In this document: one piece after another, positions 1 to 42,216 of the stretch
How positions within the stretch are numbered: position 1 is the first letter of the stretch
Layout: each line of letters begins with the position of its first letter
From: a virus
DNA length: 42,216 nt
Virus record (IMG/VR): IMGVR_UViG_3300045988_121331
Location: 1-42,216 of that record
Strand: one strand, 5' to 3'
Notes under the pieces: model-generated
What the model was told of the DNA's origin: nothing
Databases searched by the model: none
The model's input: only the letters and a program-made list of their open reading frames with translations
Made by a program: the position numbers and the translations under genes

Positions 1-119
1 GGTATTCATCATATGAAAAGTCAAACTTATTCAACGCCGCACCGTCCTTTTTAGACGGGTAATTGTAATTTTGCGCTTTATTCTTTTGCGATTTTTAGGC
101 TTTATTCTTATGCTTTTAA
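1..119. repeat. terminal direct repeat, copy 1 (identical to 42098-42216)
   Basis: Positions 1-119 read identically to 42098-42216 by direct comparison. The unique length is therefore about 42097 bp. This could be a circular assembly overlap or a short DTR. Confidence 0.9.
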
Positions 120-397
120 CTTTTTGACGTACCATTGTCTATATCTCCGTCATTACCAACAAAATTAGCGTAACCATTTCCACTCACGGTTTGTTCAACA
201 TCATTTACGGAAATATCGCTTGTTAAAACTACATATACAATGCCGCTTAATACTGCAAGCAAAGCTAAAAATGTTACAAGCCAAGCAACAAACCAACGTT
301 TAGACTGTTTGCGTGTATCTTGCACAAGTCGCATTGCAAGGCTTTCTTCAACCTTTTGCTTGCCTTTTTCTGCGACATCTTGACAATTACAAGGCAT
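116..397 (-). CDS. small membrane protein at the end of the lysis cassette
   Basis: 93-aa ORF whose ATG directly follows the stop of the upstream gene. It has one central hydrophobic helix (WFVAWLVTFLALLAVLSGIVYVVL). No catalytic motif is visible. Confidence 0.5.
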   Translation of the reverse strand: MPCNCQDVAEKGKQKVEESLAMRLVQDTRKQSKRWFVAWLVTFLALLAVLSGIVYVVLTSDISVNDVEQTVSGNGYANFVGNDGDIDNGTSKS

Positions 398-625
398 TTA
401 TATCACTCTCCCGATAAAATTGACTATCTCGGCGGCTAATATAGTTGTAGCAAGCCCAGTGATAAGCTTAACTATATTAAATAAGGTTTTAATGCGTTCA
501 TTTATCTTTGCATTATCCAATTCATCAAGACGGACACGCTCTGCCAAATCGTTATAATCTTTGGCAATACTGGTTCGGCGTGCTTCACATTCCTTTTGAG
601 TAACATAATTGTGTTGCTCTGTCAC
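398..625 (-). CDS. XhlA-like lysis-associated membrane protein (putative)
   Basis: 75 aa. GTG start 6 nt after AAGGGGGA. N-terminal coiled-coil and a single C-terminal TM segment (LITGLATTILAAEIVNFIG). Sits next to the holin and endolysin as XhlA does in Bacillus prophages. Confidence 0.5.
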   Translation of the reverse strand: MTEQHNYVTQKECEARRTSIAKDYNDLAERVRLDELDNAKINERIKTLFNIVKLITGLATTILAAEIVNFIGRVI

Positions 626-627
626 TT

Positions 628-834
628 TTATTCCCCCTTAACTTCGGGCAATCCAGCAAAGCTATTAAGGATTGAAAGAAGTCCCGCAAGGATTGAAGCT
701 GATACAACCACTTTCCAATCAACCGAGGAAATAACCGCAGATGTGCCTATGGTGGCAACAGCCGTCTGTGCTACGGTTTTCAAGGCTCTCACACCCGCCG
801 CTTTGAACCACTGCTTTGTAAATATCTTTTTCAT
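628..834 (-). CDS. holin (small, two hydrophobic segments)
   Basis: 68 aa with a GAGGT RBS. Carries the KTVAQTAVATIG motif and a second hydrophobic segment, typical of small Firmicute phage holins. Lies immediately downstream of the endolysin. Confidence 0.65.
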   Translation of the reverse strand: MKKIFTKQWFKAAGVRALKTVAQTAVATIGTSAVISSVDWKVVVSASILAGLLSILNSFAGLPEVKGE

Positions 835-838
835 AATA

Positions 839-1765
839 TTACCTCACTTCAATCTGTATGCCGTCAATCTCTTGCCCGAGTATTCCAGCATATCCGTTAT
901 TGCTGTCTTTGGTGTTATAGCCTGTTACCCAAGGCAACCAAGCATTTCTACGGCGTAAATGCGCTCTGTATCTGATTGTTTTGCCTGTGTCGGTTTTCAT
1001 CATAAGACCGTCAATCGGCTTGTTGTAAAGCCCTGCATAATCAGAACGGTTTACTACCTCGGGCAACCATTTGCCGCCTTTATAATGCACGGCGTAGGTT
1101 ATATTTCCCTTTGAAAGATTTGCAAACACACAGCATACATCGTGACCGAATAGCCCTGCATAATCTTCCGTATTCTTGACATTCGGCAACCAAACGTTTT
1201 TAACATCATCCCATATCTGATAGATTACATCTATCTTTGTGGGCTGTGGTGCAGGAGTAGGCTCAACAGGTTGTATAGGCTCTCCCATTTTAGACTTAAT
1301 GAGATTAAGGAAATTATCCCAACCGTATTCATCGAGTATTCTATGGGGGCAATGCTTGTGATTGCCGTAGTCCTGATGTTTTGTAACTCTATCAATACCC
1401 CAACCGTAGTCCTTTAAAAGCTTTGCTGTAAGTTCTGCGGCATTGTCAAGAGCCTTTAACCAACGCTCACCACCCGACTTTGAATAGCATATTTCAATGG
1501 CTATACCCTCACGGTTTCCCTTGCCGTTGCCGTCACTTGCGTGCCAAGCATTGCGATTAAGGTCTATGCCTTGAACAGCCTCTTTATCATCAACCGCAAA
1601 ATGGAAAGAAGTCTCCATATTGTTACGGTGCATATAGGCTATTTCATTTTCTGCGCTTGCGTCATTCGCCGTGTTGTGCATAACTATCAGTGTCGGTGTC
1701 ATAGCATATGGGCATTTAATACTGATTTTGTCCGCAGGGCAATCAATTTTTCTAATTGTTACCAT
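839..1765 (-). CDS. endolysin, N-acetylmuramoyl-L-alanine amidase (Amidase_2/PGRP type) with C-terminal wall-binding repeats
   Basis: Amidase_2 motifs are present (IVMHNTAND, SFHFAVDD, AWHASDGNG, EGIAIEICYS). Three C-terminal YAGL/YAGI repeats follow. The preferred ATG at 1765 has an AAAGGGG RBS; the track ORF extends to 1783. Confidence 0.9.
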   Translation of the reverse strand: MVTIRKIDCPADKISIKCPYAMTPTLIVMHNTANDASAENEIAYMHRNNMETSFHFAVDDKEAVQGIDLNRNAWHASDGNGKGNREGIAIEICYSKSGGERWLKALDNAAELTAKLLKDYGWGIDRVTKHQDYGNHKHCPHRILDEYGWDNFLNLIKSKMGEPIQPVEPTPAPQPTKIDVIYQIWDDVKNVWLPNVKNTEDYAGLFGHDVCCVFANLSKGNITYAVHYKGGKWLPEVVNRSDYAGLYNKPIDGLMMKTDTGKTIRYRAHLRRRNAWLPWVTGYNTKDSNNGYAGILGQEIDGIQIEVR

Positions 1766-1832
1766 TTTTTTAACCCCTTTCATAATTCTATTTTAATTAT
1801 ATCATTTATTTTTAATAAATCAAGTTATTTTT

Positions 1833-3167
1833 TTAATTGCCGTCATATGTTCCTAAAATACCAAGGATTTTGACGCCTTTTTTAATATTTTCGGGCTTTA
1901 TATTACTATCTATTGTATTATCTACAGAGGGTTGATACACTTTTGTTATACCATTTTTATCGGTAGAGGGTAATATTTCTTTATAAAACCCACCTGTTAT
2001 TTGTTCAAATACTACTCCTGCATTATTTGTTAAGAGTGTTGTGACGGGATATAGGTTTGTTATACCCGTAACTTCACCAGATACTGTAGGAGTATATGTT
2101 TGTCCTTGATAGGGTTCGTAAGTAGTGGCGGTTGAACCAAGTTCTATTTGTACTGTCGCAAGTATTTCATCAATTGTGGTCGTTGTGTCATAAGCACTGT
2201 TGTAGAGCCAAACTACAATATATTTGCTATCAGCACCACTTGTAGCAGTAATGCTTGTGGCTGTGAAATTCTGTACCCGATTTGTAACGGCTGTTCCGGC
2301 TGTCGGTATGACATTTGTAAAAGCAACGACAAAACGAGCTGTAGCAATTTTTGATACTGTATAAGTCGTATTTGGGTTGCAAGGAATATAAATACACCTT
2401 GAAGTAGATGCCGCCGTTATAACATTTGCGTTTATATACCCTGCAATGATATTTGCGTTGTTTTTATCAAACAAATTTTTCCCGTACCTTGTTACAGTAA
2501 CACTTGTTAAATCTGAAATGTAAGGAGTGTAAGAGGTGGCAGTTGAGCCGAGTTCAAGCTGTGGTTTAAAGACTAAATTATCTACCGTAGTACCGTTTGC
2601 AATATTGATAGTTATTAAAACTGTTTTATCATTTTCTGCATTTATAGATATACCATTGCCGATATCAGCTTTATAAAATGCATAATCAGAAGTGCTAAGA
2701 TATAACGAGTATGTTGTTCCAGCACCACCCTTGGGACACCCGCTAAAAAAGTATTGTCCTTCTTTAAGAGAAAAAGATTGTTGTAATTTAAAATATGCTT
2801 GTGCAGTTGCTGTACCGCTTACTGTAACACTACCATCAGAATTAACCGTAAAAGTAATTCCGTTGAGTGTTTTTGTCGTATCAGTATATGGATAAGGTAT
2901 TAAATTCTTACTACCCAATTTAGCATTTAATGTTTTAGGTGTATTATCAGGATATTCCAACTGAACAATACTTTTAGGCTCACTAAGGACATTAGTGAAA
3001 TTTTCTAATGTCCTTTCTTCACCTTTAAGATTTTCTATTTGTGCGACTTTATCGACAAGGCTTTTATATTTTTCAGTAGCCGTTGCCGTAATACCTTTTG
3101 TAGTAATTGTTTCAGCTAATCTTTTCTGTTGATTTTTTGCGTCTTGTAAATAACCTGCCGTTGACAT
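1833..3167 (-). CDS. tail fibre / receptor-binding protein with two repeated modules
   Basis: 444 aa, last structural gene before the lysis genes. Two modules each end in LELGSTATSYTPY (2520-2558) or IELGSTATTYEPY (2109-2147). The start overlaps the upstream stop (TAATG). Confidence 0.7.
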   Translation of the reverse strand: MSTAGYLQDAKNQQKRLAETITTKGITATATEKYKSLVDKVAQIENLKGEERTLENFTNVLSEPKSIVQLEYPDNTPKTLNAKLGSKNLIPYPYTDTTKTLNGITFTVNSDGSVTVSGTATAQAYFKLQQSFSLKEGQYFFSGCPKGGAGTTYSLYLSTSDYAFYKADIGNGISINAENDKTVLITINIANGTTVDNLVFKPQLELGSTATSYTPYISDLTSVTVTRYGKNLFDKNNANIIAGYINANVITAASTSRCIYIPCNPNTTYTVSKIATARFVVAFTNVIPTAGTAVTNRVQNFTATSITATSGADSKYIVVWLYNSAYDTTTTIDEILATVQIELGSTATTYEPYQGQTYTPTVSGEVTGITNLYPVTTLLTNNAGVVFEQITGGFYKEILPSTDKNGITKVYQPSVDNTIDSNIKPENIKKGVKILGILGTYDGN

Positions 3168-4348
3168 TATGCAATTACCTCCTCATCTGTAGGTTCTTCA
3201 TCACTTTGTGTTGACACATCATTGAACATTGTGGCAAGAATAGAGTTTATATTTCCTATTTCAGAAGTGATTTTATTATCAACCTCTGTTTTGGTATATG
3301 TTTGAGACTTAGTATAATAATTATTTAAGTCTGTTTTAGTGGCATAATTAGTAAGGTCAACCATACCCGCCAAAACGTCATATTTGTAGACTGTACCAGT
3401 GGTATTGACTATAACTACATTAGTGCCAGCAGGATAGGTCTTGCCAACGCCCTCGACAAAGTTTGAATTAGTGGTAAACTCATTCTCAATATTGTAGACA
3501 AAGCCCTCGGTTTCTTTACTCGGTGTAGGCAAGTCAGCTATTGTCGGTATAGAACCTTTAGCCTTGTAAACTGATGATACTTGTGTAGCTATTGCGTTTT
3601 CAACAAAGCCCTTATTTATAGCATAATCTTTTTGTGATGAAGATGTCGGGTTTTTGATATTGGTGATAAATATGCCGTCATTTTGAATTATTATTTCCCC
3701 AATAGTATTACCATTAGCATCTTTAAGGTCAAGTTCTCTATCGCTTGCACCGTCAATAACGTCAGCAAAATAATCTTGCTTCTCAAGTAAGGAATTTTCA
3801 ACATCTTTACTGTTCGCTTTTTCTGACAACGCTTTTGTAACAACTTTATTCTGTACTGCGTTTTCAGAAGTTGTGGACAATTCATTGTCAATAGTTATTT
3901 CGGGTACAATGGCAGATATAACATTATTTCCGTCAATGGTGATATTGTCGCCAGCGGTCAATTTATCTTGCTTTGTAGTTTTTAACTGCTCTATTTCATC
4001 GGGTGTATATTCGGAGGGCGCTGTACCGAATGTATCAGTGCCATAGCTTACCTTAATTTCATTACTCCACAGAGTAGGCAAAACCTTATCCTCGGCTACG
4101 CCGAATACACCTATGCGGAACACACCGCTTTCAGCCATTACCTCAAACGGTATAGTTAACGTATTCGACAGCTTATCAATGAGAATATTTATAGGTTTAC
4201 TACCGCAACGTTTAAAAACAATCGTATTTGAATAGTCAGCCCAAAACTCGTCAAGGTTAATTTGGCAAGTCTTTCCGACAGTGCCACGAACAAATTCCTC
4301 AAAGCCGGTTATTTCAATTTTTTTTTCGTGTACTTGCAATGTCAACAT
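3167..4348 (-). CDS. tail fibre protein (coiled-coil shaft)
   Basis: About 393 aa within the fibre cluster. Contains repetitive KxD/T-rich shaft-like segments. The ATG at 4348 has an AGGTGG RBS; the track ORF starts at a GTG at 4360. Confidence 0.6.
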   Translation of the reverse strand: MLTLQVHEKKIEITGFEEFVRGTVGKTCQINLDEFWADYSNTIVFKRCGSKPINILIDKLSNTLTIPFEVMAESGVFRIGVFGVAEDKVLPTLWSNEIKVSYGTDTFGTAPSEYTPDEIEQLKTTKQDKLTAGDNITIDGNNVISAIVPEITIDNELSTTSENAVQNKVVTKALSEKANSKDVENSLLEKQDYFADVIDGASDRELDLKDANGNTIGEIIIQNDGIFITNIKNPTSSSQKDYAINKGFVENAIATQVSSVYKAKGSIPTIADLPTPSKETEGFVYNIENEFTTNSNFVEGVGKTYPAGTNVVIVNTTGTVYKYDVLAGMVDLTNYATKTDLNNYYTKSQTYTKTEVDNKITSEIGNINSILATMFNDVSTQSDEEPTDEEVIA

Positions 4349-4369
4349 TTTAAACACCACCTATTATAA

Positions 4370-4969
4370 TTATGCCGTTCTGCGCCACACATACGCACCG
4401 TAATACGGCGGCATGTTGTTGTGAGCTTGACCGCCGCCGACAGCACTACTATTATAATTTTGGGCGGAAACAAAATCTCTATATGAACCTGTTTTAGTGC
4501 CTGTCTGCCCAATAGTTCCGGTATTACCCCTCGGGGACATAACTTGCACCCACTGGTTTGGAGCGTGAACGTGGCTTGGCATTTCGTCAGTAGTTAGTGT
4601 GTGTTTTTTTTCGCCGCCTGTAACGCCCGCCTGTTCTCCGTCTTCAATGCCCCATATAAACGCACCTTTTATTCGTTCCCACGTGCCACCAAATAAATCT
4701 TCGGGCGAGGTTGAAGCCGTGCTTGTGTAAATACTGCCTATCGGGTGAGCCATAAGTAACAAATCAGTTATGGATATAGAACCTAGCTGTATGCCACTTT
4801 CTAAAGTTTGAATTGCTTCGGCATTTGCGGCAATAGCTAATTCGTTCGCATTTCCCTGACCGCTACAATCCTCTATTCCTTTTTCCATTCGGTTAAGCTG
4901 TGCGGCTGTTATCGGTGTTGCCGTACTCGGTGCGTCCTGCCAGTTTGTTTTAGTATAACTTGTTGCCAT
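4370..4969 (-). CDS. tail fibre/baseplate protein with phage tail-collar domain
   Basis: The C-terminus matches the tail-collar signature (GGEKKHTLTTDEMPSHVH ... GGGQAHNNMPPYYGAYVWRRT). The N-terminal TNWQD...ITAAQLNRMEKGI is fibre-like. The ATG at 4969 has an AAGGAG RBS. Confidence 0.75.
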   Translation of the reverse strand: MATSYTKTNWQDAPSTATPITAAQLNRMEKGIEDCSGQGNANELAIAANAEAIQTLESGIQLGSISITDLLLMAHPIGSIYTSTASTSPEDLFGGTWERIKGAFIWGIEDGEQAGVTGGEKKHTLTTDEMPSHVHAPNQWVQVMSPRGNTGTIGQTGTKTGSYRDFVSAQNYNSSAVGGGQAHNNMPPYYGAYVWRRTA

Positions 4970-4981
4970 TATATACACTCC

Positions 4982-6271
4982 TTAATTAGATGTTATTTCA
5001 CTGCTTATAGTTCCCCTTAGGGCATTTATGCCCGAAACGGAACAGTTCAAAATGGGGAATATTATAGTTCTGCCGTCTGTGGTAGTTATGCGCACATTAT
5101 CGCCCGGTTCAAGAAACGGCGCATAGGTATAGTCTAAAGTGCCGACAACATATTTTGAATTAAGCAGATAAGGGCAAATTTTCCTAATAACTTGATAAAT
5201 AAAACTGCTTTCAGTCCCGGAAGTCCCGCTCCAAAAGAGTGAGGCAAAAGCATTGTCACAAATCGTCATATCAAATTCATATGCGGGTGTTGCGTTAAAT
5301 TGTCCTGCGGGGTTCGCCCACATATTCTGCCAGCTTGCGACTGTTGAGCCTGTTTCGTTTGACAGCCTTTTAACTCTGTAACAAGCATAAGCAGTGTTCT
5401 GCAAATCGTCATAGTTTACGCTGATATAATACGGTAATTCATAAATGGGGTTTTTCGGTATTTTTAACAGCAAAGGAAATAAATTACTTGACGGATAAAG
5501 TGTTTGAGACGGATAAACCAAATCTATTACATTATCAATTCGGATAAATTCAATTTCATCAGTAAAAAATAACTGCGGTGTGTTCACAAATTCTGTTTCA
5601 TCAGCAAATTTATGCTTTGCAATTTTAATGTGTGCGCCTAAAGCATTCCCCACAAAGTTTAATAATTCAGATATGAGTATTCTTTCTATCCCCGATATTA
5701 TTTTAAACTTGCCAACACCGAAAAATGGGAAATTCAATTTTGTTTTTTCAATGTCCAAGAAAAACGGTGCAACATCCGAACCAATCAAAGTGCCGATAAA
5801 ATCTGCAAAAGTTATTTCCGTTCCAACGGCATAACCATTATAAACACTTGCACAGTTTGAATTAAGCCGTTCGGATAGCAAACTTGATATAGTTGCCGAT
5901 ATTGCTTGTCTGTTATTTGTAAACCGTTCTTGTGTGATTGTACCTGTCATATAGACAATATATTCGGTGCCGATTTTTTGGTATACGGTGCAGTATTTCC
6001 CTAAATACCGTTCTCCCTCATATCGCCATTGTATTGACATCTGCGGTAAAACGAATGTACCAAACTCAAATGTGTTGCTGTCTATAACACCCTCGTTGAA
6101 TTTCATACTCTCGCTTATTATTTGACCGCCCGTTATGCGTTTGACAATCTTATAATAAGTATCGCCCTCAATTTCAGGGTTTTCTACCAAGTCATAAATA
6201 GCAACGGTTATTGGCTTTTCAACACTATCTTGAAAACACAAAGCTTTGTTTTCGTCTGTAAGATTAACCAC
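4982..6271 (-). CDS. tail-associated/baseplate hub protein (Tal-like)
   Basis: 429 aa, in the position after the Dit-like gene and tape measure. GTG start with a GGCGGTG RBS. No lytic domain recognised. Confidence 0.55.
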   Translation of the reverse strand: MVNLTDENKALCFQDSVEKPITVAIYDLVENPEIEGDTYYKIVKRITGGQIISESMKFNEGVIDSNTFEFGTFVLPQMSIQWRYEGERYLGKYCTVYQKIGTEYIVYMTGTITQERFTNNRQAISATISSLLSERLNSNCASVYNGYAVGTEITFADFIGTLIGSDVAPFFLDIEKTKLNFPFFGVGKFKIISGIERILISELLNFVGNALGAHIKIAKHKFADETEFVNTPQLFFTDEIEFIRIDNVIDLVYPSQTLYPSSNLFPLLLKIPKNPIYELPYYISVNYDDLQNTAYACYRVKRLSNETGSTVASWQNMWANPAGQFNATPAYEFDMTICDNAFASLFWSGTSGTESSFIYQVIRKICPYLLNSKYVVGTLDYTYAPFLEPGDNVRITTTDGRTIIFPILNCSVSGINALRGTISSEITSN

Positions 6272-6284
6272 TTAATCACCGCCT

Positions 6285-6704
6285 TTAATATTCAATGAAC
6301 GCTAACCGCACTTTATCCATAAGCACCTCACCATTGCGAATAAGCAAGGGTGTAAATGTTATGTCGGGCATATAAAACTCCCCTTGCTCATATGTGTGTG
6401 TATCAAAACAATAGTGGATAATTTTCAGCTTTCGTTCCTTTGCGTTTATAATACCACTATTTAAGATATTTTGCAAGGACAATAGCTCTCTTTCAAATAA
6501 GGGCGGTGTATTCCATTCCAGTTTTGACCTTGTGTGGGCTAAAGTGTTGCGGTGCAGTTTGCCTAAATTATCTTGATAACTATCAAGGTCTTGCCGTTGG
6601 TTCGGAGTGGAAACATAGCTTGTTAAAGATATATACTTATTCGGTATAGGTATAGCCGTGTTATCACTCGCCCTTATTACTTTTACAAAATATGTGTCAA
6701 ACAT
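6285..6704 (-). CDS. distal tail protein-like (small Dit)
   Basis: 139 aa immediately downstream of the tape measure, with an AGGAGTGG RBS. The call is based on position only. Confidence 0.45.
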   Translation of the reverse strand: MFDTYFVKVIRASDNTAIPIPNKYISLTSYVSTPNQRQDLDSYQDNLGKLHRNTLAHTRSKLEWNTPPLFERELLSLQNILNSGIINAKERKLKIIHYCFDTHTYEQGEFYMPDITFTPLLIRNGEVLMDKVRLAFIEY

Positions 6705-6721
6705 ATGCTTCCACTCCTAAA

Positions 6722-8686
6722 TTAAAATGCACTTGCGCCAGTACGCCGTTTAAAGTTATTGTTTTGGTTTCTAACAGCCGTGAACACTTCTCTGCCGTCA
6801 ATCTGTACCGTTATAGGTTGACTGCCACCGCTTGTTTTGCCGATGGCGTCCACAACGGCATTATATACACCCAGTGAAACGGCTTGAACAATTTGGTCGT
6901 TATTAGCTACCGCAGTCCTGCCGCCGATAGAACCGACCATTTCAGGCTTTCCGTTTTCCCTTGTCATAAATAACTGTGCCGAATTAACAAAACCGCCGCT
7001 TGCGTAGCCTTTAATTTTGCTTGAATTTTTCTTAACAAAATCATCTTTCAACACATTGCCAGATGTTGAGCCAAAAATTCGTTTTACAGCTCCTGTTATA
7101 ATACCTTGTGCAGCATTATATAATAATTCAACAACCTTTTTAATAGGGAATAAGACATTTACAAGGTTTTTTAAAAAAGTGCCAACGGAATGTGTCTCAA
7201 AATAATTGATGACTGATTTGCCAATGCCTTTTATCAAATCAACGACTGCATTAACAACCGCGCCACCTATTTTTTCCCAACTTTCGGGTTTAATCATAAA
7301 ATCAGCTATTTTATCAAATAAATTTAAACAACTATCTATAGCTTTCTTGCCGACTTTTTCCCAATCTATGCCGTCTATAAAGTCCGCTATTGCATTGAAA
7401 ATTTTCGTGTATGTTTCGGCATTTGTTATCCAATTAACAAATTCATCAGTAAAATCCAAAGCGCCAATCACTAAACCGCTAAATGTTGACCCCAAAGATT
7501 TCCAATCCAAACCTTCAATTAAATCGTTTATGCCGCCAAATAGTGTAGCCCCCAAATTGCCAAAATCAAAGTCATTTACCAATCCGTCAGCAAAGTTAAT
7601 AGCCATATTAAGTTTATCGGCTATAGTTCGCCCCCATTTATTTTGGTCGAGACTGCTAATAACACCATTGATTTTCTGTGCTAACAAAGAGCCGACAGAT
7701 TTCCAATCGCCGTTTTTAATGCTGCGTATAAGAGCGCCAGCAAAACCGCCTTTTACATTCACATCGGCGATTTCAAACATTTTAGAATAATCGTCACCAG
7801 CGGTAGCCGAGCCGCCCATATTGCTTGTAATATTATTGATTTCATCAAAACTCGCCAGCGCATTACGGTTAGCCTTTGCAGTTTCGTTTGCAGCTTCGGC
7901 ATATTCTTTTTGATATTTGATAGCCTTTTTAAAAGTTTTTTGCCCCGTAAGTGCGGCAAATATTTCAGCTAAACGGTTAGCCATATCAGCCAATCTATCA
8001 ACAGCTTGCTCAATGGCTGGTGTAAAGTAATTGATTATCGGCGCTGTTGCCGCTCCTATGGCATTTTTAAGATACAGAAAACTTGTAGATAGCCTATCCA
8101 AACTATTGGCAAATCTGCCGTCAATGGCTTTGCTATACTGATATAAATTAGCCGTTCCCTCTTGTATACTCTTTGTAATGGTTTGGAATACAGATGATAA
8201 CACACGGTATATCAAGAAAAATTGAATACTATCCGAAATTCTCCGCAATAGTTTATGAACGCCTGTAAGGGATTTATGTGCCTTATTGGAACGCTTAGAA
8301 ATATCACTTAATGATTTTTTACCGTTTTTGCCGACTTTATCAAAACTTGCGGAAAGTTTGTTAGTAGACTTTGTAATAGGCTCAATAGCAGTGTTAATTT
8401 CTTTAATTTTTTCAGTGCTTTCCTCGGCAGAAGCAGATATTTTTTTTATACTGTCAGCGGTCTTTCCAAATTTATCTGATACGGTATCTTGCCATTCTAA
8501 TTTTGGCAATTTCATATCAGATATTTTTTCAACCGCTTCTTCCACACTAGAAAAATCCCAGCCTTTTGAAAGTGTCTGCTGCAGTTTTTCAAGCTTTTTA
8601 TCGATTTCATCAATCTTTTCACTTGAATTTTTTGTATCGACTTCTATGTCAATGCCAATTCTATCAACATCATATTCATTTGCCAT
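6722..8686 (-). CDS. tail tape measure protein
   Basis: 654 aa. Long helical N-terminus, Gly-rich hydrophobic middle, and the canonical position after the G/GT chaperones. Confidence 0.85.
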   Translation of the reverse strand: MANEYDVDRIGIDIEVDTKNSSEKIDEIDKKLEKLQQTLSKGWDFSSVEEAVEKISDMKLPKLEWQDTVSDKFGKTADSIKKISASAEESTEKIKEINTAIEPITKSTNKLSASFDKVGKNGKKSLSDISKRSNKAHKSLTGVHKLLRRISDSIQFFLIYRVLSSVFQTITKSIQEGTANLYQYSKAIDGRFANSLDRLSTSFLYLKNAIGAATAPIINYFTPAIEQAVDRLADMANRLAEIFAALTGQKTFKKAIKYQKEYAEAANETAKANRNALASFDEINNITSNMGGSATAGDDYSKMFEIADVNVKGGFAGALIRSIKNGDWKSVGSLLAQKINGVISSLDQNKWGRTIADKLNMAINFADGLVNDFDFGNLGATLFGGINDLIEGLDWKSLGSTFSGLVIGALDFTDEFVNWITNAETYTKIFNAIADFIDGIDWEKVGKKAIDSCLNLFDKIADFMIKPESWEKIGGAVVNAVVDLIKGIGKSVINYFETHSVGTFLKNLVNVLFPIKKVVELLYNAAQGIITGAVKRIFGSTSGNVLKDDFVKKNSSKIKGYASGGFVNSAQLFMTRENGKPEMVGSIGGRTAVANNDQIVQAVSLGVYNAVVDAIGKTSGGSQPITVQIDGREVFTAVRNQNNNFKRRTGASAF

Positions 8687-8722
8687 ATAATCACCACCTT
8701 AATGGTTATTATTTAATATATA

Positions 8723-9447
8723 TTATCTTTTGCCTAAATTCTTAAAGAATATATAGGCTTTCAACCTCTCGGCTTTCAACTGTTCCTCGGTCATACATTC
8801 CTCGGATTGCGCCTTAAAATTGTCTGTAAACGGTTTTTCAGGATAGTCGGGTATTTTATTGGCTGTGTTCTTATCTGCCAGTGTAGCCACCAAAATGGAC
8901 GAATTAAGGGCGTTCTTGAACCAAGCACCTAATTCCCACCGTTCTTGTGCTTTTATTTTCTGCCTTTGTTCGTAAGCCTCAAAGTCAATTTGAATTGTTT
9001 TAGGTGTAAGCCCCCAAAAGTCGGAACGCAAACCGCCTATTACTAAATATGGGAGTAACCATTCGTGATAAACCCACTCTTTGATACTCCCATACTCCTC
9101 AATAGTTTTTTGCTTTTTTGCGGTTGAGTTTATTCCTCGCTCGTTGCAGTTTCCTTTTTTTCCACCGACTGTTGGGCTGCGCGAAAAAAATCACTTTCGA
9201 CAAAAGCTTCCATAAGCGGCGCACAATCGTCAAACGAGCCACCGTTTTTAAGATGTGCCATAATCTCCGCTCCTGCCTGTTCAACAGTAATGTCGCCAAA
9301 CCACGCTAAAAGCGCTCTAAAAGCTGACATACTGGACTTTTTGAGAGCGGGGACACTCAGCCCTAAATCTTCAAGCTCACATATTGCATTGAAGTCAATC
9401 GCCTTGTCGAGATTGTAGTCCTTGCTATTTATTGTTATTTTTTTCAT
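8723..9447 (-). CDS. tail assembly chaperone GT-like fusion via programmed -1 frameshift
   Basis: The -1 frame is open from 9190 down to 8723. The zero frame contains A_AAA_AAG (9154-9160) and T_TTT_TTT (9184-9190), both in correct register. No canonical start with an RBS precedes the 8723-9031 ORF. Confidence 0.65.
9130..9447 (-). CDS. tail assembly chaperone (G-like, zero-frame product)
   Basis: 105 aa acidic protein between the major tail protein and the tape measure. It ends shortly after two slippery heptamers. Confidence 0.75.
   Translation of the reverse strand: MKKITINSKDYNLDKAIDFNAICELEDLGLSVPALKKSSMSAFRALLAWFGDITVEQAGAEIMAHLKNGGSFDDCAPLMEAFVESDFFRAAQQSVEKKETATSEE
9154..9160 (-). 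promoter_or_regulatory. -1 ribosomal frameshift slippery heptamer A_AAA_AAG
   Basis: The minus strand reads GTG GAA AAA AAG GAA. The heptamer is in X_XXY_YYZ register of the G frame and the -1 frame stays open downstream. Confidence 0.6.
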
Positions 9448-9497
9448 AATTAACTCCTCGGTTATAAAAAATGTTCAATCTTTGACTGATTATTTTA

Positions 9498-9989
9498 TTA
9501 TTTGTTGAGTAATGACTGTGCTTTATAGGCTGGGTCAGTCTCAAATATGGGTTCGCCAGTAGGCGTAACATAGAGGGTTGTTTCATAAAGTGCATTGGCA
9601 CTCGCTTCAGGTATTCCCATATGTGCAGGCTGAATAGTCACATAAGCCGATTTATCAAATCCTGGTATATCGAAACAAAGCCAAGTTCTTTTATTTGCGG
9701 CAATTCCGGTTTCATACGCCGTAACCATAGCTTCCCAAATATTATAAAGCTCCTGTGTAAAGTTCGCGGATATTTCAAGCGCACCGCCAAGGTCTTTCAG
9801 CAACTGAACATAGGAAGTATATTCTGTGTTATCAAAAGTAGTAGCGTCTGCCGTATTCGGTGACGGGTTAAATGACGGGATGGACTTTAAATCAGGTATA
9901 TGCGTATAATCAGCGGTAGGTCTTGTTCCCGCTGTTGTTTCTACTGCATAAGACACTTTAATGCCTATTGTAGATAATGCAATTCCCAT
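9498..9989 (-). CDS. major tail protein
   Basis: 163 aa with a strong AAGGAG RBS. Sits directly upstream of the chaperone pair. Composition is Thr/Ala-rich and beta-type. Confidence 0.75.
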   Translation of the reverse strand: MGIALSTIGIKVSYAVETTAGTRPTADYTHIPDLKSIPSFNPSPNTADATTFDNTEYTSYVQLLKDLGGALEISANFTQELYNIWEAMVTAYETGIAANKRTWLCFDIPGFDKSAYVTIQPAHMGIPEASANALYETTLYVTPTGEPIFETDPAYKAQSLLNK

Positions 9990-10009
9990 AGTTATAACTC
10001 CTTTATAGA

Positions 10010-10447
10010 TTATTTATTAACAGTAAGATTAAATCTTAATATACTGTAATAGGTTGTAGTGCCGTTTTCATAGGGCGTACTATTCGTCCATTGCGCACGG
10101 CGTGTATTTAAAATTTTCGGTATGTTTTCTTTGATAGTGTTCTTAGCAAACCAATCACAAAGTTTTTCACTTAACAGACTGCAAGATTTTTGCGCACTGT
10201 ATTTCTTACCGCCTATATTCATTTGATTAGCCATAACAATTATTTGCAAATAGACATCTGCAACTTGTTCGCCCTCAAATGTAGTGGCTCGGTCAAGCTC
10301 CGCATTATCCATAATGGCAAGCAAGATTTCGGGTGGGTTAGGTTTAGAACCGTAAGGATATTGTTCTTTAATGCCGATTGACATACTCAATTCTTTATCT
10401 TCGGCTATTCTGCCATTGATATAGCTTTTCAGTTCGTCTATAAGCAT
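10010..10447 (-). CDS. tail terminator / tail completion protein
   Basis: 145 aa, placed between the gp10-like gene and the major tail protein. Call is by synteny only. Confidence 0.5.
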   Translation of the reverse strand: MLIDELKSYINGRIAEDKELSMSIGIKEQYPYGSKPNPPEILLAIMDNAELDRATTFEGEQVADVYLQIIVMANQMNIGGKKYSAQKSCSLLSEKLCDWFAKNTIKENIPKILNTRRAQWTNSTPYENGTTTYYSILRFNLTVNK

Positions 10448-10450
10448 TTA

Positions 10451-10954
10451 TCACACATCCTTTTCGTCTAAATATTGCTTAATGGCTTTTGTAGCTCCAC
10501 CTTTTCTAATATGCTCGGCGGTGCGCCACATTTGTGCTTGTGCTTCCCAACCCTCGGAAAAGTTGTTGCCCCAAAACCACCCTTTAGCATTGTTGACGGT
10601 AGCTTTTGTGTCTGGGTTATCGTAATAATATTCCCAACCGTTTGTGGTGTGGATTTTGCCTGCGCTCTCAAATGTTATCGGCTCTGTAGGCAAATTCCCC
10701 TCATAAGAACCTTTGCCGACCAAACCTGTGCCATATTCAAGAAATGCAACTTGTTTGCCCTCGGCGGTTATCTTTGCTTTCCCATTGCCAGTGTTTTCAG
10801 CACTAACCATTATGCTATCACCGCCGTAAAGCGATTGAGCGTAATCACTTCCATACTTGGAAATAGCTAAGGCAAGTTCATCACTTGTTGTATGTTTAAG
10901 CTTTTGCAATCGGTTTCTAAAATTTGTTATGCCAGTTACTGTAACCTTGCTCAC
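10451..10954 (-). CDS. HK97 gp10-like head-tail joining protein
   Basis: 167 aa. The N-terminus (KVTVTGITNFRNRLQKL) resembles the HK97 gp10 family. The GTG start overlaps the upstream TGA. Confidence 0.6.
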   Translation of the reverse strand: MSKVTVTGITNFRNRLQKLKHTTSDELALAISKYGSDYAQSLYGGDSIMVSAENTGNGKAKITAEGKQVAFLEYGTGLVGKGSYEGNLPTEPITFESAGKIHTTNGWEYYYDNPDTKATVNNAKGWFWGNNFSEGWEAQAQMWRTAEHIRKGGATKAIKQYLDEKDV

Positions 10955-11313
10955 GGTTCTATCCTCTCCAATGTGATTGTATAGGATATTAAGTGATTAA
11001 GAACGGCAGTAACCATAGCGTTTGCACCGTCACCGTTGATATAATTCTTATCAGCAGTATTTGGCTCGTTGCCCTCAATGTAAAGCAAATCGCCCTCATT
11101 GAATACATTATCAAAATAAGGCTTTTTGGCTTTCATATTCCAAACTCGGCTCAACTTTTCACCATACTGCAATGTGGCAAGATAACCGCTTGCAGAATTG
11201 ATTGACAAATAGTTAAAGGCAAGTTTGTATTCTTTCGGGTCTTCGTAAACTACTATGCCCTCGTCATTCTCACCTATTTTCTTGCAAAGCCATATTGACT
11301 GCCCAATTTTCAT
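10951..11313 (-). CDS. head closure protein
   Basis: 120 aa with an ATGA overlap to the upstream gene. Call is by synteny. Confidence 0.5.
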   Translation of the reverse strand: MKIGQSIWLCKKIGENDEGIVVYEDPKEYKLAFNYLSINSASGYLATLQYGEKLSRVWNMKAKKPYFDNVFNEGDLLYIEGNEPNTADKNYINGDGANAMVTAVLNHLISYTITLERIEP

Positions 11314-11663
11314 TGCTCTATCACCGACTTCGTAACAGCTTTTGCTTTAGGTGTAATAGTAGATAACAGTGTTCTTGAAATATGCGCGCTGTCAAAAGTA
11401 AAACTCATACCGTTTTCGGAATATGCCGTAACAGAAGACAAACCGTCACGCTCTAACGTTTCTTGCATTATACTACGCACAATGCTGACATCTCGGGCAT
11501 GTTCCTCGGGTATCTCCATTATTGTACGGTCAAAAGGAAAGGACAGCGACAGATATAAATTCAATGAGCAGTGGTATAAATCGTCGACTTGTTCTTCCGT
11601 CAAATAGCTATACTTTTTATGGAAGTCTTCTTTCATCACACTTACTAAATCATTTACTTTCAT
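11310..11663 (-). CDS. head-tail connector (gp6/gp15-like)
   Basis: 117 aa, the first gene after the major capsid gene. Call is by synteny. Confidence 0.55.
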   Translation of the reverse strand: MKVNDLVSVMKEDFHKKYSYLTEEQVDDLYHCSLNLYLSLSFPFDRTIMEIPEEHARDVSIVRSIMQETLERDGLSSVTAYSENGMSFTFDSAHISRTLLSTITPKAKAVTKSVIEQ

Positions 11664-11701
11664 AAGTCGCTATCCTTTCAGCGTAAATTATAGATTACTA
11701 A

Positions 11702-12661
11702 TTAGCCTTTTTTGGGCTTAATCTTAATGCCTTTAAGTACAGCCGCTTTAAGAGTGTTCTTGAGGACAGTACCAGCAACCAGCTCAACCTCGCCTTTCTT
11801 AACTGCTCCGGGAGCGGTCATATCGGGCATATAGGTATTGATTACGTTGTTGCCAACGGGGGAAATGCCGTGGAAAGCGTCAAGCCCGAGAGCAACAGCA
11901 TATATAGCGGTTGTACCCTCTGCGGCGGCTGTAGGTGTCGAGGTCGGTATAACATCAACAGTCTTTGTGCCATTGTAATAACCGCCAACATCCATAAGCG
12001 GAATATCGTTGTAAGCCTCAACGGGTCTGCCAAACGCGTCTTCGCTGCGGGTGTAATAACCAGCTCTACGGGCGGCGCTTCTTAACTTAGACAGCATTTC
12101 TCTGTTCATAAGCAACATAGAGGGCTTGCCGTCAACCGCCGAAATAACGGTATCAAGCTCATCAAGGAACGCCGAATAATTGTTATCCATATTTGCCGAG
12201 GTGGTAAGGTCTACCGCGCTTGTAAACTCATTTTCAGTACCCTCAAGAGCTTTAGCAAGTCCGCTGGTAGTGTCGTTGATAGCCTTGTTATGGAAGAAGT
12301 TGGCGGTTGCTTTAATCTTCTGCTCAGCCTGAAAAGCAAGCTCATCAACAGCGCCGCTTGTATTCTGGAGAACACGGTCAACCTCAAACGAACCACCCAT
12401 AATTTCAGCCTTAGCGGTCTTTTCCTCGCGCTTAGCTTCACCGGGAGTGTACTCCGAGTTGATAGCACGAACAGCCGCGGTGGACGGGGTTTTAAGCTGA
12501 ATATATCCATAAGTCAGCGTTGAACCACCTGTGCCGGGGGAAATTGCGTTGTCAAATGTCAGCGCGTCAAGCAACAGTGACGAACGTCTGAACATATCAA
12601 TTATCTGCTGGTCGACTTTATCAGCCATACCAACCTTTGCTTCTGCGAGTGTAATAGCCAT
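11702..12661 (-). CDS. major capsid protein
   Basis: 319 aa, downstream of the scaffold gene. High-expression codon appearance and a size compatible with the HK97 fold. Confidence 0.85.
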   Translation of the reverse strand: MAITLAEAKVGMADKVDQQIIDMFRRSSLLLDALTFDNAISPGTGGSTLTYGYIQLKTPSTAAVRAINSEYTPGEAKREEKTAKAEIMGGSFEVDRVLQNTSGAVDELAFQAEQKIKATANFFHNKAINDTTSGLAKALEGTENEFTSAVDLTTSANMDNNYSAFLDELDTVISAVDGKPSMLLMNREMLSKLRSAARRAGYYTRSEDAFGRPVEAYNDIPLMDVGGYYNGTKTVDVIPTSTPTAAAEGTTAIYAVALGLDAFHGISPVGNNVINTYMPDMTAPGAVKKGEVELVAGTVLKNTLKAAVLKGIKIKPKKG

Positions 12662-12675
12662 AGTAAAAAACTCCT

Positions 12676-13194
12676 TTATTTATCGTATTTTTCGTGTAGG
12701 GCTTCTACCAATGAAGCAGGCTCTACATCAAGTTTGCCATTGCCTGCGGCGGGCGGATTGACATTATTTTTAATATCCTGCGCCGCTGATTTCTTAGAGG
12801 CACTTTCCACTCTGTCGGACATAACCTTTGCAAAAGCGGACGGTGACTGTTCATTTTCCATAAGGTATTTAATTTCCTCGCTGGAAAAGCCGTTGTCAAC
12901 AAGCTGTTCTTTAGCTTTGAGAGCGGCAAGTTCTTTTTCCATTGCTTGCACTCTTGCTATCTCAGCCGCAGAGGTTTCAGCCTGTTTTTCTTCCTCTGTC
13001 TGCTTTGAAGCTTTATAATCGCTATATTCTTTTTTGATAGATTTAAGCGAATTTTCGGCTTCTGTCAGTCTGCCTTTAGCGACATAATCGCCTTTTGATA
13101 GGTCGGCTAACTTCATTTTGGATATGATTTCACCGATTTCTTCGGCAGTCATACCCTCTTTGTAGGCTTCGCCTAATAGTTCTTGTAGTGTCAT
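12676..13194 (-). CDS. scaffolding protein
   Basis: Helical, Glu/Lys/Ala-rich. The preferred ATG at 13194 (MTLQELL) follows GGAAAGAGGA. The track ORF extends to 13266 with no RBS. Confidence 0.7.
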   Translation of the reverse strand: MTLQELLGEAYKEGMTAEEIGEIISKMKLADLSKGDYVAKGRLTEAENSLKSIKKEYSDYKASKQTEEEKQAETSAAEIARVQAMEKELAALKAKEQLVDNGFSSEEIKYLMENEQSPSAFAKVMSDRVESASKKSAAQDIKNNVNPPAAGNGKLDVEPASLVEALHEKYDK

Positions 13195-13301
13195 AGTTCC
13201 TCTTTCCTGTATCAGCCTTAATTTGTAAATCCGCAGTCGGCTCTGCGCTTGATACATTCCTACCATAAACGCTGATAGGGGAGCGAATTTATAAAAATGC
13301 C

Positions 13302-14879
13302 TTATTCGGCAATTTTATCATTGTTCGGGTCAATTTGCTCATTCTGAACATCTTGACTTTCGGAATTGTCCGCATTAGCCACCGCATTAAAAGCGTTGTT
13401 TTCAGCGGTTTTGCGTTCTTCCTCTTTTTTCTTGTTCACATTATCAATCCATTTTTGAGCGTCAGCACACGGGTCAAGTGACAAGTTTATATATTTAAGA
13501 ATAAGTTCCTCGGGCATACCAATGTTATAAAGATTAACGGCACTTTGTGTCTTACTCAAAATATCGTCATTCGGATTGATGTTGTAGTGTATCTCAATCT
13601 GACTTGCGGTCAATTCATTAACTTTTGTTTGCGGTACAGTGTGGCAAACCGCTATAAGCTGTTTAAGTAACTGATAATCGGTCTTTTCACAGCCTATTAT
13701 ATCGCCTTTAATAATGGTGTAGGCATTTTCCCAACCGCCGCCTAAAAGCCTTGCTTTACCAGTATCACCACCGCTTGAAGTAACGCCACTTGCAAGCGGA
13801 ACGCCCGCTATATCATAAGCCTTTGATACTCTTTGCTCATAGAAGGTATTTATATCCTGTTGACTGAATTGAATGTCAACCGTGCTGAAATCCGCGGGAG
13901 TTTCAGGATTGTTTGTTGAAATGAGAACCGCGCCGCCGGCTATCATTTGGTCTACCGTGTTTTGGTCTGCTTCGACATTCTTAAATACATACAATTTGTT
14001 GGCGTTATCATAAACACAGTCGGCGCAGTTTGAAACAACCATATTGATAGCATTAAATAGGCTTAAATTAAGTTCTATTATGCCTATACGCTCTTTGTTG
14101 AATATATGCTCTATAATCGGCAAATAGCGGTAGCTCTCGGGCTGTGAGTGTATTTCGGGCGTATTCGAACTTACAGTAATGCAATTTGGGAACGCCACAT
14201 TGCTATACACGAAAACATTATCCCTTGTATAAACAGTGATTATATATCGTCTTCCGACAGTGTTAAATAACGCATTATCGGTAATATCGGCTATGTTTAC
14301 GCAGAAAAGCTCTATTTCACCGACATATGACGAATATACAACAAAGTTTTCAAGCGGGCTGACACAATGCATAGCAAACGGCGCTTCGGTATCTTTGTCA
14401 TAGTCTATCGAATATGTACCGTCCACATTTATAATATCAGTCCTCGGCTGAACAAATGATGTGCCTACTCCATATTTAAACGCGTCCTTTTTAATTTCCA
14501 TAAATTCAGTATGAAAACCACTATCGGACAAAAAGCGGTCAAATATGTGCAAATCGTCATTGCAATTATCACTTTTATGCGAAAACTGCATTTTATCGCC
14601 CAACATAAAGTTTACTTTAAAGTCAACCTGCCGTTTTGCGTGATTTTCAACGATTTTACTGTTGTTGTTAGACACATACGGTCTTGTTTTTGCTAAAATA
14701 TCCTGCTTACCCTCGTAAACATCAGAATAATATTGCATTTTCTCAATATTATCTTTATGCGCGGCAAGGCATTGATTGAGATAGTTTTTAAATACTGCAA
14801 TAGTCTGTTCGGGTGTGCGTATTTCGTCGGGCTTTATCGGAATTTTTATTTTTTTAATACCCTGATATGAAAAGCTCAA
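13302..14879 (-). CDS. portal protein (SPP1 gp6-like)
   Basis: The N-terminal YYSDVYEGKQDIL ... KIVENHAKRQVDFKVNFMLG matches the portal family pattern. The start is uncertain: TTG at 14879 has a GGAG RBS, and the track uses a GTG at 14933. Confidence 0.85.
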   Translation of the reverse strand: MSFSYQGIKKIKIPIKPDEIRTPEQTIAVFKNYLNQCLAAHKDNIEKMQYYSDVYEGKQDILAKTRPYVSNNNSKIVENHAKRQVDFKVNFMLGDKMQFSHKSDNCNDDLHIFDRFLSDSGFHTEFMEIKKDAFKYGVGTSFVQPRTDIINVDGTYSIDYDKDTEAPFAMHCVSPLENFVVYSSYVGEIELFCVNIADITDNALFNTVGRRYIITVYTRDNVFVYSNVAFPNCITVSSNTPEIHSQPESYRYLPIIEHIFNKERIGIIELNLSLFNAINMVVSNCADCVYDNANKLYVFKNVEADQNTVDQMIAGGAVLISTNNPETPADFSTVDIQFSQQDINTFYEQRVSKAYDIAGVPLASGVTSSGGDTGKARLLGGGWENAYTIIKGDIIGCEKTDYQLLKQLIAVCHTVPQTKVNELTASQIEIHYNINPNDDILSKTQSAVNLYNIGMPEELILKYINLSLDPCADAQKWIDNVNKKKEEERKTAENNAFNAVANADNSESQDVQNEQIDPNNDKIAE

Positions 14880-14954
14880 ATTATTCACTCCAAAAACAAA
14901 AAATGCAAAGCCACAGCTTTTGTGACCTTGCACTTTAATACTTTTAAACCCGTC

Positions 14955-15122
14955 TTAGGGCTTATTTGTCATTTTCTGCACCGAATAACTTATTTTTCTC
15001 TTGCAGTTCGGGCAAATAATGTTTTGATTGCTATTTTGTATGTTAAAATCTACATCAAATCCGTATTTTACATAAACTTTTATAGATTTTGTATGGCACA
15101 TAGGACATTCTTTTACTACCAA
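14955..15122 (-). CDS. small zinc-ribbon protein
   Basis: Contains CPMC...CPNC pairs. The TTG at 15122 lies 7 nt after AAAGGGGG and downstream of promoter 15145-15172. The track ORF start at 15254 overlaps terL. Confidence 0.4.
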   Translation of the reverse strand: MVVKECPMCHTKSIKVYVKYGFDVDFNIQNSNQNIICPNCKRKISYSVQKMTNKP

Positions 15123-15144
15123 AACACTGCCCCCTTTTAATTCT

Positions 15145-15172
15145 ATTATATGCAACATTGAAAATTTGTCAA
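15145..15172 (-). promoter_or_regulatory. sigma-A-type promoter TTGACA-16-TATAAT just after the terL stop
   Basis: The minus strand reads TTGACAaattttcaatgttgcaTATAAT. Confidence 0.5.
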
Positions 15173-15180
15173 GTGTTTTT

Positions 15181-18100
15181 TTAATTTGCTCGTCTGCGAT
15201 TAAGAATTGTGATAGAATTTTGCCGTTTTTTGAAAGATAAATATTTTTGAGCATACATTGCTATCACATCTATACTATCATCATAGGCATTGTGCGCCGT
15301 ATATGAAAACGAGGTAAGGTATTTCATAAACTTGCCAAATTCTGAACCTTGCGCATACATCCCAAATTCCGGGAATACAATGCACGATTTAATAGTCGCC
15401 TCATTATCATATATTTTATCTTCTTTATGCTTATAGCTATATACTTCTGTAATATTACAATAATCTATACCTCTTTCGTAAAGCATACCACGCAATAGTG
15501 TGGCAAGGCTTGTATCGGTGTTGCGCTCTATATGCAATCGCGTAATGTGGTGCTGCTCTATTTTACGAATTATAGTAGGATATATCTTTTCCATAGGTTT
15601 CATTTCAAATATACAGTCTTTAAGATAATGTTTATCACCTATAGGAAGACAAATAGCCATTGCTATATAGTTTGCACCGGTACGCGCAGGGTCAAGCATA
15701 GCCCAACAACTTTCCTCGTCTTTTTCTTCTTCAATATGTGGTATAGCCTTATATGTTAATAGATTATCATAGCTAAAAGCACAGCCCTCAATAGGCATAG
15801 GCTCTTGCATATCCATAGCCATAAAAGTATTATAGTCGGCAAGTCTGTCAGCCCGAGCTTCCTCTGTGGTGTATTTATGTGGATATGTGCTTTCGTCAGT
15901 GTCCCAATCAAGTTTAGGAACGGATACGAAAACCGCCTTATGCCGAGCATTAAACTTTGTGTATTTATTGATTTTACTCTGTTTAGCCGTATCGCCGCCA
16001 TATTTGCGCTTTATGGTAGACAGAAAGTCATAAATATGGTAGGTAGTGCCACTGAAAACCTCAAAACTGTTATTATCATCATATTTTCGCTTTTTCCACT
16101 GGTCTTGATACCGCTCTATATCTTTTTCGTGCATATTGATATTGCCCTTGTCTTTTGACCGTGTAATATCATCGTAAAAGCGGTATTTATATCGTCCGCC
16201 GTCTACAGGGGTGTCTTTATTTGCTAATAGGAACGATGTGCCTTTAATACTTCCGTGGATAAGCAAGCGCGCCACTTGATTATTGCCGCCCTCACGCCGA
16301 ACATCAAATATTTTGTCCTTATCACCCTCAAATTGAGCATAATAAGGAAATACTTTGGCATAATTAGGCTTGCACATATATTTTACCAATTTTGCGGACA
16401 TATCGGTTATCAATGAGGGGTTTCCAACTATTTTTAATACATCTGCGTTTATATCTATGCCAAATATATAGGATATTAGAACAGTATCGGCATAGCTATT
16501 ATGTGATACTATGCCATTTGCAATAAAATTGTGCGTTTCTTCAACTTCAATATCAACCATATCAGTTAAATCTTCGTCAAATTCTATGCTTTTTATCTTT
16601 TGCCACACAAAGTCATTTGAGACAACATCTTTAAGCAAACCTGTTTTTTCTGAAAATTCGTCAATCCATTGTTTTTTAAAGGATAAAGTTTTCGCCCAAG
16701 ATTTATTTTTTATTTTCTTCAACTCTTTGCAATGGCAAACAACGCTTTTAGGATAGTTTACATTGTTTGAATATGGCGACACACTCTTTGAAAACAACCG
16801 TTCAACTCTGATTTTCAGATTTTCTTGCTTGTAATAACAATAACAGTTTTTGTATAATTTGTTTATGAACTCATCGGGTATTGTAAGATTGTAACAATCA
16901 AATGTTTTGCCATCACACTTGCTTTTTCTATGGCAATAATAAGAGTATATGCCACAAGTGCCTAAAAGTCTTTGTATGTCTTGTATAAGCCCCTCGTTAG
17001 CAAGTGATATTCCACAAGGGCTTTTACCTTTATTTATCCAACCGTCAGTAGCAAACATTATGCCGATAAATTTATATCTTTGTTTTAAACTCATTTCAAA
17101 AAACTGTTTAGGCAGTCTTTTAGTATAAGACAAATGATTTATAACGCCATAACGGATAAGAACATCTGCTACTTTGCCATTTGCACTGTGTATTCTCACT
17201 TCGTACGCTTTTGATGGGTGATAAACACTATATGTTACGCCCCATTTATTAAGCACCGAAATAAATCTATCCAAAATTTCGTTATTTTCTTTGATAAATC
17301 TAAATCTTGCCTGTTTGCAATGCCCATCAAAAATCATACAAGTGACAAAAAACAGTTCGTCTTCGTCAATTTCATAACCATAATTCAATGGCGAGCAGAT
17401 TTCAAGAAGATAATCGCTAACGGTTATATCTTTGCACATTTTATAACCTTTGTCGGTGTACAATCTATGCTCAGGACTGCAAATTATCTCTTTGCCATTA
17501 TTAAGCCTAATTTTGATTTGTTTTTTTTCTGTATTCCATTTATTCGTTATTCGCCTTATTACAGGTTTGTTTTCTTTCATAGAATACACAAAATCGCCAA
17601 TATTAACATTTTTAATAGGTTTATAACCCTGTGTAGTTAAAATAGGCGTATCAGCTTTTAGGCACTTTCCATACCCGACTGGGCATTGTTTTTCAAGGTA
17701 TTTCACAGTGCCGTCAAGCACCATTTTGTCGGCATAATACCAAAATCCCTTAAAACAATTAAGGTTATATTTCCATACCTTATCATTTTCAGGCATACCC
17801 CACTCCATATAAAGCGCAAAGTGTTCTATGTTGCGGAAAGCCGACAAAGCATAAAAATTCTCATACAATTTGCCGTATTCGGTATAATTTTCTTGCAATT
17901 TCAGCAACCGAGCCTTGTTTTCCTCGGTAAATTTCTCTTTTTTGAGTTTATCAGCCAAAACAGCCATTTTTTTCAGTTTATCACGCAATGTAGGCAAAAC
18001 AAATTTGCAGACATACTCAATATGCTTGCGGATTTCATCCTCGCCCTCGTTATCACGCAACTGTGCCAAATAACCGTGTATCTGCGAGTGCATAGTGCGA

Positions 18101-18216
18101 TATAAATTATCGCTGACAGCTAAAACATACTCGTCACTGTCTAAATACTTTGCATTTTTGCGCATTTCGCTAAACGCAACACAGCCTTCACGAACAATCT
18201 CACCGATATTATCCAT
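15181..18216 (-). CDS. terL: terminase large subunit, interrupted in-frame by an intein
   Basis: The exteins carry a split Walker A (CPVGYGK|S), RFYDDI, and nuclease motifs (AMLDPARTGANY, AYDDSIDV). GGAGG RBS. The 1011-aa precursor would give a 622-aa mature protein. Confidence 0.9.
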   Translation of the reverse strand: MDNIGEIVREGCVAFSEMRKNAKYLDSDEYVLAVSDNLYRTMHSQIHGYLAQLRDNEGEDEIRKHIEYVCKFVLPTLRDKLKKMAVLADKLKKEKFTEENKARLLKLQENYTEYGKLYENFYALSAFRNIEHFALYMEWGMPENDKVWKYNLNCFKGFWYYADKMVLDGTVKYLEKQCPVGYGKCLKADTPILTTQGYKPIKNVNIGDFVYSMKENKPVIRRITNKWNTEKKQIKIRLNNGKEIICSPEHRLYTDKGYKMCKDITVSDYLLEICSPLNYGYEIDEDELFFVTCMIFDGHCKQARFRFIKENNEILDRFISVLNKWGVTYSVYHPSKAYEVRIHSANGKVADVLIRYGVINHLSYTKRLPKQFFEMSLKQRYKFIGIMFATDGWINKGKSPCGISLANEGLIQDIQRLLGTCGIYSYYCHRKSKCDGKTFDCYNLTIPDEFINKLYKNCYCYYKQENLKIRVERLFSKSVSPYSNNVNYPKSVVCHCKELKKIKNKSWAKTLSFKKQWIDEFSEKTGLLKDVVSNDFVWQKIKSIEFDEDLTDMVDIEVEETHNFIANGIVSHNSYADTVLISYIFGIDINADVLKIVGNPSLITDMSAKLVKYMCKPNYAKVFPYYAQFEGDKDKIFDVRREGGNNQVARLLIHGSIKGTSFLLANKDTPVDGGRYKYRFYDDITRSKDKGNINMHEKDIERYQDQWKKRKYDDNNSFEVFSGTTYHIYDFLSTIKRKYGGDTAKQSKINKYTKFNARHKAVFVSVPKLDWDTDESTYPHKYTTEEARADRLADYNTFMAMDMQEPMPIEGCAFSYDNLLTYKAIPHIEEEKDEESCWAMLDPARTGANYIAMAICLPIGDKHYLKDCIFEMKPMEKIYPTIIRKIEQHHITRLHIERNTDTSLATLLRGMLYERGIDYCNITEVYSYKHKEDKIYDNEATIKSCIVFPEFGMYAQGSEFGKFMKYLTSFSYTAHNAYDDSIDVIAMYAQKYLSFKKRQNSITILNRRRAN
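16498..17664 (-). mobile_element. intein (389 aa) with LAGLIDADG homing-endonuclease domain, inserted in the terL P-loop
   Basis: It begins at Cys185 (CLKADTPILT) and has block B (SPEH). Two LAGLIDADG-like motifs are present (LFFVTCMIFDG, KFIGIMFATDG). It ends THNFIANGIVSHN followed by Ser (+1). Confidence 0.85.
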
Positions 18217-18275
18217 TCATAGCACCTCCGCCAGTTTTTATTATTATAGCAAATAAGCCAAACAATTTCAAGTGT

Positions 18276-18322
18276 ATAAAAAGCGACCACCCAGCAGAGA
18301 GGTGTACAACTGCCAAGCGGTC
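18276..18322 (-). terminator. intrinsic terminator in the terL leader
   Basis: The minus-strand RNA forms a 13-bp stem (GACCGCUUGGCAG/CUGCUGGGUGGUC, four G:U pairs) followed by GCUUUUUAU. The G:U pairs make it strand-specific. Confidence 0.6.
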
Positions 18323-18381
18323 AAAGAAAGGAGATAATGAAAACGTCTAAACAAAACTTAAATATCAGAGTTTTCAAATAC

Positions 18382-18410
18382 AATATACCACATATTTTCT
18401 CATTTGTCAA
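18382..18410 (-). promoter_or_regulatory. promoter TTGACA-17-TATATT (TGg extended -10), proximal to the terL leader
   Basis: The minus strand reads TTGACAaatgagaaaatatgtggTATATT. Confidence 0.6.
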
Positions 18411-18478
18411 TAGCAAAAAAGCAACAGCCATAATAGCCATTGCCTTTCCGCTATATCCAAAATTATTACTGTATAGCC

Positions 18479-18507
18479 ATTATATCATATCCACTACTCT
18501 TTGTCAA
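18479..18507 (-). promoter_or_regulatory. promoter TTGACA-17-TATAAT (TGa extended -10), distal to the terL leader
   Basis: The minus strand reads TTGACAaagagtagtggatatgaTATAAT. It overlaps the stop of ORF 18494-18781. Confidence 0.6.
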
Positions 18508-18781
18508 GCTCTAATAAAAACGCAACATTGCAAGCAATATGATACAAGTGCGGCAGTCCGCTATCCTCATCAACCCCGTGCGGCTCTTTCAGCCATTTGC
18601 ATATGTGGCGCATTAAAGCCGCCCTATATCGTTTAGGGTCAACATTCTTATAACTGCCCTCGCCATATTTTTCAGCGCCGTGTGTCATAACAATGCCAAC
18701 AGCCTCTATTATCTCAGCAGGCACTAAATCTAACCTCGGCTTGCCTCCGTCGTGCTTTAACCCATCTGTTACAACATCCAT
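18494..18781 (-). CDS. MazG-like all-alpha NTP pyrophosphohydrolase-like protein (resembles the DUF5664 / dATP-dGTP diphosphohydrolase N-terminal family)
   Basis: 95 aa with KHDGGKPRLDLVP, GAEKYGEGSY and DEDSGLPHLYHIACNVAFLLE. The pattern is recalled from memory and not searched. GAGAGGTGGA RBS. Confidence 0.5.
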   Translation of the reverse strand: MDVVTDGLKHDGGKPRLDLVPAEIIEAVGIVMTHGAEKYGEGSYKNVDPKRYRAALMRHICKWLKEPHGVDEDSGLPHLYHIACNVAFLLELDKE

Positions 18782-18825
18782 TATAATTCCACCTCTCTTA
18801 AATATCAGCCATAAGCCATACCGCC

Positions 18826-18855
18826 ATTATAGCACCCCGCCCCCGCGCTTGTCAA
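18826..18855 (-). promoter_or_regulatory. promoter TTGACA-18-TATAAT (TGc extended -10)
   Basis: The minus strand reads TTGACAagcgcgggggcggggtgcTATAAT, upstream of ORF 18494-18781. Confidence 0.6.
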
Positions 18856-18936
18856 CCTTTGCATAAATTCTGCATTTTTATTCATTTTCTACGCATAAAC
18901 CAGTAAAAAAACAACTTTGTGAATTTTTAAAATTTT

Positions 18937-19006
18937 GGGGGGTAACCCGACCTCCGGCTGCCCGGTCCGGGATAGGGTTCGGGGTGGGTTTTGCCCCGGG
19001 AACGCC
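18937..19006. other. GC-rich island (about 70 bp) in AT-rich non-coding DNA
   Basis: Sequence is GGGGGGTAACCCGACCTCCGGCTGCCCGGTCCGGGATAGGGTTCGGGGTGGGTTTTGCCCCGGGAACGCC. It contains the palindrome CCCGG-T-CCGGG and no ORF. Confidence 0.6.
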
Positions 19007-19073
19007 TACAAATAAAGCGTTTTCACGTTACAAATACGAACGATTAAGAAACAAAAACATATTTTTAACACGA

Positions 19074-19105
19074 TTTAGCACTTTAGCGCTTTAGCACTTT
19101 AGCAT
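19074..19105. repeat. four tandem 8-bp repeats TTTAGC(A/G)(C/T)
   Basis: Reads tttagcac tttagcgc tttagcac tttagcat head-to-tail, 65 bp from the GC island. Confidence 0.8.
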
Positions 19106-19388
19106 AATGAAGGTGACAGCCTTACTTTTCTATTTAATTATCATTACATTTTAATTATATATATGTATATGCCTATAATATAAGTATGTGCAGTGTATGA
19201 GTATATTATAATATAGTCTTGTGCTTATATGTATAGGCTTATACAGACAATAACGATATAATAACACGGTGCAGGGCTTAAGGCTACTACAGAACACGCA
19301 AGGGCGTATATAATATTGGTGGTATACTCTGCATATTATGAATAAATAGGCATATTAAAATATTTTATTTTAAAATTAAAAATTTTAC

Positions 19389-19417
19389 TTGACAAATATA
19401 TTTATATTTGATATAAT
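19389..19417 (+). promoter_or_regulatory. promoter TTGACA-17-TATAAT (TGa extended -10) for the plus-strand operon
   Basis: Reads TTGACAaatatatttatatttgaTATAAT, preceded by phased A/T tracts. Confidence 0.75.
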
Positions 19418-19449
19418 AAAGACAACGAAAGGAAAGGAGAAAAAACAAG

Positions 19450-19566
19450 ATGAAAACAGAAGATATTAAAAAGCTGCTGCATTTGGTTATTGAACTTTTG
19501 AAACGGTGTAAAACCGTCGACGAAGCTATAAAAGCAATATGCAACGCTTACGACATCCACGAATAA
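19450..19566 (+). CDS. 38-aa leader ORF
   Basis: Encodes MKTEDIKKLLHLVIELLKRCKTVDEAIKAICNAYDIHE, with a GGAAAGGAG RBS. It is followed by two GC-rich hairpins. Confidence 0.35.
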   Translation: MKTEDIKKLLHLVIELLKRCKTVDEAIKAICNAYDIHE

Positions 19567-19640
19567 CAAACGCCGAGCCGGGCGGCATAACCCGGCAGCC
19601 TTCGGGCTTGTTGATAAAATAATTAAAAGAGGCTTTCAAA

Positions 19641-19874
19641 ATGGAAAGATACACACAAAAACAATTAAAAAATCTTGTAAACACTGGCGCGGCTGTTGAT
19701 ATTACCCGCGGAAACAACGAAACCCGCGAACAAATAATTAATGAAGAAGGATATTATACCCAAATAGGATATAGCGCGGGCGTTTATGGTTGTAATGGTA
19801 TGTTGTTAAAAGGTCATAAAACGGGCAAATTATACGCAGTTACAAGCAACACAAGCGCAATATATATATTTTAA
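19641..19874 (+). CDS. hypothetical protein (77 aa)
   Basis: AAGAGG RBS. Conserved-looking C-terminus (GYSAGVYGCNGMLLKGHKTGKLYAVTSNTSAIYIF). No family identified. Confidence 0.55.
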   Translation: MERYTQKQLKNLVNTGAAVDITRGNNETREQIINEEGYYTQIGYSAGVYGCNGMLLKGHKTGKLYAVTSNTSAIYIF

Positions 19875-19976
19875 TTAGCAGAGTGGCGGCGGCTTTGGCT
19901 GCCGTTAATGCGGCAGGGCATACGGTCACAAGCCCCGAAAGCCCGAAAGCATATATTTTATGTTGAGGTGTAAAAA

Positions 19977-20369
19977 ATGAAAACAAACAATAAAAAAGCA
20001 CGCGAGAACATACGCAAATATATTATTGCAAACTTTACCCCGGAGGGCTACACGGACAACCCGCCGCAAGAGTTCCCCAAAATAGCCCGCTTTATTCTTT
20101 CCACTTTCAGAAATGAAAAATACAACACCCCGGAAGACTTCCGCTATTATAGGAATAACGAGCTTGCAGCTTTCGCGGCTTGGTGCGCGGGGCTTTGCGG
20201 TGTTCTTGATACTTGTTATTTTTATAACCGTTCCGCCGTTGATGACCTCGGCACAATTCTTGAAGAAACAGAGGAAGAAAAAACGCGTTATACAGAAGAA
20301 CAAGCCGAAAACACATTAACATTTTTAATTTATCGCGAGTTAATAAAAGGGGCTGCGGATAATGTATAA
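19977..20369 (+). CDS. hypothetical protein (130 aa)
   Basis: GAGGTG RBS. Overlaps the FtsK-like gene by 8 nt, suggesting translational coupling. Confidence 0.6.
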   Translation: MKTNNKKARENIRKYIIANFTPEGYTDNPPQEFPKIARFILSTFRNEKYNTPEDFRYYRNNELAAFAAWCAGLCGVLDTCYFYNRSAVDDLGTILEETEEEKTRYTEEQAENTLTFLIYRELIKGAADNV

Positions 20370-21354
20370 CGGCGAACAATTAGCGCAGGCGCTGACCGTT
20401 TTCGGTCTGCCCTGCGTTTTTAAAGAAACGAAACAAACCCCACGCAACACCATATATTATTTTGATTTTACCGACTGGGGCAAAGTCACAGCGGGCAGGC
20501 GTAAAGCAGCGCTTGACCGCCTTTCACTATATGCCAAACATCAATTTAATTATATTGATAGTAATATATCACATTTCGCAATATATCACGCTGAAAACAA
20601 TTATAATATTGTCCCGCTTTTCGGGCTTGCCTTGCCTGCTGATGATACTTATAAATTCATAGCGGGCATAAACGAGGACGGCGAACAAGTCAACATTTCA
20701 TTAGATGAAATGACACACGCACTTATTGCAGGTACTACCGGCAGCGGTAAAAGCGTATTTTTAAAAAGCCTTTTATATTCTTTATTAACTACCAATAGCC
20801 CGAATAAGATAAAATGTGCTATTATAGATAAAAAGCGCAGTTTAAATTATTGGAGCAGGGCGGCGCACTGTCTCAGAGTGGCAAACGATGATATTTCGGC
20901 AATAGCTTTATTAAATACTTTTCAAAAAGAAATGTATAACCGATATGAAGAATTACAGCGCCGAGGGCTTGAAAAAAATATCGGGCTGTTTCCTAAGTGG
21001 GTATTGATAATTGATGAGCTGGCGGATTTAATGCTAACTGACCGCAAAACAGAAATTGAAAACAAGCTTGTTTCGCTTTGTCAGCTCGGGCGCGCTGCCG
21101 GTATTCATTGTGTGCTGTGCACCCAGTCGCCCCGCGTTGCTGTTGTCAGTGGTTTAATTCAGGCGAACACCCCGACAAAGATTATATTTAAAACAGCGAA
21201 CACGCGGGAAAGTGTATTGTGTTTAGGTCATTCGGGAGCGGAAAAGCTGCTCGGAAATGGTGACTGCCTTATAAAATTGCCCGACAGAGTAAAAGATATT
21301 AGAGTACAAGCGCCGTTTGCAAGTGATGAAGACTTTAGAAACTGTATAGAATAG
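20362..21354 (+). CDS. FtsK/SpoIIIE-family DNA-translocase-like ATPase (alpha+beta domains, no gamma domain)
   Basis: Walker A (GTTGSGKSVFLKSLL), Walker B (WVLIIDELADL) and the arginine-finger region (CTQSPRVAVVSG). No membrane anchor and no C-terminal winged helix. Confidence 0.85.
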   Translation: MYNGEQLAQALTVFGLPCVFKETKQTPRNTIYYFDFTDWGKVTAGRRKAALDRLSLYAKHQFNYIDSNISHFAIYHAENNYNIVPLFGLALPADDTYKFIAGINEDGEQVNISLDEMTHALIAGTTGSGKSVFLKSLLYSLLTTNSPNKIKCAIIDKKRSLNYWSRAAHCLRVANDDISAIALLNTFQKEMYNRYEELQRRGLEKNIGLFPKWVLIIDELADLMLTDRKTEIENKLVSLCQLGRAAGIHCVLCTQSPRVAVVSGLIQANTPTKIIFKTANTRESVLCLGHSGAEKLLGNGDCLIKLPDRVKDIRVQAPFASDEDFRNCIE

Positions 21355-21365
21355 AGGTATAAAAA

Positions 21366-21482
21366 ATGATTTTTAGTGTTTTAGCTTATATTTTAATAGT
21401 CGGTATTGGCTGTATATTCTTTGAGTGTACGAAAACAGGGCAGAAAATAGCCGATAAAATCTATAAGAAAATAATAAAATAA
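21366..21482 (+). CDS. 38-aa single-TM peptide
   Basis: Encodes MIFSVLAYILIVGIGCIFFE..., with an AGAGGT RBS 7 nt upstream. It is the last ORF before the terminator. Confidence 0.35.
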   Translation: MIFSVLAYILIVGIGCIFFECTKTGQKIADKIYKKIIK

Positions 21483-21490
21483 TGCTTTTG

Positions 21491-21520
21491 ACCGTCCGCA
21501 GCTTGTGGGCGGTTCTTTTT
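21491..21520 (+). terminator. intrinsic terminator of the plus-strand operon
   Basis: Stem accgtcc/gggcggt (7 bp including one G:U) followed by TCTTTTT. Confidence 0.55.
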
Positions 21521-21644
21521 ATGCCTGTTTAAAACTATGCTCTAAAATGCCCTGTATTGCGTTTTAATGTTTACTTTAGTATTTATATTCCGAAATAATA
21601 AAAAAGCTGTACAGCCCCAAAAGAAACGATATTTTTAATATTCT

Positions 21645-21689
21645 AAAGCAAAAAGAAACTGCCGAAAGTGTTTTTAAACTCTCGACAGT
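21645..21689 (-). terminator. intrinsic terminator after the island minus-strand operon
   Basis: 12-bp stem (ACUGUCGAGAGU/ACUUUCGGCAGU, two G:U pairs) starting 5 nt after the stop at 21695, followed by UUCUUUU. Confidence 0.6.
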
Positions 21690-21694
21690 CTTTT

Positions 21695-22165
21695 TTATTG
21701 TTCCGATGTGGCTTGTAGTTCGGCTTGCAACCGCTCAAATACTGCTTGCCGGCTGATATGGTGTCTTCTTGCTATTTCCGATATATCGCCCCATATCGCT
21801 TTACCCTCTCTACGCATAAGAGCGGCTTTCTTTATTTCCTCGCATAGTTCCGCTTTCGGCGGTCGTGTTTTAATATTACAATAGGCATTTAAAGTATATC
21901 TCACATTATATCGGGATATATTTAATTTATGGGCTATCATATCCACATTATGCAGTCCACTTTCCCACAAGGCTTTTATTTGCTCCTTGTTGGCTGTGCC
22001 GTCATCGCTTACCGCTCTGCCTCGCCTTATTGTTCCGCCGTTTGCCTTTATTGTATTGACAACATAATATCGTGATAGCCCTACAATATCGGCGGTTCTT
22101 GCCACTGTATAGCCCTTATAATGGCATATCATAATATCGTCTATTTGGCTTTGCTTTAATTTCAT
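21695..22165 (-). CDS. DNA-binding protein with three tandem HTH units
   Basis: Three repeats of the pattern xIxxxxxxGxxxxxIAxxLxISRxxV (resolvase / sigma region-4-like). ATGA overlap with the upstream gene. Confidence 0.6.
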   Translation of the reverse strand: MKLKQSQIDDIMICHYKGYTVARTADIVGLSRYYVVNTIKANGGTIRRGRAVSDDGTANKEQIKALWESGLHNVDMIAHKLNISRYNVRYTLNAYCNIKTRPPKAELCEEIKKAALMRREGKAIWGDISEIARRHHISRQAVFERLQAELQATSEQ

Positions 22166-22404
22166 TCGGTCATTACTCCCGTTGGGTCTTCAAGCCAGTA
22201 AACGCCTATAACCGTATTTCGCCCATATCGGGTTTTAACTACTTCATCACGGCGTTTTATTATATATCCCTTGTTGCGTAAATGGTATATAATTCCGCTT
22301 AACCTTGTCGCGCCGTAGAGTTCTATTGCCTGCATTGAGGTTAATTCTCTGCCTGATAATAAATGCTCTAATATGGCTTTTGTTTGCGTGTTGTCGTGTA
22401 TCAT
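22162..22404 (-). CDS. winged-helix DNA-binding protein (HTH_39-like)
   Basis: 80 aa with ILEHLLSGRELTSMQAIELYGATRLSGIIYHLRNKGYII, the pattern of small wHTH proteins. Confidence 0.6.
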   Translation of the reverse strand: MIHDNTQTKAILEHLLSGRELTSMQAIELYGATRLSGIIYHLRNKGYIIKRRDEVVKTRYGRNTVIGVYWLEDPTGVMTE

Positions 22405-22418
22405 AATTTTACTCCTTT

Positions 22419-23114
22419 TTATAAAATTTTTAATTGTTGCATTTGATTTTGAAGCCTATCATTAGCTAATTTATAATAATGCTTGCTTAATTCAAAACCA
22501 ACAAATTCAAAGCCTTCGTCATAACACGCTACAAGGCTTGAAGCGCTCCCGGCGTGTGTATCTAAAATCTTATCGCCTTGTTGAGCATATTTACCTAACA
22601 ACCACTTATAAAGCGCCACTGGCTTTTGTGTGGGGTGTATGCGTATTTCTTTATTTCTCATATCTTCTTGTAACATACCGTTCCATTTAAACCTAAAAAT
22701 TCTTACTGCAGTTTTGAAAGAAGTCCATGCAAGTTCACAGTCAGCAAAATCAGTATCGCCATTGCGTTTATCCCACACTATCCAGCAATGGCTATCAATG
22801 GGGATACGACTAATAAAATGATTAGCCCCCCATATAATTTGATTTTTAGAAACTCTCATAAGTTCGTCAAAATATTCTTTTTCGGGGGGGTTAATATCAT
22901 CACCGGCAAAACTTTCATAACTTTTAGCATAACATTTGGCGTTGCTTTTACTTTGCAAAAATCCTATCCTTTTTCCTCGAGATTTCGCTTTGTCCCCATT
23001 TTCACCTATGCCATACGGCGGGTCAACAATAGCTAAATCAAAATATTTATCGGGGAATTGTTTCATTCCGTCCATACAATCCATATTGTAGAGTTTGTTA
23101 AGCTCTAACATCAT
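22419..23114 (-). CDS. DNA methyltransferase, N6-adenine/N4-cytosine beta class (DPPY)
   Basis: Motif IV (IVDPPYGIG) lies N-terminal to motif I (ILDTHAGSASSLVAC). ATGA overlap with the recombinase stop. Confidence 0.85.
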   Translation of the reverse strand: MMLELNKLYNMDCMDGMKQFPDKYFDLAIVDPPYGIGENGDKAKSRGKRIGFLQSKSNAKCYAKSYESFAGDDINPPEKEYFDELMRVSKNQIIWGANHFISRIPIDSHCWIVWDKRNGDTDFADCELAWTSFKTAVRIFRFKWNGMLQEDMRNKEIRIHPTQKPVALYKWLLGKYAQQGDKILDTHAGSASSLVACYDEGFEFVGFELSKHYYKLANDRLQNQMQQLKIL

Positions 23115-23710
23115 TCTACCCCCTTTAATATTCTGCTTACCGTAGCTATGCTTATATTTAATATATCGGCTATGTCTCTATAACTCTTATGCTCGGATTT
23201 TAAGTCAAACACTTGTTGCCGAATTTCGTCTGATATTGTTTTCGGTCTGCCGAGTGTAACACCCTGCTGTTTTTTTCTTTGCAACGCGTTGGATGTATTA
23301 TAACCTATTTGTCTTTTCAAAAATTCGTCTTGTATAAAGAATTGAGATATAGTCATCCAAGTATACGGGTTCATTTTTTCCCCGCCCTCTAATGTTATAC
23401 CATTGCTCAAAAACTTTACGGTGGCTTTTTTCTGTTGCGTTATTAAATCAAGCATTTCAAAGCAATCGATATAATTTCTGCCAAAGCGTGATGTTTCAGT
23501 AAGGCAAACAATGTCTGTTGGTTCGAGACATTCAAGCATTTTGTTAAACTGTTCACGCTGATTACCTTTAACGCCACCGCTGATATGTTCCTCAAAAATC
23601 ATATCAAACTCATATCCGCTATTTTCAAGCAAATACATCTGTCGCTCATAATCTTGTTTCGCTGATTTTTCGGTTGTAGATACTCTACAATAAGCTATTA
23701 CTTTGCACAT
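23111..23710 (-). CDS. small serine recombinase (resolvase/invertase type)
   Basis: 199 aa with the N-terminal catalytic motif (AYCRVSTTEKS), SRFGRN, and a C-terminal HTH (SYRDIADILNISIATVSRIL). Confidence 0.9.
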   Translation of the reverse strand: MCKVIAYCRVSTTEKSAKQDYERQMYLLENSGYEFDMIFEEHISGGVKGNQREQFNKMLECLEPTDIVCLTETSRFGRNYIDCFEMLDLITQQKKATVKFLSNGITLEGGEKMNPYTWMTISQFFIQDEFLKRQIGYNTSNALQRKKQQGVTLGRPKTISDEIRQQVFDLKSEHKSYRDIADILNISIATVSRILKGVE

Positions 23711-23776
23711 TCTTATTTTCCTTTCTTACGGTATAAATAAAAGCCTATAATATATTACTTTTCTAACCGCAATTAT

Positions 23777-23805
23777 ATTATAAGCCTTTATGTAACATTT
23801 GTCAA
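23777..23805 (-). promoter_or_regulatory. promoter TTGACA-17-TATAAT for the recombinase operon
   Basis: The minus strand reads TTGACAaatgttacataaaggctTATAAT. Confidence 0.7.
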
Positions 23806-23821
23806 GCAAAATGTTTAATCT

Positions 23822-23992
23822 TTAAATAATTATTTCCAATAGGAAATAGGCAAAGGCAAAATCAACCATTGCTTGCGATAGAAAAAATGCCGTAATATAA
23901 GCGGGTGCTTTGGTTTTAACGCCCATTACAGATAATGCCAAACCCATAATGCCTATTGTTATTCCGAATATAGCTAATATTGTTTTAAGCAT
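23822..23992 (-). CDS. 56-aa two-TM membrane protein
   Basis: The ATG lies 1 nt after the terS stop. Encodes MLKTILAIFGITIGIMGLALSV... Below the ORF-track size cutoff. Confidence 0.4.
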   Translation of the reverse strand: MLKTILAIFGITIGIMGLALSVMGVKTKAPAYITAFFLSQAMVDFAFAYFLLEIII

Positions 23993-23993
23993 T

Positions 23994-24635
23994 TTATTCC
24001 CCTTTCTTGTCTAACAGAGCTTTCATATTTGCCAATTCTTTCAATTCATATCGGAATTGCCCCTCGTTTAATGCGTCACTTGCCTTATCGAGTATACTTT
24101 CCGCGTCACCTATTTGTACCAATTCGTGACCGTAGCCGCCCTTGCTCTTTAGCCGCAGTTTGCTTGTTGACTCTTTCTGTTGACCTTGTTCGGCTGCCGA
24201 AAGAGTGAAGTTTATTAAATCAGCTTCAATATCACCGCATACTTGTTTGACATTATCGGTCGCATTGTTGCGTAAATGCTCAAACGCTGATACACTTATC
24301 CTTGCAAATGCCAAAAATTCAAGTTTATTCGGCGTATATGATATAGCCATATTTACATATGCCATAAGTGATAGATAAGCATTATAGATATTATAAATAT
24401 CGTCTGCCGACAGTTTAAGGGCAATATCATTTGTGACCGTGCGTTCCTGTCGGAGTATTTCACCAAGTTTTACTCTTACACGGTATTCAAGAGTATCAGC
24501 TAAATACTTTTCGCCTTGCCTTGATTTATTCACAATATCCGAACGGCATATCTCAATAAATTCTTCAAGCTGTGACTTTATTGTTTCAACTTTAGCTTGA
24601 TATTTTGTTAATATTTCATTATCCATATTATTCAC
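23994..24635 (-). CDS. putative terminase small subunit
   Basis: The segment YTPNKLEFLAFARISVSAFEHL plus the C-terminal KLRLKSKGGYG resembles small-terminase patterns. It follows an ArpU-like gene. No search was done. Confidence 0.45.
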   Translation of the reverse strand: MNNMDNEILTKYQAKVETIKSQLEEFIEICRSDIVNKSRQGEKYLADTLEYRVRVKLGEILRQERTVTNDIALKLSADDIYNIYNAYLSLMAYVNMAISYTPNKLEFLAFARISVSAFEHLRNNATDNVKQVCGDIEADLINFTLSAAEQGQQKESTSKLRLKSKGGYGHELVQIGDAESILDKASDALNEGQFRYELKELANMKALLDKKGE

Positions 24636-25092
24636 CTACTAACTGCACATACTGTCCATAGCTTAAATAAGTGCCGTGCAATTTATTATATTCCGCTCGT
24701 TCTTTTTCTATCATTTGCAAAGACTTAAAAGCCTTACCTTTAGCTTTCTTTGCGCGCGTAGGACGTGCAGATTTATATAATTCCAATTGTGCGAGGTCGC
24801 GCCTTTTCCGCGCGTCCTCTTTGCATATCGGGCATTTACGGTTATTGTTGTTAGTATAAAATTCCCTGCCGCAATCGTTACACGGTTTATGCTTTATATT
24901 ATCCTCTATTAACTTATTTATAACTGCTATATCACTTACTACTATTACGGCGCTATATCCTAAACTGTCGCATATTTCGTTTATTGACATATCCTTTGCA
25001 TAATAAAGCCGTGTAATGGTTCTTTGCCGTGCGCTCTTTACTAAGTCTAATAGCCGTGATATCCCGCTATCGTCTATAATTGCCTTTTCCAT
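24628..25092 (-). CDS. sigma region-4/ArpU-like HTH plus zinc-ribbon protein (candidate late-gene regulator)
   Basis: Contains RLYYAKDMSINEICDSLGYS (HTH) and CNDC...CPIC. It occupies the position immediately upstream of terS, as RinA/ArpU-type activators do. Confidence 0.5.
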   Translation of the reverse strand: MEKAIIDDSGISRLLDLVKSARQRTITRLYYAKDMSINEICDSLGYSAVIVVSDIAVINKLIEDNIKHKPCNDCGREFYTNNNNRKCPICKEDARKRRDLAQLELYKSARPTRAKKAKGKAFKSLQMIEKERAEYNKLHGTYLSYGQYVQLVGE

Positions 25093-25397
25093 TATTTTAA
25101 TAACACCTCCACATCAATTCCGCTTTCTTTAAGTTTTTGTTCGCATAACCACCAAGTGCAATCCTCGCCCATTTCGTATTTGTCTTCAAGGTCAATCTGC
25201 ATTTTCTTTAGCTTATCAGCGAATTTTTCTAACCGTTCCTGCCCGAAACCATAATCAAAACGGAGAATGTATAATATCTGTGCCGCAACTTGATGATTAT
25301 AACGGCTCAACAATTCGTTAAATTCTTTTACACATTCAGCCCTTAATGCTTTTCTCTGTGCGCTTGTGGGATATTCTTTATTTAACCTTACTTTCAT
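25092..25397 (-). CDS. hypothetical protein
   Basis: 101-aa ORF, tightly packed in the operon. Confidence 0.5.
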   Translation of the reverse strand: MKVRLNKEYPTSAQRKALRAECVKEFNELLSRYNHQVAAQILYILRFDYGFGQERLEKFADKLKKMQIDLEDKYEMGEDCTWWLCEQKLKESGIDVEVLLK

Positions 25398-25665
25398 TTT
25401 CCCTTAACCCTTTCCAATCAATCTTTTTACCGCAATATGGGCAATAGTCGAAACGCTGTAAATTTGTGCTTTTTCTCTTGTTAAAATAATCATATATCGG
25501 CTTCGGCGGCAAAATGCCTATGTCCGTATATTTTTTTGAATATTCATACAAAGATTTTTCTCGTTCGATTTTTTCTATCACTTCATACGCTGTTACTATT
25601 TCTGTATTTTCATAATCATTCCATATTCCTATCACACATTCGTGCATTGCTCTACCTCGCTTCAT
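25378..25665 (-). CDS. hypothetical protein with C-terminal zinc ribbon
   Basis: 95 aa with a CPYCGKK motif. ATGA overlap with the upstream small ORF. Confidence 0.5.
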   Translation of the reverse strand: MKRGRAMHECVIGIWNDYENTEIVTAYEVIEKIEREKSLYEYSKKYTDIGILPPKPIYDYFNKRKSTNLQRFDYCPYCGKKIDWKGLRENESKVK

Positions 25666-25835
25666 TTTTTCCTCGCTCCCTTACGCTTTTTGTTAAAATT
25701 ATAAAATTTAGGTGTGCTATATTTTGTCTCTCGCGGACAGTGTTTAAGTCGTTCGTCAATCTCGTTTGATTTTGCCGCCGCCTTTTCAAAGTGTTCAAGC
25801 ATTTTTAAATCAAAATATTCAATTATCACTTTCAT
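25662..25835 (-). CDS. hypothetical 57-aa protein
   Basis: Encodes MKVIIEYFDLKMLEHFEKAAAK..., with an ATGA overlap to the next gene. Below the track cutoff. Confidence 0.4.
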   Translation of the reverse strand: MKVIIEYFDLKMLEHFEKAAAKSNEIDERLKHCPRETKYSTPKFYNFNKKRKGARKK

Positions 25836-25980
25836 TTACCCCTTTCTTTTCCTCCTTTGGCTTCGGTTAATATACCGTTTCGCCCATTTAATCCATTTGG
25901 CGGAGACACAGTAAATATTTCGATGTCTCAAACGGTCTTGGACGGAAGCTTCTTTATTTTTCAGCCTCGTATGTGCGGAT

Positions 25981-26352
25981 TTATTCACTTTTCATCTCCT
26001 CCAATGCTTTCTCTGCTTCTTTATAAGTGAGATAAAAAATATCAAATGATCTTTCAAAATTATGACCGTTATCACATACATATAGGTCTTTGATTCCCTT
26101 ACCGTCTATGATAATTTCCTTTACTATTGCAGGCTTTATTAAATTATTACCTATTCCTGTAATATACCAAACCTTATCTCCCACCTTACACGGCAAATGC
26201 ACCCATTCGGAACGGTCGGTGAAATCTTCACAACCGCTATCGGCATACATTTCACCGTCAAAATCATATAATGCTATGTTGTCGCAACCTTTTGCTGTAT
26301 AATAGGTGCCCTTACACGCTTCATAATGCAAGCAATCAATACATTTACTCAT
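25981..26352 (-). CDS. hypothetical Cys-rich protein
   Basis: 123 aa with an N-terminal CIDCLHYEAC cluster. Confidence 0.55.
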   Translation of the reverse strand: MSKCIDCLHYEACKGTYYTAKGCDNIALYDFDGEMYADSGCEDFTDRSEWVHLPCKVGDKVWYITGIGNNLIKPAIVKEIIIDGKGIKDLYVCDNGHNFERSFDIFYLTYKEAEKALEEMKSE

Positions 26353-26504
26353 TGTTCAACAACCTCTATCCTCTCGATATCACATCTCCTATATTTGCGT
26401 GTATCAAAAATAGTTGTGTAAAGATACTCCTCATCAAGTTCAATCTTTTTCACACCGCCAAGTCGATATTCGTTTATGCCTTTAACTTTAATTTTCAATG
26501 TCAT
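26349..26504 (-). CDS. hypothetical 51-aa protein
   Basis: ATGA overlaps at both ends. Below the track cutoff. Confidence 0.45.
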   Translation of the reverse strand: MTLKIKVKGINEYRLGGVKKIELDEEYLYTTIFDTRKYRRCDIERIEVVEQ

Positions 26505-26725
26505 TCTGTATCACTCCTTACTTCGTCAAACAATCTATTAAAAGCGGAATAGGTAAGTCTTATTCTTTGTCCTTTCTTTGCTAGAACTACATATCCGCCG
26601 CCCTGATTTGTTATAGTCCATTTTTGGCTTGGGTCTATCTGCAAATACAAGGTAACTCCAAAACAATCACCATACAAATGTCCTGATTCGTTTATCTCTT
26701 TCTTTGGTATTGCTACCCTTTTCAT
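26501..26725 (-). CDS. hypothetical protein
   Basis: The ATG at 26725 overlaps the upstream TGA (ATGA). The track ORF extends to 26758. Confidence 0.5.
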   Translation of the reverse strand: MKRVAIPKKEINESGHLYGDCFGVTLYLQIDPSQKWTITNQGGGYVVLAKKGQRIRLTYSAFNRLFDEVRSDTE

Positions 26726-26943
26726 TTGATATTCCCCCAATCCAAAGCTTGACCACAATATCTACAATAAGGGCTTGAACCTACCAATGTTTTACAGGTC
26801 GGGCATACTATTTCACTTCTTGTTTTAGTTGGCTTTTTCGGTATCTGCTTTTCAATGGCAGAGATAGCTATATCTAAACTTTTGCCGCCAATAATAGGCT
26901 GTATGTTTTCACGAATGTCAATTATCGCTTCTTCGTTTGTCAT
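26722..26943 (-). CDS. hypothetical zinc-ribbon protein
   Basis: 73 aa with CPTC...CRYC. Confidence 0.55.
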   Translation of the reverse strand: MTNEEAIIDIRENIQPIIGGKSLDIAISAIEKQIPKKPTKTRSEIVCPTCKTLVGSSPYCRYCGQALDWGNIK

Positions 26944-27323
26944 TCTTCCTCACCAACCATTTCTTTTAACAAAACTTTTGCCTCAATTACTGTTTTATCG
27001 TTCGACACTTTCCCCTCGCACAACCTCTCCGCAAACTCTTTGTATGCTTCGGTTTTAAGTATATTCTTTGCTTCGTTGTATAAATCGGCGTAATGCTGTT
27101 TTGTCTTTTCTGCAAGCATATCCCATTGGCGAAATTTTTCATCGTTAGCTGAATTCAGTCTCTCAATTTCTGCCTTTTGGCGGTTGATAAGGTCAAGGGC
27201 GTTTATTAAATGTTCTGCTCCATCACATTGTTTTGAGCATTGACAACGTTCGCATCCATCGCTGTAAGCACAACATTCCAAAGTCTCTATAATTTCCTCA
27301 TCAGTAAATTTCTTATCGGTCAT
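26940..27323 (-). CDS. hypothetical Cys-cluster/coiled-coil protein
   Basis: 127 aa with CCAYSDGCERCQCSKQC followed by a coiled coil. Confidence 0.55.
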   Translation of the reverse strand: MTDKKFTDEEIIETLECCAYSDGCERCQCSKQCDGAEHLINALDLINRQKAEIERLNSANDEKFRQWDMLAEKTKQHYADLYNEAKNILKTEAYKEFAERLCEGKVSNDKTVIEAKVLLKEMVGEEE

Positions 27324-27514
27324 TTAACTTTATTCCTTTCTTTATCCTCTGCGACTTTTAATTCAATATTTTGATTGAATAAATGTGTTAGGGCATTTTG
27401 CATTTCAATAAATCTAAAATTTACATCACTCATAGTTTTACATTCTTTGAATATATCGTCTACCATGCATGCAAAATCATATTTATCAGGCATTCTCATC
27501 TTTCCTTTCTCCAT
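27320..27514 (-). CDS. hypothetical protein
   Basis: 64-aa ORF. The start is uncertain among three ATGs. Confidence 0.45.
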   Translation of the reverse strand: MEKGKMRMPDKYDFACMVDDIFKECKTMSDVNFRFIEMQNALTHLFNQNIELKVAEDKERNKVK

Positions 27515-27565
27515 AACTGCAAAAATCCATACCGTAACAATTTCGGTTTAATTCTTCATAATTTG

Positions 27566-28261
27566 TCATACTTTTCTCTCCATTTCCGCCCGCAGGCTTT
27601 CTTTGATGTAATAATCAATGCCACGCCGTTTGCAAAGCTTCTCGGCTTTTCTCCCGAATTCTGCCCAGTTTATATCTGATTTATGATAATTCAGTTTTCC
27701 GATTTTTACCTTATCGACAATCGGTGCTGCCAAGTGCATATTGATAAAAAACTCTCTTTCGTTCGTTACAGGCTCGAAAGAAATCCAAGTTTTAATCCCT
27801 CGGCTATGCGCCTCCGCAAGAGCGCCAACTCTCGCTTTCCACAAAGGGTCTTTTCCATTCCCGATACCGTCAAGTGTAATGCCGTACCAATCGTTCTCAT
27901 CGAGCAAATCAAAATCCCTGCTCCCGTCACCTTTGGTGAGTATCTGCACATTGTTTCCACTTTCCTTAATGGCTTTGATTATCTCTCGTGTGGGTGTTGT
28001 ATCGTAGCCGGTCGGATAAGGGTCGCAGGTAAAGCAGAGATGAATAAGTTTCCCGGTTATCTCCTCTTTTTCAAGCTGTTGCTTCGTTGCTTTGACTATA
28101 TCGGTTCTCGGCTCTACATTTGTGTGAAACGCCTCACGGTCTTTATGCAGAACATTCGGTGCGAAACAGTAAAAACAGCGGTGTGGGCAACCTGTGTAGA
28201 TGTTCAGCGCATAGTCGCCATATTCTTTAGCTTTGCCTTTCGGCTCATATATTGGTTTCAT
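27566..28261 (-). CDS. radical SAM protein (SPL/COG1533-like CxxxCxxC)
   Basis: Has the GCPHRCFYCFA cluster near the N-terminus. The preferred ATG at 28261 lies 8 nt after GGGAGG. The track ORF starts at 28297. Confidence 0.75.
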   Translation of the reverse strand: MKPIYEPKGKAKEYGDYALNIYTGCPHRCFYCFAPNVLHKDREAFHTNVEPRTDIVKATKQQLEKEEITGKLIHLCFTCDPYPTGYDTTPTREIIKAIKESGNNVQILTKGDGSRDFDLLDENDWYGITLDGIGNGKDPLWKARVGALAEAHSRGIKTWISFEPVTNEREFFINMHLAAPIVDKVKIGKLNYHKSDINWAEFGRKAEKLCKRRGIDYYIKESLRAEMERKV

Positions 28262-28342
28262 ATTCAATCCCTCCCGTTGGCGCTCACTATAGCGCATATT
28301 GCAAAGCCTATCGGTGCGCCAATTATAAGTCCGATTATAAAG

Positions 28343-28468
28343 TCAATCATTTTCTTTGTACCTCTCCCAATTTTCAAATTCTACACAGTTTGCGCACGGC
28401 ATATCCGAACGGTCATTATCGTAATATGCGCAATCCTCACAACACATTGGCTCATTCAAATTGTCCAT
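28343..28468 (-). CDS. 41-aa Cys-rich peptide
   Basis: Encodes MDNLNEPMCCEDCAYYDNDRSDMPCANCVEF..., with a GAGGAG RBS. Below the track cutoff. Confidence 0.35.
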   Translation of the reverse strand: MDNLNEPMCCEDCAYYDNDRSDMPCANCVEFENWERYKEND

Positions 28469-28507
28469 AATTATTTACTCTCCTCATAAAATATGTGTTT
28501 TATAAAA

Positions 28508-29212
28508 TTAATATTTTATATTGTTACAATACTCGTCAATTCGCTCATTCGCCAAGTCACAATATTGTTTAGATAATTCGTATCCGATAAAATTCCTTTT
28601 GTGATTAATAGCCGCTATTGCAGTTGTGCCAGACCCTGCACAAGGGTCTAATACCGTATCTCCTTCATTTGTGTTGTCAAGCAACAATTCCTCAAACAAC
28701 TTTAAATTTTTTTGTGTCGGATGTATTTTTCGGCTACCGTTCGGATATTTAAAAACAGTATTTTTACAATGGGCATTAAATACTTTCGCTCCTGCCTTTT
28801 TAAACCATACTGCAAATTCAACGCCTGACAAATATATGTATTGTCCATTCATAGGACTAGGATTAGTCTTTTCCCATACGATTGGGCGAACAGTTCCCTT
28901 TTTATTTGCAAAGAATTTATAAATATCACTAAACTGCTCTCGCCCACAAAAAATACAGATAGAATTTTTCGTAACCCTATAAACCTCACATAAAAAATCT
29001 TTAATATTAAATGTTTCTGTATCTGCATCTTCTTTGTTTAAATTTCGTAATCCATTGCTTTTTCGATTTACTTCCCCGAACGGAATGTCCGTTAATGTCA
29101 TATCTATGCTATTATCGGCGAGCGACTTCATTCCTTCAAAACAATCAACATTATAAATCTTATTTTGCTCTATTAAACAACTCTCTTTTTCATACCCTTT
29201 AACTCTTTTCAT
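28508..29212 (-). CDS. DNA methyltransferase, N6/N4 beta class with variant motif IV (DIPF)
   Basis: Motif IV (LTDIPFGE) lies N-terminal to motif I (VLDPCAGSGTTAIAA). It is the first gene after promoter 29339-29367. Confidence 0.8.
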   Translation of the reverse strand: MKRVKGYEKESCLIEQNKIYNVDCFEGMKSLADNSIDMTLTDIPFGEVNRKSNGLRNLNKEDADTETFNIKDFLCEVYRVTKNSICIFCGREQFSDIYKFFANKKGTVRPIVWEKTNPSPMNGQYIYLSGVEFAVWFKKAGAKVFNAHCKNTVFKYPNGSRKIHPTQKNLKLFEELLLDNTNEGDTVLDPCAGSGTTAIAAINHKRNFIGYELSKQYCDLANERIDEYCNNIKY

Positions 29213-29338
29213 TTTTTATTCTCCTTTTTTAATAAGAACGCCCCCACAAATGATACGGCACTTGCAGGAGCGTTTATTCTATGCGGCATTACCCGGTTAT
29301 AGACTATTTAATTGTTCAGAGCCGTATCTCTGTTAATT

Positions 29339-29367
29339 ATAATAGCATATAGTAATTTATTTGTCAA
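29339..29367 (-). promoter_or_regulatory. promoter TTGACA-17-TATTAT (TGc extended -10)
   Basis: The minus strand reads TTGACAaataaattactatatgcTATTAT. It shares 27 identical bp with the early promoter region. Confidence 0.6.
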
Positions 29368-29386
29368 GAATATTTTTAAATATTTT
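29360..29386. repeat. 27-bp repeat, copy A (-35 box plus upstream A/T tracts)
   Basis: tttgtcaagaatatttttaaatatttt is identical to 38580-38606. Confidence 0.85.
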
Positions 29387-29392
29387 TTGGGG

Positions 29393-30623
29393 TTATAACA
29401 TTTCTCCAAATATTGCTTCTAATACAGCCACTACGATTGAATTGCCTGCTTGCTTATATAACTGGCTGTTTAAATTTACTTGCGCGGCTTTTTCAAAATC
29501 TTCATCGTCAAAGTCCATAAGCCTAAAGCACTCTTTTGGTGTTAGCTTGCGTATTCTAACCTGTTCCTTAACTTTCACTTCTTGATTACCCCCCCCCGCA
29601 AGTGGTAAGTGTCGGTGACAATCCGTCAGTGCTATATACTCTGCGTGATTTTTCCTGCGTTTTATCCCACTTCCCACCTTGCATTGTGCCGTATAATTTA
29701 CAATTTATCGTTTCCATTCTAACACCCCGTTTGTAGTCTGATTTCCAAATCCCTTATAATCTCTTGACATAAGTGTGTTTGCAACATCAACTGAATTTTC
29801 AATTTGTTTGCCTTGCTTCGACAATAATATCCCAACTGTGCCTATCTGTGCTTGCCCGTCCGCCTGCGCGAATTGTGTGGCTAATCTCTCTCTCTACATT
29901 AACAGATTTTAAACATTTTTCAACGTTGTTTTCAGATATATAATATTTTTCCTCAACATTGCTATCCAATAAATCTTTTAGCCGAGTTTTTAAAGGCTTT
30001 GGCTGTGGAAATTCGTAGTAATAATCTCCGAGTAAGCTCACGCAAAATGTACGGTTACGGTTTTGTGGTACGCCAAAATCTTTAGCGTTTAAATCTTTAT
30101 ACCAACTCTTGTAACCCAAACTTTCAAGCTTTTGCAGCCAACTGTTAAAGTCCGCAATGTTTTTTTCTGCGTGTACTTGCGACACATTTTCCATAAGTAA
30201 TACTTGTGGTAGTTCGTTACATTCGTCTAATAATCTTTCAACTTCCCACAATAGCCCTGACCGTGTACTGCTGTTCTTCGACATTCCCCGTTGTTTCCCG
30301 GCAATACTCAAATCGGTGCAAGGAAATGAATAAGTTAATATATAGCAATACTTATCCGTATCCGTTATACCCAAATCATCGGCAGTAATTTTCGTTACAT
30401 CACTTGTTTCAAAATTCGTGCCGTGAATTGCGTTATAGCTCTTAATTGCGTATTTATCAAACTCGCATACTCTGTAATGCTCAAACGGTACGCCGAGCCG
30501 CTCCAAAGCCTTTGCTTGCGCTCCTATTCCGGCAAACAGCTCAATCAAACGAATAGGCTTATCAATCTTAAACTTTTTAGTGCCGTCAAACATTCCTATT
30601 TGTGAACCGAACCAATCGCTCAT
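29393..30623 (-). pseudogene. DNA (cytosine-5) methyltransferase, disrupted by at least three frame changes
   Basis: Motifs I (FAGIGAQ), IV (FPCTDLS), VI (ENV) and VIII (QNRNR) lie in frame 1, which stops at 29799. TRD-like pieces alternate between two frames. Motifs IX and X (RKLTPKECFRLMDF, QAGNSI) are in ORF 29393-29677. Confidence 0.7.
29589..29597 (-). repeat. G9 homopolymer at the last frame junction of the C5-MTase
   Basis: The minus strand reads ACT TGC GGGGGGGGG TAA. A G8 tract would join TLTTCGGG to NQEVKV...RKLTPKE in frame. Confidence 0.8.
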
Positions 30624-30653
30624 TTAATTTTACACCTCTTACCATTTCATAAT

Positions 30654-30893
30654 TTAATTGCCTTTTTCTTCCAAAAGTTCCAGCCTTGCCATTATTTCAA
30701 GCAGCATTTCATTTTGTTGCTCAAATCTTGTATTGATTTCCCGCAATAAATACTCTGCCTGTTTGTCATTAGCCGTTTGCACATCATTATGCGCCGACTG
30801 TTCCCTATTCTCATTAAGGTTAGCCACAGCCAATAATAGAGACAATGCATTTATAATGTCATTGCCATTAATATTATCGTTGTTTTGGTACAT
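30654..30893 (-). CDS. hypothetical coiled-coil protein (paralog-like to 39533-39736)
   Basis: 79 aa. Shares a LxLLxxxxN...D(V/I)Q...N..xAE...LE pattern with the 67-aa ORF at 39533. Confidence 0.5.
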   Translation of the reverse strand: MYQNNDNINGNDIINALSLLLAVANLNENREQSAHNDVQTANDKQAEYLLREINTRFEQQNEMLLEIMARLELLEEKGN

Positions 30894-31124
30894 TTATTTT
30901 TTTCTCCTAATCCAATTTTTCTTTTGCACGCCTAATTTCCAAAAAAGAAACACGCCTATGCCCAAACACGCAATGCCACCAAAGAAAAAAAGTGCCACCA
31001 TATATCCAGTGCGTTTAGTCATTAAATTTAAAAGTAAAATTCCTATAACAATTGCCTCTACGGAAACAATACTTTCAAGGAGTATATCTAACCCATAGAT
31101 AATTGTTTTAAAAAATTCTTTCAT
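30894..31124 (-). CDS. two-TM membrane protein
   Basis: 76 aa with two hydrophobic helices and a basic C-terminal tail. Confidence 0.5.
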   Translation of the reverse strand: MKEFFKTIIYGLDILLESIVSVEAIVIGILLLNLMTKRTGYMVALFFFGGIACLGIGVFLFWKLGVQKKNWIRRKK

Positions 31125-31534
31125 TTCGTATCACCTTTGAGTAATTCGGGATTGTCATATATATTCCCGATAATTTCAATGTCTTCACTACGGAAACAGT
31201 CCATATCGTAGCAAACGCCGCTGTCATAGACTTGAAAACAACATTCATCAAATGCGACTTGGTAAGGCTCTTCGTCATCACACAATAAGACAATATCCCC
31301 CTCAAAAATCTTTGTTCCGTTTTTATCGGTCAAGCCTGTGTATTGTCCGATAGTTTTCGGGTTAACGGCATATCTTCCTAAAAAATTGAAATAGCCGCCG
31401 TTCTGTATGGCATTACAAACAATAAAATCTTCGTGTATGCCGTGTTTATGCCAGTGCATTGTAGCTTTAACATAATAACCATATACCCATTGACCGTCTT
31501 TTATTCGTTTGCCTCTAAATAATATTTCTCTCAT
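31121..31534 (-). CDS. YopX family protein
   Basis: Matches the YopX pattern: MREILFRGK..DGQWVYGYY ... IGQYTGLTDKNGTKIFEGDIV ... IIGNIYDNPELL. Confidence 0.8.
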   Translation of the reverse strand: MREILFRGKRIKDGQWVYGYYVKATMHWHKHGIHEDFIVCNAIQNGGYFNFLGRYAVNPKTIGQYTGLTDKNGTKIFEGDIVLLCDDEEPYQVAFDECCFQVYDSGVCYDMDCFRSEDIEIIGNIYDNPELLKGDTK

Positions 31535-31710
31535 TTTTCGTTTATCCTTTCACCATTATAATATACCACATTTGGATTTTCGACGCTTATTGCCTTGCAA
31601 TGAAACAATTTTGATACTTTAATAGCTTCTTTTTTGCTATGAGCGTAATAAATAAATTCTCTATGTTCGGAATTTAATGTTTCAATAGTGTTGCCTAATT
31701 CGTCAAACAT
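31531..31710 (-). CDS. hypothetical protein
   Basis: The ATG at 31710 follows the upstream stop. The track ORF starts at a GTG at 31731. Confidence 0.4.
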   Translation of the reverse strand: MFDELGNTIETLNSEHREFIYYAHSKKEAIKVSKLFHCKAISVENPNVVYYNGERINEK

Positions 31711-31711
31711 T

Positions 31712-32014
31712 TTATTTTTCGTTACTCTCACCCCAACTCACATAATACATATGGTGCAATTCATTATCCAACTCAACCCTAAACCCTTTTTCTTTAAGCC
31801 ATTTTAAATTGTCCTCGTAGTTTATTCCCATTCGTATATCAGTTTTCCCTCTTTTTATACAGTCATTTATATACTCTTTAATCAAATTTCGTTCTTTTCT
31901 TTTTTGGGCTAAACGAGCTTTTTCTATTTTGCGCAGACAACTTTCAGCATTAAATGAGCAAAAAGTTTTAATTTTAGCCAATAGTCTGAATTTATTTTTA
32001 ATTGTCATTCCCAT
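31712..32014 (-). CDS. hypothetical protein
   Basis: 100 aa with an AAGGGGG RBS. Confidence 0.45.
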   Translation of the reverse strand: MGMTIKNKFRLLAKIKTFCSFNAESCLRKIEKARLAQKRKERNLIKEYINDCIKRGKTDIRMGINYEDNLKWLKEKGFRVELDNELHHMYYVSWGESNEK

Positions 32015-32030
32015 TTTTAAACCCCCTTAT

Positions 32031-32267
32031 TCAGCTTTTTATTTTTTCTAAATCACATTCTATTACAGCATTTGCTTTTAAACTATGCAAAATTGCCGTG
32101 TGTTGCGGTTTTCCGCTTTTAAAGGTAAGTTTATACCCCACTGGGTAAAAAACGCTTGTAGCGTATTCTATGAGCATATTTTCGGGTATGTTTTCAATTA
32201 TTCCACATACTCCGCTCGGATATGTGCTGACTTTTTGACACAATTTCAAATATTCCGCTCTTTCCAA
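32031..32267 (-). CDS. hypothetical protein
   Basis: The preferred TTG at 32267 lies 6 nt after GAGGTGA. The track ORF extends to 32372 and overlaps neighbours. Confidence 0.4.
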   Translation of the reverse strand: MERAEYLKLCQKVSTYPSGVCGIIENIPENMLIEYATSVFYPVGYKLTFKSGKPQHTAILHSLKANAVIECDLEKIKS

Positions 32268-32277
32268 ATTACTCACC

Positions 32278-32406
32278 TCAATAATCGTGTTCTTGACACC
32301 GCTTGATAATCGCTCTTTGATATTCTTCAGCAGACAAATTTTGCTTTTGCAATTTGCGTTTGAAAGTCTCATAATCTTTATCGCTTGTATTATATCTCAA
32401 TATCAT
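32278..32406 (-). CDS. hypothetical 42-aa protein
   Basis: The ATG at 32406 lies 7 nt after GAGGTG and overlaps the dnaB 3' end by 17 nt. Confidence 0.3.
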   Translation of the reverse strand: MILRYNTSDKDYETFKRKLQKQNLSAEEYQRAIIKRCQEHDY

Positions 32407-33664
32407 CCTCATACACCTCGTATCTTTTATTATTTTCATTGTGAAAAGTGTCAACTTCCGTAAATCTTTGATAATCGCCGTCAAAGTTCATATTATCAAC
32501 TACACACCCGCCAAATTTGTTTTTATCAAGCAAAACCTGCGTTGTCTTTTCCGATAATTCCTCATTGTTTTTGTCGTTTACATATGGGCGGTGCAAAAGC
32601 ACTATGTAATCGCCGTCCTGTTCCAAACCGCCGCTCTCTTTTAAATCAGACATTGTGGGTTCTCCCTTGCCACTTCGTGTAACTTGCGAGAGTATCATCA
32701 TCACACAATTTGCTTGTTTGGCTGTCCGTTTAAGCAATGCAGATATGTAATCAATTCTTGTTCGGGTACTGTCAAACTTCTCGTTTGTGGTAATATTCTG
32801 CATAAAGTCCACAATAACCAAATCGGGCTTTTCTTCAAGAGTTAACAGCGAAATTTGCTCGGCAGAATAAACACTATCAAAACAGATGAAAGAATTAGCT
32901 TTATATATTTCCCGCATTTCGCCTTTAACCTGTTCAACATTCTTGTTGGTTAGCCTGTTTTTACAAAAATCGTCATAAAAAATATTACACTTGCAAGCCA
33001 ACATTCGCTCATAAATCATTTTTGCGCTCATTTCAAGGGAAAAGAATAAAGTCTTTTTGCTTTGCTTTATTTGATTTATCGCAATGTTAATTGCAAAGGT
33101 TGTTTTGCCTGTGGACGGTCTTGCACCGACAATAAAGGTTGTGCCGTATCTTATCCCGCCCAAATAATTATCAAGTTTGCTAAAGCCTGTATCAATGTGC
33201 GGCTGCTCAATGTTAAGCGTTTCAATAAAATTGGCTATATTTCGTCTGCCCACATCTTTGGCAGAAGTTATAGTCCCTTTGCCCTGCTCGTCCTCAATAA
33301 CCTCTTGCAAACTCTGAACAGTGGCATTGCTAGTATAAATAAGCTCATTGAGTTTGTTAACAATCCGGCGCTGTGACGCCATTGTTTTGAGAATAGCAAA
33401 ATGTTCGTCAAACATAGCTGCCGATATTGCAGACTGTACGCAAGCCGTTAAAGCTTTTTTTTCATCATCGCCCGTGTTGGCTGACAGTTTTACAAAGTCA
33501 ATCTTTTCGCCATTAAGCGATTTTAAGATTTTGCAAATGCTTTGGTGCAATGGAAAATAAAAATCTTCCTCGCTGATAAGGCTGATTTTCTCTTGCAAAC
33601 TTTCAAAAACTATCAAGCACCCTAACACAGAGCGCTCAACATCAATGTCATAATCTTTCATCAT
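32390..33664 (-). CDS. dnaB: replicative DNA helicase (DnaB-like)
   Basis: 424 aa with N-terminal ERSVLGCLI, Walker A (GARPSTGKTTFAINIA) and Walker B (LVIVDFMQ). ATGA overlap with the organizer gene. Confidence 0.9.
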   Translation of the reverse strand: MMKDYDIDVERSVLGCLIVFESLQEKISLISEEDFYFPLHQSICKILKSLNGEKIDFVKLSANTGDDEKKALTACVQSAISAAMFDEHFAILKTMASQRRIVNKLNELIYTSNATVQSLQEVIEDEQGKGTITSAKDVGRRNIANFIETLNIEQPHIDTGFSKLDNYLGGIRYGTTFIVGARPSTGKTTFAINIAINQIKQSKKTLFFSLEMSAKMIYERMLACKCNIFYDDFCKNRLTNKNVEQVKGEMREIYKANSFICFDSVYSAEQISLLTLEEKPDLVIVDFMQNITTNEKFDSTRTRIDYISALLKRTAKQANCVMMILSQVTRSGKGEPTMSDLKESGGLEQDGDYIVLLHRPYVNDKNNEELSEKTTQVLLDKNKFGGCVVDNMNFDGDYQRFTEVDTFHNENNKRYEVYEDDIEI

Positions 33665-34362
33665 AAGTTCCTATATCCCGAATAAGTTTTATCATTAGGC
33701 TGTTTGTTGCTTGAAAACTTAAAGTCTGTAATAGGGAAGAATGACCTCCAGCTTCTCGCAATTGCTTCTTTCAAATAATCGTCGACAGACAAGTTGCTTT
33801 GCTTCGCAAGTTTATCTAATTTTTTTATATTAAGTTCGATTGAACGTTCAGTATTTGCCGCCCTTTGAGCTTTCCGAACTTTGAGCCATTCATGAAGTAG
33901 GTCGAGAGTGGTTTCGTTCTGCGTGTAACTTTCAAGAATTTTTTCAATCGGATTTTCTTTATTTATTTCTTTTTTTATTTCTTTATATTTATTATTATCT
34001 AATTTATTATTGGGTAAAGTTTCTTTACCTATATCGGGTAAAGTTTCTTTACCTCCGAGGTAAAATTTCTTTACCCCCGGTAAATTTGCTTTATACCTGT
34101 TAAATACCACTCCGCTGATTTTGCTTTCGTTTTTAATTATAAACTCATTTCCACATAATTTTTTCAAACTTTTAATAACCGTAGGTTTACTTGCTCCAGT
34201 AAAATCGCATAGATATCCAATGCCACCACTAAATTCCGTCTCGCCGTCTTGCGAAAAGCCGTAGATTATAGCATATATTTGTAAATCAATACCTTTAAGG
34301 TTGAGCTTATTCAACATCCAGCCTTGTATTTGATAAAAATTTTCATCTTTTATTCTGCCCAT
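33661..34362 (-). CDS. replisome organizer / replication initiator with N-terminal wHTH
   Basis: Contains FYQIQGWMLNKLNLKGIDLQIYAIIYGFSQDG...ASKPTVIKSLKKL. The preferred ATG at 34362 lies 8 nt after AAGGAG. The gene contains the iterons. Confidence 0.7.
   Translation of the reverse strand: MGRIKDENFYQIQGWMLNKLNLKGIDLQIYAIIYGFSQDGETEFSGGIGYLCDFTGASKPTVIKSLKKLCGNEFIIKNESKISGVVFNRYKANLPGVKKFYLGGKETLPDIGKETLPNNKLDNNKYKEIKKEINKENPIEKILESYTQNETTLDLLHEWLKVRKAQRAANTERSIELNIKKLDKLAKQSNLSVDDYLKEAIARSWRSFFPITDFKFSSNKQPNDKTYSGYRNL
34013..34097. repeat. four phased palindromic iterons GGTAAAG-TTT-CTTTACC (candidate phage origin)
   Basis: Units lie at 34013-34029, 34037-34053, 34059-34075 and 34079-34097 (the last is degenerate). 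They sit inside the organizer gene and encode the GKETLPDIGKETLPNN repeat. Confidence 0.6.
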
Positions 34363-34495
34363 AATATACTCCTTTAAACAAAATCCGTATGCCCCTAATA
34401 GTTGCGGTATTAGAGACACACGGAATTGTGGCTGTTATTCAGTTTTAATCGTTATCCGACCGCAACTCGAATAACAACCTTTTGTTGATACAATC

Positions 34496-34524
34496 ATTAT
34501 ATCACATATAAGCCATAAAGTCAA
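34496..34524 (-). promoter_or_regulatory. promoter TTGACT-17-TATAAT (TGa extended -10) upstream of the replication genes
   Basis: The minus strand reads TTGACTttatggcttatatgtgaTATAAT. Confidence 0.6.
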
Positions 34525-34611
34525 TATCTTTTACGTTTGGTTTTGCGGTTATATCGCTCCACAAAATCAATTTTCATTCCCCGGACATCATTTTCGGATT
34601 TAACCTTGACT

Positions 34612-34734
34612 TTAATTTCGGCACACTTTTTTGTCTCGCTCAAACTTCCAATTTTTATATATTGCGCAAGATGTATGGCACGATGAGCTTCTGTCCGTGC
34701 AGCCAAAACATGGAGCATTATCATATAAAAGCAT
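34612..34734 (-). CDS. 40-aa Cys/His-rich small protein
   Basis: Encodes MLLYDNAPCFGCTDRSSSCHTSCAIYKNWKFE..., with GAGGTGG 5 nt upstream. Preferred over the overlapping 67-aa track ORF, which has no RBS. Confidence 0.35.
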   Translation of the reverse strand: MLLYDNAPCFGCTDRSSSCHTSCAIYKNWKFERDKKVCRN

Positions 34735-34855
34735 TATAACCACCTCACAAACGCTCTCTAAATTGCCCTGTGAGCGATTTTCAGTTTAAGGCAAGTATTT
34801 TATCGCCTAAAGAATAAAAACCGCCACAGAGCCTAAAAGAATTAAGATTTTAACA

Positions 34856-35296
34856 TCACCACGGCAAATCTCCCGAACCGTCAAGTATGCTATCTAACTC
34901 ATTGCCTGAATTTTTAGCGCTGACAACCGCATTGTTGAGATTGTTTGCGACTGCATTAAGCGGGTCAGTCTGAACATCAACATTAGCCGATTTCTTGTTT
35001 TCGGCAAAATAGAAGTTATTGACATTGACCTCATATGCCGTGCGGTTGTTGCCGTCTTTGTCTTGATACTTTCGGGTATACAATGAGCCGTCTACGGCAA
35101 TAAGCTGACCTTTTTTAACATACTTGCTCATTACCTCTGCGCCTTTGTCCCAAATCGTACAAGGTATAAAATCGGTTGTATCTTTGCTATACTTACGGTC
35201 TACAGCAAGTGTAAAAGAGCATACGGATTTACCACTCGCCGTAGTTTTAAGCTCTAAATCACTTGTAGCTCGCCCCAGCAATTGAATATTATTCAT
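34856..35296 (-). CDS. ssb: single-stranded DNA-binding protein
   Basis: OB-fold N-terminus (NNIQLLGRATSDLELKTTASGKSVCSFTLAV), a Gln/Asn-rich linker and an acidic tail ending GDLPW. Confidence 0.9.
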   Translation of the reverse strand: MNNIQLLGRATSDLELKTTASGKSVCSFTLAVDRKYSKDTTDFIPCTIWDKGAEVMSKYVKKGQLIAVDGSLYTRKYQDKDGNNRTAYEVNVNNFYFAENKKSANVDVQTDPLNAVANNLNNAVVSAKNSGNELDSILDGSGDLPW

Positions 35297-35309
35297 AATC
35301 TATCCCCTT

Positions 35310-35846
35310 TTATACACTTTCGTGTAATATATATTGATTTAATACTGCCTTGCAAATAGACCATATCATAAGCCCCATTTCCTCTTTAGGCAAAAAACAG
35401 ATTTTCAAGCCATAGTTAGCCATTATAGTACACATAGTATTGTAAAAAGACTTTTCGTTATAATCATTACGATAGTTATGTGTGACTATATCGTGCCAAC
35501 CACCGACCTGTTCCACTAATAAAAACTTATTATGGATATGCTGCATACGCTTTAACTCATAGTGGAAAGCCTCGTTGTTGAGACTTCCCGCCAATTCTGT
35601 AAGGCTGTTTTTGCGCTCAATGGTAAGTTCGTCAGTGAAATATGTGTCTTTTTCAAAGCCTAAATCAAGGTTTTTCGGTATCATAAAGCAGTAATCGCCT
35701 GTTTTTAATGAACGGTCAATGTACTTTATGCCGTGTTTGTCAAAATAAGCCTTAATATGCTCGTTTTTTTGCTCGTTTGTAGTGCAGACAATAGTAAGAC
35801 TTTTTACAAGCTCTTGCCATTCTTTTTTGGTGTAATATGGTTTAAT
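35310..35846 (-). CDS. ERCC4/Mus81-type nuclease (candidate Holliday-junction resolvase), probable non-canonical ATT start
   Basis: GDY...ERK signature (LKTGDYCF, LTIERKNSLTELAGS). The GDY part lies upstream of the first ATG (35684), in an open frame with no ATG, GTG or TTG. The ATT at 35846 lies 6 nt after GGGGG. Confidence 0.55.
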   Translation of the reverse strand: MKPYYTKKEWQELVKSLTIVCTTNEQKNEHIKAYFDKHGIKYIDRSLKTGDYCFMIPKNLDLGFEKDTYFTDELTIERKNSLTELAGSLNNEAFHYELKRMQHIHNKFLLVEQVGGWHDIVTHNYRNDYNEKSFYNTMCTIMANYGLKICFLPKEEMGLMIWSICKAVLNQYILHESV

Positions 35847-35857
35847 AATATTACCCC

Positions 35858-36184
35858 CTAAATAAAATCGCTGTCGTCACTATCAAGGTCACTGGTTAAC
35901 CCCTCAAAGTCCGCTGTCGGGCTTGCCCCTGTATTCCTCAATAAAGCTGATATGGAAAAATTATCATAATATTTATCCCCAACCTTATTTGTCTTAATAT
36001 TGGCTGACTTTATTTCAAGTATTTCTACCATATCACCGACTTTGCACTTAAAATCGTGATTTTCAGCCCATATTGCAAGCTTTTTATTGCCCTCGGCTTT
36101 AAAAAAGCACCAATTGCCTTTTGAGCCTGTACCGGACCGTGTATCAGCCACGGTCAGCACTGCGCCCTTTTCTATTTTTGCCAT
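35858..36184 (-). CDS. OB-fold-like protein with acidic C-terminal tail
   Basis: 108 aa ending DLDSDDSDFI, an SSB-like acidic tail. AAGGAG RBS. Sits between recT and the nuclease. Confidence 0.5.
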   Translation of the reverse strand: MAKIEKGAVLTVADTRSGTGSKGNWCFFKAEGNKKLAIWAENHDFKCKVGDMVEILEIKSANIKTNKVGDKYYDNFSISALLRNTGASPTADFEGLTSDLDSDDSDFI

Positions 36185-36187
36185 ATA

Positions 36188-36835
36188 TTATTGCTCCTTA
36201 TTTAATTCGATTGTAACTGTTTGCGGGGGGTCTTCTACATAACCACTTACATCTTGAATTTCATCAATAGTTTGTACACCTAAAAGCACTTCGGGGCAAT
36301 ATGTCCTTGCAAAGAATGAGCCTGCACGGTAAGCCAACATTTGGTGCCCCATTGTAAGCCATTTTGAGCCGGGCTTTGTACTCCACCCCTCTTTTTTAGC
36401 CATTTCCATAGTAATCTCGGTTGACTTCAAAACTTTGCCGTCTGAAAGTCTTGTGGCTTGTGCGTAACAACCGCCGCCACCGTTTTCGGTGTAGATAAAA
36501 TCAAGCGGTGAAAATTTGCCACAATTATTTACTGCCGATATTGCAAATGACCCACTCCAGCCGGGCTTGCCCCGTACTACATAAAGGTTTTGAGCGACAA
36601 GCAATGGACTAACGCCCATTCTATTAGCTATATCTATTGCAATCAAGCAGTTTTCGGGGTGCCCTACATACTGTTCGGGCAATAATTGTGATTTTGATAA
36701 AAGGTTAGCCACTTTCATTGCGGCATTCATTGACTTTGTATCGCCCCACATAGATAAACCATAACTAACGGTATCTTGCGGTTTCGTAGCCACTTCGTTT
36801 TTTGTTGTTTGAGTTATTTGTGCGTTTTCAGCCAT
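36188..36835 (-). CDS. recT: RecT-family single-strand annealing protein
   Basis: 215 aa with the pattern LLPEQY...NCLIAIDIANRMGVSPLLVAQNLYVV.GKPGWSG ... WLTMGHQMLAYRAGSFFAR. Confidence 0.8.
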   Translation of the reverse strand: MAENAQITQTTKNEVATKPQDTVSYGLSMWGDTKSMNAAMKVANLLSKSQLLPEQYVGHPENCLIAIDIANRMGVSPLLVAQNLYVVRGKPGWSGSFAISAVNNCGKFSPLDFIYTENGGGGCYAQATRLSDGKVLKSTEITMEMAKKEGWSTKPGSKWLTMGHQMLAYRAGSFFARTYCPEVLLGVQTIDEIQDVSGYVEDPPQTVTIELNKEQ

Positions 36836-37566
36836 TATTTACTCTCCTTTTTTGATTTTTTAGCAAATGCCTTGTGTAAAGTTAGACAAGCATTGAACAA
36901 TGACAAATCGTCCTCATATGGCGTGAGTTTATATTTCCCGTCTTTTTTAAGGTGAAGAATACCCAAAAAGTCCGCACAATTTGACAGCGCCGAGCATAAC
37001 AAATTTGAATATGCGGGTAATTGTATCTGCGCAAGCTGCTTTTTCACTGTACTGCTTGTTTTCAAATCTATTATTGCATACTTGCCAATACAATTTGAAA
37101 TATCCGTTTTGCAATGTTTTTTGACAGCTTTTGCAAAGTCCTCATCAATTACGTACACTCTGTCGAGAGTTCCCGCATAACCTGTTTCTTCATCGGCAAG
37201 CGGTTTTTCAATATAGGTATATTCCTTGATATTAAAGTCTTTGCGGAATTTTACATAGGCATTAAGATATTCCACATATTCGGGTGAAATTTCACATTTG
37301 CCAGTTTTGTCTAATTCTTCTGTTGCCTTATGTACTGCCGTGCCACGCTCACAAGCCTTGTCAAGCACATATTTGGATATGTCATTGCCGTACACTTCAC
37401 GGCTTGCAAACCTTGATATTTCGGAAACAGAGGGCAACTCAATACCGTCAAGTTCGTACCTATGACCCTCATCAAAGAACTTTAAATTTTTCAAGGTCAG
37501 TTTTCCCCCATTCGTCTGCAAGGTCTTCTTTGTGCATATCAATATATTTTGCTTTCTGCTCTGCAA
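36835..37566 (-). CDS. PD-(D/E)XK exonuclease (RecE/Cas4-like partner of RecT)
   Basis: Motifs GTAVHK, GTLDRVYVI and IIDLKTS. The start is uncertain because the track ORF overlaps the upstream gene by 95 nt; TTG candidates lie near 37500. Confidence 0.7.
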   Translation of the reverse strand: MQSRKQNILICTKKTLQTNGGKLTLKNLKFFDEGHRYELDGIELPSVSEISRFASREVYGNDISKYVLDKACERGTAVHKATEELDKTGKCEISPEYVEYLNAYVKFRKDFNIKEYTYIEKPLADEETGYAGTLDRVYVIDEDFAKAVKKHCKTDISNCIGKYAIIDLKTSSTVKKQLAQIQLPAYSNLLCSALSNCADFLGILHLKKDGKYKLTPYEDDLSLFNACLTLHKAFAKKSKKESK

Positions 37567-37951
37567 TCATTTTTGGATTTTCAATTTCGATAAACTTTAA
37601 AACCAATTTTAACAGAGAATTGATTTTGTCAACATTGCTAAATACTGACAAGGCAAACTCATTTATATTGCCTTTTGTAGTTATTTTTTGTGCAAAATCG
37701 AACAAATCATCAGTGCTGTCAAAATTATATGCTATGCACTCGTCGCACAAGCCGTTAGTCAGTTCGTCCTCGGTAAAATATTCCTCACACTCATTGCAAG
37801 GGAACGCTTCCTCAAACTCATCAATCCCACAATAAGGGCAAATGCCTATTGAATATGCCGCTTGACTTTCCCCATACGGTACAAATTGTTCGCTTGTTTC
37901 GGGCTTTTCAAATGTTCGACCGCAATTTTTGCATTTATACATTAGGTTCAC
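37472..37951 (-). CDS. hypothetical zinc-ribbon protein
   Basis: 159 aa with CKNC...CPYC and CNEC...CDEC. Confidence 0.5.
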   Translation of the reverse strand: MNLMYKCKNCGRTFEKPETSEQFVPYGESQAAYSIGICPYCGIDEFEEAFPCNECEEYFTEDELTNGLCDECIAYNFDSTDDLFDFAQKITTKGNINEFALSVFSNVDKINSLLKLVLKFIEIENPKMIAEQKAKYIDMHKEDLADEWGKTDLEKFKVL

Positions 37952-38159
37952 TCGCTCTCTGCAAGCGTTTTAATTCAGCGATATAATCAACAGGGAATAA
38001 AAGCCTGATTTGTTTACAATCGGGCGAAAACATTATTTCTTGTTTGTCATAGGAAAGTGAATTATCTCCATTAAATAAAGTTCTCTTTACTAAGTTTAAT
38101 TGCATTTCCTCTTTCAATAATTCATTATATCTGACAATATCAATTGCAAAATCTCCCAT
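37935..38159 (-). CDS. hypothetical protein
   Basis: 74-aa ORF in the early operon. Confidence 0.45.
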   Translation of the reverse strand: MGDFAIDIVRYNELLKEEMQLNLVKRTLFNGDNSLSYDKQEIMFSPDCKQIRLLFPVDYIAELKRLQRASEPNV

Positions 38160-38363
38160 TTATTTCTCCCTCTTTCCTTTCGGTACAGCCGGCACCTTAT
38201 AAGTCAGTTTGTAAATTTCCTGTTGCAATTTAATGTTTTCACTTTGAAGTTTTTGATAGCGCGCTTTAATTGAACAATACGCGTAATGCCATTTATGCAC
38301 TAACACATAAGCTATACATACAGCTATTACTGCTAATATTGTTACTATTATAGCCCAAATCAT
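38160..38363 (-). CDS. small membrane protein (N-terminal TM plus coiled coil)
   Basis: 67 aa beginning MIWAIIVTILAVIAVCIAYVLV. The ATG directly follows the AbrB-like stop. Confidence 0.5.
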   Translation of the reverse strand: MIWAIIVTILAVIAVCIAYVLVHKWHYAYCSIKARYQKLQSENIKLQQEIYKLTYKVPAVPKGKREK

Positions 38364-38528
38364 TTAACCACCCACCTTTCTAAGAATTATTTGTTTCCCC
38401 ACGGTCTCTGCCGTAATCAGCACTGTATCGCCACCGTCAATGCCAAGGGCTTCCCTTATTTCTTTTGGCAGATTGACCGTAACATTAGTACCACTTTTCT
38501 GTACTTTTGCCGTTGCTTGCAATTTCAA
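38364..38528 (-). CDS. AbrB/MazE/SpoVT-family DNA-binding protein (first early gene)
   Basis: 54 aa, with a TTG start 7 nt after AAAGGGGG. The VNLPKEIREALGIDGGDTVLI looped-hinge motif is present. Below the track cutoff. Confidence 0.6.
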   Translation of the reverse strand: MKLQATAKVQKSGTNVTVNLPKEIREALGIDGGDTVLITAETVGKQIILRKVGG

Positions 38529-38558
38529 TTTTTAACCCCCTTTCTTGATTGCAAACTA

Positions 38559-38587
38559 ATTATATCACACTAAAAATAGTTTGTCAA
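38559..38587 (-). promoter_or_regulatory. early promoter TTGACA-17-TATAAT (TGa extended -10)
   Basis: The minus strand reads TTGACAaactatttttagtgtgaTATAAT. Three 10-bp-phased AATATTTT tracts lie upstream (38588-38620). Confidence 0.75.
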
Positions 38588-38606
38588 GAATATTTTTAAA
38601 TATTTT
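38580..38606. repeat. 27-bp repeat, copy B
   Basis: Identical to 29360-29386. Confidence 0.85.
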
Positions 38607-38663
38607 CAAATATTTTTTAGAAAAAGTTTTTTGAGAAAATTCGCACTTTTTTTATTTTTACTA

Positions 38664-38692
38664 TTGACTTTATCGATTATATAGGGTAAAAT
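38664..38692 (+). promoter_or_regulatory. divergent promoter TTGACT-17-TAAAAT
   Basis: Reads TTGACTttatcgattatatagggTAAAAT and points away from the early operon into ORF-free DNA. Confidence 0.55.
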
Positions 38693-39190
38693 AAGCATAT
38701 CCAAAAGGGAAACGGTGTATGCATGGCATTGTTCCTGATATATTGTTTCTCTTAAAGAAGTAAGATTATATGTTTGTACCTGCATTACAATCATATGGTC
38801 TTTTTCTTTTTGCACATTTTGAGGTCAATGTAAAAACCTCTGCCGTCTCATCAACGGTATGTATCGGGTTAAAGCCGAGTTTATTATCGATTTCCGTTTA
38901 GAAAAACCGCCGTGTCCCATTTGGGAGTAGGGTATGTTCTTGCGGGTGATACCACACTGTTTACAGCACGACCGAGGCAGATTAAGAACATAAACGAAAG
39001 TGACGATTGGCTCTGTAGGTATAGCCACTTTCCCTATCTATTTTGCATTTTTAATGCTTGTAGGTAGGGAAAACTTTGCTCTGATTTCACCATAGGTATA
39101 AACCACTAAACTTTAAGTTTCTACAACCTTTTTGCTAACCTCAGCAATATGGTTGCCGCAAAAATCGCAATATCAATAATTTGTTTTTAG
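38693..39190 (+). ncRNA. candidate non-coding transcript (ORF-free, about 0.5 kb)
   Basis: Downstream of promoter 38664-38692. The longest plus-strand ORF is 48 aa and has no RBS. There is a strand-specific hairpin at 39032-39069. The unit is bounded by the convergent terminator at 39191-39223. Confidence 0.3.
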
Positions 39191-39223
39191 AGACAAAAGA
39201 AAAAGCGCCCCGAAAATGGAGCG
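39191..39223 (-). terminator. intrinsic terminator ending the 42131-39247 cassette
   Basis: The minus-strand RNA forms CGCUCC-AUUUUC-GGGGCG (6 bp, one G:U) followed by CUUUUUCUUUU. Confidence 0.55.
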
Positions 39224-39246
39224 ACTTTTTCAATGGTATTAGCTAT

Positions 39247-39546
39247 TTATCTATCGGTCATATATTTTATAATGGCTGATTTATTTGCATAATAGCGTTT
39301 GCACTTATCCCATTCGTCTAAATCTTCGTCCGAAAGAGGCATAATAGTGTTCAACTCGGAACAATATTGTTCAGTCCATTCATACCAATTCGCGGCGTGC
39401 TGCATTTCCTGCATTGCCATTTCACGGAATTTTTGTGCTTTGGTGGCGTTGCCTTTCATTTTTTCGCCGATATAATCTTCGGCATACTCGACTGCGCCGT
39501 CTAATTCTTCCGCTATATGGTCAACCATTTTTCTAAATTTTTTCAT
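39247..39546 (-). CDS. hypothetical helical protein
   Basis: 99-aa ORF, the last gene of the cassette. Confidence 0.5.
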   Translation of the reverse strand: MKKFRKMVDHIAEELDGAVEYAEDYIGEKMKGNATKAQKFREMAMQEMQHAANWYEWTEQYCSELNTIMPLSDEDLDEWDKCKRYYANKSAIIKYMTDR

Positions 39547-39736
39547 TGCCTATCAACTCCAATATTTTATTGATTTTTTCGTCTTGCTGCTGCAAATGCT
39601 GATGAATTTCCTCGGCTACTCTGTTGTTATCTTCTTGAATATCGCTTATGCCAAATAATTTGGATTGATTTTGCACTTGCATAATAAAAGATAAAACCGT
39701 TAATAAGTCGAGTAATTCAAATTCTGTGCTATTCAT
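39533..39736 (-). CDS. hypothetical coiled-coil protein (paralog-like to 30654-30893)
   Basis: 67 aa, overlapping both neighbours. Confidence 0.45.
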   Translation of the reverse strand: MNSTEFELLDLLTVLSFIMQVQNQSKLFGISDIQEDNNRVAEEIHQHLQQQDEKINKILELIGNEKI

Positions 39737-39929
39737 TTGTTACCAACTTCTCTATGACATCTGTTTTTCCTTTTAGTTCGGAAAGTTCTTTTTCTATTTC
39801 CGAAATATTTGAACTTCCCAAGCCACCAAATGCCACCAATAAAAGTGTTAACACAATAGTGAAAGGCAAATCTGTGTCGGAATGATTTTCAATATTGGAA
39901 CAAACTTTTTCTTTTTCCATTTTAATCAC
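39729..39929 (-). CDS. single-TM small protein
   Basis: 66 aa with TM segment LPFTIVLTLLLVAFGGLG followed by a coiled coil. Confidence 0.45.
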   Translation of the reverse strand: MIKMEKEKVCSNIENHSDTDLPFTIVLTLLLVAFGGLGSSNISEIEKELSELKGKTDVIEKLVTNE

Positions 39930-39930
39930 C

Positions 39931-40302
39931 TCACGATATAGCCGTCAAATTATTTGTCGGAGCGCAAGCAACATCACCGCATAAACGGAACACGCCGCCT
40001 GTTGCGGTAGTTCTTACAACGGTGCTGTATTTAGTGCGCGGACGGATAGAACAAGCCGTTGCCTGTGTGCAATTCCTTTTCTGTAAAGGATAGGCATTGC
40101 CCGTTCCCATTTGAATATACACAGGTGCGCCGATAATGGTATCTGTCGGGATAGTCTGTGCTACAACTATACAATATTTCTGACAGTCGTTATAACTGCC
40201 CTCGGGGATTTGAATATACAGACTATCGTTTTCAGCGTTAAATGATACTGCCGTAGATATAATTAAATTTTTGCATAATCTACAAGTATTTTTACAAGCC
40301 AT
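39931..40302 (-). CDS. hypothetical Cys-rich protein
   Basis: 123 aa with 10 Cys, including CKNTCRLC. Its own AAAGGAG RBS lies after the internal terminator. Confidence 0.5.
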   Translation of the reverse strand: MACKNTCRLCKNLIISTAVSFNAENDSLYIQIPEGSYNDCQKYCIVVAQTIPTDTIIGAPVYIQMGTGNAYPLQKRNCTQATACSIRPRTKYSTVVRTTATGGVFRLCGDVACAPTNNLTAIS

Positions 40303-40319
40303 AATTAAAAACTCCTTTT

Positions 40320-40356
40320 ATAAAAATTGCCCCTTACAGCGTTTGCCATAAGGGGC
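40320..40356 (-). terminator. internal intrinsic terminator/attenuator within the cassette
   Basis: Perfect 8-bp stem (GCCCCUUA/UAAGGGGC) followed by AAUUUUUAU. Confidence 0.55.
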
Positions 40357-40384
40357 TTGAAATCACGCTGTTAAAGCGGAAACA

Positions 40385-40993
40385 TTACATACAACCGCAA
40401 GTATTGCCGCCACAGAACGGGGACGGTCCTGCGTTATATGCGTAAGTTGTCGGATAGCGCACTACCCCGCACATCGCCGACTGTAACTGAAGCTGATTGA
40501 TTTGATTCTGCATATCAGCCATTCTATTACCGTTAATGGCGTCAAGAATTTTCTGTGTCTGCTCGGTTGTGGTTGCGTTAATAGAGGCAGTATTAATTGC
40601 GCCGTTGTAATTTACGCTATCTATGCCGCGCTGGGTGGTGCAGCAACATTCAGCCAACTGCTGTTGAGTTGTGTTAAAATTGCGGAGAGTTTCGTAACCA
40701 AGGTTACAAATACCATTCTGCAATCCCATATAATCAGCTGAAAGGCTGTCGCTCAATCTTCCGACTGCGTTTTCAAGGTTGTTAAAATTCATAGCATTAC
40801 ACAACCCTGCTTCCGTAACGGGCGTGCCATTCATAACAGGCGGTCTATTGCCAAAACCGCCAAAGCCACCATTCATAATGCCGAGAAGAATAAGCAACCC
40901 GAATATCCAAGCGCCGTCACCACCAAAGCCGAAACCGCCGTCATTGTTTCTTGTTGCCGCCGCTACATCGGCAAGCGAATAAGAATTTTCCAT
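40385..40993 (-). CDS. Gly-rich membrane protein with Cys-rich C-terminus
   Basis: 202 aa. A GGFGFGGDGAWIFGLLILLGIMNGGFGGFG segment resembles tiny YjcZ-like sporulation TM proteins. Also carries a CCC triplet and a C-terminal FCGGNTCGCM. Confidence 0.5.
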   Translation of the reverse strand: MENSYSLADVAAATRNNDGGFGFGGDGAWIFGLLILLGIMNGGFGGFGNRPPVMNGTPVTEAGLCNAMNFNNLENAVGRLSDSLSADYMGLQNGICNLGYETLRNFNTTQQQLAECCCTTQRGIDSVNYNGAINTASINATTTEQTQKILDAINGNRMADMQNQINQLQLQSAMCGVVRYPTTYAYNAGPSPFCGGNTCGCM

Positions 40994-41052
40994 AGTTTTT
41001 TCTCCTTATAAATTTATTTATGCTCGGTTTTGCGCGCTAAAACCGTTTGCAC

Positions 41053-41271
41053 CTATTTCATTGCAGATTTTATCTGCTCCATAAAACTGTTTACATCAAT
41101 GCCTTGCTGTTGGCACATATTTGTAACTAATTGCTGAGGGCTTATCCCTCTACCCCTTGTCATTTGCATAATCATTTTCATTTGGGGGCTATTGACATTT
41201 TGCATAATACCTTTAATCTGCGCTATCATTTGAGGATTTAGCCCTTGATTTTGGAATAGACTGCTCGGCAT
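41053..41271 (-). CDS. Gln/Met-rich small protein
   Basis: 72 aa with NPQ/SPQ repeats. The start is uncertain because it overlaps the upstream ORF by 59 nt. Confidence 0.4.
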   Translation of the reverse strand: MPSSLFQNQGLNPQMIAQIKGIMQNVNSPQMKMIMQMTRGRGISPQQLVTNMCQQQGIDVNSFMEQIKSAMK

Positions 41272-41617
41272 ACTTCTTTACCTCGTTTCTTAATTCTTCA
41301 AATTCTGATTTTGTAACATAATCATTTGTAGGCTTTGTGCCTGTTAAGTCAATCTCGGCAAACCGATAGGCTTTAATAGTTGGGAAACCGCCGTCATCGG
41401 CTGACTTTATATAGAAAATATCATCGTTTCCGTCAAACAAAGCAACTGTTTCTCTCGGCATTACTTGAAAAGCTTTTGCACCCTCTAAACCGTTTACCCT
41501 TGTAAGGCTCTTTATTTGCCCCTGTAAGCCGTTTTGTGAGTTAGGTATATAATTATATTGATTACCGTTAAAACCGCCGTATGCGTTGTTATACGGAAGA
41601 TTTTGATAGTTAAACAC
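41213..41617 (-). CDS. hypothetical protein (Asn/Gly/Tyr-rich N-terminus)
   Basis: 134 aa with a GTG start 10 nt after GGAG. Has a conserved-looking core (VNGLEGAKAFQVMPRETVALFDGNDDIFYIKSADDGG). Confidence 0.5.
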   Translation of the reverse strand: MFNYQNLPYNNAYGGFNGNQYNYIPNSQNGLQGQIKSLTRVNGLEGAKAFQVMPRETVALFDGNDDIFYIKSADDGGFPTIKAYRFAEIDLTGTKPTNDYVTKSEFEELRNEVKKYAEQSIPKSRAKSSNDSAD

Positions 41618-41768
41618 TGTCTTTCATCTCCATTTCAAATTTAAGCATTGCACATTCGTATAATTCTAATAACTTTCCTTGCTCTTTCGCTTGCTCTATG
41701 CGGTCAATTACTTCTTTTCGGCTCATACCGTATTTTGTCTGTAATGCCGCTTTCAAAATATCATTCAT
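41610..41768 (-). CDS. hypothetical 52-aa protein
   Basis: AGGAG RBS 9 nt upstream. Below the track cutoff. It is the first ORF after promoter 41791-41837. Confidence 0.4.
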   Translation of the reverse strand: MNDILKAALQTKYGMSRKEVIDRIEQAKEQGKLLELYECAMLKFEMEMKDSV

Positions 41769-41790
41769 TGGTAATCACTCCTTTGTTTAT

Positions 41791-41837
41791 ATTATAACTC
41801 TAAATAAAACAAAAAAATCGCACGATAAACGCACGAT
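41791..41837 (-). promoter_or_regulatory. -10-only promoter (TATAAT) with two upstream ATCGTGCG direct repeats at 11-bp spacing
   Basis: The minus strand reads ATCGTGCGtttATCGTGCGatttttttgttttatttagagtTATAAT. There is no recognisable -35 box. Repeats are at 41819-41826 and 41830-41837. Confidence 0.45.
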
Positions 41838-41844
41838 TTACGCA

Positions 41845-41887
41845 TAAAAACTCCCCCACGGCGAAAGTATTTAAAATACCGTGGGGG
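41845..41887 (-). terminator. intrinsic terminator after the HTH gene (end of the late operon)
   Basis: Perfect 9-bp stem (CCCCCACGG/CCGUGGGGG) followed by AGUUUUUAU. Confidence 0.75.
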
Positions 41888-41930
41888 AATAGAAAGGAGG
41901 TGTCCGCCGATTGCGGAATTTCCGACATAA

Positions 41931-42131
41931 TTAAATTTCTTTTAAAATTTTCTTGCAGATAGAATTTATTCGTTTTGATACCGTTCTATCGCAAATATTT
42001 AACTTAATAGCAATTTGCGTTATTGAATAACCTTTACGGCGCAAATTAAATATTTCGATTTCTTCTTCGCTGAACGGACAGCGTTCAAGAAACCTTTGGT
42101 ATTCATCATATGAAAAGTCAAACTTATTCAA
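41931..42131 (-). CDS. GerE/LuxR-type (sigma region-4-like) single-domain HTH regulator
   Basis: 66 aa with EEEIEIFNLRRKGYSITQIAIKLNICDRTVSKRINSICKKI. TTG start 10 nt after AAGGA. Lies directly downstream of the lysis genes across the genome junction. Confidence 0.65.
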   Translation of the reverse strand: MNKFDFSYDEYQRFLERCPFSEEEIEIFNLRRKGYSITQIAIKLNICDRTVSKRINSICKKILKEI

Positions 42132-42216
42132 CGCCGCACCGTCCTTTTTAGACGGGTAATTGTAATTTTGCGCTTTATTCTTTTGCGATTTTTAGGCTTT
42201 ATTCTTATGCTTTTAA
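42098..42216. repeat. terminal direct repeat, copy 2
   Basis: Exact 119-bp duplicate of positions 1-119. It contains the 5' end of the HTH gene 41931-42131. Confidence 0.9.

Follow-up and report, generated by a model that had tools for sequence, protein, structure and literature searches.

We propose that the 5 kb lying between the small and large terminase genes (terS and terL) of this virus is quite probably an accessory arm of the phage genome that is conserved and non-autonomous, rather than an inserted mobile island, as judged from comparison with related genomes. In the window, by which we mean the whole 42,216-nucleotide stretch that was analysed, terS and terL are ~5.8 kb apart, with accessory genes placed between them as promoter-plus-terminator units (Table 1); the source clade consists of uncultured ~40-kb gut siphoviruses. 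The sequence features listed in the preliminary description were recovered at or near the positions it gave, with small coordinate corrections. Its interpretation, namely that a single hitchhiking element moved by its own resolvase had inserted between adjacent terS and terL genes, does not stand, given that relatives keep the gene order, that the two genes are split in every lineage and that flanking repeats are missing.

Table 1. Features of the terS-terL region, in window coordinates.
Feature	Coordinates	Strand	Remarks
terL, 1011 aa	15181..18216	-	spliced protein 622 aa, T7-type RNaseH-like nuclease domain
Three consensus/near-consensus promoters upstream of terL	18507-18479, 18410-18382, 18271-18243	-	
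MazZ/MazG-like NTP pyrophosphohydrolase N-domain gene, 95 aa	gene 18494-18781, with promoter to 18855	-	
Conserved GC-rich box	about 18935..19005		ends in motif GGGGGGTAA (GATTACCCCYCC on terL-sense strand)
Hypervariable AT-rich part of spacer	19050..19220		includes 8-mer tandem repeats TTTAGCRC 19071-19102
Perfect 12/12 sigma-70 promoter, FtsK-like operon	19389..19417	+	same family as 23805, 29374, 38587, 15172
38-aa first ORF of operon	19451..19567	+	followed by GC-rich hairpin 19570-19606
77-aa ORF	19641..19874	+	
Twister-P5 self-cleaving ribozyme	19877..19938	+	gap between 77-aa and 130-aa ORFs; RF02684
130-aa protein, phrog_11100	19977..20369	+	overlaps ATPase start
330-aa FtsK/SpoIIIE/HerA-type P-loop ATPase	20362..21354	+	Walker A GTTGSGKS; no TM segment, no gamma domain
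37-aa hydrophobic TM peptide, last gene of operon	21368..21481	+	
Intrinsic terminator of plus-strand operon	21490..21514	+	
Intrinsic terminator of recombinase operon	21656..21691	-	
156-aa protein, three resolvase-type (HTH_7-like) HTH repeats	21695..22165	-	conserved partner of recombinase
80-aa winged-helix protein (HTH_39)	22162..22404	-	PF14090 E 2.4e-14
231-aa orphan N6/N4 (DPPY) DNA methyltransferase	22419..23114	-	PF01555; phrog_23224 E 1.5e-51
199-aa small serine recombinase, resolvase/invertase type	23111..23710	-	catalytic Ser in AYCRVST, C-terminal HTH
Dyad AAGCCTATAATATA-N19-TATATTATAAGCCT	23734..23794		overlaps -10 box of recombinase promoter
Perfect 12/12 sigma-70 promoter, recombinase operon	23777..23805	-	AT-rich upstream element common to other promoters of phage
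56-aa two-TM peptide	23822..23992	-	start codon 2 nt after terS stop
213-aa terS candidate, remote gp3-type	23994..24635	-	end of long minus-strand early/middle block; only 56-aa peptide after
154-aa protein, weak sigma-70 region-4/YlxM-like HTH plus Cys-rich zinc-ribbon	24628..25092	-	directly upstream of terS

The premise that an island had separated two neighboring genes finds no counterpart among the relatives. Positions for both genes were obtained in 11 related lineages (terL 40-99% identical); in none of them do the two adjoin, the terS homologue being located 3.7 to about 12.8 kb from terL. Measured from the end of terS to the start of terL, the gap amounts to 3.7 kb in L013/L014/L037, 4.5 kb in L009, 4.9-5.2 kb in the close relatives, L012 and L038, 7.9 kb in L007, 9.7 kb in L011, about 11.4 kb in L024 and about 12.8 kb in a composite of L020 and L046. 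Judging by these genomes, the terS-terL split is ancestral.

In five close relatives, both proposed borders are crossed without a break in megablast-type alignments; these cover window positions 17665-22423 and 23106-25403 at 86-93% identity and leave out only 22424-23105, which the relatives lack. Gene order is also kept in L007 (terL 80% identical) and L009 (terL 74%): terS is followed by the resolvase gene, the multi-HTH gene, the FtsK-like operon in reverse, a spacer of about 0.9 kb and terL. Protein identities in L007 and L009, respectively, are 85 and 79% (resolvase), 66 and 58% (ATPase), 46 and 40% (multi-HTH protein) and 71 and 67% (terS). Wherever terL is at least 74% identical, the resolvase, multi-HTH and FtsK-like ATPase genes are found at this position and in this orientation. 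Conservation of the island genes in relatives had been named beforehand as evidence against a hitchhiking element, and it is largely what we find, from terS through the resolvase, the multi-HTH gene, the convergent FtsK-like operon and the spacer to terL. Conserved synteny has already largely refuted a mobile or plasmid-like element mobilised by its own serine recombinase, and we consider such an element very unlikely. For all that the block possesses its own recombinase, promoters and terminators and encodes an FtsK-type ATPase such as conjugative elements employ, the divergence of its syntenic core genes is graded as for vertical descent, and no relative presents an empty site. The module is indeed missing from some lineages at 50-55% terL identity, and across lineages its recombinase gene has diverged less than the phage backbone; yet terS and terL are separated also in lineages having no recombinase. 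Moreover, the short direct repeats expected at the island borders did not materialize, no att-like ones being found flanking the region, profile matches revealed no relaxase or replication gene in the block, and terL as query retrieved no related plasmids from the plasmid collection. GC content betrays no anomaly (0.380 in the region versus 0.381 elsewhere), although the tetranucleotide composition of the region reaches the 98th percentile of 5-kb windows, which counts against the accessory-arm reading.

What does survive of the mobility proposal concerns individual genes, not a single mobile island: the methyltransferase and the MazZ-like gene are recent gains, and the cargo differs between lineages over a long timescale. 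L011-L013 carry neither recombinase nor ATPase, and the same slot is filled there by a reverse LPD29 gene with an HTH gene or by a diversity-generating retroelement. The methyltransferase is a single-gene cassette set between the recombinase stop codon and the wHTH start codon; its segment is the one missing from L001 and L003-L006, and L007 holds an MT-A70 gene in the same slot. This one-gene cassette is a recent gain and represents real turnover, on a smaller scale than that of an island. The MazZ-like gene matches PF18909 (N-terminal domain of dATP/dGTP diphosphohydrolase; E 4.5e-26) and phrog_801 (E 3.5e-31) and has its own perfect 12/12 promoter (18855-18826), so that the promoter-equipped MazG-like gene described ahead of terL was correctly called, as was the terL start at 18216. 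No homologue of it was detected in L002 and L007-L010, and it is absent at 74-81% terL identity; it behaves as a moron-type insert, recently gained. Deletion of the 77-aa ORF with the ribozyme and a swap of the recombinase allele are further instances of turnover. The ~200-aa resolvase is unusually conserved across diverged phages. Because it is 70-75% identical between distant lineages, versus 25-28% for terS and about 44% for terL, the recombinase gene could have spread horizontally, which would be a limited form of mobility.

The assignment of terS bears directly on this argument. A profile search with the 213-aa protein gave no direct match in Pfam, PHROG, NCBIfam, PADLOC or PDB, and neither did its family consensus or hhalign against Sf6 gp1; small terminase families were reached transitively, through homologues. 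The family has at least 150 representatives, and its only recurrent matches are PF16677 (4 of 101 members) and phrog_606 terS (8 of 101). The homologue P0271 matches phrog_606 with E 1.3e-7, and hhalign of A1 against P0271 yields 96.5% probability (E 9e-10) over window residues 72-191, that is, the conserved core. Top Foldseek matches in BFVD are terS-labelled models (E 7.7e-5), and the size, helical architecture and HTH-like core of the protein fit terS. A homologue is present in every relative examined, and this is the sole gene of the region that co-occurs with this terL family wherever there is enough upstream sequence. Owing to the transitive profile link to phrog_606/PF16677, the terS-labelled models and the co-inheritance with terL, the original terS call is supported, the protein being a putative remote gp3-type small terminase. 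The opposite view, that the call is wrong and that packaging recognition relies on the TerL N-terminal extension, on the multi-HTH protein or on no terS at all, is unlikely and fails on the evidence at hand: it could draw on the missing direct matches, on a gene that never adjoins terL and on the unusual ~165-aa helical extension preceding the TerL Walker A motif, but the homologues repeatedly match small terminases only and no other candidate adjoins terL among the window ORFs. The TM peptide described as coupled to terS is there as a 56-aa two-TM ORF, which L001 and L003-L005 share at 96-98% identity and for which L007/L009 gave no match. The gene upstream is likewise present, but its label 'ArpU-like' rests only on weak sigma-70-region-4/YlxM-like matches (UPF0122 E 6.5e-4, DUF1492 E 5.7e-3, phrog_36 E 1.3e-3); its product has counterparts in L003 (100% identity), L001/L004/L005 (48-49%) and L007 (29%).

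Within the arm, all parts of the recombinase operon were located, from its consensus promoter to the recombinase, DPPY methyltransferase, wHTH and triple-HTH genes; its terminator exists too, but at 21691-21656 and not at 21645-21689. The recombinase matches PF00239 (E 3e-21) and phrog_125 (E 1e-40), and its closest solved structure is the Tn3 resolvase, matched over the full length (E 2e-10). In L009, L023 and L024, too, the gene immediately after the resolvase is an analogous multi-HTH gene, and the winged-helix protein occurs in close relatives only. The convergent plus-strand operon is also real, but 19389-21520, ascribed to the FtsK-like ATPase, spans the whole operon. The ATPase matches PF01580 (E 1e-29), phrog_1358 (E 2e-56) and the FtsK motor domain (E 6e-34), and a reverse-strand homologue lies upstream of terL in a lineage with about 44% terL identity; the 37-aa peptide is 79-100% identical in close relatives. 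The Twister-P5 ribozyme, which scores 51.8 bits (gathering score 37.6), occurs in the same operon of L001, L004-L007 and L009 and is absent from L003, where window positions 19662-19964 are missing. Both this ribozyme and the terL intein had escaped earlier notice.

Perfect TTGACA-N16-18-TATAAT promoters number only six in the 42-kb window, four of them within 18.4-23.8 kb, a concentration beyond chance, and the three promoters upstream of terL are kept in close relatives. The dyad at the recombinase promoter is a candidate operator; it is identical in L003 beside a resolvase allele only 51% identical, and is therefore not specific to this resolvase. It is conceivable that the 4.4-kb two-operon segment is invertible, the recombinase acting as a Hin/Gin/Mpi-type invertase on a 33-nt repeat at 19365-19397/23797-23829. 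This inverted repeat (29/33 positions) exactly brackets both operons, but it corresponds to the upstream element and -35 box of a promoter family with likes at 29374, 38587 and 15172, and no other inverted repeat in the genome suggests inversion. Similarly, PHROG and NCBIfam by their best matches label the recombinase a DNA invertase and an Mpi master invertase, yet the Mpi match of 64 bits is far under the 272-bit cut-off. A single orientation was seen in every relative with the module, all of them metagenome assemblies that convey the majority arrangement only and from which rare inverted or excised forms would escape. We regard inversion as extremely improbable. The repeat was rejected as a recombination site on the grounds of promoter similarity, being one of at least five similar promoters.

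The non-coding spacer, with its 8-mer repeats and GC-rich box, was found as described, but it measures about 533 bp (18856-19388) rather than ~600 bp. The 8-mers are replaced or gone in relatives (ATAAAGTG x3 in L005/L006, none in L001/L004). In the window, L001, L002, L004-L007 and L009, the GC-rich box precedes terL by 165-738 nt; it has no conserved RNA fold on the terL-sense strand and no Rfam match, and is a candidate DNA site that may serve packaging or regulation. A 389-aa intein with a LAGLIDADG endonuclease domain (about 16498-17664) is inserted in the P-loop of terL; relatives have the full intein, a mini-intein (terL of 750-796 aa) or none (622 aa).

Taken together, most of what the terS-terL region shows is normal for a phage genome, and a few of its passengers are noteworthy. 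In this clade the long early/middle gene block ends in the remote gp3-type terS, terL opens the structural block behind the conserved spacer, and the stretch between them is a slot always carrying cargo. Single genes come and go in this slot; the breaks fall at gene boundaries, and the one junction that was inspected has no flanking repeats. This turnover probably proceeds by ordinary recombination rather than through the recombinase. As their promoters are of the same consensus sigma-70 type as others of the phage, both operons would probably be transcribed by unmodified host RNA polymerase and serve early accessory functions; likely tasks are modifying DNA against restriction, controlling nucleotide pools and handling DNA. 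The packaging site would probably reside in one of two places, the conserved spacer ahead of terL or the terS gene itself. For the recombinase, its multi-HTH partner and the FtsK-like ATPase we infer functions from family membership only, and no target site was found; the recombinase and its partner would probably act on phage DNA, to resolve multimers or in regulation, for instance, rather than move the island.

A more specific role, that the recombinase and multi-HTH protein, possibly with the ATPase, form a lifestyle module, whether as a small serine integrase in lysogeny or as a multimer-resolution/segregation system for an episomal state, strikes us as improbable. Neither terL nor terS patterns revealed prophage copies in 185,579 species-representative genomes, a search that detects close relatives only; contigs of close relatives, which reach at most about 43 kb, show no host flanks; the plasmid collection contained nothing matching terL; neither a repressor, nor partition genes, nor an att/res site was identified; and L024 has the resolvase but no ATPase. 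Nevertheless, this is the only site-specific recombinase among the scanned window ORFs of at least 90 aa, its likeness to Tn3 resolvase would suit such a role, and the resolvase and multi-HTH pair is kept next to terS in several diverged lineages. There is also a precedent in Bacillus phage Wbeta, in which an FtsK/SpoIIIE-like gene, a replication gene, HTH genes and a serine integrase are united in one module.

The stretch of about 5 kb that lies between the gene for a 213-aa small terminase (terS) candidate and the large terminase gene terL belongs to the accessory, or moron, regions, a feature type already known, which occupies here an unusual but clade-wide position. The preliminary description had suggested that 18.8-23.8 kb may be a hitchhiking mobile element splitting terS from terL, and had named an identical gene order in relatives, with the island genes conserved as core genes, as a finding that would speak against it. 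All the features that it listed are indeed present in the window. The region has a recombinase of its own (a PF00239 serine recombinase, also called the resolvase here), and four of the six perfect TTGACA-N16-18-TATAAT promoters of the whole window fall within 18.4-23.8 kb. We used a graded series of related phage contigs (handles L001-L046), gathered by terL, resolvase and terS-alignment scans together with contigs encoding terL or resolvase homologues; they come from human-gut and other metagenomes. Window positions 17665-22423 and 23106-25403 align at 86-93% to the close relatives L001 and L003-L006, unbroken across both proposed borders, and all that these relatives lack within that alignment coincides exactly with the methyltransferase gene, which is inserted after the stop codon of the recombinase and before the start codon of the wHTH gene and has no repeat on its flanks. 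The more distant L007 and L009 also have the order of the window, namely terS, resolvase, multi-HTH protein, a convergent FtsK-like operon with a twister ribozyme, about 0.9 kb of non-coding DNA, and terL. Their identities to the window, given for L007 and L009, respectively, are 80% and 74% for terL, 85% and 79% for the resolvase, 71% and 67% for the terS candidate, 66% and 58% for the FtsK-like ATPase, and 46% and 40% for the multi-HTH protein. The identities of the region thus drop in step with the backbone, which indicates vertical inheritance. The recombinase, the multi-HTH protein and the FtsK-like operon occur in all relatives with terL identity of at least 74% and enough upstream sequence, such that only single genes vary, and among the close relatives we saw neither an empty site nor presence or absence of the block as a unit.

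The borders and the composition of the region were inspected as well. Short direct repeats at its borders could not be found in convincing form: the best att-type pair comprises 23 nt at 83% identity, and its 19.2-kb copy is not kept in close relatives. The GC content is 0.380 versus 0.381 elsewhere (53rd percentile), and the tetranucleotide distance, at the 98th percentile of 5-kb windows, is yet inside the observed range. Given the same gene order in relatives and its graded divergence, the idea of a hitchhiking island is unsupported; what does hold is cargo turnover, which applies to single genes and over long timescales and not to the whole block. A recombinase accompanied by promoter/terminator units between terS and terL mimics an inserted element, a tempting annotation error that is corrected by the comparative data, and in a large clade of uncultured gut phages the split arrangement is the normal one.

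In each lineage for which enough sequence was available, a profile of the 213-aa family picks up a single homologue upstream of terL, and in none of 11 lineages are terS and terL adjacent. The distance between the two is 3.7 kb in L013, L014 and L037, 4.5 kb in L009, 4.9-5.2 kb in the close relatives, L012 and L038, 5.8 kb in the window, 7.9 kb in L007, 9.7 kb in L011, about 11.4 kb in L024 and about 12.8 kb in a composite of L020 and L046 (terL identity ~44%). In lineages without the recombinase and the ATPase (terL 50-55%), the slot holds other cargo, for example a reverse-strand LPD29 protein with an HTH gene or a diversity-generating retroelement. Since the split is seen in every lineage, including those that lack the recombinase and the ATPase, the gap is a permanent cargo slot, the content of which is stable over moderate distances and replaced over long ones. 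In L011 (terL 55%), the retroelement inside the gap consists of bAvd and a reverse transcriptase (positions 1953-3549 of that contig). Pipelines seeking terS only beside terL would miss it in these phages, and a literature search found no description of an arrangement with such a terS-terL gap.

The second reading offered by the preliminary description was that the terS call is wrong. Direct family-profile searches with the window protein gave no match and neither did family-consensus queries; the PDB yielded no profile or structure match to the protein (no match with E <0.5), and the gene is not directly upstream of terL. In favour of the call, an exhaustive profile search extends the family to at least 150 clusters at 50% identity, with proteins of 190-250 aa, and the only families matched more than once by 101 homologues are PF16677 (DNA-packaging protein gp3, 4/101) and phrog_606 (terminase small subunit, 8/101). 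A homologue used as profile intermediate (P0271) matches phrog_606 over its residues 79-174 (E 1.3e-7), and hhalign of the alignment of the window family (A1) against P0271 gives a probability of 96.5% (E 9e-10) over window residues 72-191, which represent the conserved YTPNKLEF...RLKSK core. The AlphaFold2 model is all-helical (mean pLDDT 71; residues 70-150 most confident), and a Foldseek search of BFVD with it places terS- or DNA-packaging-labelled models at ranks 2-4, 6, 8 and 11 (best E 7.7e-5, TM 0.39). Moreover, the family co-occurs with this terL family in each lineage having enough upstream sequence. Because of the profile links, the BFVD matches and the co-inheritance with terL, we consider the 213-aa protein quite probably a small terminase. 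A mistaken terS call is not supported: the only recurrent families of the homologues are small terminases, and a genuine terS adjoining terL was not found, there being only promoters and a MazZ-like gene upstream and a non-conserved 99-aa zinc-ribbon ORF downstream. None of the searched sources annotates the family, which may henceforth be labelled a candidate small terminase. Like the P22 gp3 and Sf6 gp1 type of terS (PF16677, phrog_606), to which it is linked via intermediates over the conserved core, the protein has the appropriate size and all-helical architecture, terS-labelled models are among its Foldseek matches, and its family accompanies terL. Unlike that type, the window protein has no direct profile match (hhalign of the family against Sf6 gp1 was also negative), it carries an N-terminal helical extension of ~70 aa, and its gene is 3.7-12.8 kb away instead of immediately upstream of terL.

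Coordinates of the features discussed (positions in the window)
Feature	Positions	Strand	Remarks
terL	15181-18216	-
TerL intein	16498-17664	-	389 aa, LAGLIDADG homing-endonuclease domain; in the TerL P-loop (GYGK/C...HN/S)
GC-rich box	18935-19005		ends in GATTACCCCYCC on the terL-sense strand; L001, L002, L004-L007, L009
Best 23-nt direct repeat	19160/23732
Dyad at 19.2 kb	19170-19219
33-nt inverted repeat	19365-19397 and 23797-23829		brackets both operons
FtsK-like operon	19389-21520	+
Segment lacking in L003	19662-19964		77-aa ORF and ribozyme
Predicted Twister-P5 ribozyme	19877-19938	+	RF02684, 51.8 bits vs 37.6 gathering threshold, model positions 1-58/58
FtsK-like ATPase gene	20362-21354	+
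Multi-HTH protein	21695-22165
Methyltransferase absent from close relatives	22424-23105
Serine recombinase (199 aa)	23111-23710
Dyad at 23.75 kb	23734-23794		overlaps the recombinase promoter
terS candidate (213 aa)	23994-24635	-
Early region with radical-SAM protein and two further DNA methyltransferases	27566-30623
N6/N4-type methyltransferase	28508-29212
C5-type methyltransferase	29799-30623
Overlapping window ends	1-119 and 42098-42216		exact, 119 nt

The non-coding spacer and the genes at the terL end of the region deserve a closer description. The gene formerly described as MazG-like is present and can be specified further, in that it matches PF18909, the N-terminal domain of dATP/dGTP diphosphohydrolase (E 4.5e-26). 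The 8-mer repeats of the spacer are replaced or absent in close relatives and so represent its hypervariable part. The conserved part of the spacer includes the GC-rich box, which precedes terL by 165-738 nt in every relative with terL identity of at least 74%. We tried it as a structured RNA and rejected this assignment, as the terL-sense strand, the only one tested, showed no fold shared among relatives and Rfam gave no match; its position suggests that the box may serve packaging or late regulation as a DNA site. Within terL itself, the intein is polymorphic among relatives, in which TerL has none (622 aa), a mini-intein (750-796 aa) or a full intein (1006-1011 aa). The spliced TerL begins with a helical N-terminal extension of ~165 aa (residues 1-165) before Walker A, the length of which is conserved across the terL family (about 612-634 aa without inteins).

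The FtsK-like ATPase listed with the span 19389-21520 is present, although the ATPase gene proper takes up only part of that span, which is an operon: its promoter is followed by a 38-aa ORF, a 77-aa ORF, the Twister-P5 ribozyme, a 130-aa ORF, the 330-aa ATPase and a 37-aa hydrophobic peptide, and a terminator closes it. The ATPase scores 104 bits with PF01580 against a 24-bit cut-off, Walker A (GTTGSGKS) and Walker B (LIIDE) are readable in its translation, and it matches the motor domain of P. aeruginosa FtsK (E 6e-34). Its PHROG families are filed as 'moron, auxiliary metabolic gene and host takeover', and FtsK/SpoIIIE-like genes are common in phages of Bacillus and Mycobacterium. A reverse-strand homologue upstream of terL occurs also in the lineage with terL at ~44%, and homologues are absent from L024 and L011-L013. 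A strict coupling of resolvase and FtsK-like gene was rejected because L024 has the resolvase without the ATPase. Similarly, a defence-system assignment was discarded, as the PADLOC matches (SspH, mad8, HerA) are explained by the ATPase domain common to these proteins, and partner genes are lacking. It is conceivable that a reverse-oriented FtsK-type operon near the putative packaging site could handle phage DNA on entry or in sporulating hosts. The ATPase belongs to the same family as other phage FtsK/SpoIIIE-like proteins (phrog_1358/3551; Wbeta wp22 and cluster J mycobacteriophages) and has the same kind of small membrane or unidentified ORFs alongside. As in Wbeta, where the FtsK-like gene has a replication gene, HTH genes and a large serine integrase as neighbours, it lies near a serine recombinase and HTH genes; the supposed 'small' recombinase of Wbeta was dismissed as a precedent, being that 481-aa large serine integrase. 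Unlike these proteins, the window ATPase is short and its operon contains a twister ribozyme, runs against the direction of the genome close upstream of terL, and has no adjacent replication-initiator gene.

The predicted Twister-P5 follows the first ORFs of the operon and precedes the remainder, with copies in six related loci (L001, L004-L007 and L009), while L003 lacks the segment that contains it. Bacterial twisters near phage genes have already been described (PMC6765202). The window copy resembles bacterial and phage-associated twisters (RF02684; PMC6765202) in being intergenic in a polycistronic operon near phage genes and in matching the full-length model; nothing sets it apart from them, and it is a new example.

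The genome that harbors the region is complete at ~42.1 kb, the 42,216-nt window being a circularly closed assembly whose ends overlap exactly; judging by its length of 119 nt, the overlap is more likely to be a k-mer artefact of the assembler than a true terminal repeat. Nearly all genes are on the minus strand and, from low to high coordinates, comprise an amidase endolysin with tail genes, the major head protein, an SPP1-type portal, terL, the region, and a replication/recombination block (DnaB, an O/DnaD-like initiator, SSB, RecT, an exonuclease and several methyltransferases). With the two of the early region, the methyltransferases of the phage number at least three. The scan of window ORFs of at least 90 aa detected neither a tyrosine integrase nor a large serine integrase. 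TerL identity to GenBank phages never exceeded 25%, no plasmid match for terL was obtained, the phage collection, searched at the nucleotide level, yielded no relatives, and scans of species-representative genomes with terL and terS patterns revealed no prophage copies; an IMG/VR scan with the terS alignment added no contigs to those already known from other scans. The TTGACA/TATAAT consensus promoters, strong Shine-Dalgarno sites, the amidase and the twister ribozyme would fit a host among the Firmicutes. Elsewhere in the group, an intein (PF14890) resides inside a C5 DNA methyltransferase gene (L023, 5264-7276), a second intein target in these phages, and L013 (terL 50%) carries, between its terL and portal genes, a skipping-rope RNA together with a tRNA (12786-12999).

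The recombinase matches PF00239 over residues 4-151 (76 bits versus a 23-bit cut-off) and has an HTH at residues 154-196; its closest solved structure is Tn3 resolvase, matched over the full length (E 2e-10) with YxRVST and the RxGR motif kept, and it is by these motifs a small serine recombinase predicted to be catalytically intact. Site searches of the window and its relatives gave no evidence that it moves or flips the region, because no acting site, invertible repeat or second orientation was found. First, the 33-nt inverted repeat was rejected as a recombination site, since it consists of an AT-rich upstream element plus a -35 box, and similar promoters occur at 29374, 38587 and 15172. 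Second, the AGCCTATAATATA dyads at 19.2 kb and 23.75 kb were rejected as paired sites: the former is not kept in relatives with a 97-98% identical recombinase, and the latter is identical in L003 beside a 51%-identical recombinase allele. The 23.75-kb dyad is also missing where the upstream gene abuts or overlaps the recombinase start (L007, L020). Third, a DNA invertase (Hin/Gin/Cin/Mpi) acting on flanking sites was not borne out, because the sole candidate repeat corresponds to promoters, all relatives have one orientation only, and the Mpi model gives 64 bits against a cut-off of 272 bits; no inverted repeat suggestive of an invertible segment occurs anywhere in the genome.

In eight diverged lineages, the recombinase is encoded no more than ~2 kb downstream of terS; across them it keeps 70-85% identity while terS drops to 25%, and it is still 70-75% identical in phages with terS at 25-28% and terL at ~44%. 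Conservation this strong suggests either that selection maintains a role of the recombinase on phage or host DNA, or that its gene is often exchanged among phages. A protein of resolvase-type HTH repeats directly follows it in L009, L023 and L024. In a wider view, a ~200-aa resolvase is 69-85% identical across many metagenomic phage contigs of ~40-55 kb with far more diverged terS and terL; the divergent allele of L003 sits within otherwise 96%-identical flanks, and in L019/L020 only residues 1-171 align, the C-terminal HTH being different. The resolvase may possibly serve in resolving or preparing replicated genomes for packaging. The broader proposal, in which the resolvase and its HTH-repeat partner would constitute a conserved DNA-processing step of an integrase-less gut-phage clade and the FtsK-type operon its first-entering module, strikes us as a long shot. 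If true, either part of it would connect virion DNA maturation with site-specific recombination or a dsDNA translocase, a link not described for tailed phages. In any case, these phages offer defined test cases: a small serine recombinase that is very strongly conserved in phages with no integrase detected, a polymorphic terL intein, and a twister ribozyme inside a phage operon.

When compared with the Tn3/gamma-delta resolvases and the Hin/Gin/Cin/Mpi invertases, the recombinase shares their catalytic Ser/Arg motifs and C-terminal HTH and matches Tn3 resolvase in particular over the full length, and the dyad overlapping its own promoter is reminiscent of autoregulation at res. It differs from them in that no res site or invertible segment was found for it, no transposase accompanies it, the promoter dyad does not co-vary with the recombinase allele, the phage was found in neither integrated nor plasmid form, and its partner is a protein of three resolvase-type HTH repeats. 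The region as a whole is best compared with the moron or accessory regions of phages such as lambda and HK97, which are self-contained promoter-gene-terminator units in variable slots of tailed phages. Like these, its units come with consensus promoters and terminators of their own, one of its operons opposes the rest of the genome, single genes (the methyltransferase and the MazZ-like gene) are gained or lost between close relatives, and it carries typical cargo, that is, orphan methyltransferases and an NTP pyrophosphohydrolase. Unlike them, the slot here lies between terS and terL, two genes that are normally adjacent, and in place of the sporadic occurrence of morons, the recombinase, the multi-HTH protein and the FtsK-like operon are stably inherited down to 74% terL identity.

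Follow-up and report, generated by a model that had tools for sequence, protein, structure and literature searches.

Why does a phage genome carry a motor of the FtsK/SpoIIIE type in a short gene unit transcribed against the rest of its genes, and do the small open reading frames (ORFs) beside the motor belong to the same machine? The question arises from a viral DNA of 42,216 nucleotides (IMG/VR record IMGVR_UViG_3300045988_121331; this whole stretch is referred to as the window), for which an earlier, sequence-only reading had described an operon of five ORFs, that is, an ATPase, two domain-less partners and two mini-ORFs, and had considered it to be a defence or superinfection-exclusion cassette, a DNA partition or transfer device, or a module interfering with sporulation.

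Layout of the reverse-oriented unit

Promoter, five ORFs and terminator were all located as described (Table 1), and the unit is indeed the only operon on its strand, since no further + strand ORF has family support. The promoter (TTGACA-17-TATAAT with a TG extension), which had been called perfect and is so, is kept in relatives L005-L009 of the loci compared. It is nothing peculiar to the reverse unit: the window has six TTGACA-N16-18-TATAAT sites (0.04 expected), five of which lie on the - strand. Hence, the earlier conclusion that the unit is expressed independently of the phage programme cannot be drawn, since five - strand units rely on the same type of promoter. At the other end, the operon terminator faces a - strand terminator at 21691-21656. 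The start of the ATPase gene overlaps the stop of the 130-aa gene (ATGTATAA), in agreement with the translational coupling noted before.

Table 1. Features of the reverse-oriented unit and of the adjacent terminase region (positions in the window).
Feature	Position	Strand	Remarks
Sigma-70-type promoter TTGACA-17-TGATATAAT	19389..19417	+	12/12 matches, with TG
38-aa small soluble protein	19450..19566	+	ORF with RBS; no TM
GC-rich hairpin element just 3' of the 38-aa ORF	19572..19600	+	conserved
77-aa protein, alpha/beta fold	19641..19874	+	AF2 pLDDT 92.6
Twister-P5 self-cleaving ribozyme	19877..19938	+	Rfam RF02684, E 4.5e-9
RBS-bearing linker	19939..19976	+	travels with the ribozyme
130-aa all-helical protein	19977..20369	+	AF2 pLDDT 87.9; phrog_11100
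330-aa soluble FtsK alpha+beta ATPase; no TM, no gamma	20362..21354	+	PF01580 FtsK_SpoIIIE, E 1.1e-29
38-aa peptide, N-terminal TM helix and basic tail	21366..21482	+	KD(19) maximum 2.64
Intrinsic terminator	21490..21524 (hairpin 21490-21514, then T-run)	+	11-bp stem, 6 GC pairs
156-aa multi-HTH protein, convergent, at the TerS position of relatives	21695..22165	-	HTH_7, HTH_23 matches
Large terminase with intein, divergent from the operon	15181..18216	-	Terminase RNaseH-like, Intein_splicing, LAGLIDADG_3

A minimal FtsK-type motor

The profile of the ATPase family matches Pseudomonas aeruginosa FtsK (PDB 2IUU) with an E-value of 5e-82 from the alpha domain through the end of the beta domain, the alignment starting at profile position 50 (chain residue 141) and stopping at chain residue 461. 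An alpha domain ahead of beta is likewise evident from a conserved N-terminal block in the homolog alignment; only about 10 residues precede this alpha-like block, and the 19-residue hydropathy maximum of 1.36 indicates that the protein has no transmembrane (TM) segment. Its Pfam matches at E up to 0.1 include no FtsK gamma family, and the protein ends with beta. Profile, alignment and hydropathy thus agree with the description of an ATPase of alpha and beta domains devoid of both gamma domain and anchor. Walker A (G124..G127-S-G-K130) and Walker B (D218-E219), said to be intact, do not vary among 17 homologs with identities as low as 37%, nor do the GRAAGIH and TQ motifs; degeneration of the catalytic motifs is not observed.

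When compared with cellular FtsK/SpoIIIE, the protein shares the RecA-like alpha and beta domains with all catalytic motifs. It is, however, phage-encoded, lacks the N-terminal membrane domain and the linker, and is much shorter than the cellular matches, all 75 of which comprise 514-1153 aa, whereas the short forms (250-430 aa) are viral. The gamma winged-helix domain is also missing, and KOPS/SRS reading and XerD activation are therefore not expected. Phage proteins of this kind have been described (PHROG 1358 and 3551, Bacillus phage Silence, cluster J mycobacteriophages), and the window protein matches phrog_1358 with an E-value of 1.8e-56, covering the motor part only (profile positions 579-823 of 1382). 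Profiles of the PHROG 1358 type are much longer, whereas the family described here consists of bare alpha and beta domains encoded by the last gene of a reversed array beside terS. FtsK-like genes were found in 369 phage records and relatives of the window's ATPase in Clostridia metagenome-assembled genomes (MAGs); an exact look-up returned no identical copy of it, and no DNA match was found among cultured phages. As judged from these comparisons, the protein appears to be a phage-specific minimal FtsK motor, composed of alpha and beta domains only, which is widespread.

Small ORFs and their exchange among relatives

The 77-aa and 130-aa proteins are without recognisable domains, as had been stated, in that neither has a Pfam domain; fold searches with their AF2 models, proposed in the sequence-only reading, gave no PDB match for either, and for the 130-aa protein BFVD returned solely uncharacterised phage proteins (TM 0.6-0.8). 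Their homologs are numerous (278 and 742, respectively), and a search of cultured-phage proteins gave one unannotated match to the 77-aa protein and no homolog of the 130-aa protein. Viral loci encoding these homologs are mostly without FtsK, which is absent nearby in 75 of 80 loci for the 77-aa and in 40 of 50 for the 130-aa protein. One homolog of the 77-aa protein stands alone between two HTH_26 genes, and the 130-aa homolog lies between TerS and TerL in most of 46 mapped loci.

Two relatives with very similar ATPases (94-97% identity) differ in these genes: L006 has a 145-aa gene followed by a twister ribozyme and FtsK, and L008 the 130-aa gene followed by FtsK, with neither the 77-aa gene, which L006 lacks as well, nor a ribozyme. 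Over a wider range, the 246 co-directional ORFs upstream of FtsK in 44 non-redundant short-FtsK phage loci, as obtained from crude calls (longest ORFs, greedy selection), fall into 205 families, of which the largest is found in 5 loci; the gene-neighbourhood comparison that the earlier reading had recommended thus reveals no upstream family conserved across these loci. Hence, the 77-aa and 130-aa genes would, on comparative grounds, be exchangeable and horizontally mobile cargo, and the compact unit of an ATPase with two partners is not supported once relatives are considered, since these swap or lose one or both of the genes.

The 38-aa ORF behind the promoter, which gave no family match in Pfam and PHROG profile searches, had been taken for a leader, but it is rather a small conserved protein, retaining the pattern LHLxIxLxK..DEAIKxIC..DIxE in L005 despite heavy divergence of the DNA. 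The last ORF is, as proposed, a TM peptide according to its hydropathy (Table 1), and its size and architecture are kept in L001 and L005-L010 and not in relatives at or below 40% identity.

These data bear on the model implicit in the sequence-only reading, that is, a dedicated five-protein machine in which the 38-, 77-, 130- and 38-aa products are obligate subunits or adaptors of the ATPase. One may point to the tight spacing, to the coupling of the 130-aa gene with the ATPase gene, to the 5 non-redundant loci in which the 130-aa gene precedes a short FtsK gene, and to the constancy of the first 38-aa protein and the TM peptide in the closest clade. However, L006 and L008 keep a nearly identical ATPase minus one or both of the supposed partners, homologs of the latter mostly occur without FtsK, and a conserved upstream family is lacking; the model appears largely refuted already by these comparisons, and we regard it as highly improbable. 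As a separate observation, the coupling and the recurrence of the 130-aa gene speak against its being cargo and would be compatible with a facultative interaction with the motor.

A twister ribozyme between the 77- and 130-aa genes

An element absent from the earlier feature list separates the 77-aa from the 130-aa gene. It is a twister ribozyme that covers the full model (positions 1-58 of 58), scores 51.8 bits where the gathering score is 37.6, and begins 2 nt after the stop codon of the 77-aa gene. By mapping the known twister consensus onto the window, cleavage of the array RNA would be predicted between U19906 and A19907. In four independent lineages the P1 stems differ yet remain complementary, and the core GCAGAGUG...UAAUGC...GGUCACAA is invariant as judged by eye. 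A regex descriptor found no further twister-like pattern in the 3.5 Mb of fetched loci, and Rfam gave no match for an ORF-poor gap of 1.6 kb that precedes FtsK in L002.

Comparison of the window with L006 indicates how the ribozyme relates to the genes around it. The twister is identical in both, the linker to the next ATG differs at three positions only, and this ATG opens the 130-aa gene in the window and the FtsK gene in L006. On the array strand, 11 ribozymes were found, comprising 7 in other lineages (twister, hammerhead II and pistol) and the copies of close relatives, and 7 of the 11 begin no more than 2 nt from the stop of an ORF.

Ribozyme-punctuated prophage operons are known (Perreault 2011; Roth 2014; Weinberg 2015), and the likeness is that, beside the same genes in phage DNA, ribozymes of unrelated classes (twister, hammerhead, pistol) are found at equivalent sites. 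In prophage transcripts, single genes, ardA among them, have been reported to be flanked by ribozymes (PMC3088659). The gene association common to twister, hammerhead and pistol ribozymes has been reported without an explanation, a question that dates back to 2014 (PMC6765202). The position between terS and terL, the abutment on stop codons, the junction formed by ribozyme and RBS, and the link with FtsK are observations made here, which may already be contained in the supplements of Roth 2014 and Weinberg 2015; among the papers searched, none links such an FtsK unit with a twister ribozyme.

Position between the terminase genes

The interval from the small-terminase position to terL harbours an array of small genes in reverse orientation, which typically closes with short FtsK. 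In 31 of 39 non-redundant loci (79%), short FtsK has a convergent TerS-like gene no more than 3 kb away; a - strand TerL is found upstream in 16 loci, and both are present in 13. In the window, the TerS position is occupied by the gene of the 156-aa HTH protein, at whose place distant relatives encode a GP3_package TerS. The identity of the HTH protein as TerS is positional only, since it resembles neither GP3_package TerS nor any protein of solved structure.

Regular adjacency of FtsK and TerS could mean a functional tie to packaging, and would then speak against an accessory nature of the array. A packaging-linked role via the adjacent TerS gene is thus the main alternative to be weighed: the alpha+beta motor would work together with TerS, which, or else a neighbouring HTH protein, would provide the DNA recognition otherwise expected of the missing gamma domain, and would clear or feed concatemeric DNA when packaging is initiated. 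The convergent TerS-like gene is encountered across differing types of TerS and TerL, and the converse arrangement is known from Bacillus phages Sam46 and Sam112, in which an FtsK gamma domain is fused to TerS (PMC8190038). These fusions share with the window the physical linkage of an FtsK module to the small terminase; the difference is that here the alpha+beta motor is encoded by a separate, convergent gene. However, the ATPase gene lies on the opposite strand under its own promoter and amid hypervariable cargo, reversed arrays devoid of FtsK exist (L186, L197, L213-L215), and most phages with the 130-aa gene lack FtsK, which argues that FtsK is not a core packaging function. Moreover, the phage has a canonical TerL, and the adjacency may simply follow from FtsK ending an array that was inserted downstream of terS. 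On balance we consider a packaging helper unlikely. As to the stronger proposal of a genome-packaging motor that replaces the terminase, the window encodes both the canonical TerL and an SPP1-type portal, and this candidate was rejected.

Defence, host manipulation and DNA transfer

The reverse orientation, the consensus promoter and the terminator of its own would also suit a prophage cassette for defence or superinfection exclusion, in which incoming foreign DNA is blocked or expelled by the motor, with the 38-aa membrane peptide perhaps acting as its tether. The closer clade retains the TM peptide, the ATPase domain resembles the SspH, mad8 and HerA models, and, in a Clostridia MAG, a 68% homolog with a RES-domain gene as its neighbour lies at one edge of an integrated element. 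PADLOC, however, matches nothing other than the ATPase domain (SspH C-terminus, mad8, HerA): the other four ORFs have no match and the partner genes of any PADLOC system are absent, so that the defence proposal of the sequence-only reading is not supported. Likewise, 146 array ORFs gave methyltransferase and mad2 matches only. Among the window ORFs scanned, neither an integrase-sized recombinase nor a repressor was found, the sole recombinase being a serine recombinase of 199 aa; the promoter type is shared with the - strand units; and among the 369 phage records with FtsK-like genes there are Bacillus, Listeria and Staphylococcus phages, many of which are strictly lytic. A defence cassette thus seems improbable.

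Instead, the cargo of related arrays looks more like counter-defence than defence. About 92% of it has no Pfam match, and the recognisable remainder includes LPD29, a SAM-lyase-family domain, Amidoligase_2, DUF4942, methyltransferases, a MazF-like toxin and a family annotated as 'released from the phage upon host infection'. LPD29, SAM-lyase-family, Amidoligase_2, DUF4942 and methyltransferase domains recall the polyvalent-protein sets for early invasion and counter-defence (Iyer et al. 2017), and solo LPD domains have been proposed as facilitators of early invasion (PMC5512222). The window differs in that none of these domains occurs in its own array and in that separate small ORFs are present rather than a single polyvalent protein.

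A third possibility is interference with, or mimicry of, the host's FtsK/SpoIIIE, either poisoning segregation or sporulation or helping phage DNA into the forespore. The motor is 36-41% identical to cellular FtsK motor domains and has relatives in Clostridia MAGs, as mentioned above; phage genome notes draw the SpoIIIE parallel and the literature assigns no function to such phage proteins (PMC4599081). However, a motor without TM anchor cannot by itself pump DNA across a septum, sporulation genes are absent nearby, and mixed hexamers appear doubtful at 40% identity. We therefore rate this possibility as distinctly improbable.

Conjugative pumps and coupling proteins (Streptomyces TraB; the 'DNA translocase coupling protein' of PDB 6O1W; T4CPs) belong to the same ATPase superfamily, and the ATPase profile matches 6O1W with an E-value of 1.6e-32, matches to TraB and TraD being weak. 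Yet the ATPase is far closer to true FtsK and has no TM segment, and no relaxase, T4SS or replication genes are found near the operon. Its neighbours are phage terminase, HTH and methylase genes, and the placement in a conjugative or replication module that the earlier reading had named as a refutation is not observed. Plasmid homologs are exclusively long, cellular-type FtsK proteins (806 and 1181 aa).

A putative ribozyme-processed accessory array

Taken together, we favour, with confidence and doubt about evenly balanced, the reading that the unit is a swap-prone accessory array between terS and terL, with a ribozyme-processed mRNA and an autonomous translocase, and not a dedicated multi-protein machine. 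The consensus promoter would give rise to a polycistronic RNA, opposite to the rest of the genome, which ends at the intrinsic terminator and is cut by the twister. An 8-bp GC hairpin bearing a 2',3'-cyclic phosphate would then close the upstream piece, which carries the first 38-aa and the 77-aa genes. The downstream piece, with the 130-aa gene, the ATPase gene and the TM peptide, would have a 5'-OH at its beginning, and stability and yield could then differ between the two halves. The small ORFs would be interchangeable, with ribozyme plus RBS linker serving as the junction at which cargo swaps. The ATPase, being the recurrent 3' gene, may act alone as a cytoplasmic homohexameric dsDNA translocase, which without a gamma domain would have no sequence guidance of its own, and which might move along DNA or clear proteins from it. 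Judging from the cargo of other phages' arrays, the array probably serves establishment or counter-defence during infection.

It is tempting to speculate further, although we consider the full proposal rather unlikely, that linkers of ribozyme and RBS are standard cassette junctions in phages of gut Clostridia, that ORFs ending at a ribozyme are swapped between unrelated backbones, that the RNA pieces with their 5'-OH and 2',3'-cyclic phosphate ends are differentially stabilised or even ligated or circularised, and that the bare FtsK motor serves counter-defence or the clearing of DNA, the neighbouring small terminase recruiting it to phage DNA.

The window and its relatives offer a concrete and testable setting for the ribozyme-gene association, namely a hypervariable, presumably accessory array that uncultured gut phages carry in reverse orientation between their packaging genes, and in which ribozymes abut stop codons and mark points of gene swapping. 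If the cassette-junction reading is true, bacterial twister, hammerhead and pistol ribozymes would gain a concrete biological role. Establishing which of counter-defence, packaging and host manipulation the motor serves would give a well-studied DNA pump a further role. When such loci are annotated, small ORFs beside the ATPase should not be taken for its subunits.

Other sequence elements

The partition or transfer device proposed in the sequence-only reading was to use nearby 8-mer repeats. CTTTAGCR repeats are real (19071-19102), but they are absent or altered in the relatives at 94-97% identity; a binding array not conserved in such close relatives was rejected. Two further candidates were likewise dismissed: a G-rich element (18935-19010) folds no better than its shuffles, and convincing inverted repeats that would mark the operon as an invertible segment do not flank it, though the 199-aa serine recombinase, which is invertase-like, is encoded 1.6 kb away.

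The hairpin just 3' of the first 38-aa ORF has no Rfam match at E up to 5, its folding z-score of -0.6 is not significant, and its pattern is confined to the same five viral contigs, that is, one phage lineage, which argues against a known or widespread RNA. Within this lineage, it is better conserved than the flanking coding DNA, and L005 carries one compensatory change from G-C to A-T.

Anatomy of the operon and its ATPase

The five ORFs attributed to the operon (38, 77, 130, 330 and 38 aa) are all found on the + strand; the start of the 330-aa ORF overlaps the stop of the 130-aa ORF as ATGTATAA, in keeping with the proposed translational coupling, and an intrinsic terminator closes the unit. 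The sequence-only reading had called it the sole opposite-strand operon, and indeed no further + strand ORF in the window has family support. Its promoter is as good as had been claimed, that is, a 12/12 sigma-70 match with a TG extension. The window contains six perfect sites (0.04 expected), five of which drive - strand units (see the table); the operon promoter is far above chance, yet not unique within the window. Directly upstream of terL, two perfect promoters and two 11/12 sites (18410, 18271) are stacked, which is unusual for late genes.

Promoters, terminator, large terminase and ribozymes in the window and in related loci (L-numbers)
Feature	Locus	Position	Strand	Detail
Perfect promoter	window	19389-19417	+	TTGACA-N16-18-TATAAT
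Perfect promoter	window	15145-15172	-	TTGACA-N16-18-TATAAT
Perfect promoter	window	18479-18507	-	TTGACA-N16-18-TATAAT
Perfect promoter	window	18826-18855	-	TTGACA-N16-18-TATAAT
Perfect promoter	window	23777-23805	-	TTGACA-N16-18-TATAAT
Perfect promoter	window	38559-38587	-	TTGACA-N16-18-TATAAT
Intrinsic terminator	window	21490-21514	+	
Large terminase (TerL)	window	15181-18216	-	1011 aa, intein with LAGLIDADG homing-endonuclease domain
Twister, type P5	window	19877-19938	array	2 nt past 77-aa stop, 38 nt ahead of 130-aa start
Twister	L017		array	upstream of FtsK
Twister	L023		array	upstream of FtsK
Hammerhead	L029		array	15 nt ahead of FtsK start
Hammerhead x2	L032		array	
Hammerhead	L038		array	
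Pistol	L212	5370-5436	array	begins at base following stop of 130-aa homolog
Hammerhead + twister	L213	4313-5188	array	flank 130-aa / 77-aa-like gene pair on both sides

The 330-aa ATPase matches PF01580 (1.1e-29) and phrog_1358 'FtsK/SpoIIIE-like' (1.8e-56), and Walker A, Walker B, GRAAGIH and TQ are invariant across 17 aligned homologs down to 37% identity. A family profile aligns to the motor of P. aeruginosa FtsK, from alpha through the end of beta (E 5e-82), whereas neither this alignment nor the Pfam matches reveal a gamma domain, and no segment of the protein is hydrophobic (maximum KD 1.36); the earlier description as a gamma-less, anchor-less alpha+beta ATPase is thus borne out. Membrane anchor and gamma are defining for cellular FtsK, while this protein, which belongs to the FtsK superfamily and to a catalogued phage 'FtsK/SpoIIIE-like' group with no function assigned, has neither. 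In the data gathered here the short form (250-430 aa; 44 non-redundant proteins in viral contigs) is viral, since 75/75 cellular matches are 514-1153 aa long. The ATPase would act alone, as a cytoplasmic hexameric dsDNA translocase lacking sequence guidance; that such a motor serves to interfere with host FtsK/SpoIIIE appears quite improbable to us. No conjugative-module features were found at the ATPase. In a Clostridia MAG (L310, 9042-11005), a 302-aa RES-domain gene precedes a 68%-identical short FtsK, and the pair sits where phage-like genes give way to bacterial core genes (corrinoid methyltransferases, SecA), which marks the edge of an integrated element.

A reversed array between terS and terL

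Of the 39 non-redundant loci whose sequence extends far enough downstream, 31 have a convergent TerS-like gene that follows the short FtsK within 3 kb, usually within 500 nt; four of these genes themselves hit Pfam GP3_package (PF16677), and the others were called by BLAST to these references. At three loci the gene in this position is of the multi-HTH type also seen in the window, where a 156-aa protein occupies the TerS position but has no homology to GP3_package TerS. A - strand TerL lies upstream in the stored flank of 16 loci, 13 of which have both genes. Hence, with TerS downstream and TerL upstream, the array occupies, in reverse orientation, the interval from the small-terminase position to terL, and FtsK is the last of its genes. 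Reversed arrays without FtsK also occur (L186, L197, L213-L215). A packaging-linked role of the ATPase, exerted via TerS, would suit this location, although we regard it as unlikely. In the 40%-identity relatives L002, L003 and L004, 1.6 kb without called genes (~6350-8000) lies directly upstream of FtsK; for the L002 gap, Rfam returned nothing at E up to 1.

The 77-aa and 130-aa proteins had been viewed as partners of the ATPase. Among phages with a 94-97% identical ATPase, three (L007, L009, L010) share the window's upstream array, whereas L006 lacks the 130-aa gene and has an unlike gene of 145 aa followed by twister and ATPase, and L008, in which the 130-aa gene precedes the ATPase, lacks the 77-aa gene and the ribozyme. 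An FtsK-like ORF lies within 5 kb at only 5/80 loci with a homolog of the 77-aa protein, and at only 10/50 viral loci with a homolog of the 130-aa protein. One homolog of the 77-aa protein stands alone with an HTH_26 gene on each side. TerS and TerL flank the 130-aa gene in most of the 46 loci mapped; a relative of the 77-aa protein, 72-78 aa long, often comes next, and this group usually runs in the direction of the terminase genes, without FtsK. Upstream of the short FtsK at the 44 non-redundant loci, 246 co-directional ORFs fall into 205 families, the most frequent being the 130-aa family (5/44). Judged by these comparisons, the small proteins are cargo and not fixed ATPase partners. Both belong to large, well-conserved families (742 matches for the 130-aa and 278 for the 77-aa protein). 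Their AlphaFold models are of high confidence (pLDDT 87.9 for the 130-aa and 92.6 for the 77-aa protein) but have no relatives among solved structures, the 130-aa fold recurring in uncharacterised phage proteins only.

Ribozymes as recurrent elements of the arrays

Unnoticed in the sequence-only reading, a type-P5 twister ribozyme (Rfam, 51.8 bits; gathering score 37.6) separates the 77-aa from the 130-aa gene and is a standard member of RF02684. Its core is kept in four independent versions (window, L017, L023, L213) as GCAGAGUG...UAAUGC...GGUCACAA, while their P1 stems differ in sequence, each remaining complementary. Cleavage would presumably fall between U19906 and A19907, following the known twister consensus. 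Rfam scans of ~40 related loci, in which tRNA was the sole non-ribozyme match, placed every ribozyme on the array strand, with 7/11 starting at most 2 nt from the preceding ORF's stop codon; a twister-like descriptor had no other match when run over 3.5 Mb of retrieved loci, 1.1 Mb of which surround cellular ftsK genes. Ribozymes recur in these arrays, and the arrangements in L212 and L213 place three ribozyme classes at equivalent positions beside one gene family, that of the 130-aa protein. In the window and L006 the twister is identical and the RBS linker up to the next ATG differs at three positions only, yet the gene downstream is different. These findings fit two published observations: in bacteria and phages, ribozymes of unrelated classes occur in the same gene neighbourhoods, as yet without explanation (PMC6765202), and single genes such as ardA are flanked by ribozymes (PMC3088659).

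Starting from what is directly observed, namely promoter, ORFs, ribozyme motif, terminator, motor motifs, cargo variability and synteny, we propose that the operon transcript would be cut at 19906/19907, leaving a GC hairpin at the end of the upstream half and a 5'-OH at the start of the downstream half, which would encode the 130-aa protein, the ATPase and the TM peptide (the last 38-aa ORF product). The 5'-OH fragment released by the glmS ribozyme is a substrate of RNase J1. A review describes degradation of this fragment by cellular RNases in Firmicutes, and twister cleavage may therefore lower ATPase yield relative to the upstream genes. In the literature searched, we found no bare alpha+beta motor ending a reversed, hypervariable, ribozyme-punctuated terS-terL array, nor ribozyme-plus-RBS units as swap junctions.

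Possible function of the array

In arrays of other phages, only ~8% of 146 ORFs match Pfam (LPD29, Amidoligase_2, DUF4942, a SAM-lyase-family domain, GP88, a MazF-like toxin), and PHROG adds methyltransferases and 'released from the phage upon host infection'; none of these domains occurs in the window's own array. For LPD domains that occur solo, a helper role in early invasion has been proposed (PMC5512222). Together with the cargo of the other phages, this proposal points to an array that would serve establishment or counter-defence rather than defence. The earlier idea of a defence cassette loses ground, as no features of known defence systems were found and PADLOC returned nothing beyond methyltransferases and mad2 for the 146 ORFs; a defence or exclusion role of the ATPase seems remote. 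We tentatively favour counter-defence or establishment for the ATPase as well, a function different from all those considered here being somewhat less probable. Among further neighbours are an Mrr-like nuclease, Bro-N and serine recombinases.

The surrounding phage genome

Apart from the operon, the window is a ~42-kb siphovirus-like genome on the - strand, with genes for replication and recombination (DnaB, DnaD/O-like initiator, SSB, RecT, exonuclease) and for packaging, structure and lysis (TerL, SPP1-type portal, endolysin). Neither an integrase-sized recombinase nor a repressor was found among the window ORFs examined. Three DNA methyltransferases and a 199-aa resolvase/invertase-type serine recombinase are encoded at 22419-23710, 28508-29212 and 29799-30623 (-). 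The TerL intein is polymorphic in this phage group, since TerL is a 776-aa form with a mini-intein in L006 and L009 and intein-free (618-627 aa) in L005 and L002. Between array and terL, a 95-aa ORF (18494-18781, -) comprises only the N-terminal domain of a dATP/dGTP diphosphohydrolase (PF18909, 4.5e-26), of which L171 has a 167-aa version.

A non-coding gap of 600 bp separates the divergent promoters and contains a G-rich, potentially structured element (18935-19010) that is partially conserved in L006, L008 and L009; it folds no better than shuffles, has no Rfam match and may represent a pac, cos, ori or similar DNA site. The gap also has tandem CTTTAGCR 8-mers, which differ in copy number and sequence between close relatives, together with direct and inverted AT-rich repeats (19071-19102, 19160-19245). 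Directly 3' of the first 38-aa ORF, a hairpin element (19572-19600) confined to the window's lineage is more conserved than the DNA of that ORF and shows a compensatory change in L005.

Follow-up and report, generated by a model that had tools for sequence, protein, structure and literature searches.

Introduction

The CI RNA of phage P4 and the c4 RNA of phages P1 and P7 are non-coding RNAs found at the early control region of these temperate phages. They are 70-80 nt in length, are processed from the transcript of the early operon itself and pair with repeated target sites within that operon, and the sequence of their hairpins varies between relatives. RNA II of the ColE1 type is an untranslated transcript of about 550 nt produced from its own consensus promoter, with 5' stem-loops that vary in sequence while their structure is kept. 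The ROOL and GOLLD RNAs are non-coding RNAs of several hundred nucleotides and of unknown function that are often carried by Firmicutes phages (PMC12286853). The non-coding PE1-T ori region of lactococcal Ceduovirus (c2-type) phages is several hundred bp long, free of ORFs and RBSs and served by a sigma-70-type promoter of its own; it lies between phage gene blocks and occurs as distinct sequence types, each more than 90% conserved (PMC7150918).

The unit described here lies at the early promoter of a human-gut phage and resembles each of these systems in part. PE1-T is its closest described analogue in layout, as the unit likewise has its own promoter, contains no credible ORF or RBS, sits between gene blocks and occurs as distinct sequence types, but the likeness fails on direction, on essentiality and on the presence of a separate origin. 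Specifically, the c2 transcript runs in the direction of the early genes, with PE2 following it, whereas our unit diverges from the early promoter; PE1-T is found in every member and serves as the origin of phages that lack an initiator of their own, whereas the unit is absent from 35 of 41 relatives and its phage encodes an O-like initiator with iterons, a DnaB-like helicase and an SSB. With the P4 CI and c4 RNAs it shares a predicted non-coding RNA at an early control region and hairpins that vary between relatives. In contrast to them, the predicted RNA is about 530 nt long, would be made from its own divergent promoter rather than processed from the early operon, and had no complementary sites in a repeat search and a duplex scan; no lysogeny genes were found in this phage. 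Like ColE1 RNA II, the predicted RNA of about 0.53 kb carries 5' hairpins that are variable in sequence and stable in structure. However, no antisense promoter of the RNA I type faces these hairpins, there is no sign of priming, and the phage that carries the element has its own initiator, helicase and iteron origin. The predicted length of several hundred nucleotides and the phage location recall ROOL and GOLLD, but the unit matches no Rfam 15 model (E <= 10) and has far less demonstrated structure.

Results and discussion

Genomic setting of the unit

The window, that is, the whole stretch of 42,216 nt that was analysed, is a complete circular phage assembly of about 42 kb with an exact 119-nt repeat common to both ends. 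The phage is uncultured and comes from the human gut, its host is probably a gut bacterium of the class Clostridia, and its portal protein shares no more than 26% identity with the portal protein of any phage isolate. Almost all of its genes are carried on the minus strand. The early promoter drives an AbrB/MazE-like gene together with the recombination and replication genes downstream, in the order exonuclease, RecT, SSB, O-like initiator and DnaB-like helicase; these are followed by methyltransferases, the terminase, portal, capsid and tail genes and then by the lysis genes. Beyond the wrap-around, a minus-strand operon of variable small genes (42131-39247) ends at a terminator (39223-39206), and the gap between this terminator and the early promoter is the element studied here. 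Its features and those of its surroundings are as follows.

38587-38559, minus strand: early promoter, TTGACA-17-TATAAT with extended TG, 12/12 match (context, outside the cassette)
38528-38364, minus strand: AbrB/MazE-like gene, 54 aa, the first gene after the early promoter
38588-38663: A/T spacer, 76 bp between the two -35 boxes
38625-39186, plus strand: presence/absence cassette, 562 bp as measured against "empty" relatives
38664-38692, plus strand: unit promoter, TTGACT-17-TAAAAT, 10/12 match
38705-38753, plus strand: hairpin H1, 21 predicted pairs, G-U-rich, -18.4 kcal/mol, z -4.8
38756-38807, plus strand: hairpin H2, 20 predicted pairs, -17.8 kcal/mol, z -5.9
38808-39186, plus strand: sequence-conserved core, 0.39 kb
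38770-38901, plus strand: 43-aa ORF starting inside H2, without SD sequence
38934-38993, plus strand: 19-aa ORF, the only one with an SD-like sequence (GGGAG, 6 nt upstream)
38606-38815, minus strand: 69-aa ORF running through the plus promoter
38825-39028, minus strand: 67-aa ORF
39016-39098, plus strand: TAGGTA cluster, with boxes at 39016, 39061 and 39093
39029-39040 / 39061-39072, plus strand: stem-loop with arms of 12 nt, 92% complementarity
39198-39231, both strands: bidirectional intrinsic terminator (stem 39206-39223), common to the convergent minus-strand operon
34013-34076: iteron origin within the initiator gene, made of three AGGTAAAGAAAYTTTACC iterons and an AT-rich stretch
23111-23710: resolvase-type recombinase, 199 aa

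The original prediction, made from the window sequence, had placed this unit where a repressor gene would be expected and had referred to the lysis-lysogeny switch of temperate siphoviruses. This framing was not borne out: neither a tyrosine or large-serine integrase nor a CI/Cro-type repressor was found among the phage ORFs scanned, which contain a 199-aa resolvase-type recombinase (23111-23710), no related prophage was present in the GTDB species genomes, and about 85% of the close relatives have only a spacer of 190-260 bp at this position. The alternative of an att/ori-type locus fared no better. The phage origin is of the lambda type, with iterons within the initiator gene, and no integrated copies were found that would define an att site. 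As a candidate iteron origin the unit itself was rejected, as AGGTAAAGAAAYTTTACC occurs only at 34013-34076 and has no counterpart in the unit even when 3 mismatches are allowed. The first early gene, which is AbrB-like, may plausibly be a regulator.

Distribution of the cassette

In order to follow the unit through related phages, a comparison set of about 45 related phage contigs was used, drawn from human gut metagenomes. Relatives were retrieved as contigs encoding exact flanking proteins or close AbrB-like variants, and 41 distinct ones had a readable junction. The cassette was present in 6 of these 41, about one in seven, so that the unit is carried by a minority of this human-gut siphovirus lineage. 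It always occupies the same genomic position, with at least three different right-hand genes and two early-promoter/AbrB types, as expected for a module exchanged by recombination, and it lies at the margin of an accessory region that is hypervariable.

An 8-bp direct repeat, TTTTTAGA, bounds the cassette (38614-38621 and 39184-39191), and in many non-carriers (e.g. L004, L005 and L007) position ~38624 is joined directly to ~39187, inside this repeat. Other non-carriers lack 38619-39079, others ~38646-39160, at the microhomology AAAAT[T/C]CGCA, and others again ~38639-39143, which gives at least four different deletion endpoints. In each of the four loss forms the plus promoter is gone, together with the core or the greater part of it; because several of these forms keep different leftovers of the cassette, they point to independent deletions of a full-length ancestor, not to precise excision of a mobile element. 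A partial loss was seen in contig L038, in which an internal deletion (38961-39092) took 132 nt of the core while the promoter and both hairpins were kept. The frequency of cassette loss indicates that growth is possible without the unit in many settings.

Three kinds of rearranging element were set aside. A MITE was rejected, as the unit has no terminal inverted repeats, no second genome copy and no GTDB match, and at least four empty-site endpoints were seen despite the TTTTTAGA repeat. An inverton was rejected since the only flanking inverted repeat is of 11 nt and low complexity (38800-38810 / 39195-39205) and all 14 independent cassette copies are collinear with the window. A DGR template was set aside because no second copy resembling a variable region exists in the genome.

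Promoters and terminator

The two divergent promoters and the 76-bp A/T spacer between them are present where the original prediction had located them, as is the convergent terminator. The early and unit promoters are the two best promoter-like sites in the 36.5-42.2 kb region. Such sites are no commoner in this region than in shuffled sequences (18 found, 18.6 expected), and the plus promoter is therefore not supported by its score alone. Across 10 aligned copies of the promoter and core, both hexamers of the plus promoter are invariant and four spacer positions vary. Furthermore, the unit promoter is identical at 23 of 29 positions, spacer included, to the promoter that precedes the operon of the O-like initiator and DnaB (34526-34498, minus strand), which argues for a working promoter of the phage's own class. 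Transcription of the unit is predicted to start near 38699.

The spacer contains AATATTTT three times in exact 10-bp phase (38589, 38599 and 38609), and the part left of ~38624 is retained in phages without the cassette. With their phased repeats, the back-to-back promoters would resemble a regulated divergent pair. The upstream block of the early promoter and its -35 box are duplicated at 29360-29388, spacer positions 38588-38606 being repeated at 29368-29386. Contig L051 combines hairpins of the window type with an early promoter region of the L006 type, and the hairpin type thus does not co-vary with the early leader.

At the other end, the terminator hairpin folds on both strands (-14.1 and -17.7 kcal/mol) and has a U tract on each side. 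The predicted RNA would end there, giving a length of about 0.53 kb.

Two predicted hairpins at the 5' end of the proposed transcript

The best fold statistics of the unit belong to hairpins H1 and H2, which were absent from the original prediction and which together make up the first 110 nt of the predicted plus-strand transcript. The stretch that they occupy (38700-38799) is only 68-80% identical to the window in L006 and L029, a divergence of 20-32%. Pairing was nevertheless retained in 96.3% of cells across eight sequences, against 42-60% when the partners were slid by 1-3 columns. Four pairs are changed on both sides (e.g. A-U to U-A, A-U to C-G and A-U to G-C) and nine carry a one-sided change, mostly between G-U and A-U or G-C. 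Three of the two-sided and five of the one-sided changes fall in H1. In H2, an apical A-U pair is replaced by G-C in L006 and L029, the 7-nt apical loop is variable and the 3' arm is a U-rich run, CUUUUUCUUUU.

The covariation score of the two hairpins was 0.151, compared with 0.110 +/- 0.011 in shuffled alignments, and none of 500 shuffles reached this value. Their consensus fold was stronger on the plus strand (-40.7 kcal/mol) than on the minus strand (-18.8 kcal/mol) because many of the pairs are G-U. On evidence that is good but thin, since only three lineages contribute changes, H1 and H2 thus appear to vary in sequence while their structure is conserved by compensatory and G-U-compatible changes, on the plus strand only. 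The covariation is limited to these first 110 nt.

The conserved core

The core behaves differently from the hairpins. Between carriers, its 38800-38999 part is 94-100% identical (50-nt bins). Compared with the window in 50-nt bins, L029 shows 40-88% identity over the flanking genes and 94-98% over this part of the core; in L006 the corresponding figures are 89-98% for the flanks and 96-100% for the core. The core is therefore more conserved than adjacent coding sequence in both contigs, although the high identity could partly reflect recent recombinational spread and not constraint. In L053 the cassette is 95% identical even though the AbrB-like neighbour has only about 65% amino-acid identity. 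Core site 38826 shows all four bases among the copies.

Folding of the core is moderate, with a z-score of -2.7 on each strand. Some of its pairs show compatible one-sided changes and several are broken, and the substitutions are too few for a covariation test. The original prediction had described a 9-bp stem with a U:G pair; this stem is present and extends to 12 nt. It encloses a GCATT/AATGC hairpin (GCAUU/AAUGC in RNA), contains the U-G pair and has a folding energy of -21.3 kcal/mol (plus strand) or -15.3 kcal/mol (minus strand). Its lower 3 pairs are not conserved; L029 has G-U in place of an A-U pair, and L051 has two broken pairs. The three TAGGTA boxes listed above, likewise predicted originally, are among only 14 copies of this hexamer in the 42-kb window and fall within 83 nt. 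Boxes 1 and 3 extend to TAGGTATA(G/AA)CCAC, and in L029 both read TAGTTA through the same G-to-T change. Within the unit the GC skew of the plus strand becomes positive (+0.02, where the genome averages -0.12), an uncommon state in this phage genome.

Coding potential and database searches

From the promoter to the terminator, the longest plus-strand ORF is of 51 aa, from a GTG start (38912-39067), and the next of 43 aa. The original prediction had given 48 aa; the lack of a credible ORF was confirmed. The two minus-strand ORFs, one of which crosses the promoter, are as previously described. None of the seven unit ORFs of at least 30 aa had a Pfam or PHROGs match, even at E <= 1, and no real homologue of the 67-aa ORF was found among 1.84 billion representative proteins. 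The 47 core substitutions are spread evenly over the codon phases (15/16/13), and the synonymous fraction comes to about 0.3 whichever of the six frames is read; a 3-nt periodicity, which the original prediction had named as a sign against its non-coding reading, is thus missing from the core. The two minus-strand ORFs are joined into a single open frame, 136-152 codons long, in L051, L052, L053 and some of the short contigs.

A search against Rfam at the gathering threshold gave no match in the unit, and the whole-window search returned only Twister-P5 (19877-19938). When 38400-39400 was searched at E <= 10 against Rfam 15, which covers ROOL, GOLLD, ribozymes, CRISPR repeats and ctRNAs among others, the best hit scored 19 bits, compared with thresholds of 39-100, and all hits were short and of low complexity. 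The families suggested for comparison in the original prediction (ROOL, GOLLD and similar) therefore did not account for the unit. No tRNA or tmRNA was found by ARAGORN. Neither 50,697 phage records nor 72,556 plasmids yielded a meaningful match to the unit by blastn, and an exact-word scan found no copy in 185,579 GTDB species genomes. Exact-word scans did recover the unit from one IMG/VR contig and one further metagenome contig, L029.

Within the phage genome, a short-word blast of the unit returned only paralogues of the promoters or UP elements, and no repeats of at least 15 nt were found that are oriented to pair with minus-strand mRNAs. In an RNAduplex scan of 59 translation start regions, shuffled RNAs scored as well as the unit or better. 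Kissing contacts of 6-8 nt between the RNA and phage transcripts might still form.

Interpretation of the unit

We propose, with moderate confidence, that the unit is an accessory gene for an independently transcribed, structured non-coding RNA of about 0.53 kb that would act in trans. Conserved promoter hexamers, plus-strand hairpins with compensatory changes, the lack of a coding signal and a core more conserved than its flanks all speak for the functional RNA that the original prediction had offered as one option. As no described family matches, this RNA would be a candidate new family within phage-encoded non-coding RNAs.

Two other readings would make the unit protein-coding. It could be a cryptic or decaying minus-strand gene, starting with GTG at 39028 and encoding 136-152 aa, that would be whole in some phages and broken in the window, the plus promoter then being antisense or incidental. 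The stop-free frame of 139-146 codons in L051, L052 and L053 is indeed longer than expected from dinucleotide shuffles (P of about 0.001-0.005), lies on the strand of almost all phage genes, was predicted by gene callers in 15 contigs and has a codon-usage score within the top 4% of spurious open stretches. That score is nonetheless below that of every real gene of the phage. In the window type, the commonest, a TGA cuts the frame at the fusion point; L029 has a TAA and a 1-nt frameshift, L038 is shortened by its 132-nt deletion, and all four bases occur at the stop site, 38826. The distribution of substitutions over codon positions 1/2/3, 14/29/28, is unlike that of a coding sequence, and the frame has no SD sequence, no Pfam or PHROG match and no homologue. 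AlphaFold2 gave a mean pLDDT of 36.6 with no residue at or above 50. Moreover, the frame crosses the conserved promoter, and the changes in its C-terminal third come as pairs that compensate each other in the RNA. The original prediction had held that an intact gene in homologues would make the unit a decayed gene; the open frame does occur in some variants, but it does not behave like a gene, and we consider this explanation unlikely. On the plus strand, the RNA could instead be the structured mRNA of a small peptide or of a type I toxin-antitoxin-like locus, encoding the 43-aa or the 19-aa ORF. A long hairpin hides the start codon of the 43-aa ORF, an arrangement found in type I toxin mRNAs, site 38826 with its four states falls in that frame on a Val codon position that is fourfold degenerate, GGGAG precedes the 19-aa ORF, and such loci are often accessory, as the cassette is. 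However, the 43-aa frame is frameshifted in L029, lacks an SD sequence and has N-terminal residues that change freely; a clear transmembrane segment is missing from both peptides, the 19-aa one lacks hydrophobic character, and the substitutions show no periodicity. The search for an antisense promoter or antitoxin RNA was negative: within 38600-39230 the minus strand has a single promoter-like site (-35 at 38703-38698, -10 at 38681-38676), which overlaps the plus promoter and is directed away from the RNA. A peptide or toxin locus is accordingly the reading to which we give hardly any credence.

The unit might also work as DNA or not work at all. A DNA-level element with a transcript working in cis, either a transcription-activated secondary origin of the PE1-T kind or a protein-binding locus acting through the TAGGTA boxes, would fit an ORF-free segment that has its own promoter and lies between gene blocks as in the Ceduovirus ori (PMC7150918). 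Consistent with it are also the kinship of the unit promoter with that of the replication operon, the G-to-T change shared by TAGGTA boxes 1 and 3 in L029 and a core that folds equally on both strands. Against it, the phage has a lambda-type iteron origin in its initiator gene, together with a DnaB-like helicase and an SSB, and the iterons of that origin are missing from the unit even with 3 mismatches allowed. Being absent from about 85% of relatives, the unit cannot be an essential origin, and its hairpins are strand-specific, with many G-U pairs; we therefore regard a DNA-level role as improbable. There is also a slim chance that the unit is a functionless remnant, e.g. a decayed module with a leftover promoter that is spread by recombination and is being lost. 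The many independent deletions, the minority of relatives that carry the cassette and its place at the edge of the hypervariable region would all agree with this, and recent transfer would likewise give very high core identity across backgrounds. Yet single cassettes combine a 20-32% divergence of the hairpins with unchanged hexamers and a core at 94-100%, a sign of uneven constraint and not of uniform youth; compensatory changes preserve the pairing of the hairpins, and in L006 and L029 the core is conserved beyond adjacent coding sequence.

Returning to the trans-acting RNA gene that we favour, its expression and action could be as follows. Host RNA polymerase of the sigma-70 type would start near 38699 and, as the unit promoter is a near copy of the replication-operon promoter, the RNA would accompany early or middle genes. 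The first 110 nt would fold into two 20-bp hairpins, selected for shape alone, which would probably act as 5' stabilisers or as RNase III-type processing sites. The sequence-constrained 0.39-kb core would be the working part, and transcription would stop at the bidirectional terminator common to the converging operon. The RNA may then bind a host or phage factor in trans. The dispensability of the unit, its repeated loss and its place beside a hypervariable region suggest, as a guess, an accessory function that is useful under some conditions, for example in host takeover or counter-defence, and not an essential lytic step.

A more specific version, which we consider very improbable, is an RNA control or immunity module located where temperate relatives keep a protein repressor. 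The 0.5-kb RNA would then act on early expression or on superinfecting relatives, with the fast-evolving loops of H1 and H2 setting specificity and the conserved core serving as effector scaffold. Such a module would amount to an RNA "repressor" in a Gram-positive-type siphovirus without a protein repressor.

The cataloguing of phage non-coding RNAs is poor, and the small number whose workings are understood have brought new principles of regulation to light. The unit, if real, would represent a new family of long phage non-coding RNA. It comes with natural controls, in the form of near-identical phages with and without the cassette, and the cassette splits cleanly into a part constrained in structure only and a part constrained in sequence; for these reasons its function is directly testable. 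Lastly, gene callers sometimes predict a "hypothetical protein" of 100-150 aa antisense to the element, and annotations of this position should be read with caution.

Genome form and replication origin

The two ends of the window (positions 1-119 and 42098-42216) carry an exact direct repeat of 119 nt, which makes the window a whole-genome assembly that is circular or circularly permuted. A lambda-type replication origin was located on the minus strand within the gene for an O-like initiator, at 33950-34092. It comprises three near-identical iteron copies of AGGTAAAGAAAYTTTACC at 34013-34076, together with a degenerate fourth copy, and is adjoined by an AT-rich stretch. No tyrosine or large-serine integrase was found in the ORFs scanned. 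The phage encodes a 199-aa small serine recombinase (23111-23710, minus strand), in which a resolvase catalytic domain is combined with a helix-turn-helix (HTH). This enzyme could serve in multimer resolution, in inversion or in an unusual form of integration.

Related promoters and a duplicated upstream block

Comparison of the promoter of the replication operon (34498-34526, minus strand) with that of the cassette, the gene-free unit proposed to encode a non-coding RNA (promoter at 38664-38692, plus strand), revealed 23 identical positions out of 29, spacer counted. Judged by their sequences, the two promoters are paralogues. The block AAAATATTTAAAAATATTCTTGACAAA, which is made of the upstream block and -35 box of the early promoter (38582-38606), was also found in a second copy at 29360-29388, where it precedes a second TTGACA-17-TATAAT promoter at approximately 29.3 kb. 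This duplicated block probably serves both of these promoters as an UP element or operator, and the AbrB-like early protein is possibly its binder.

Variable sites within the cassette

In the diverged cassette copy of the related phage contig L029, and in this copy only, the first and third of the three TAGGTA boxes share the same G-to-T change, giving TAGTTA, at sites matching window positions 39019 and 39095. The chance of an identical G-to-T change in both boxes was estimated by us at about 1%. The shared change hints that a single partner reads the two boxes or that gene conversion has taken place between them. At site 38826 all four bases were seen among the cassette copies, with the surrounding core being 94-100% conserved. 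In a small hairpin, this site provides the first base of the loop. Within the minus-strand pseudo-ORF it occupies the middle of the stop/Leu/Ser codon, and for the 43-aa plus-strand ORF it is a Val position with fourfold degeneracy.

Other features of the genome

A type-P5 twister ribozyme was matched at 19877-19938 on the plus strand, with a score of 51.8 bits against an Rfam gathering threshold of 37.6. It lies downstream of an ORF-poor stretch of about 1.1 kb (18800-19900) and immediately upstream of the sole plus-strand coding cluster, which consists of:

19977-20369, plus strand, 130-aa ORF
20362-21354, plus strand, FtsK/SpoIIIE-like ATPase

The block that separates the lysis genes from the cassette, 39247-42131 in the window with its counterparts in the related phage contigs L004-L012, is a hypervariable accessory region. 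Entire sets of small genes are exchanged there among close relatives, and in some of these the exchanged genes include ones for HNH endonucleases.
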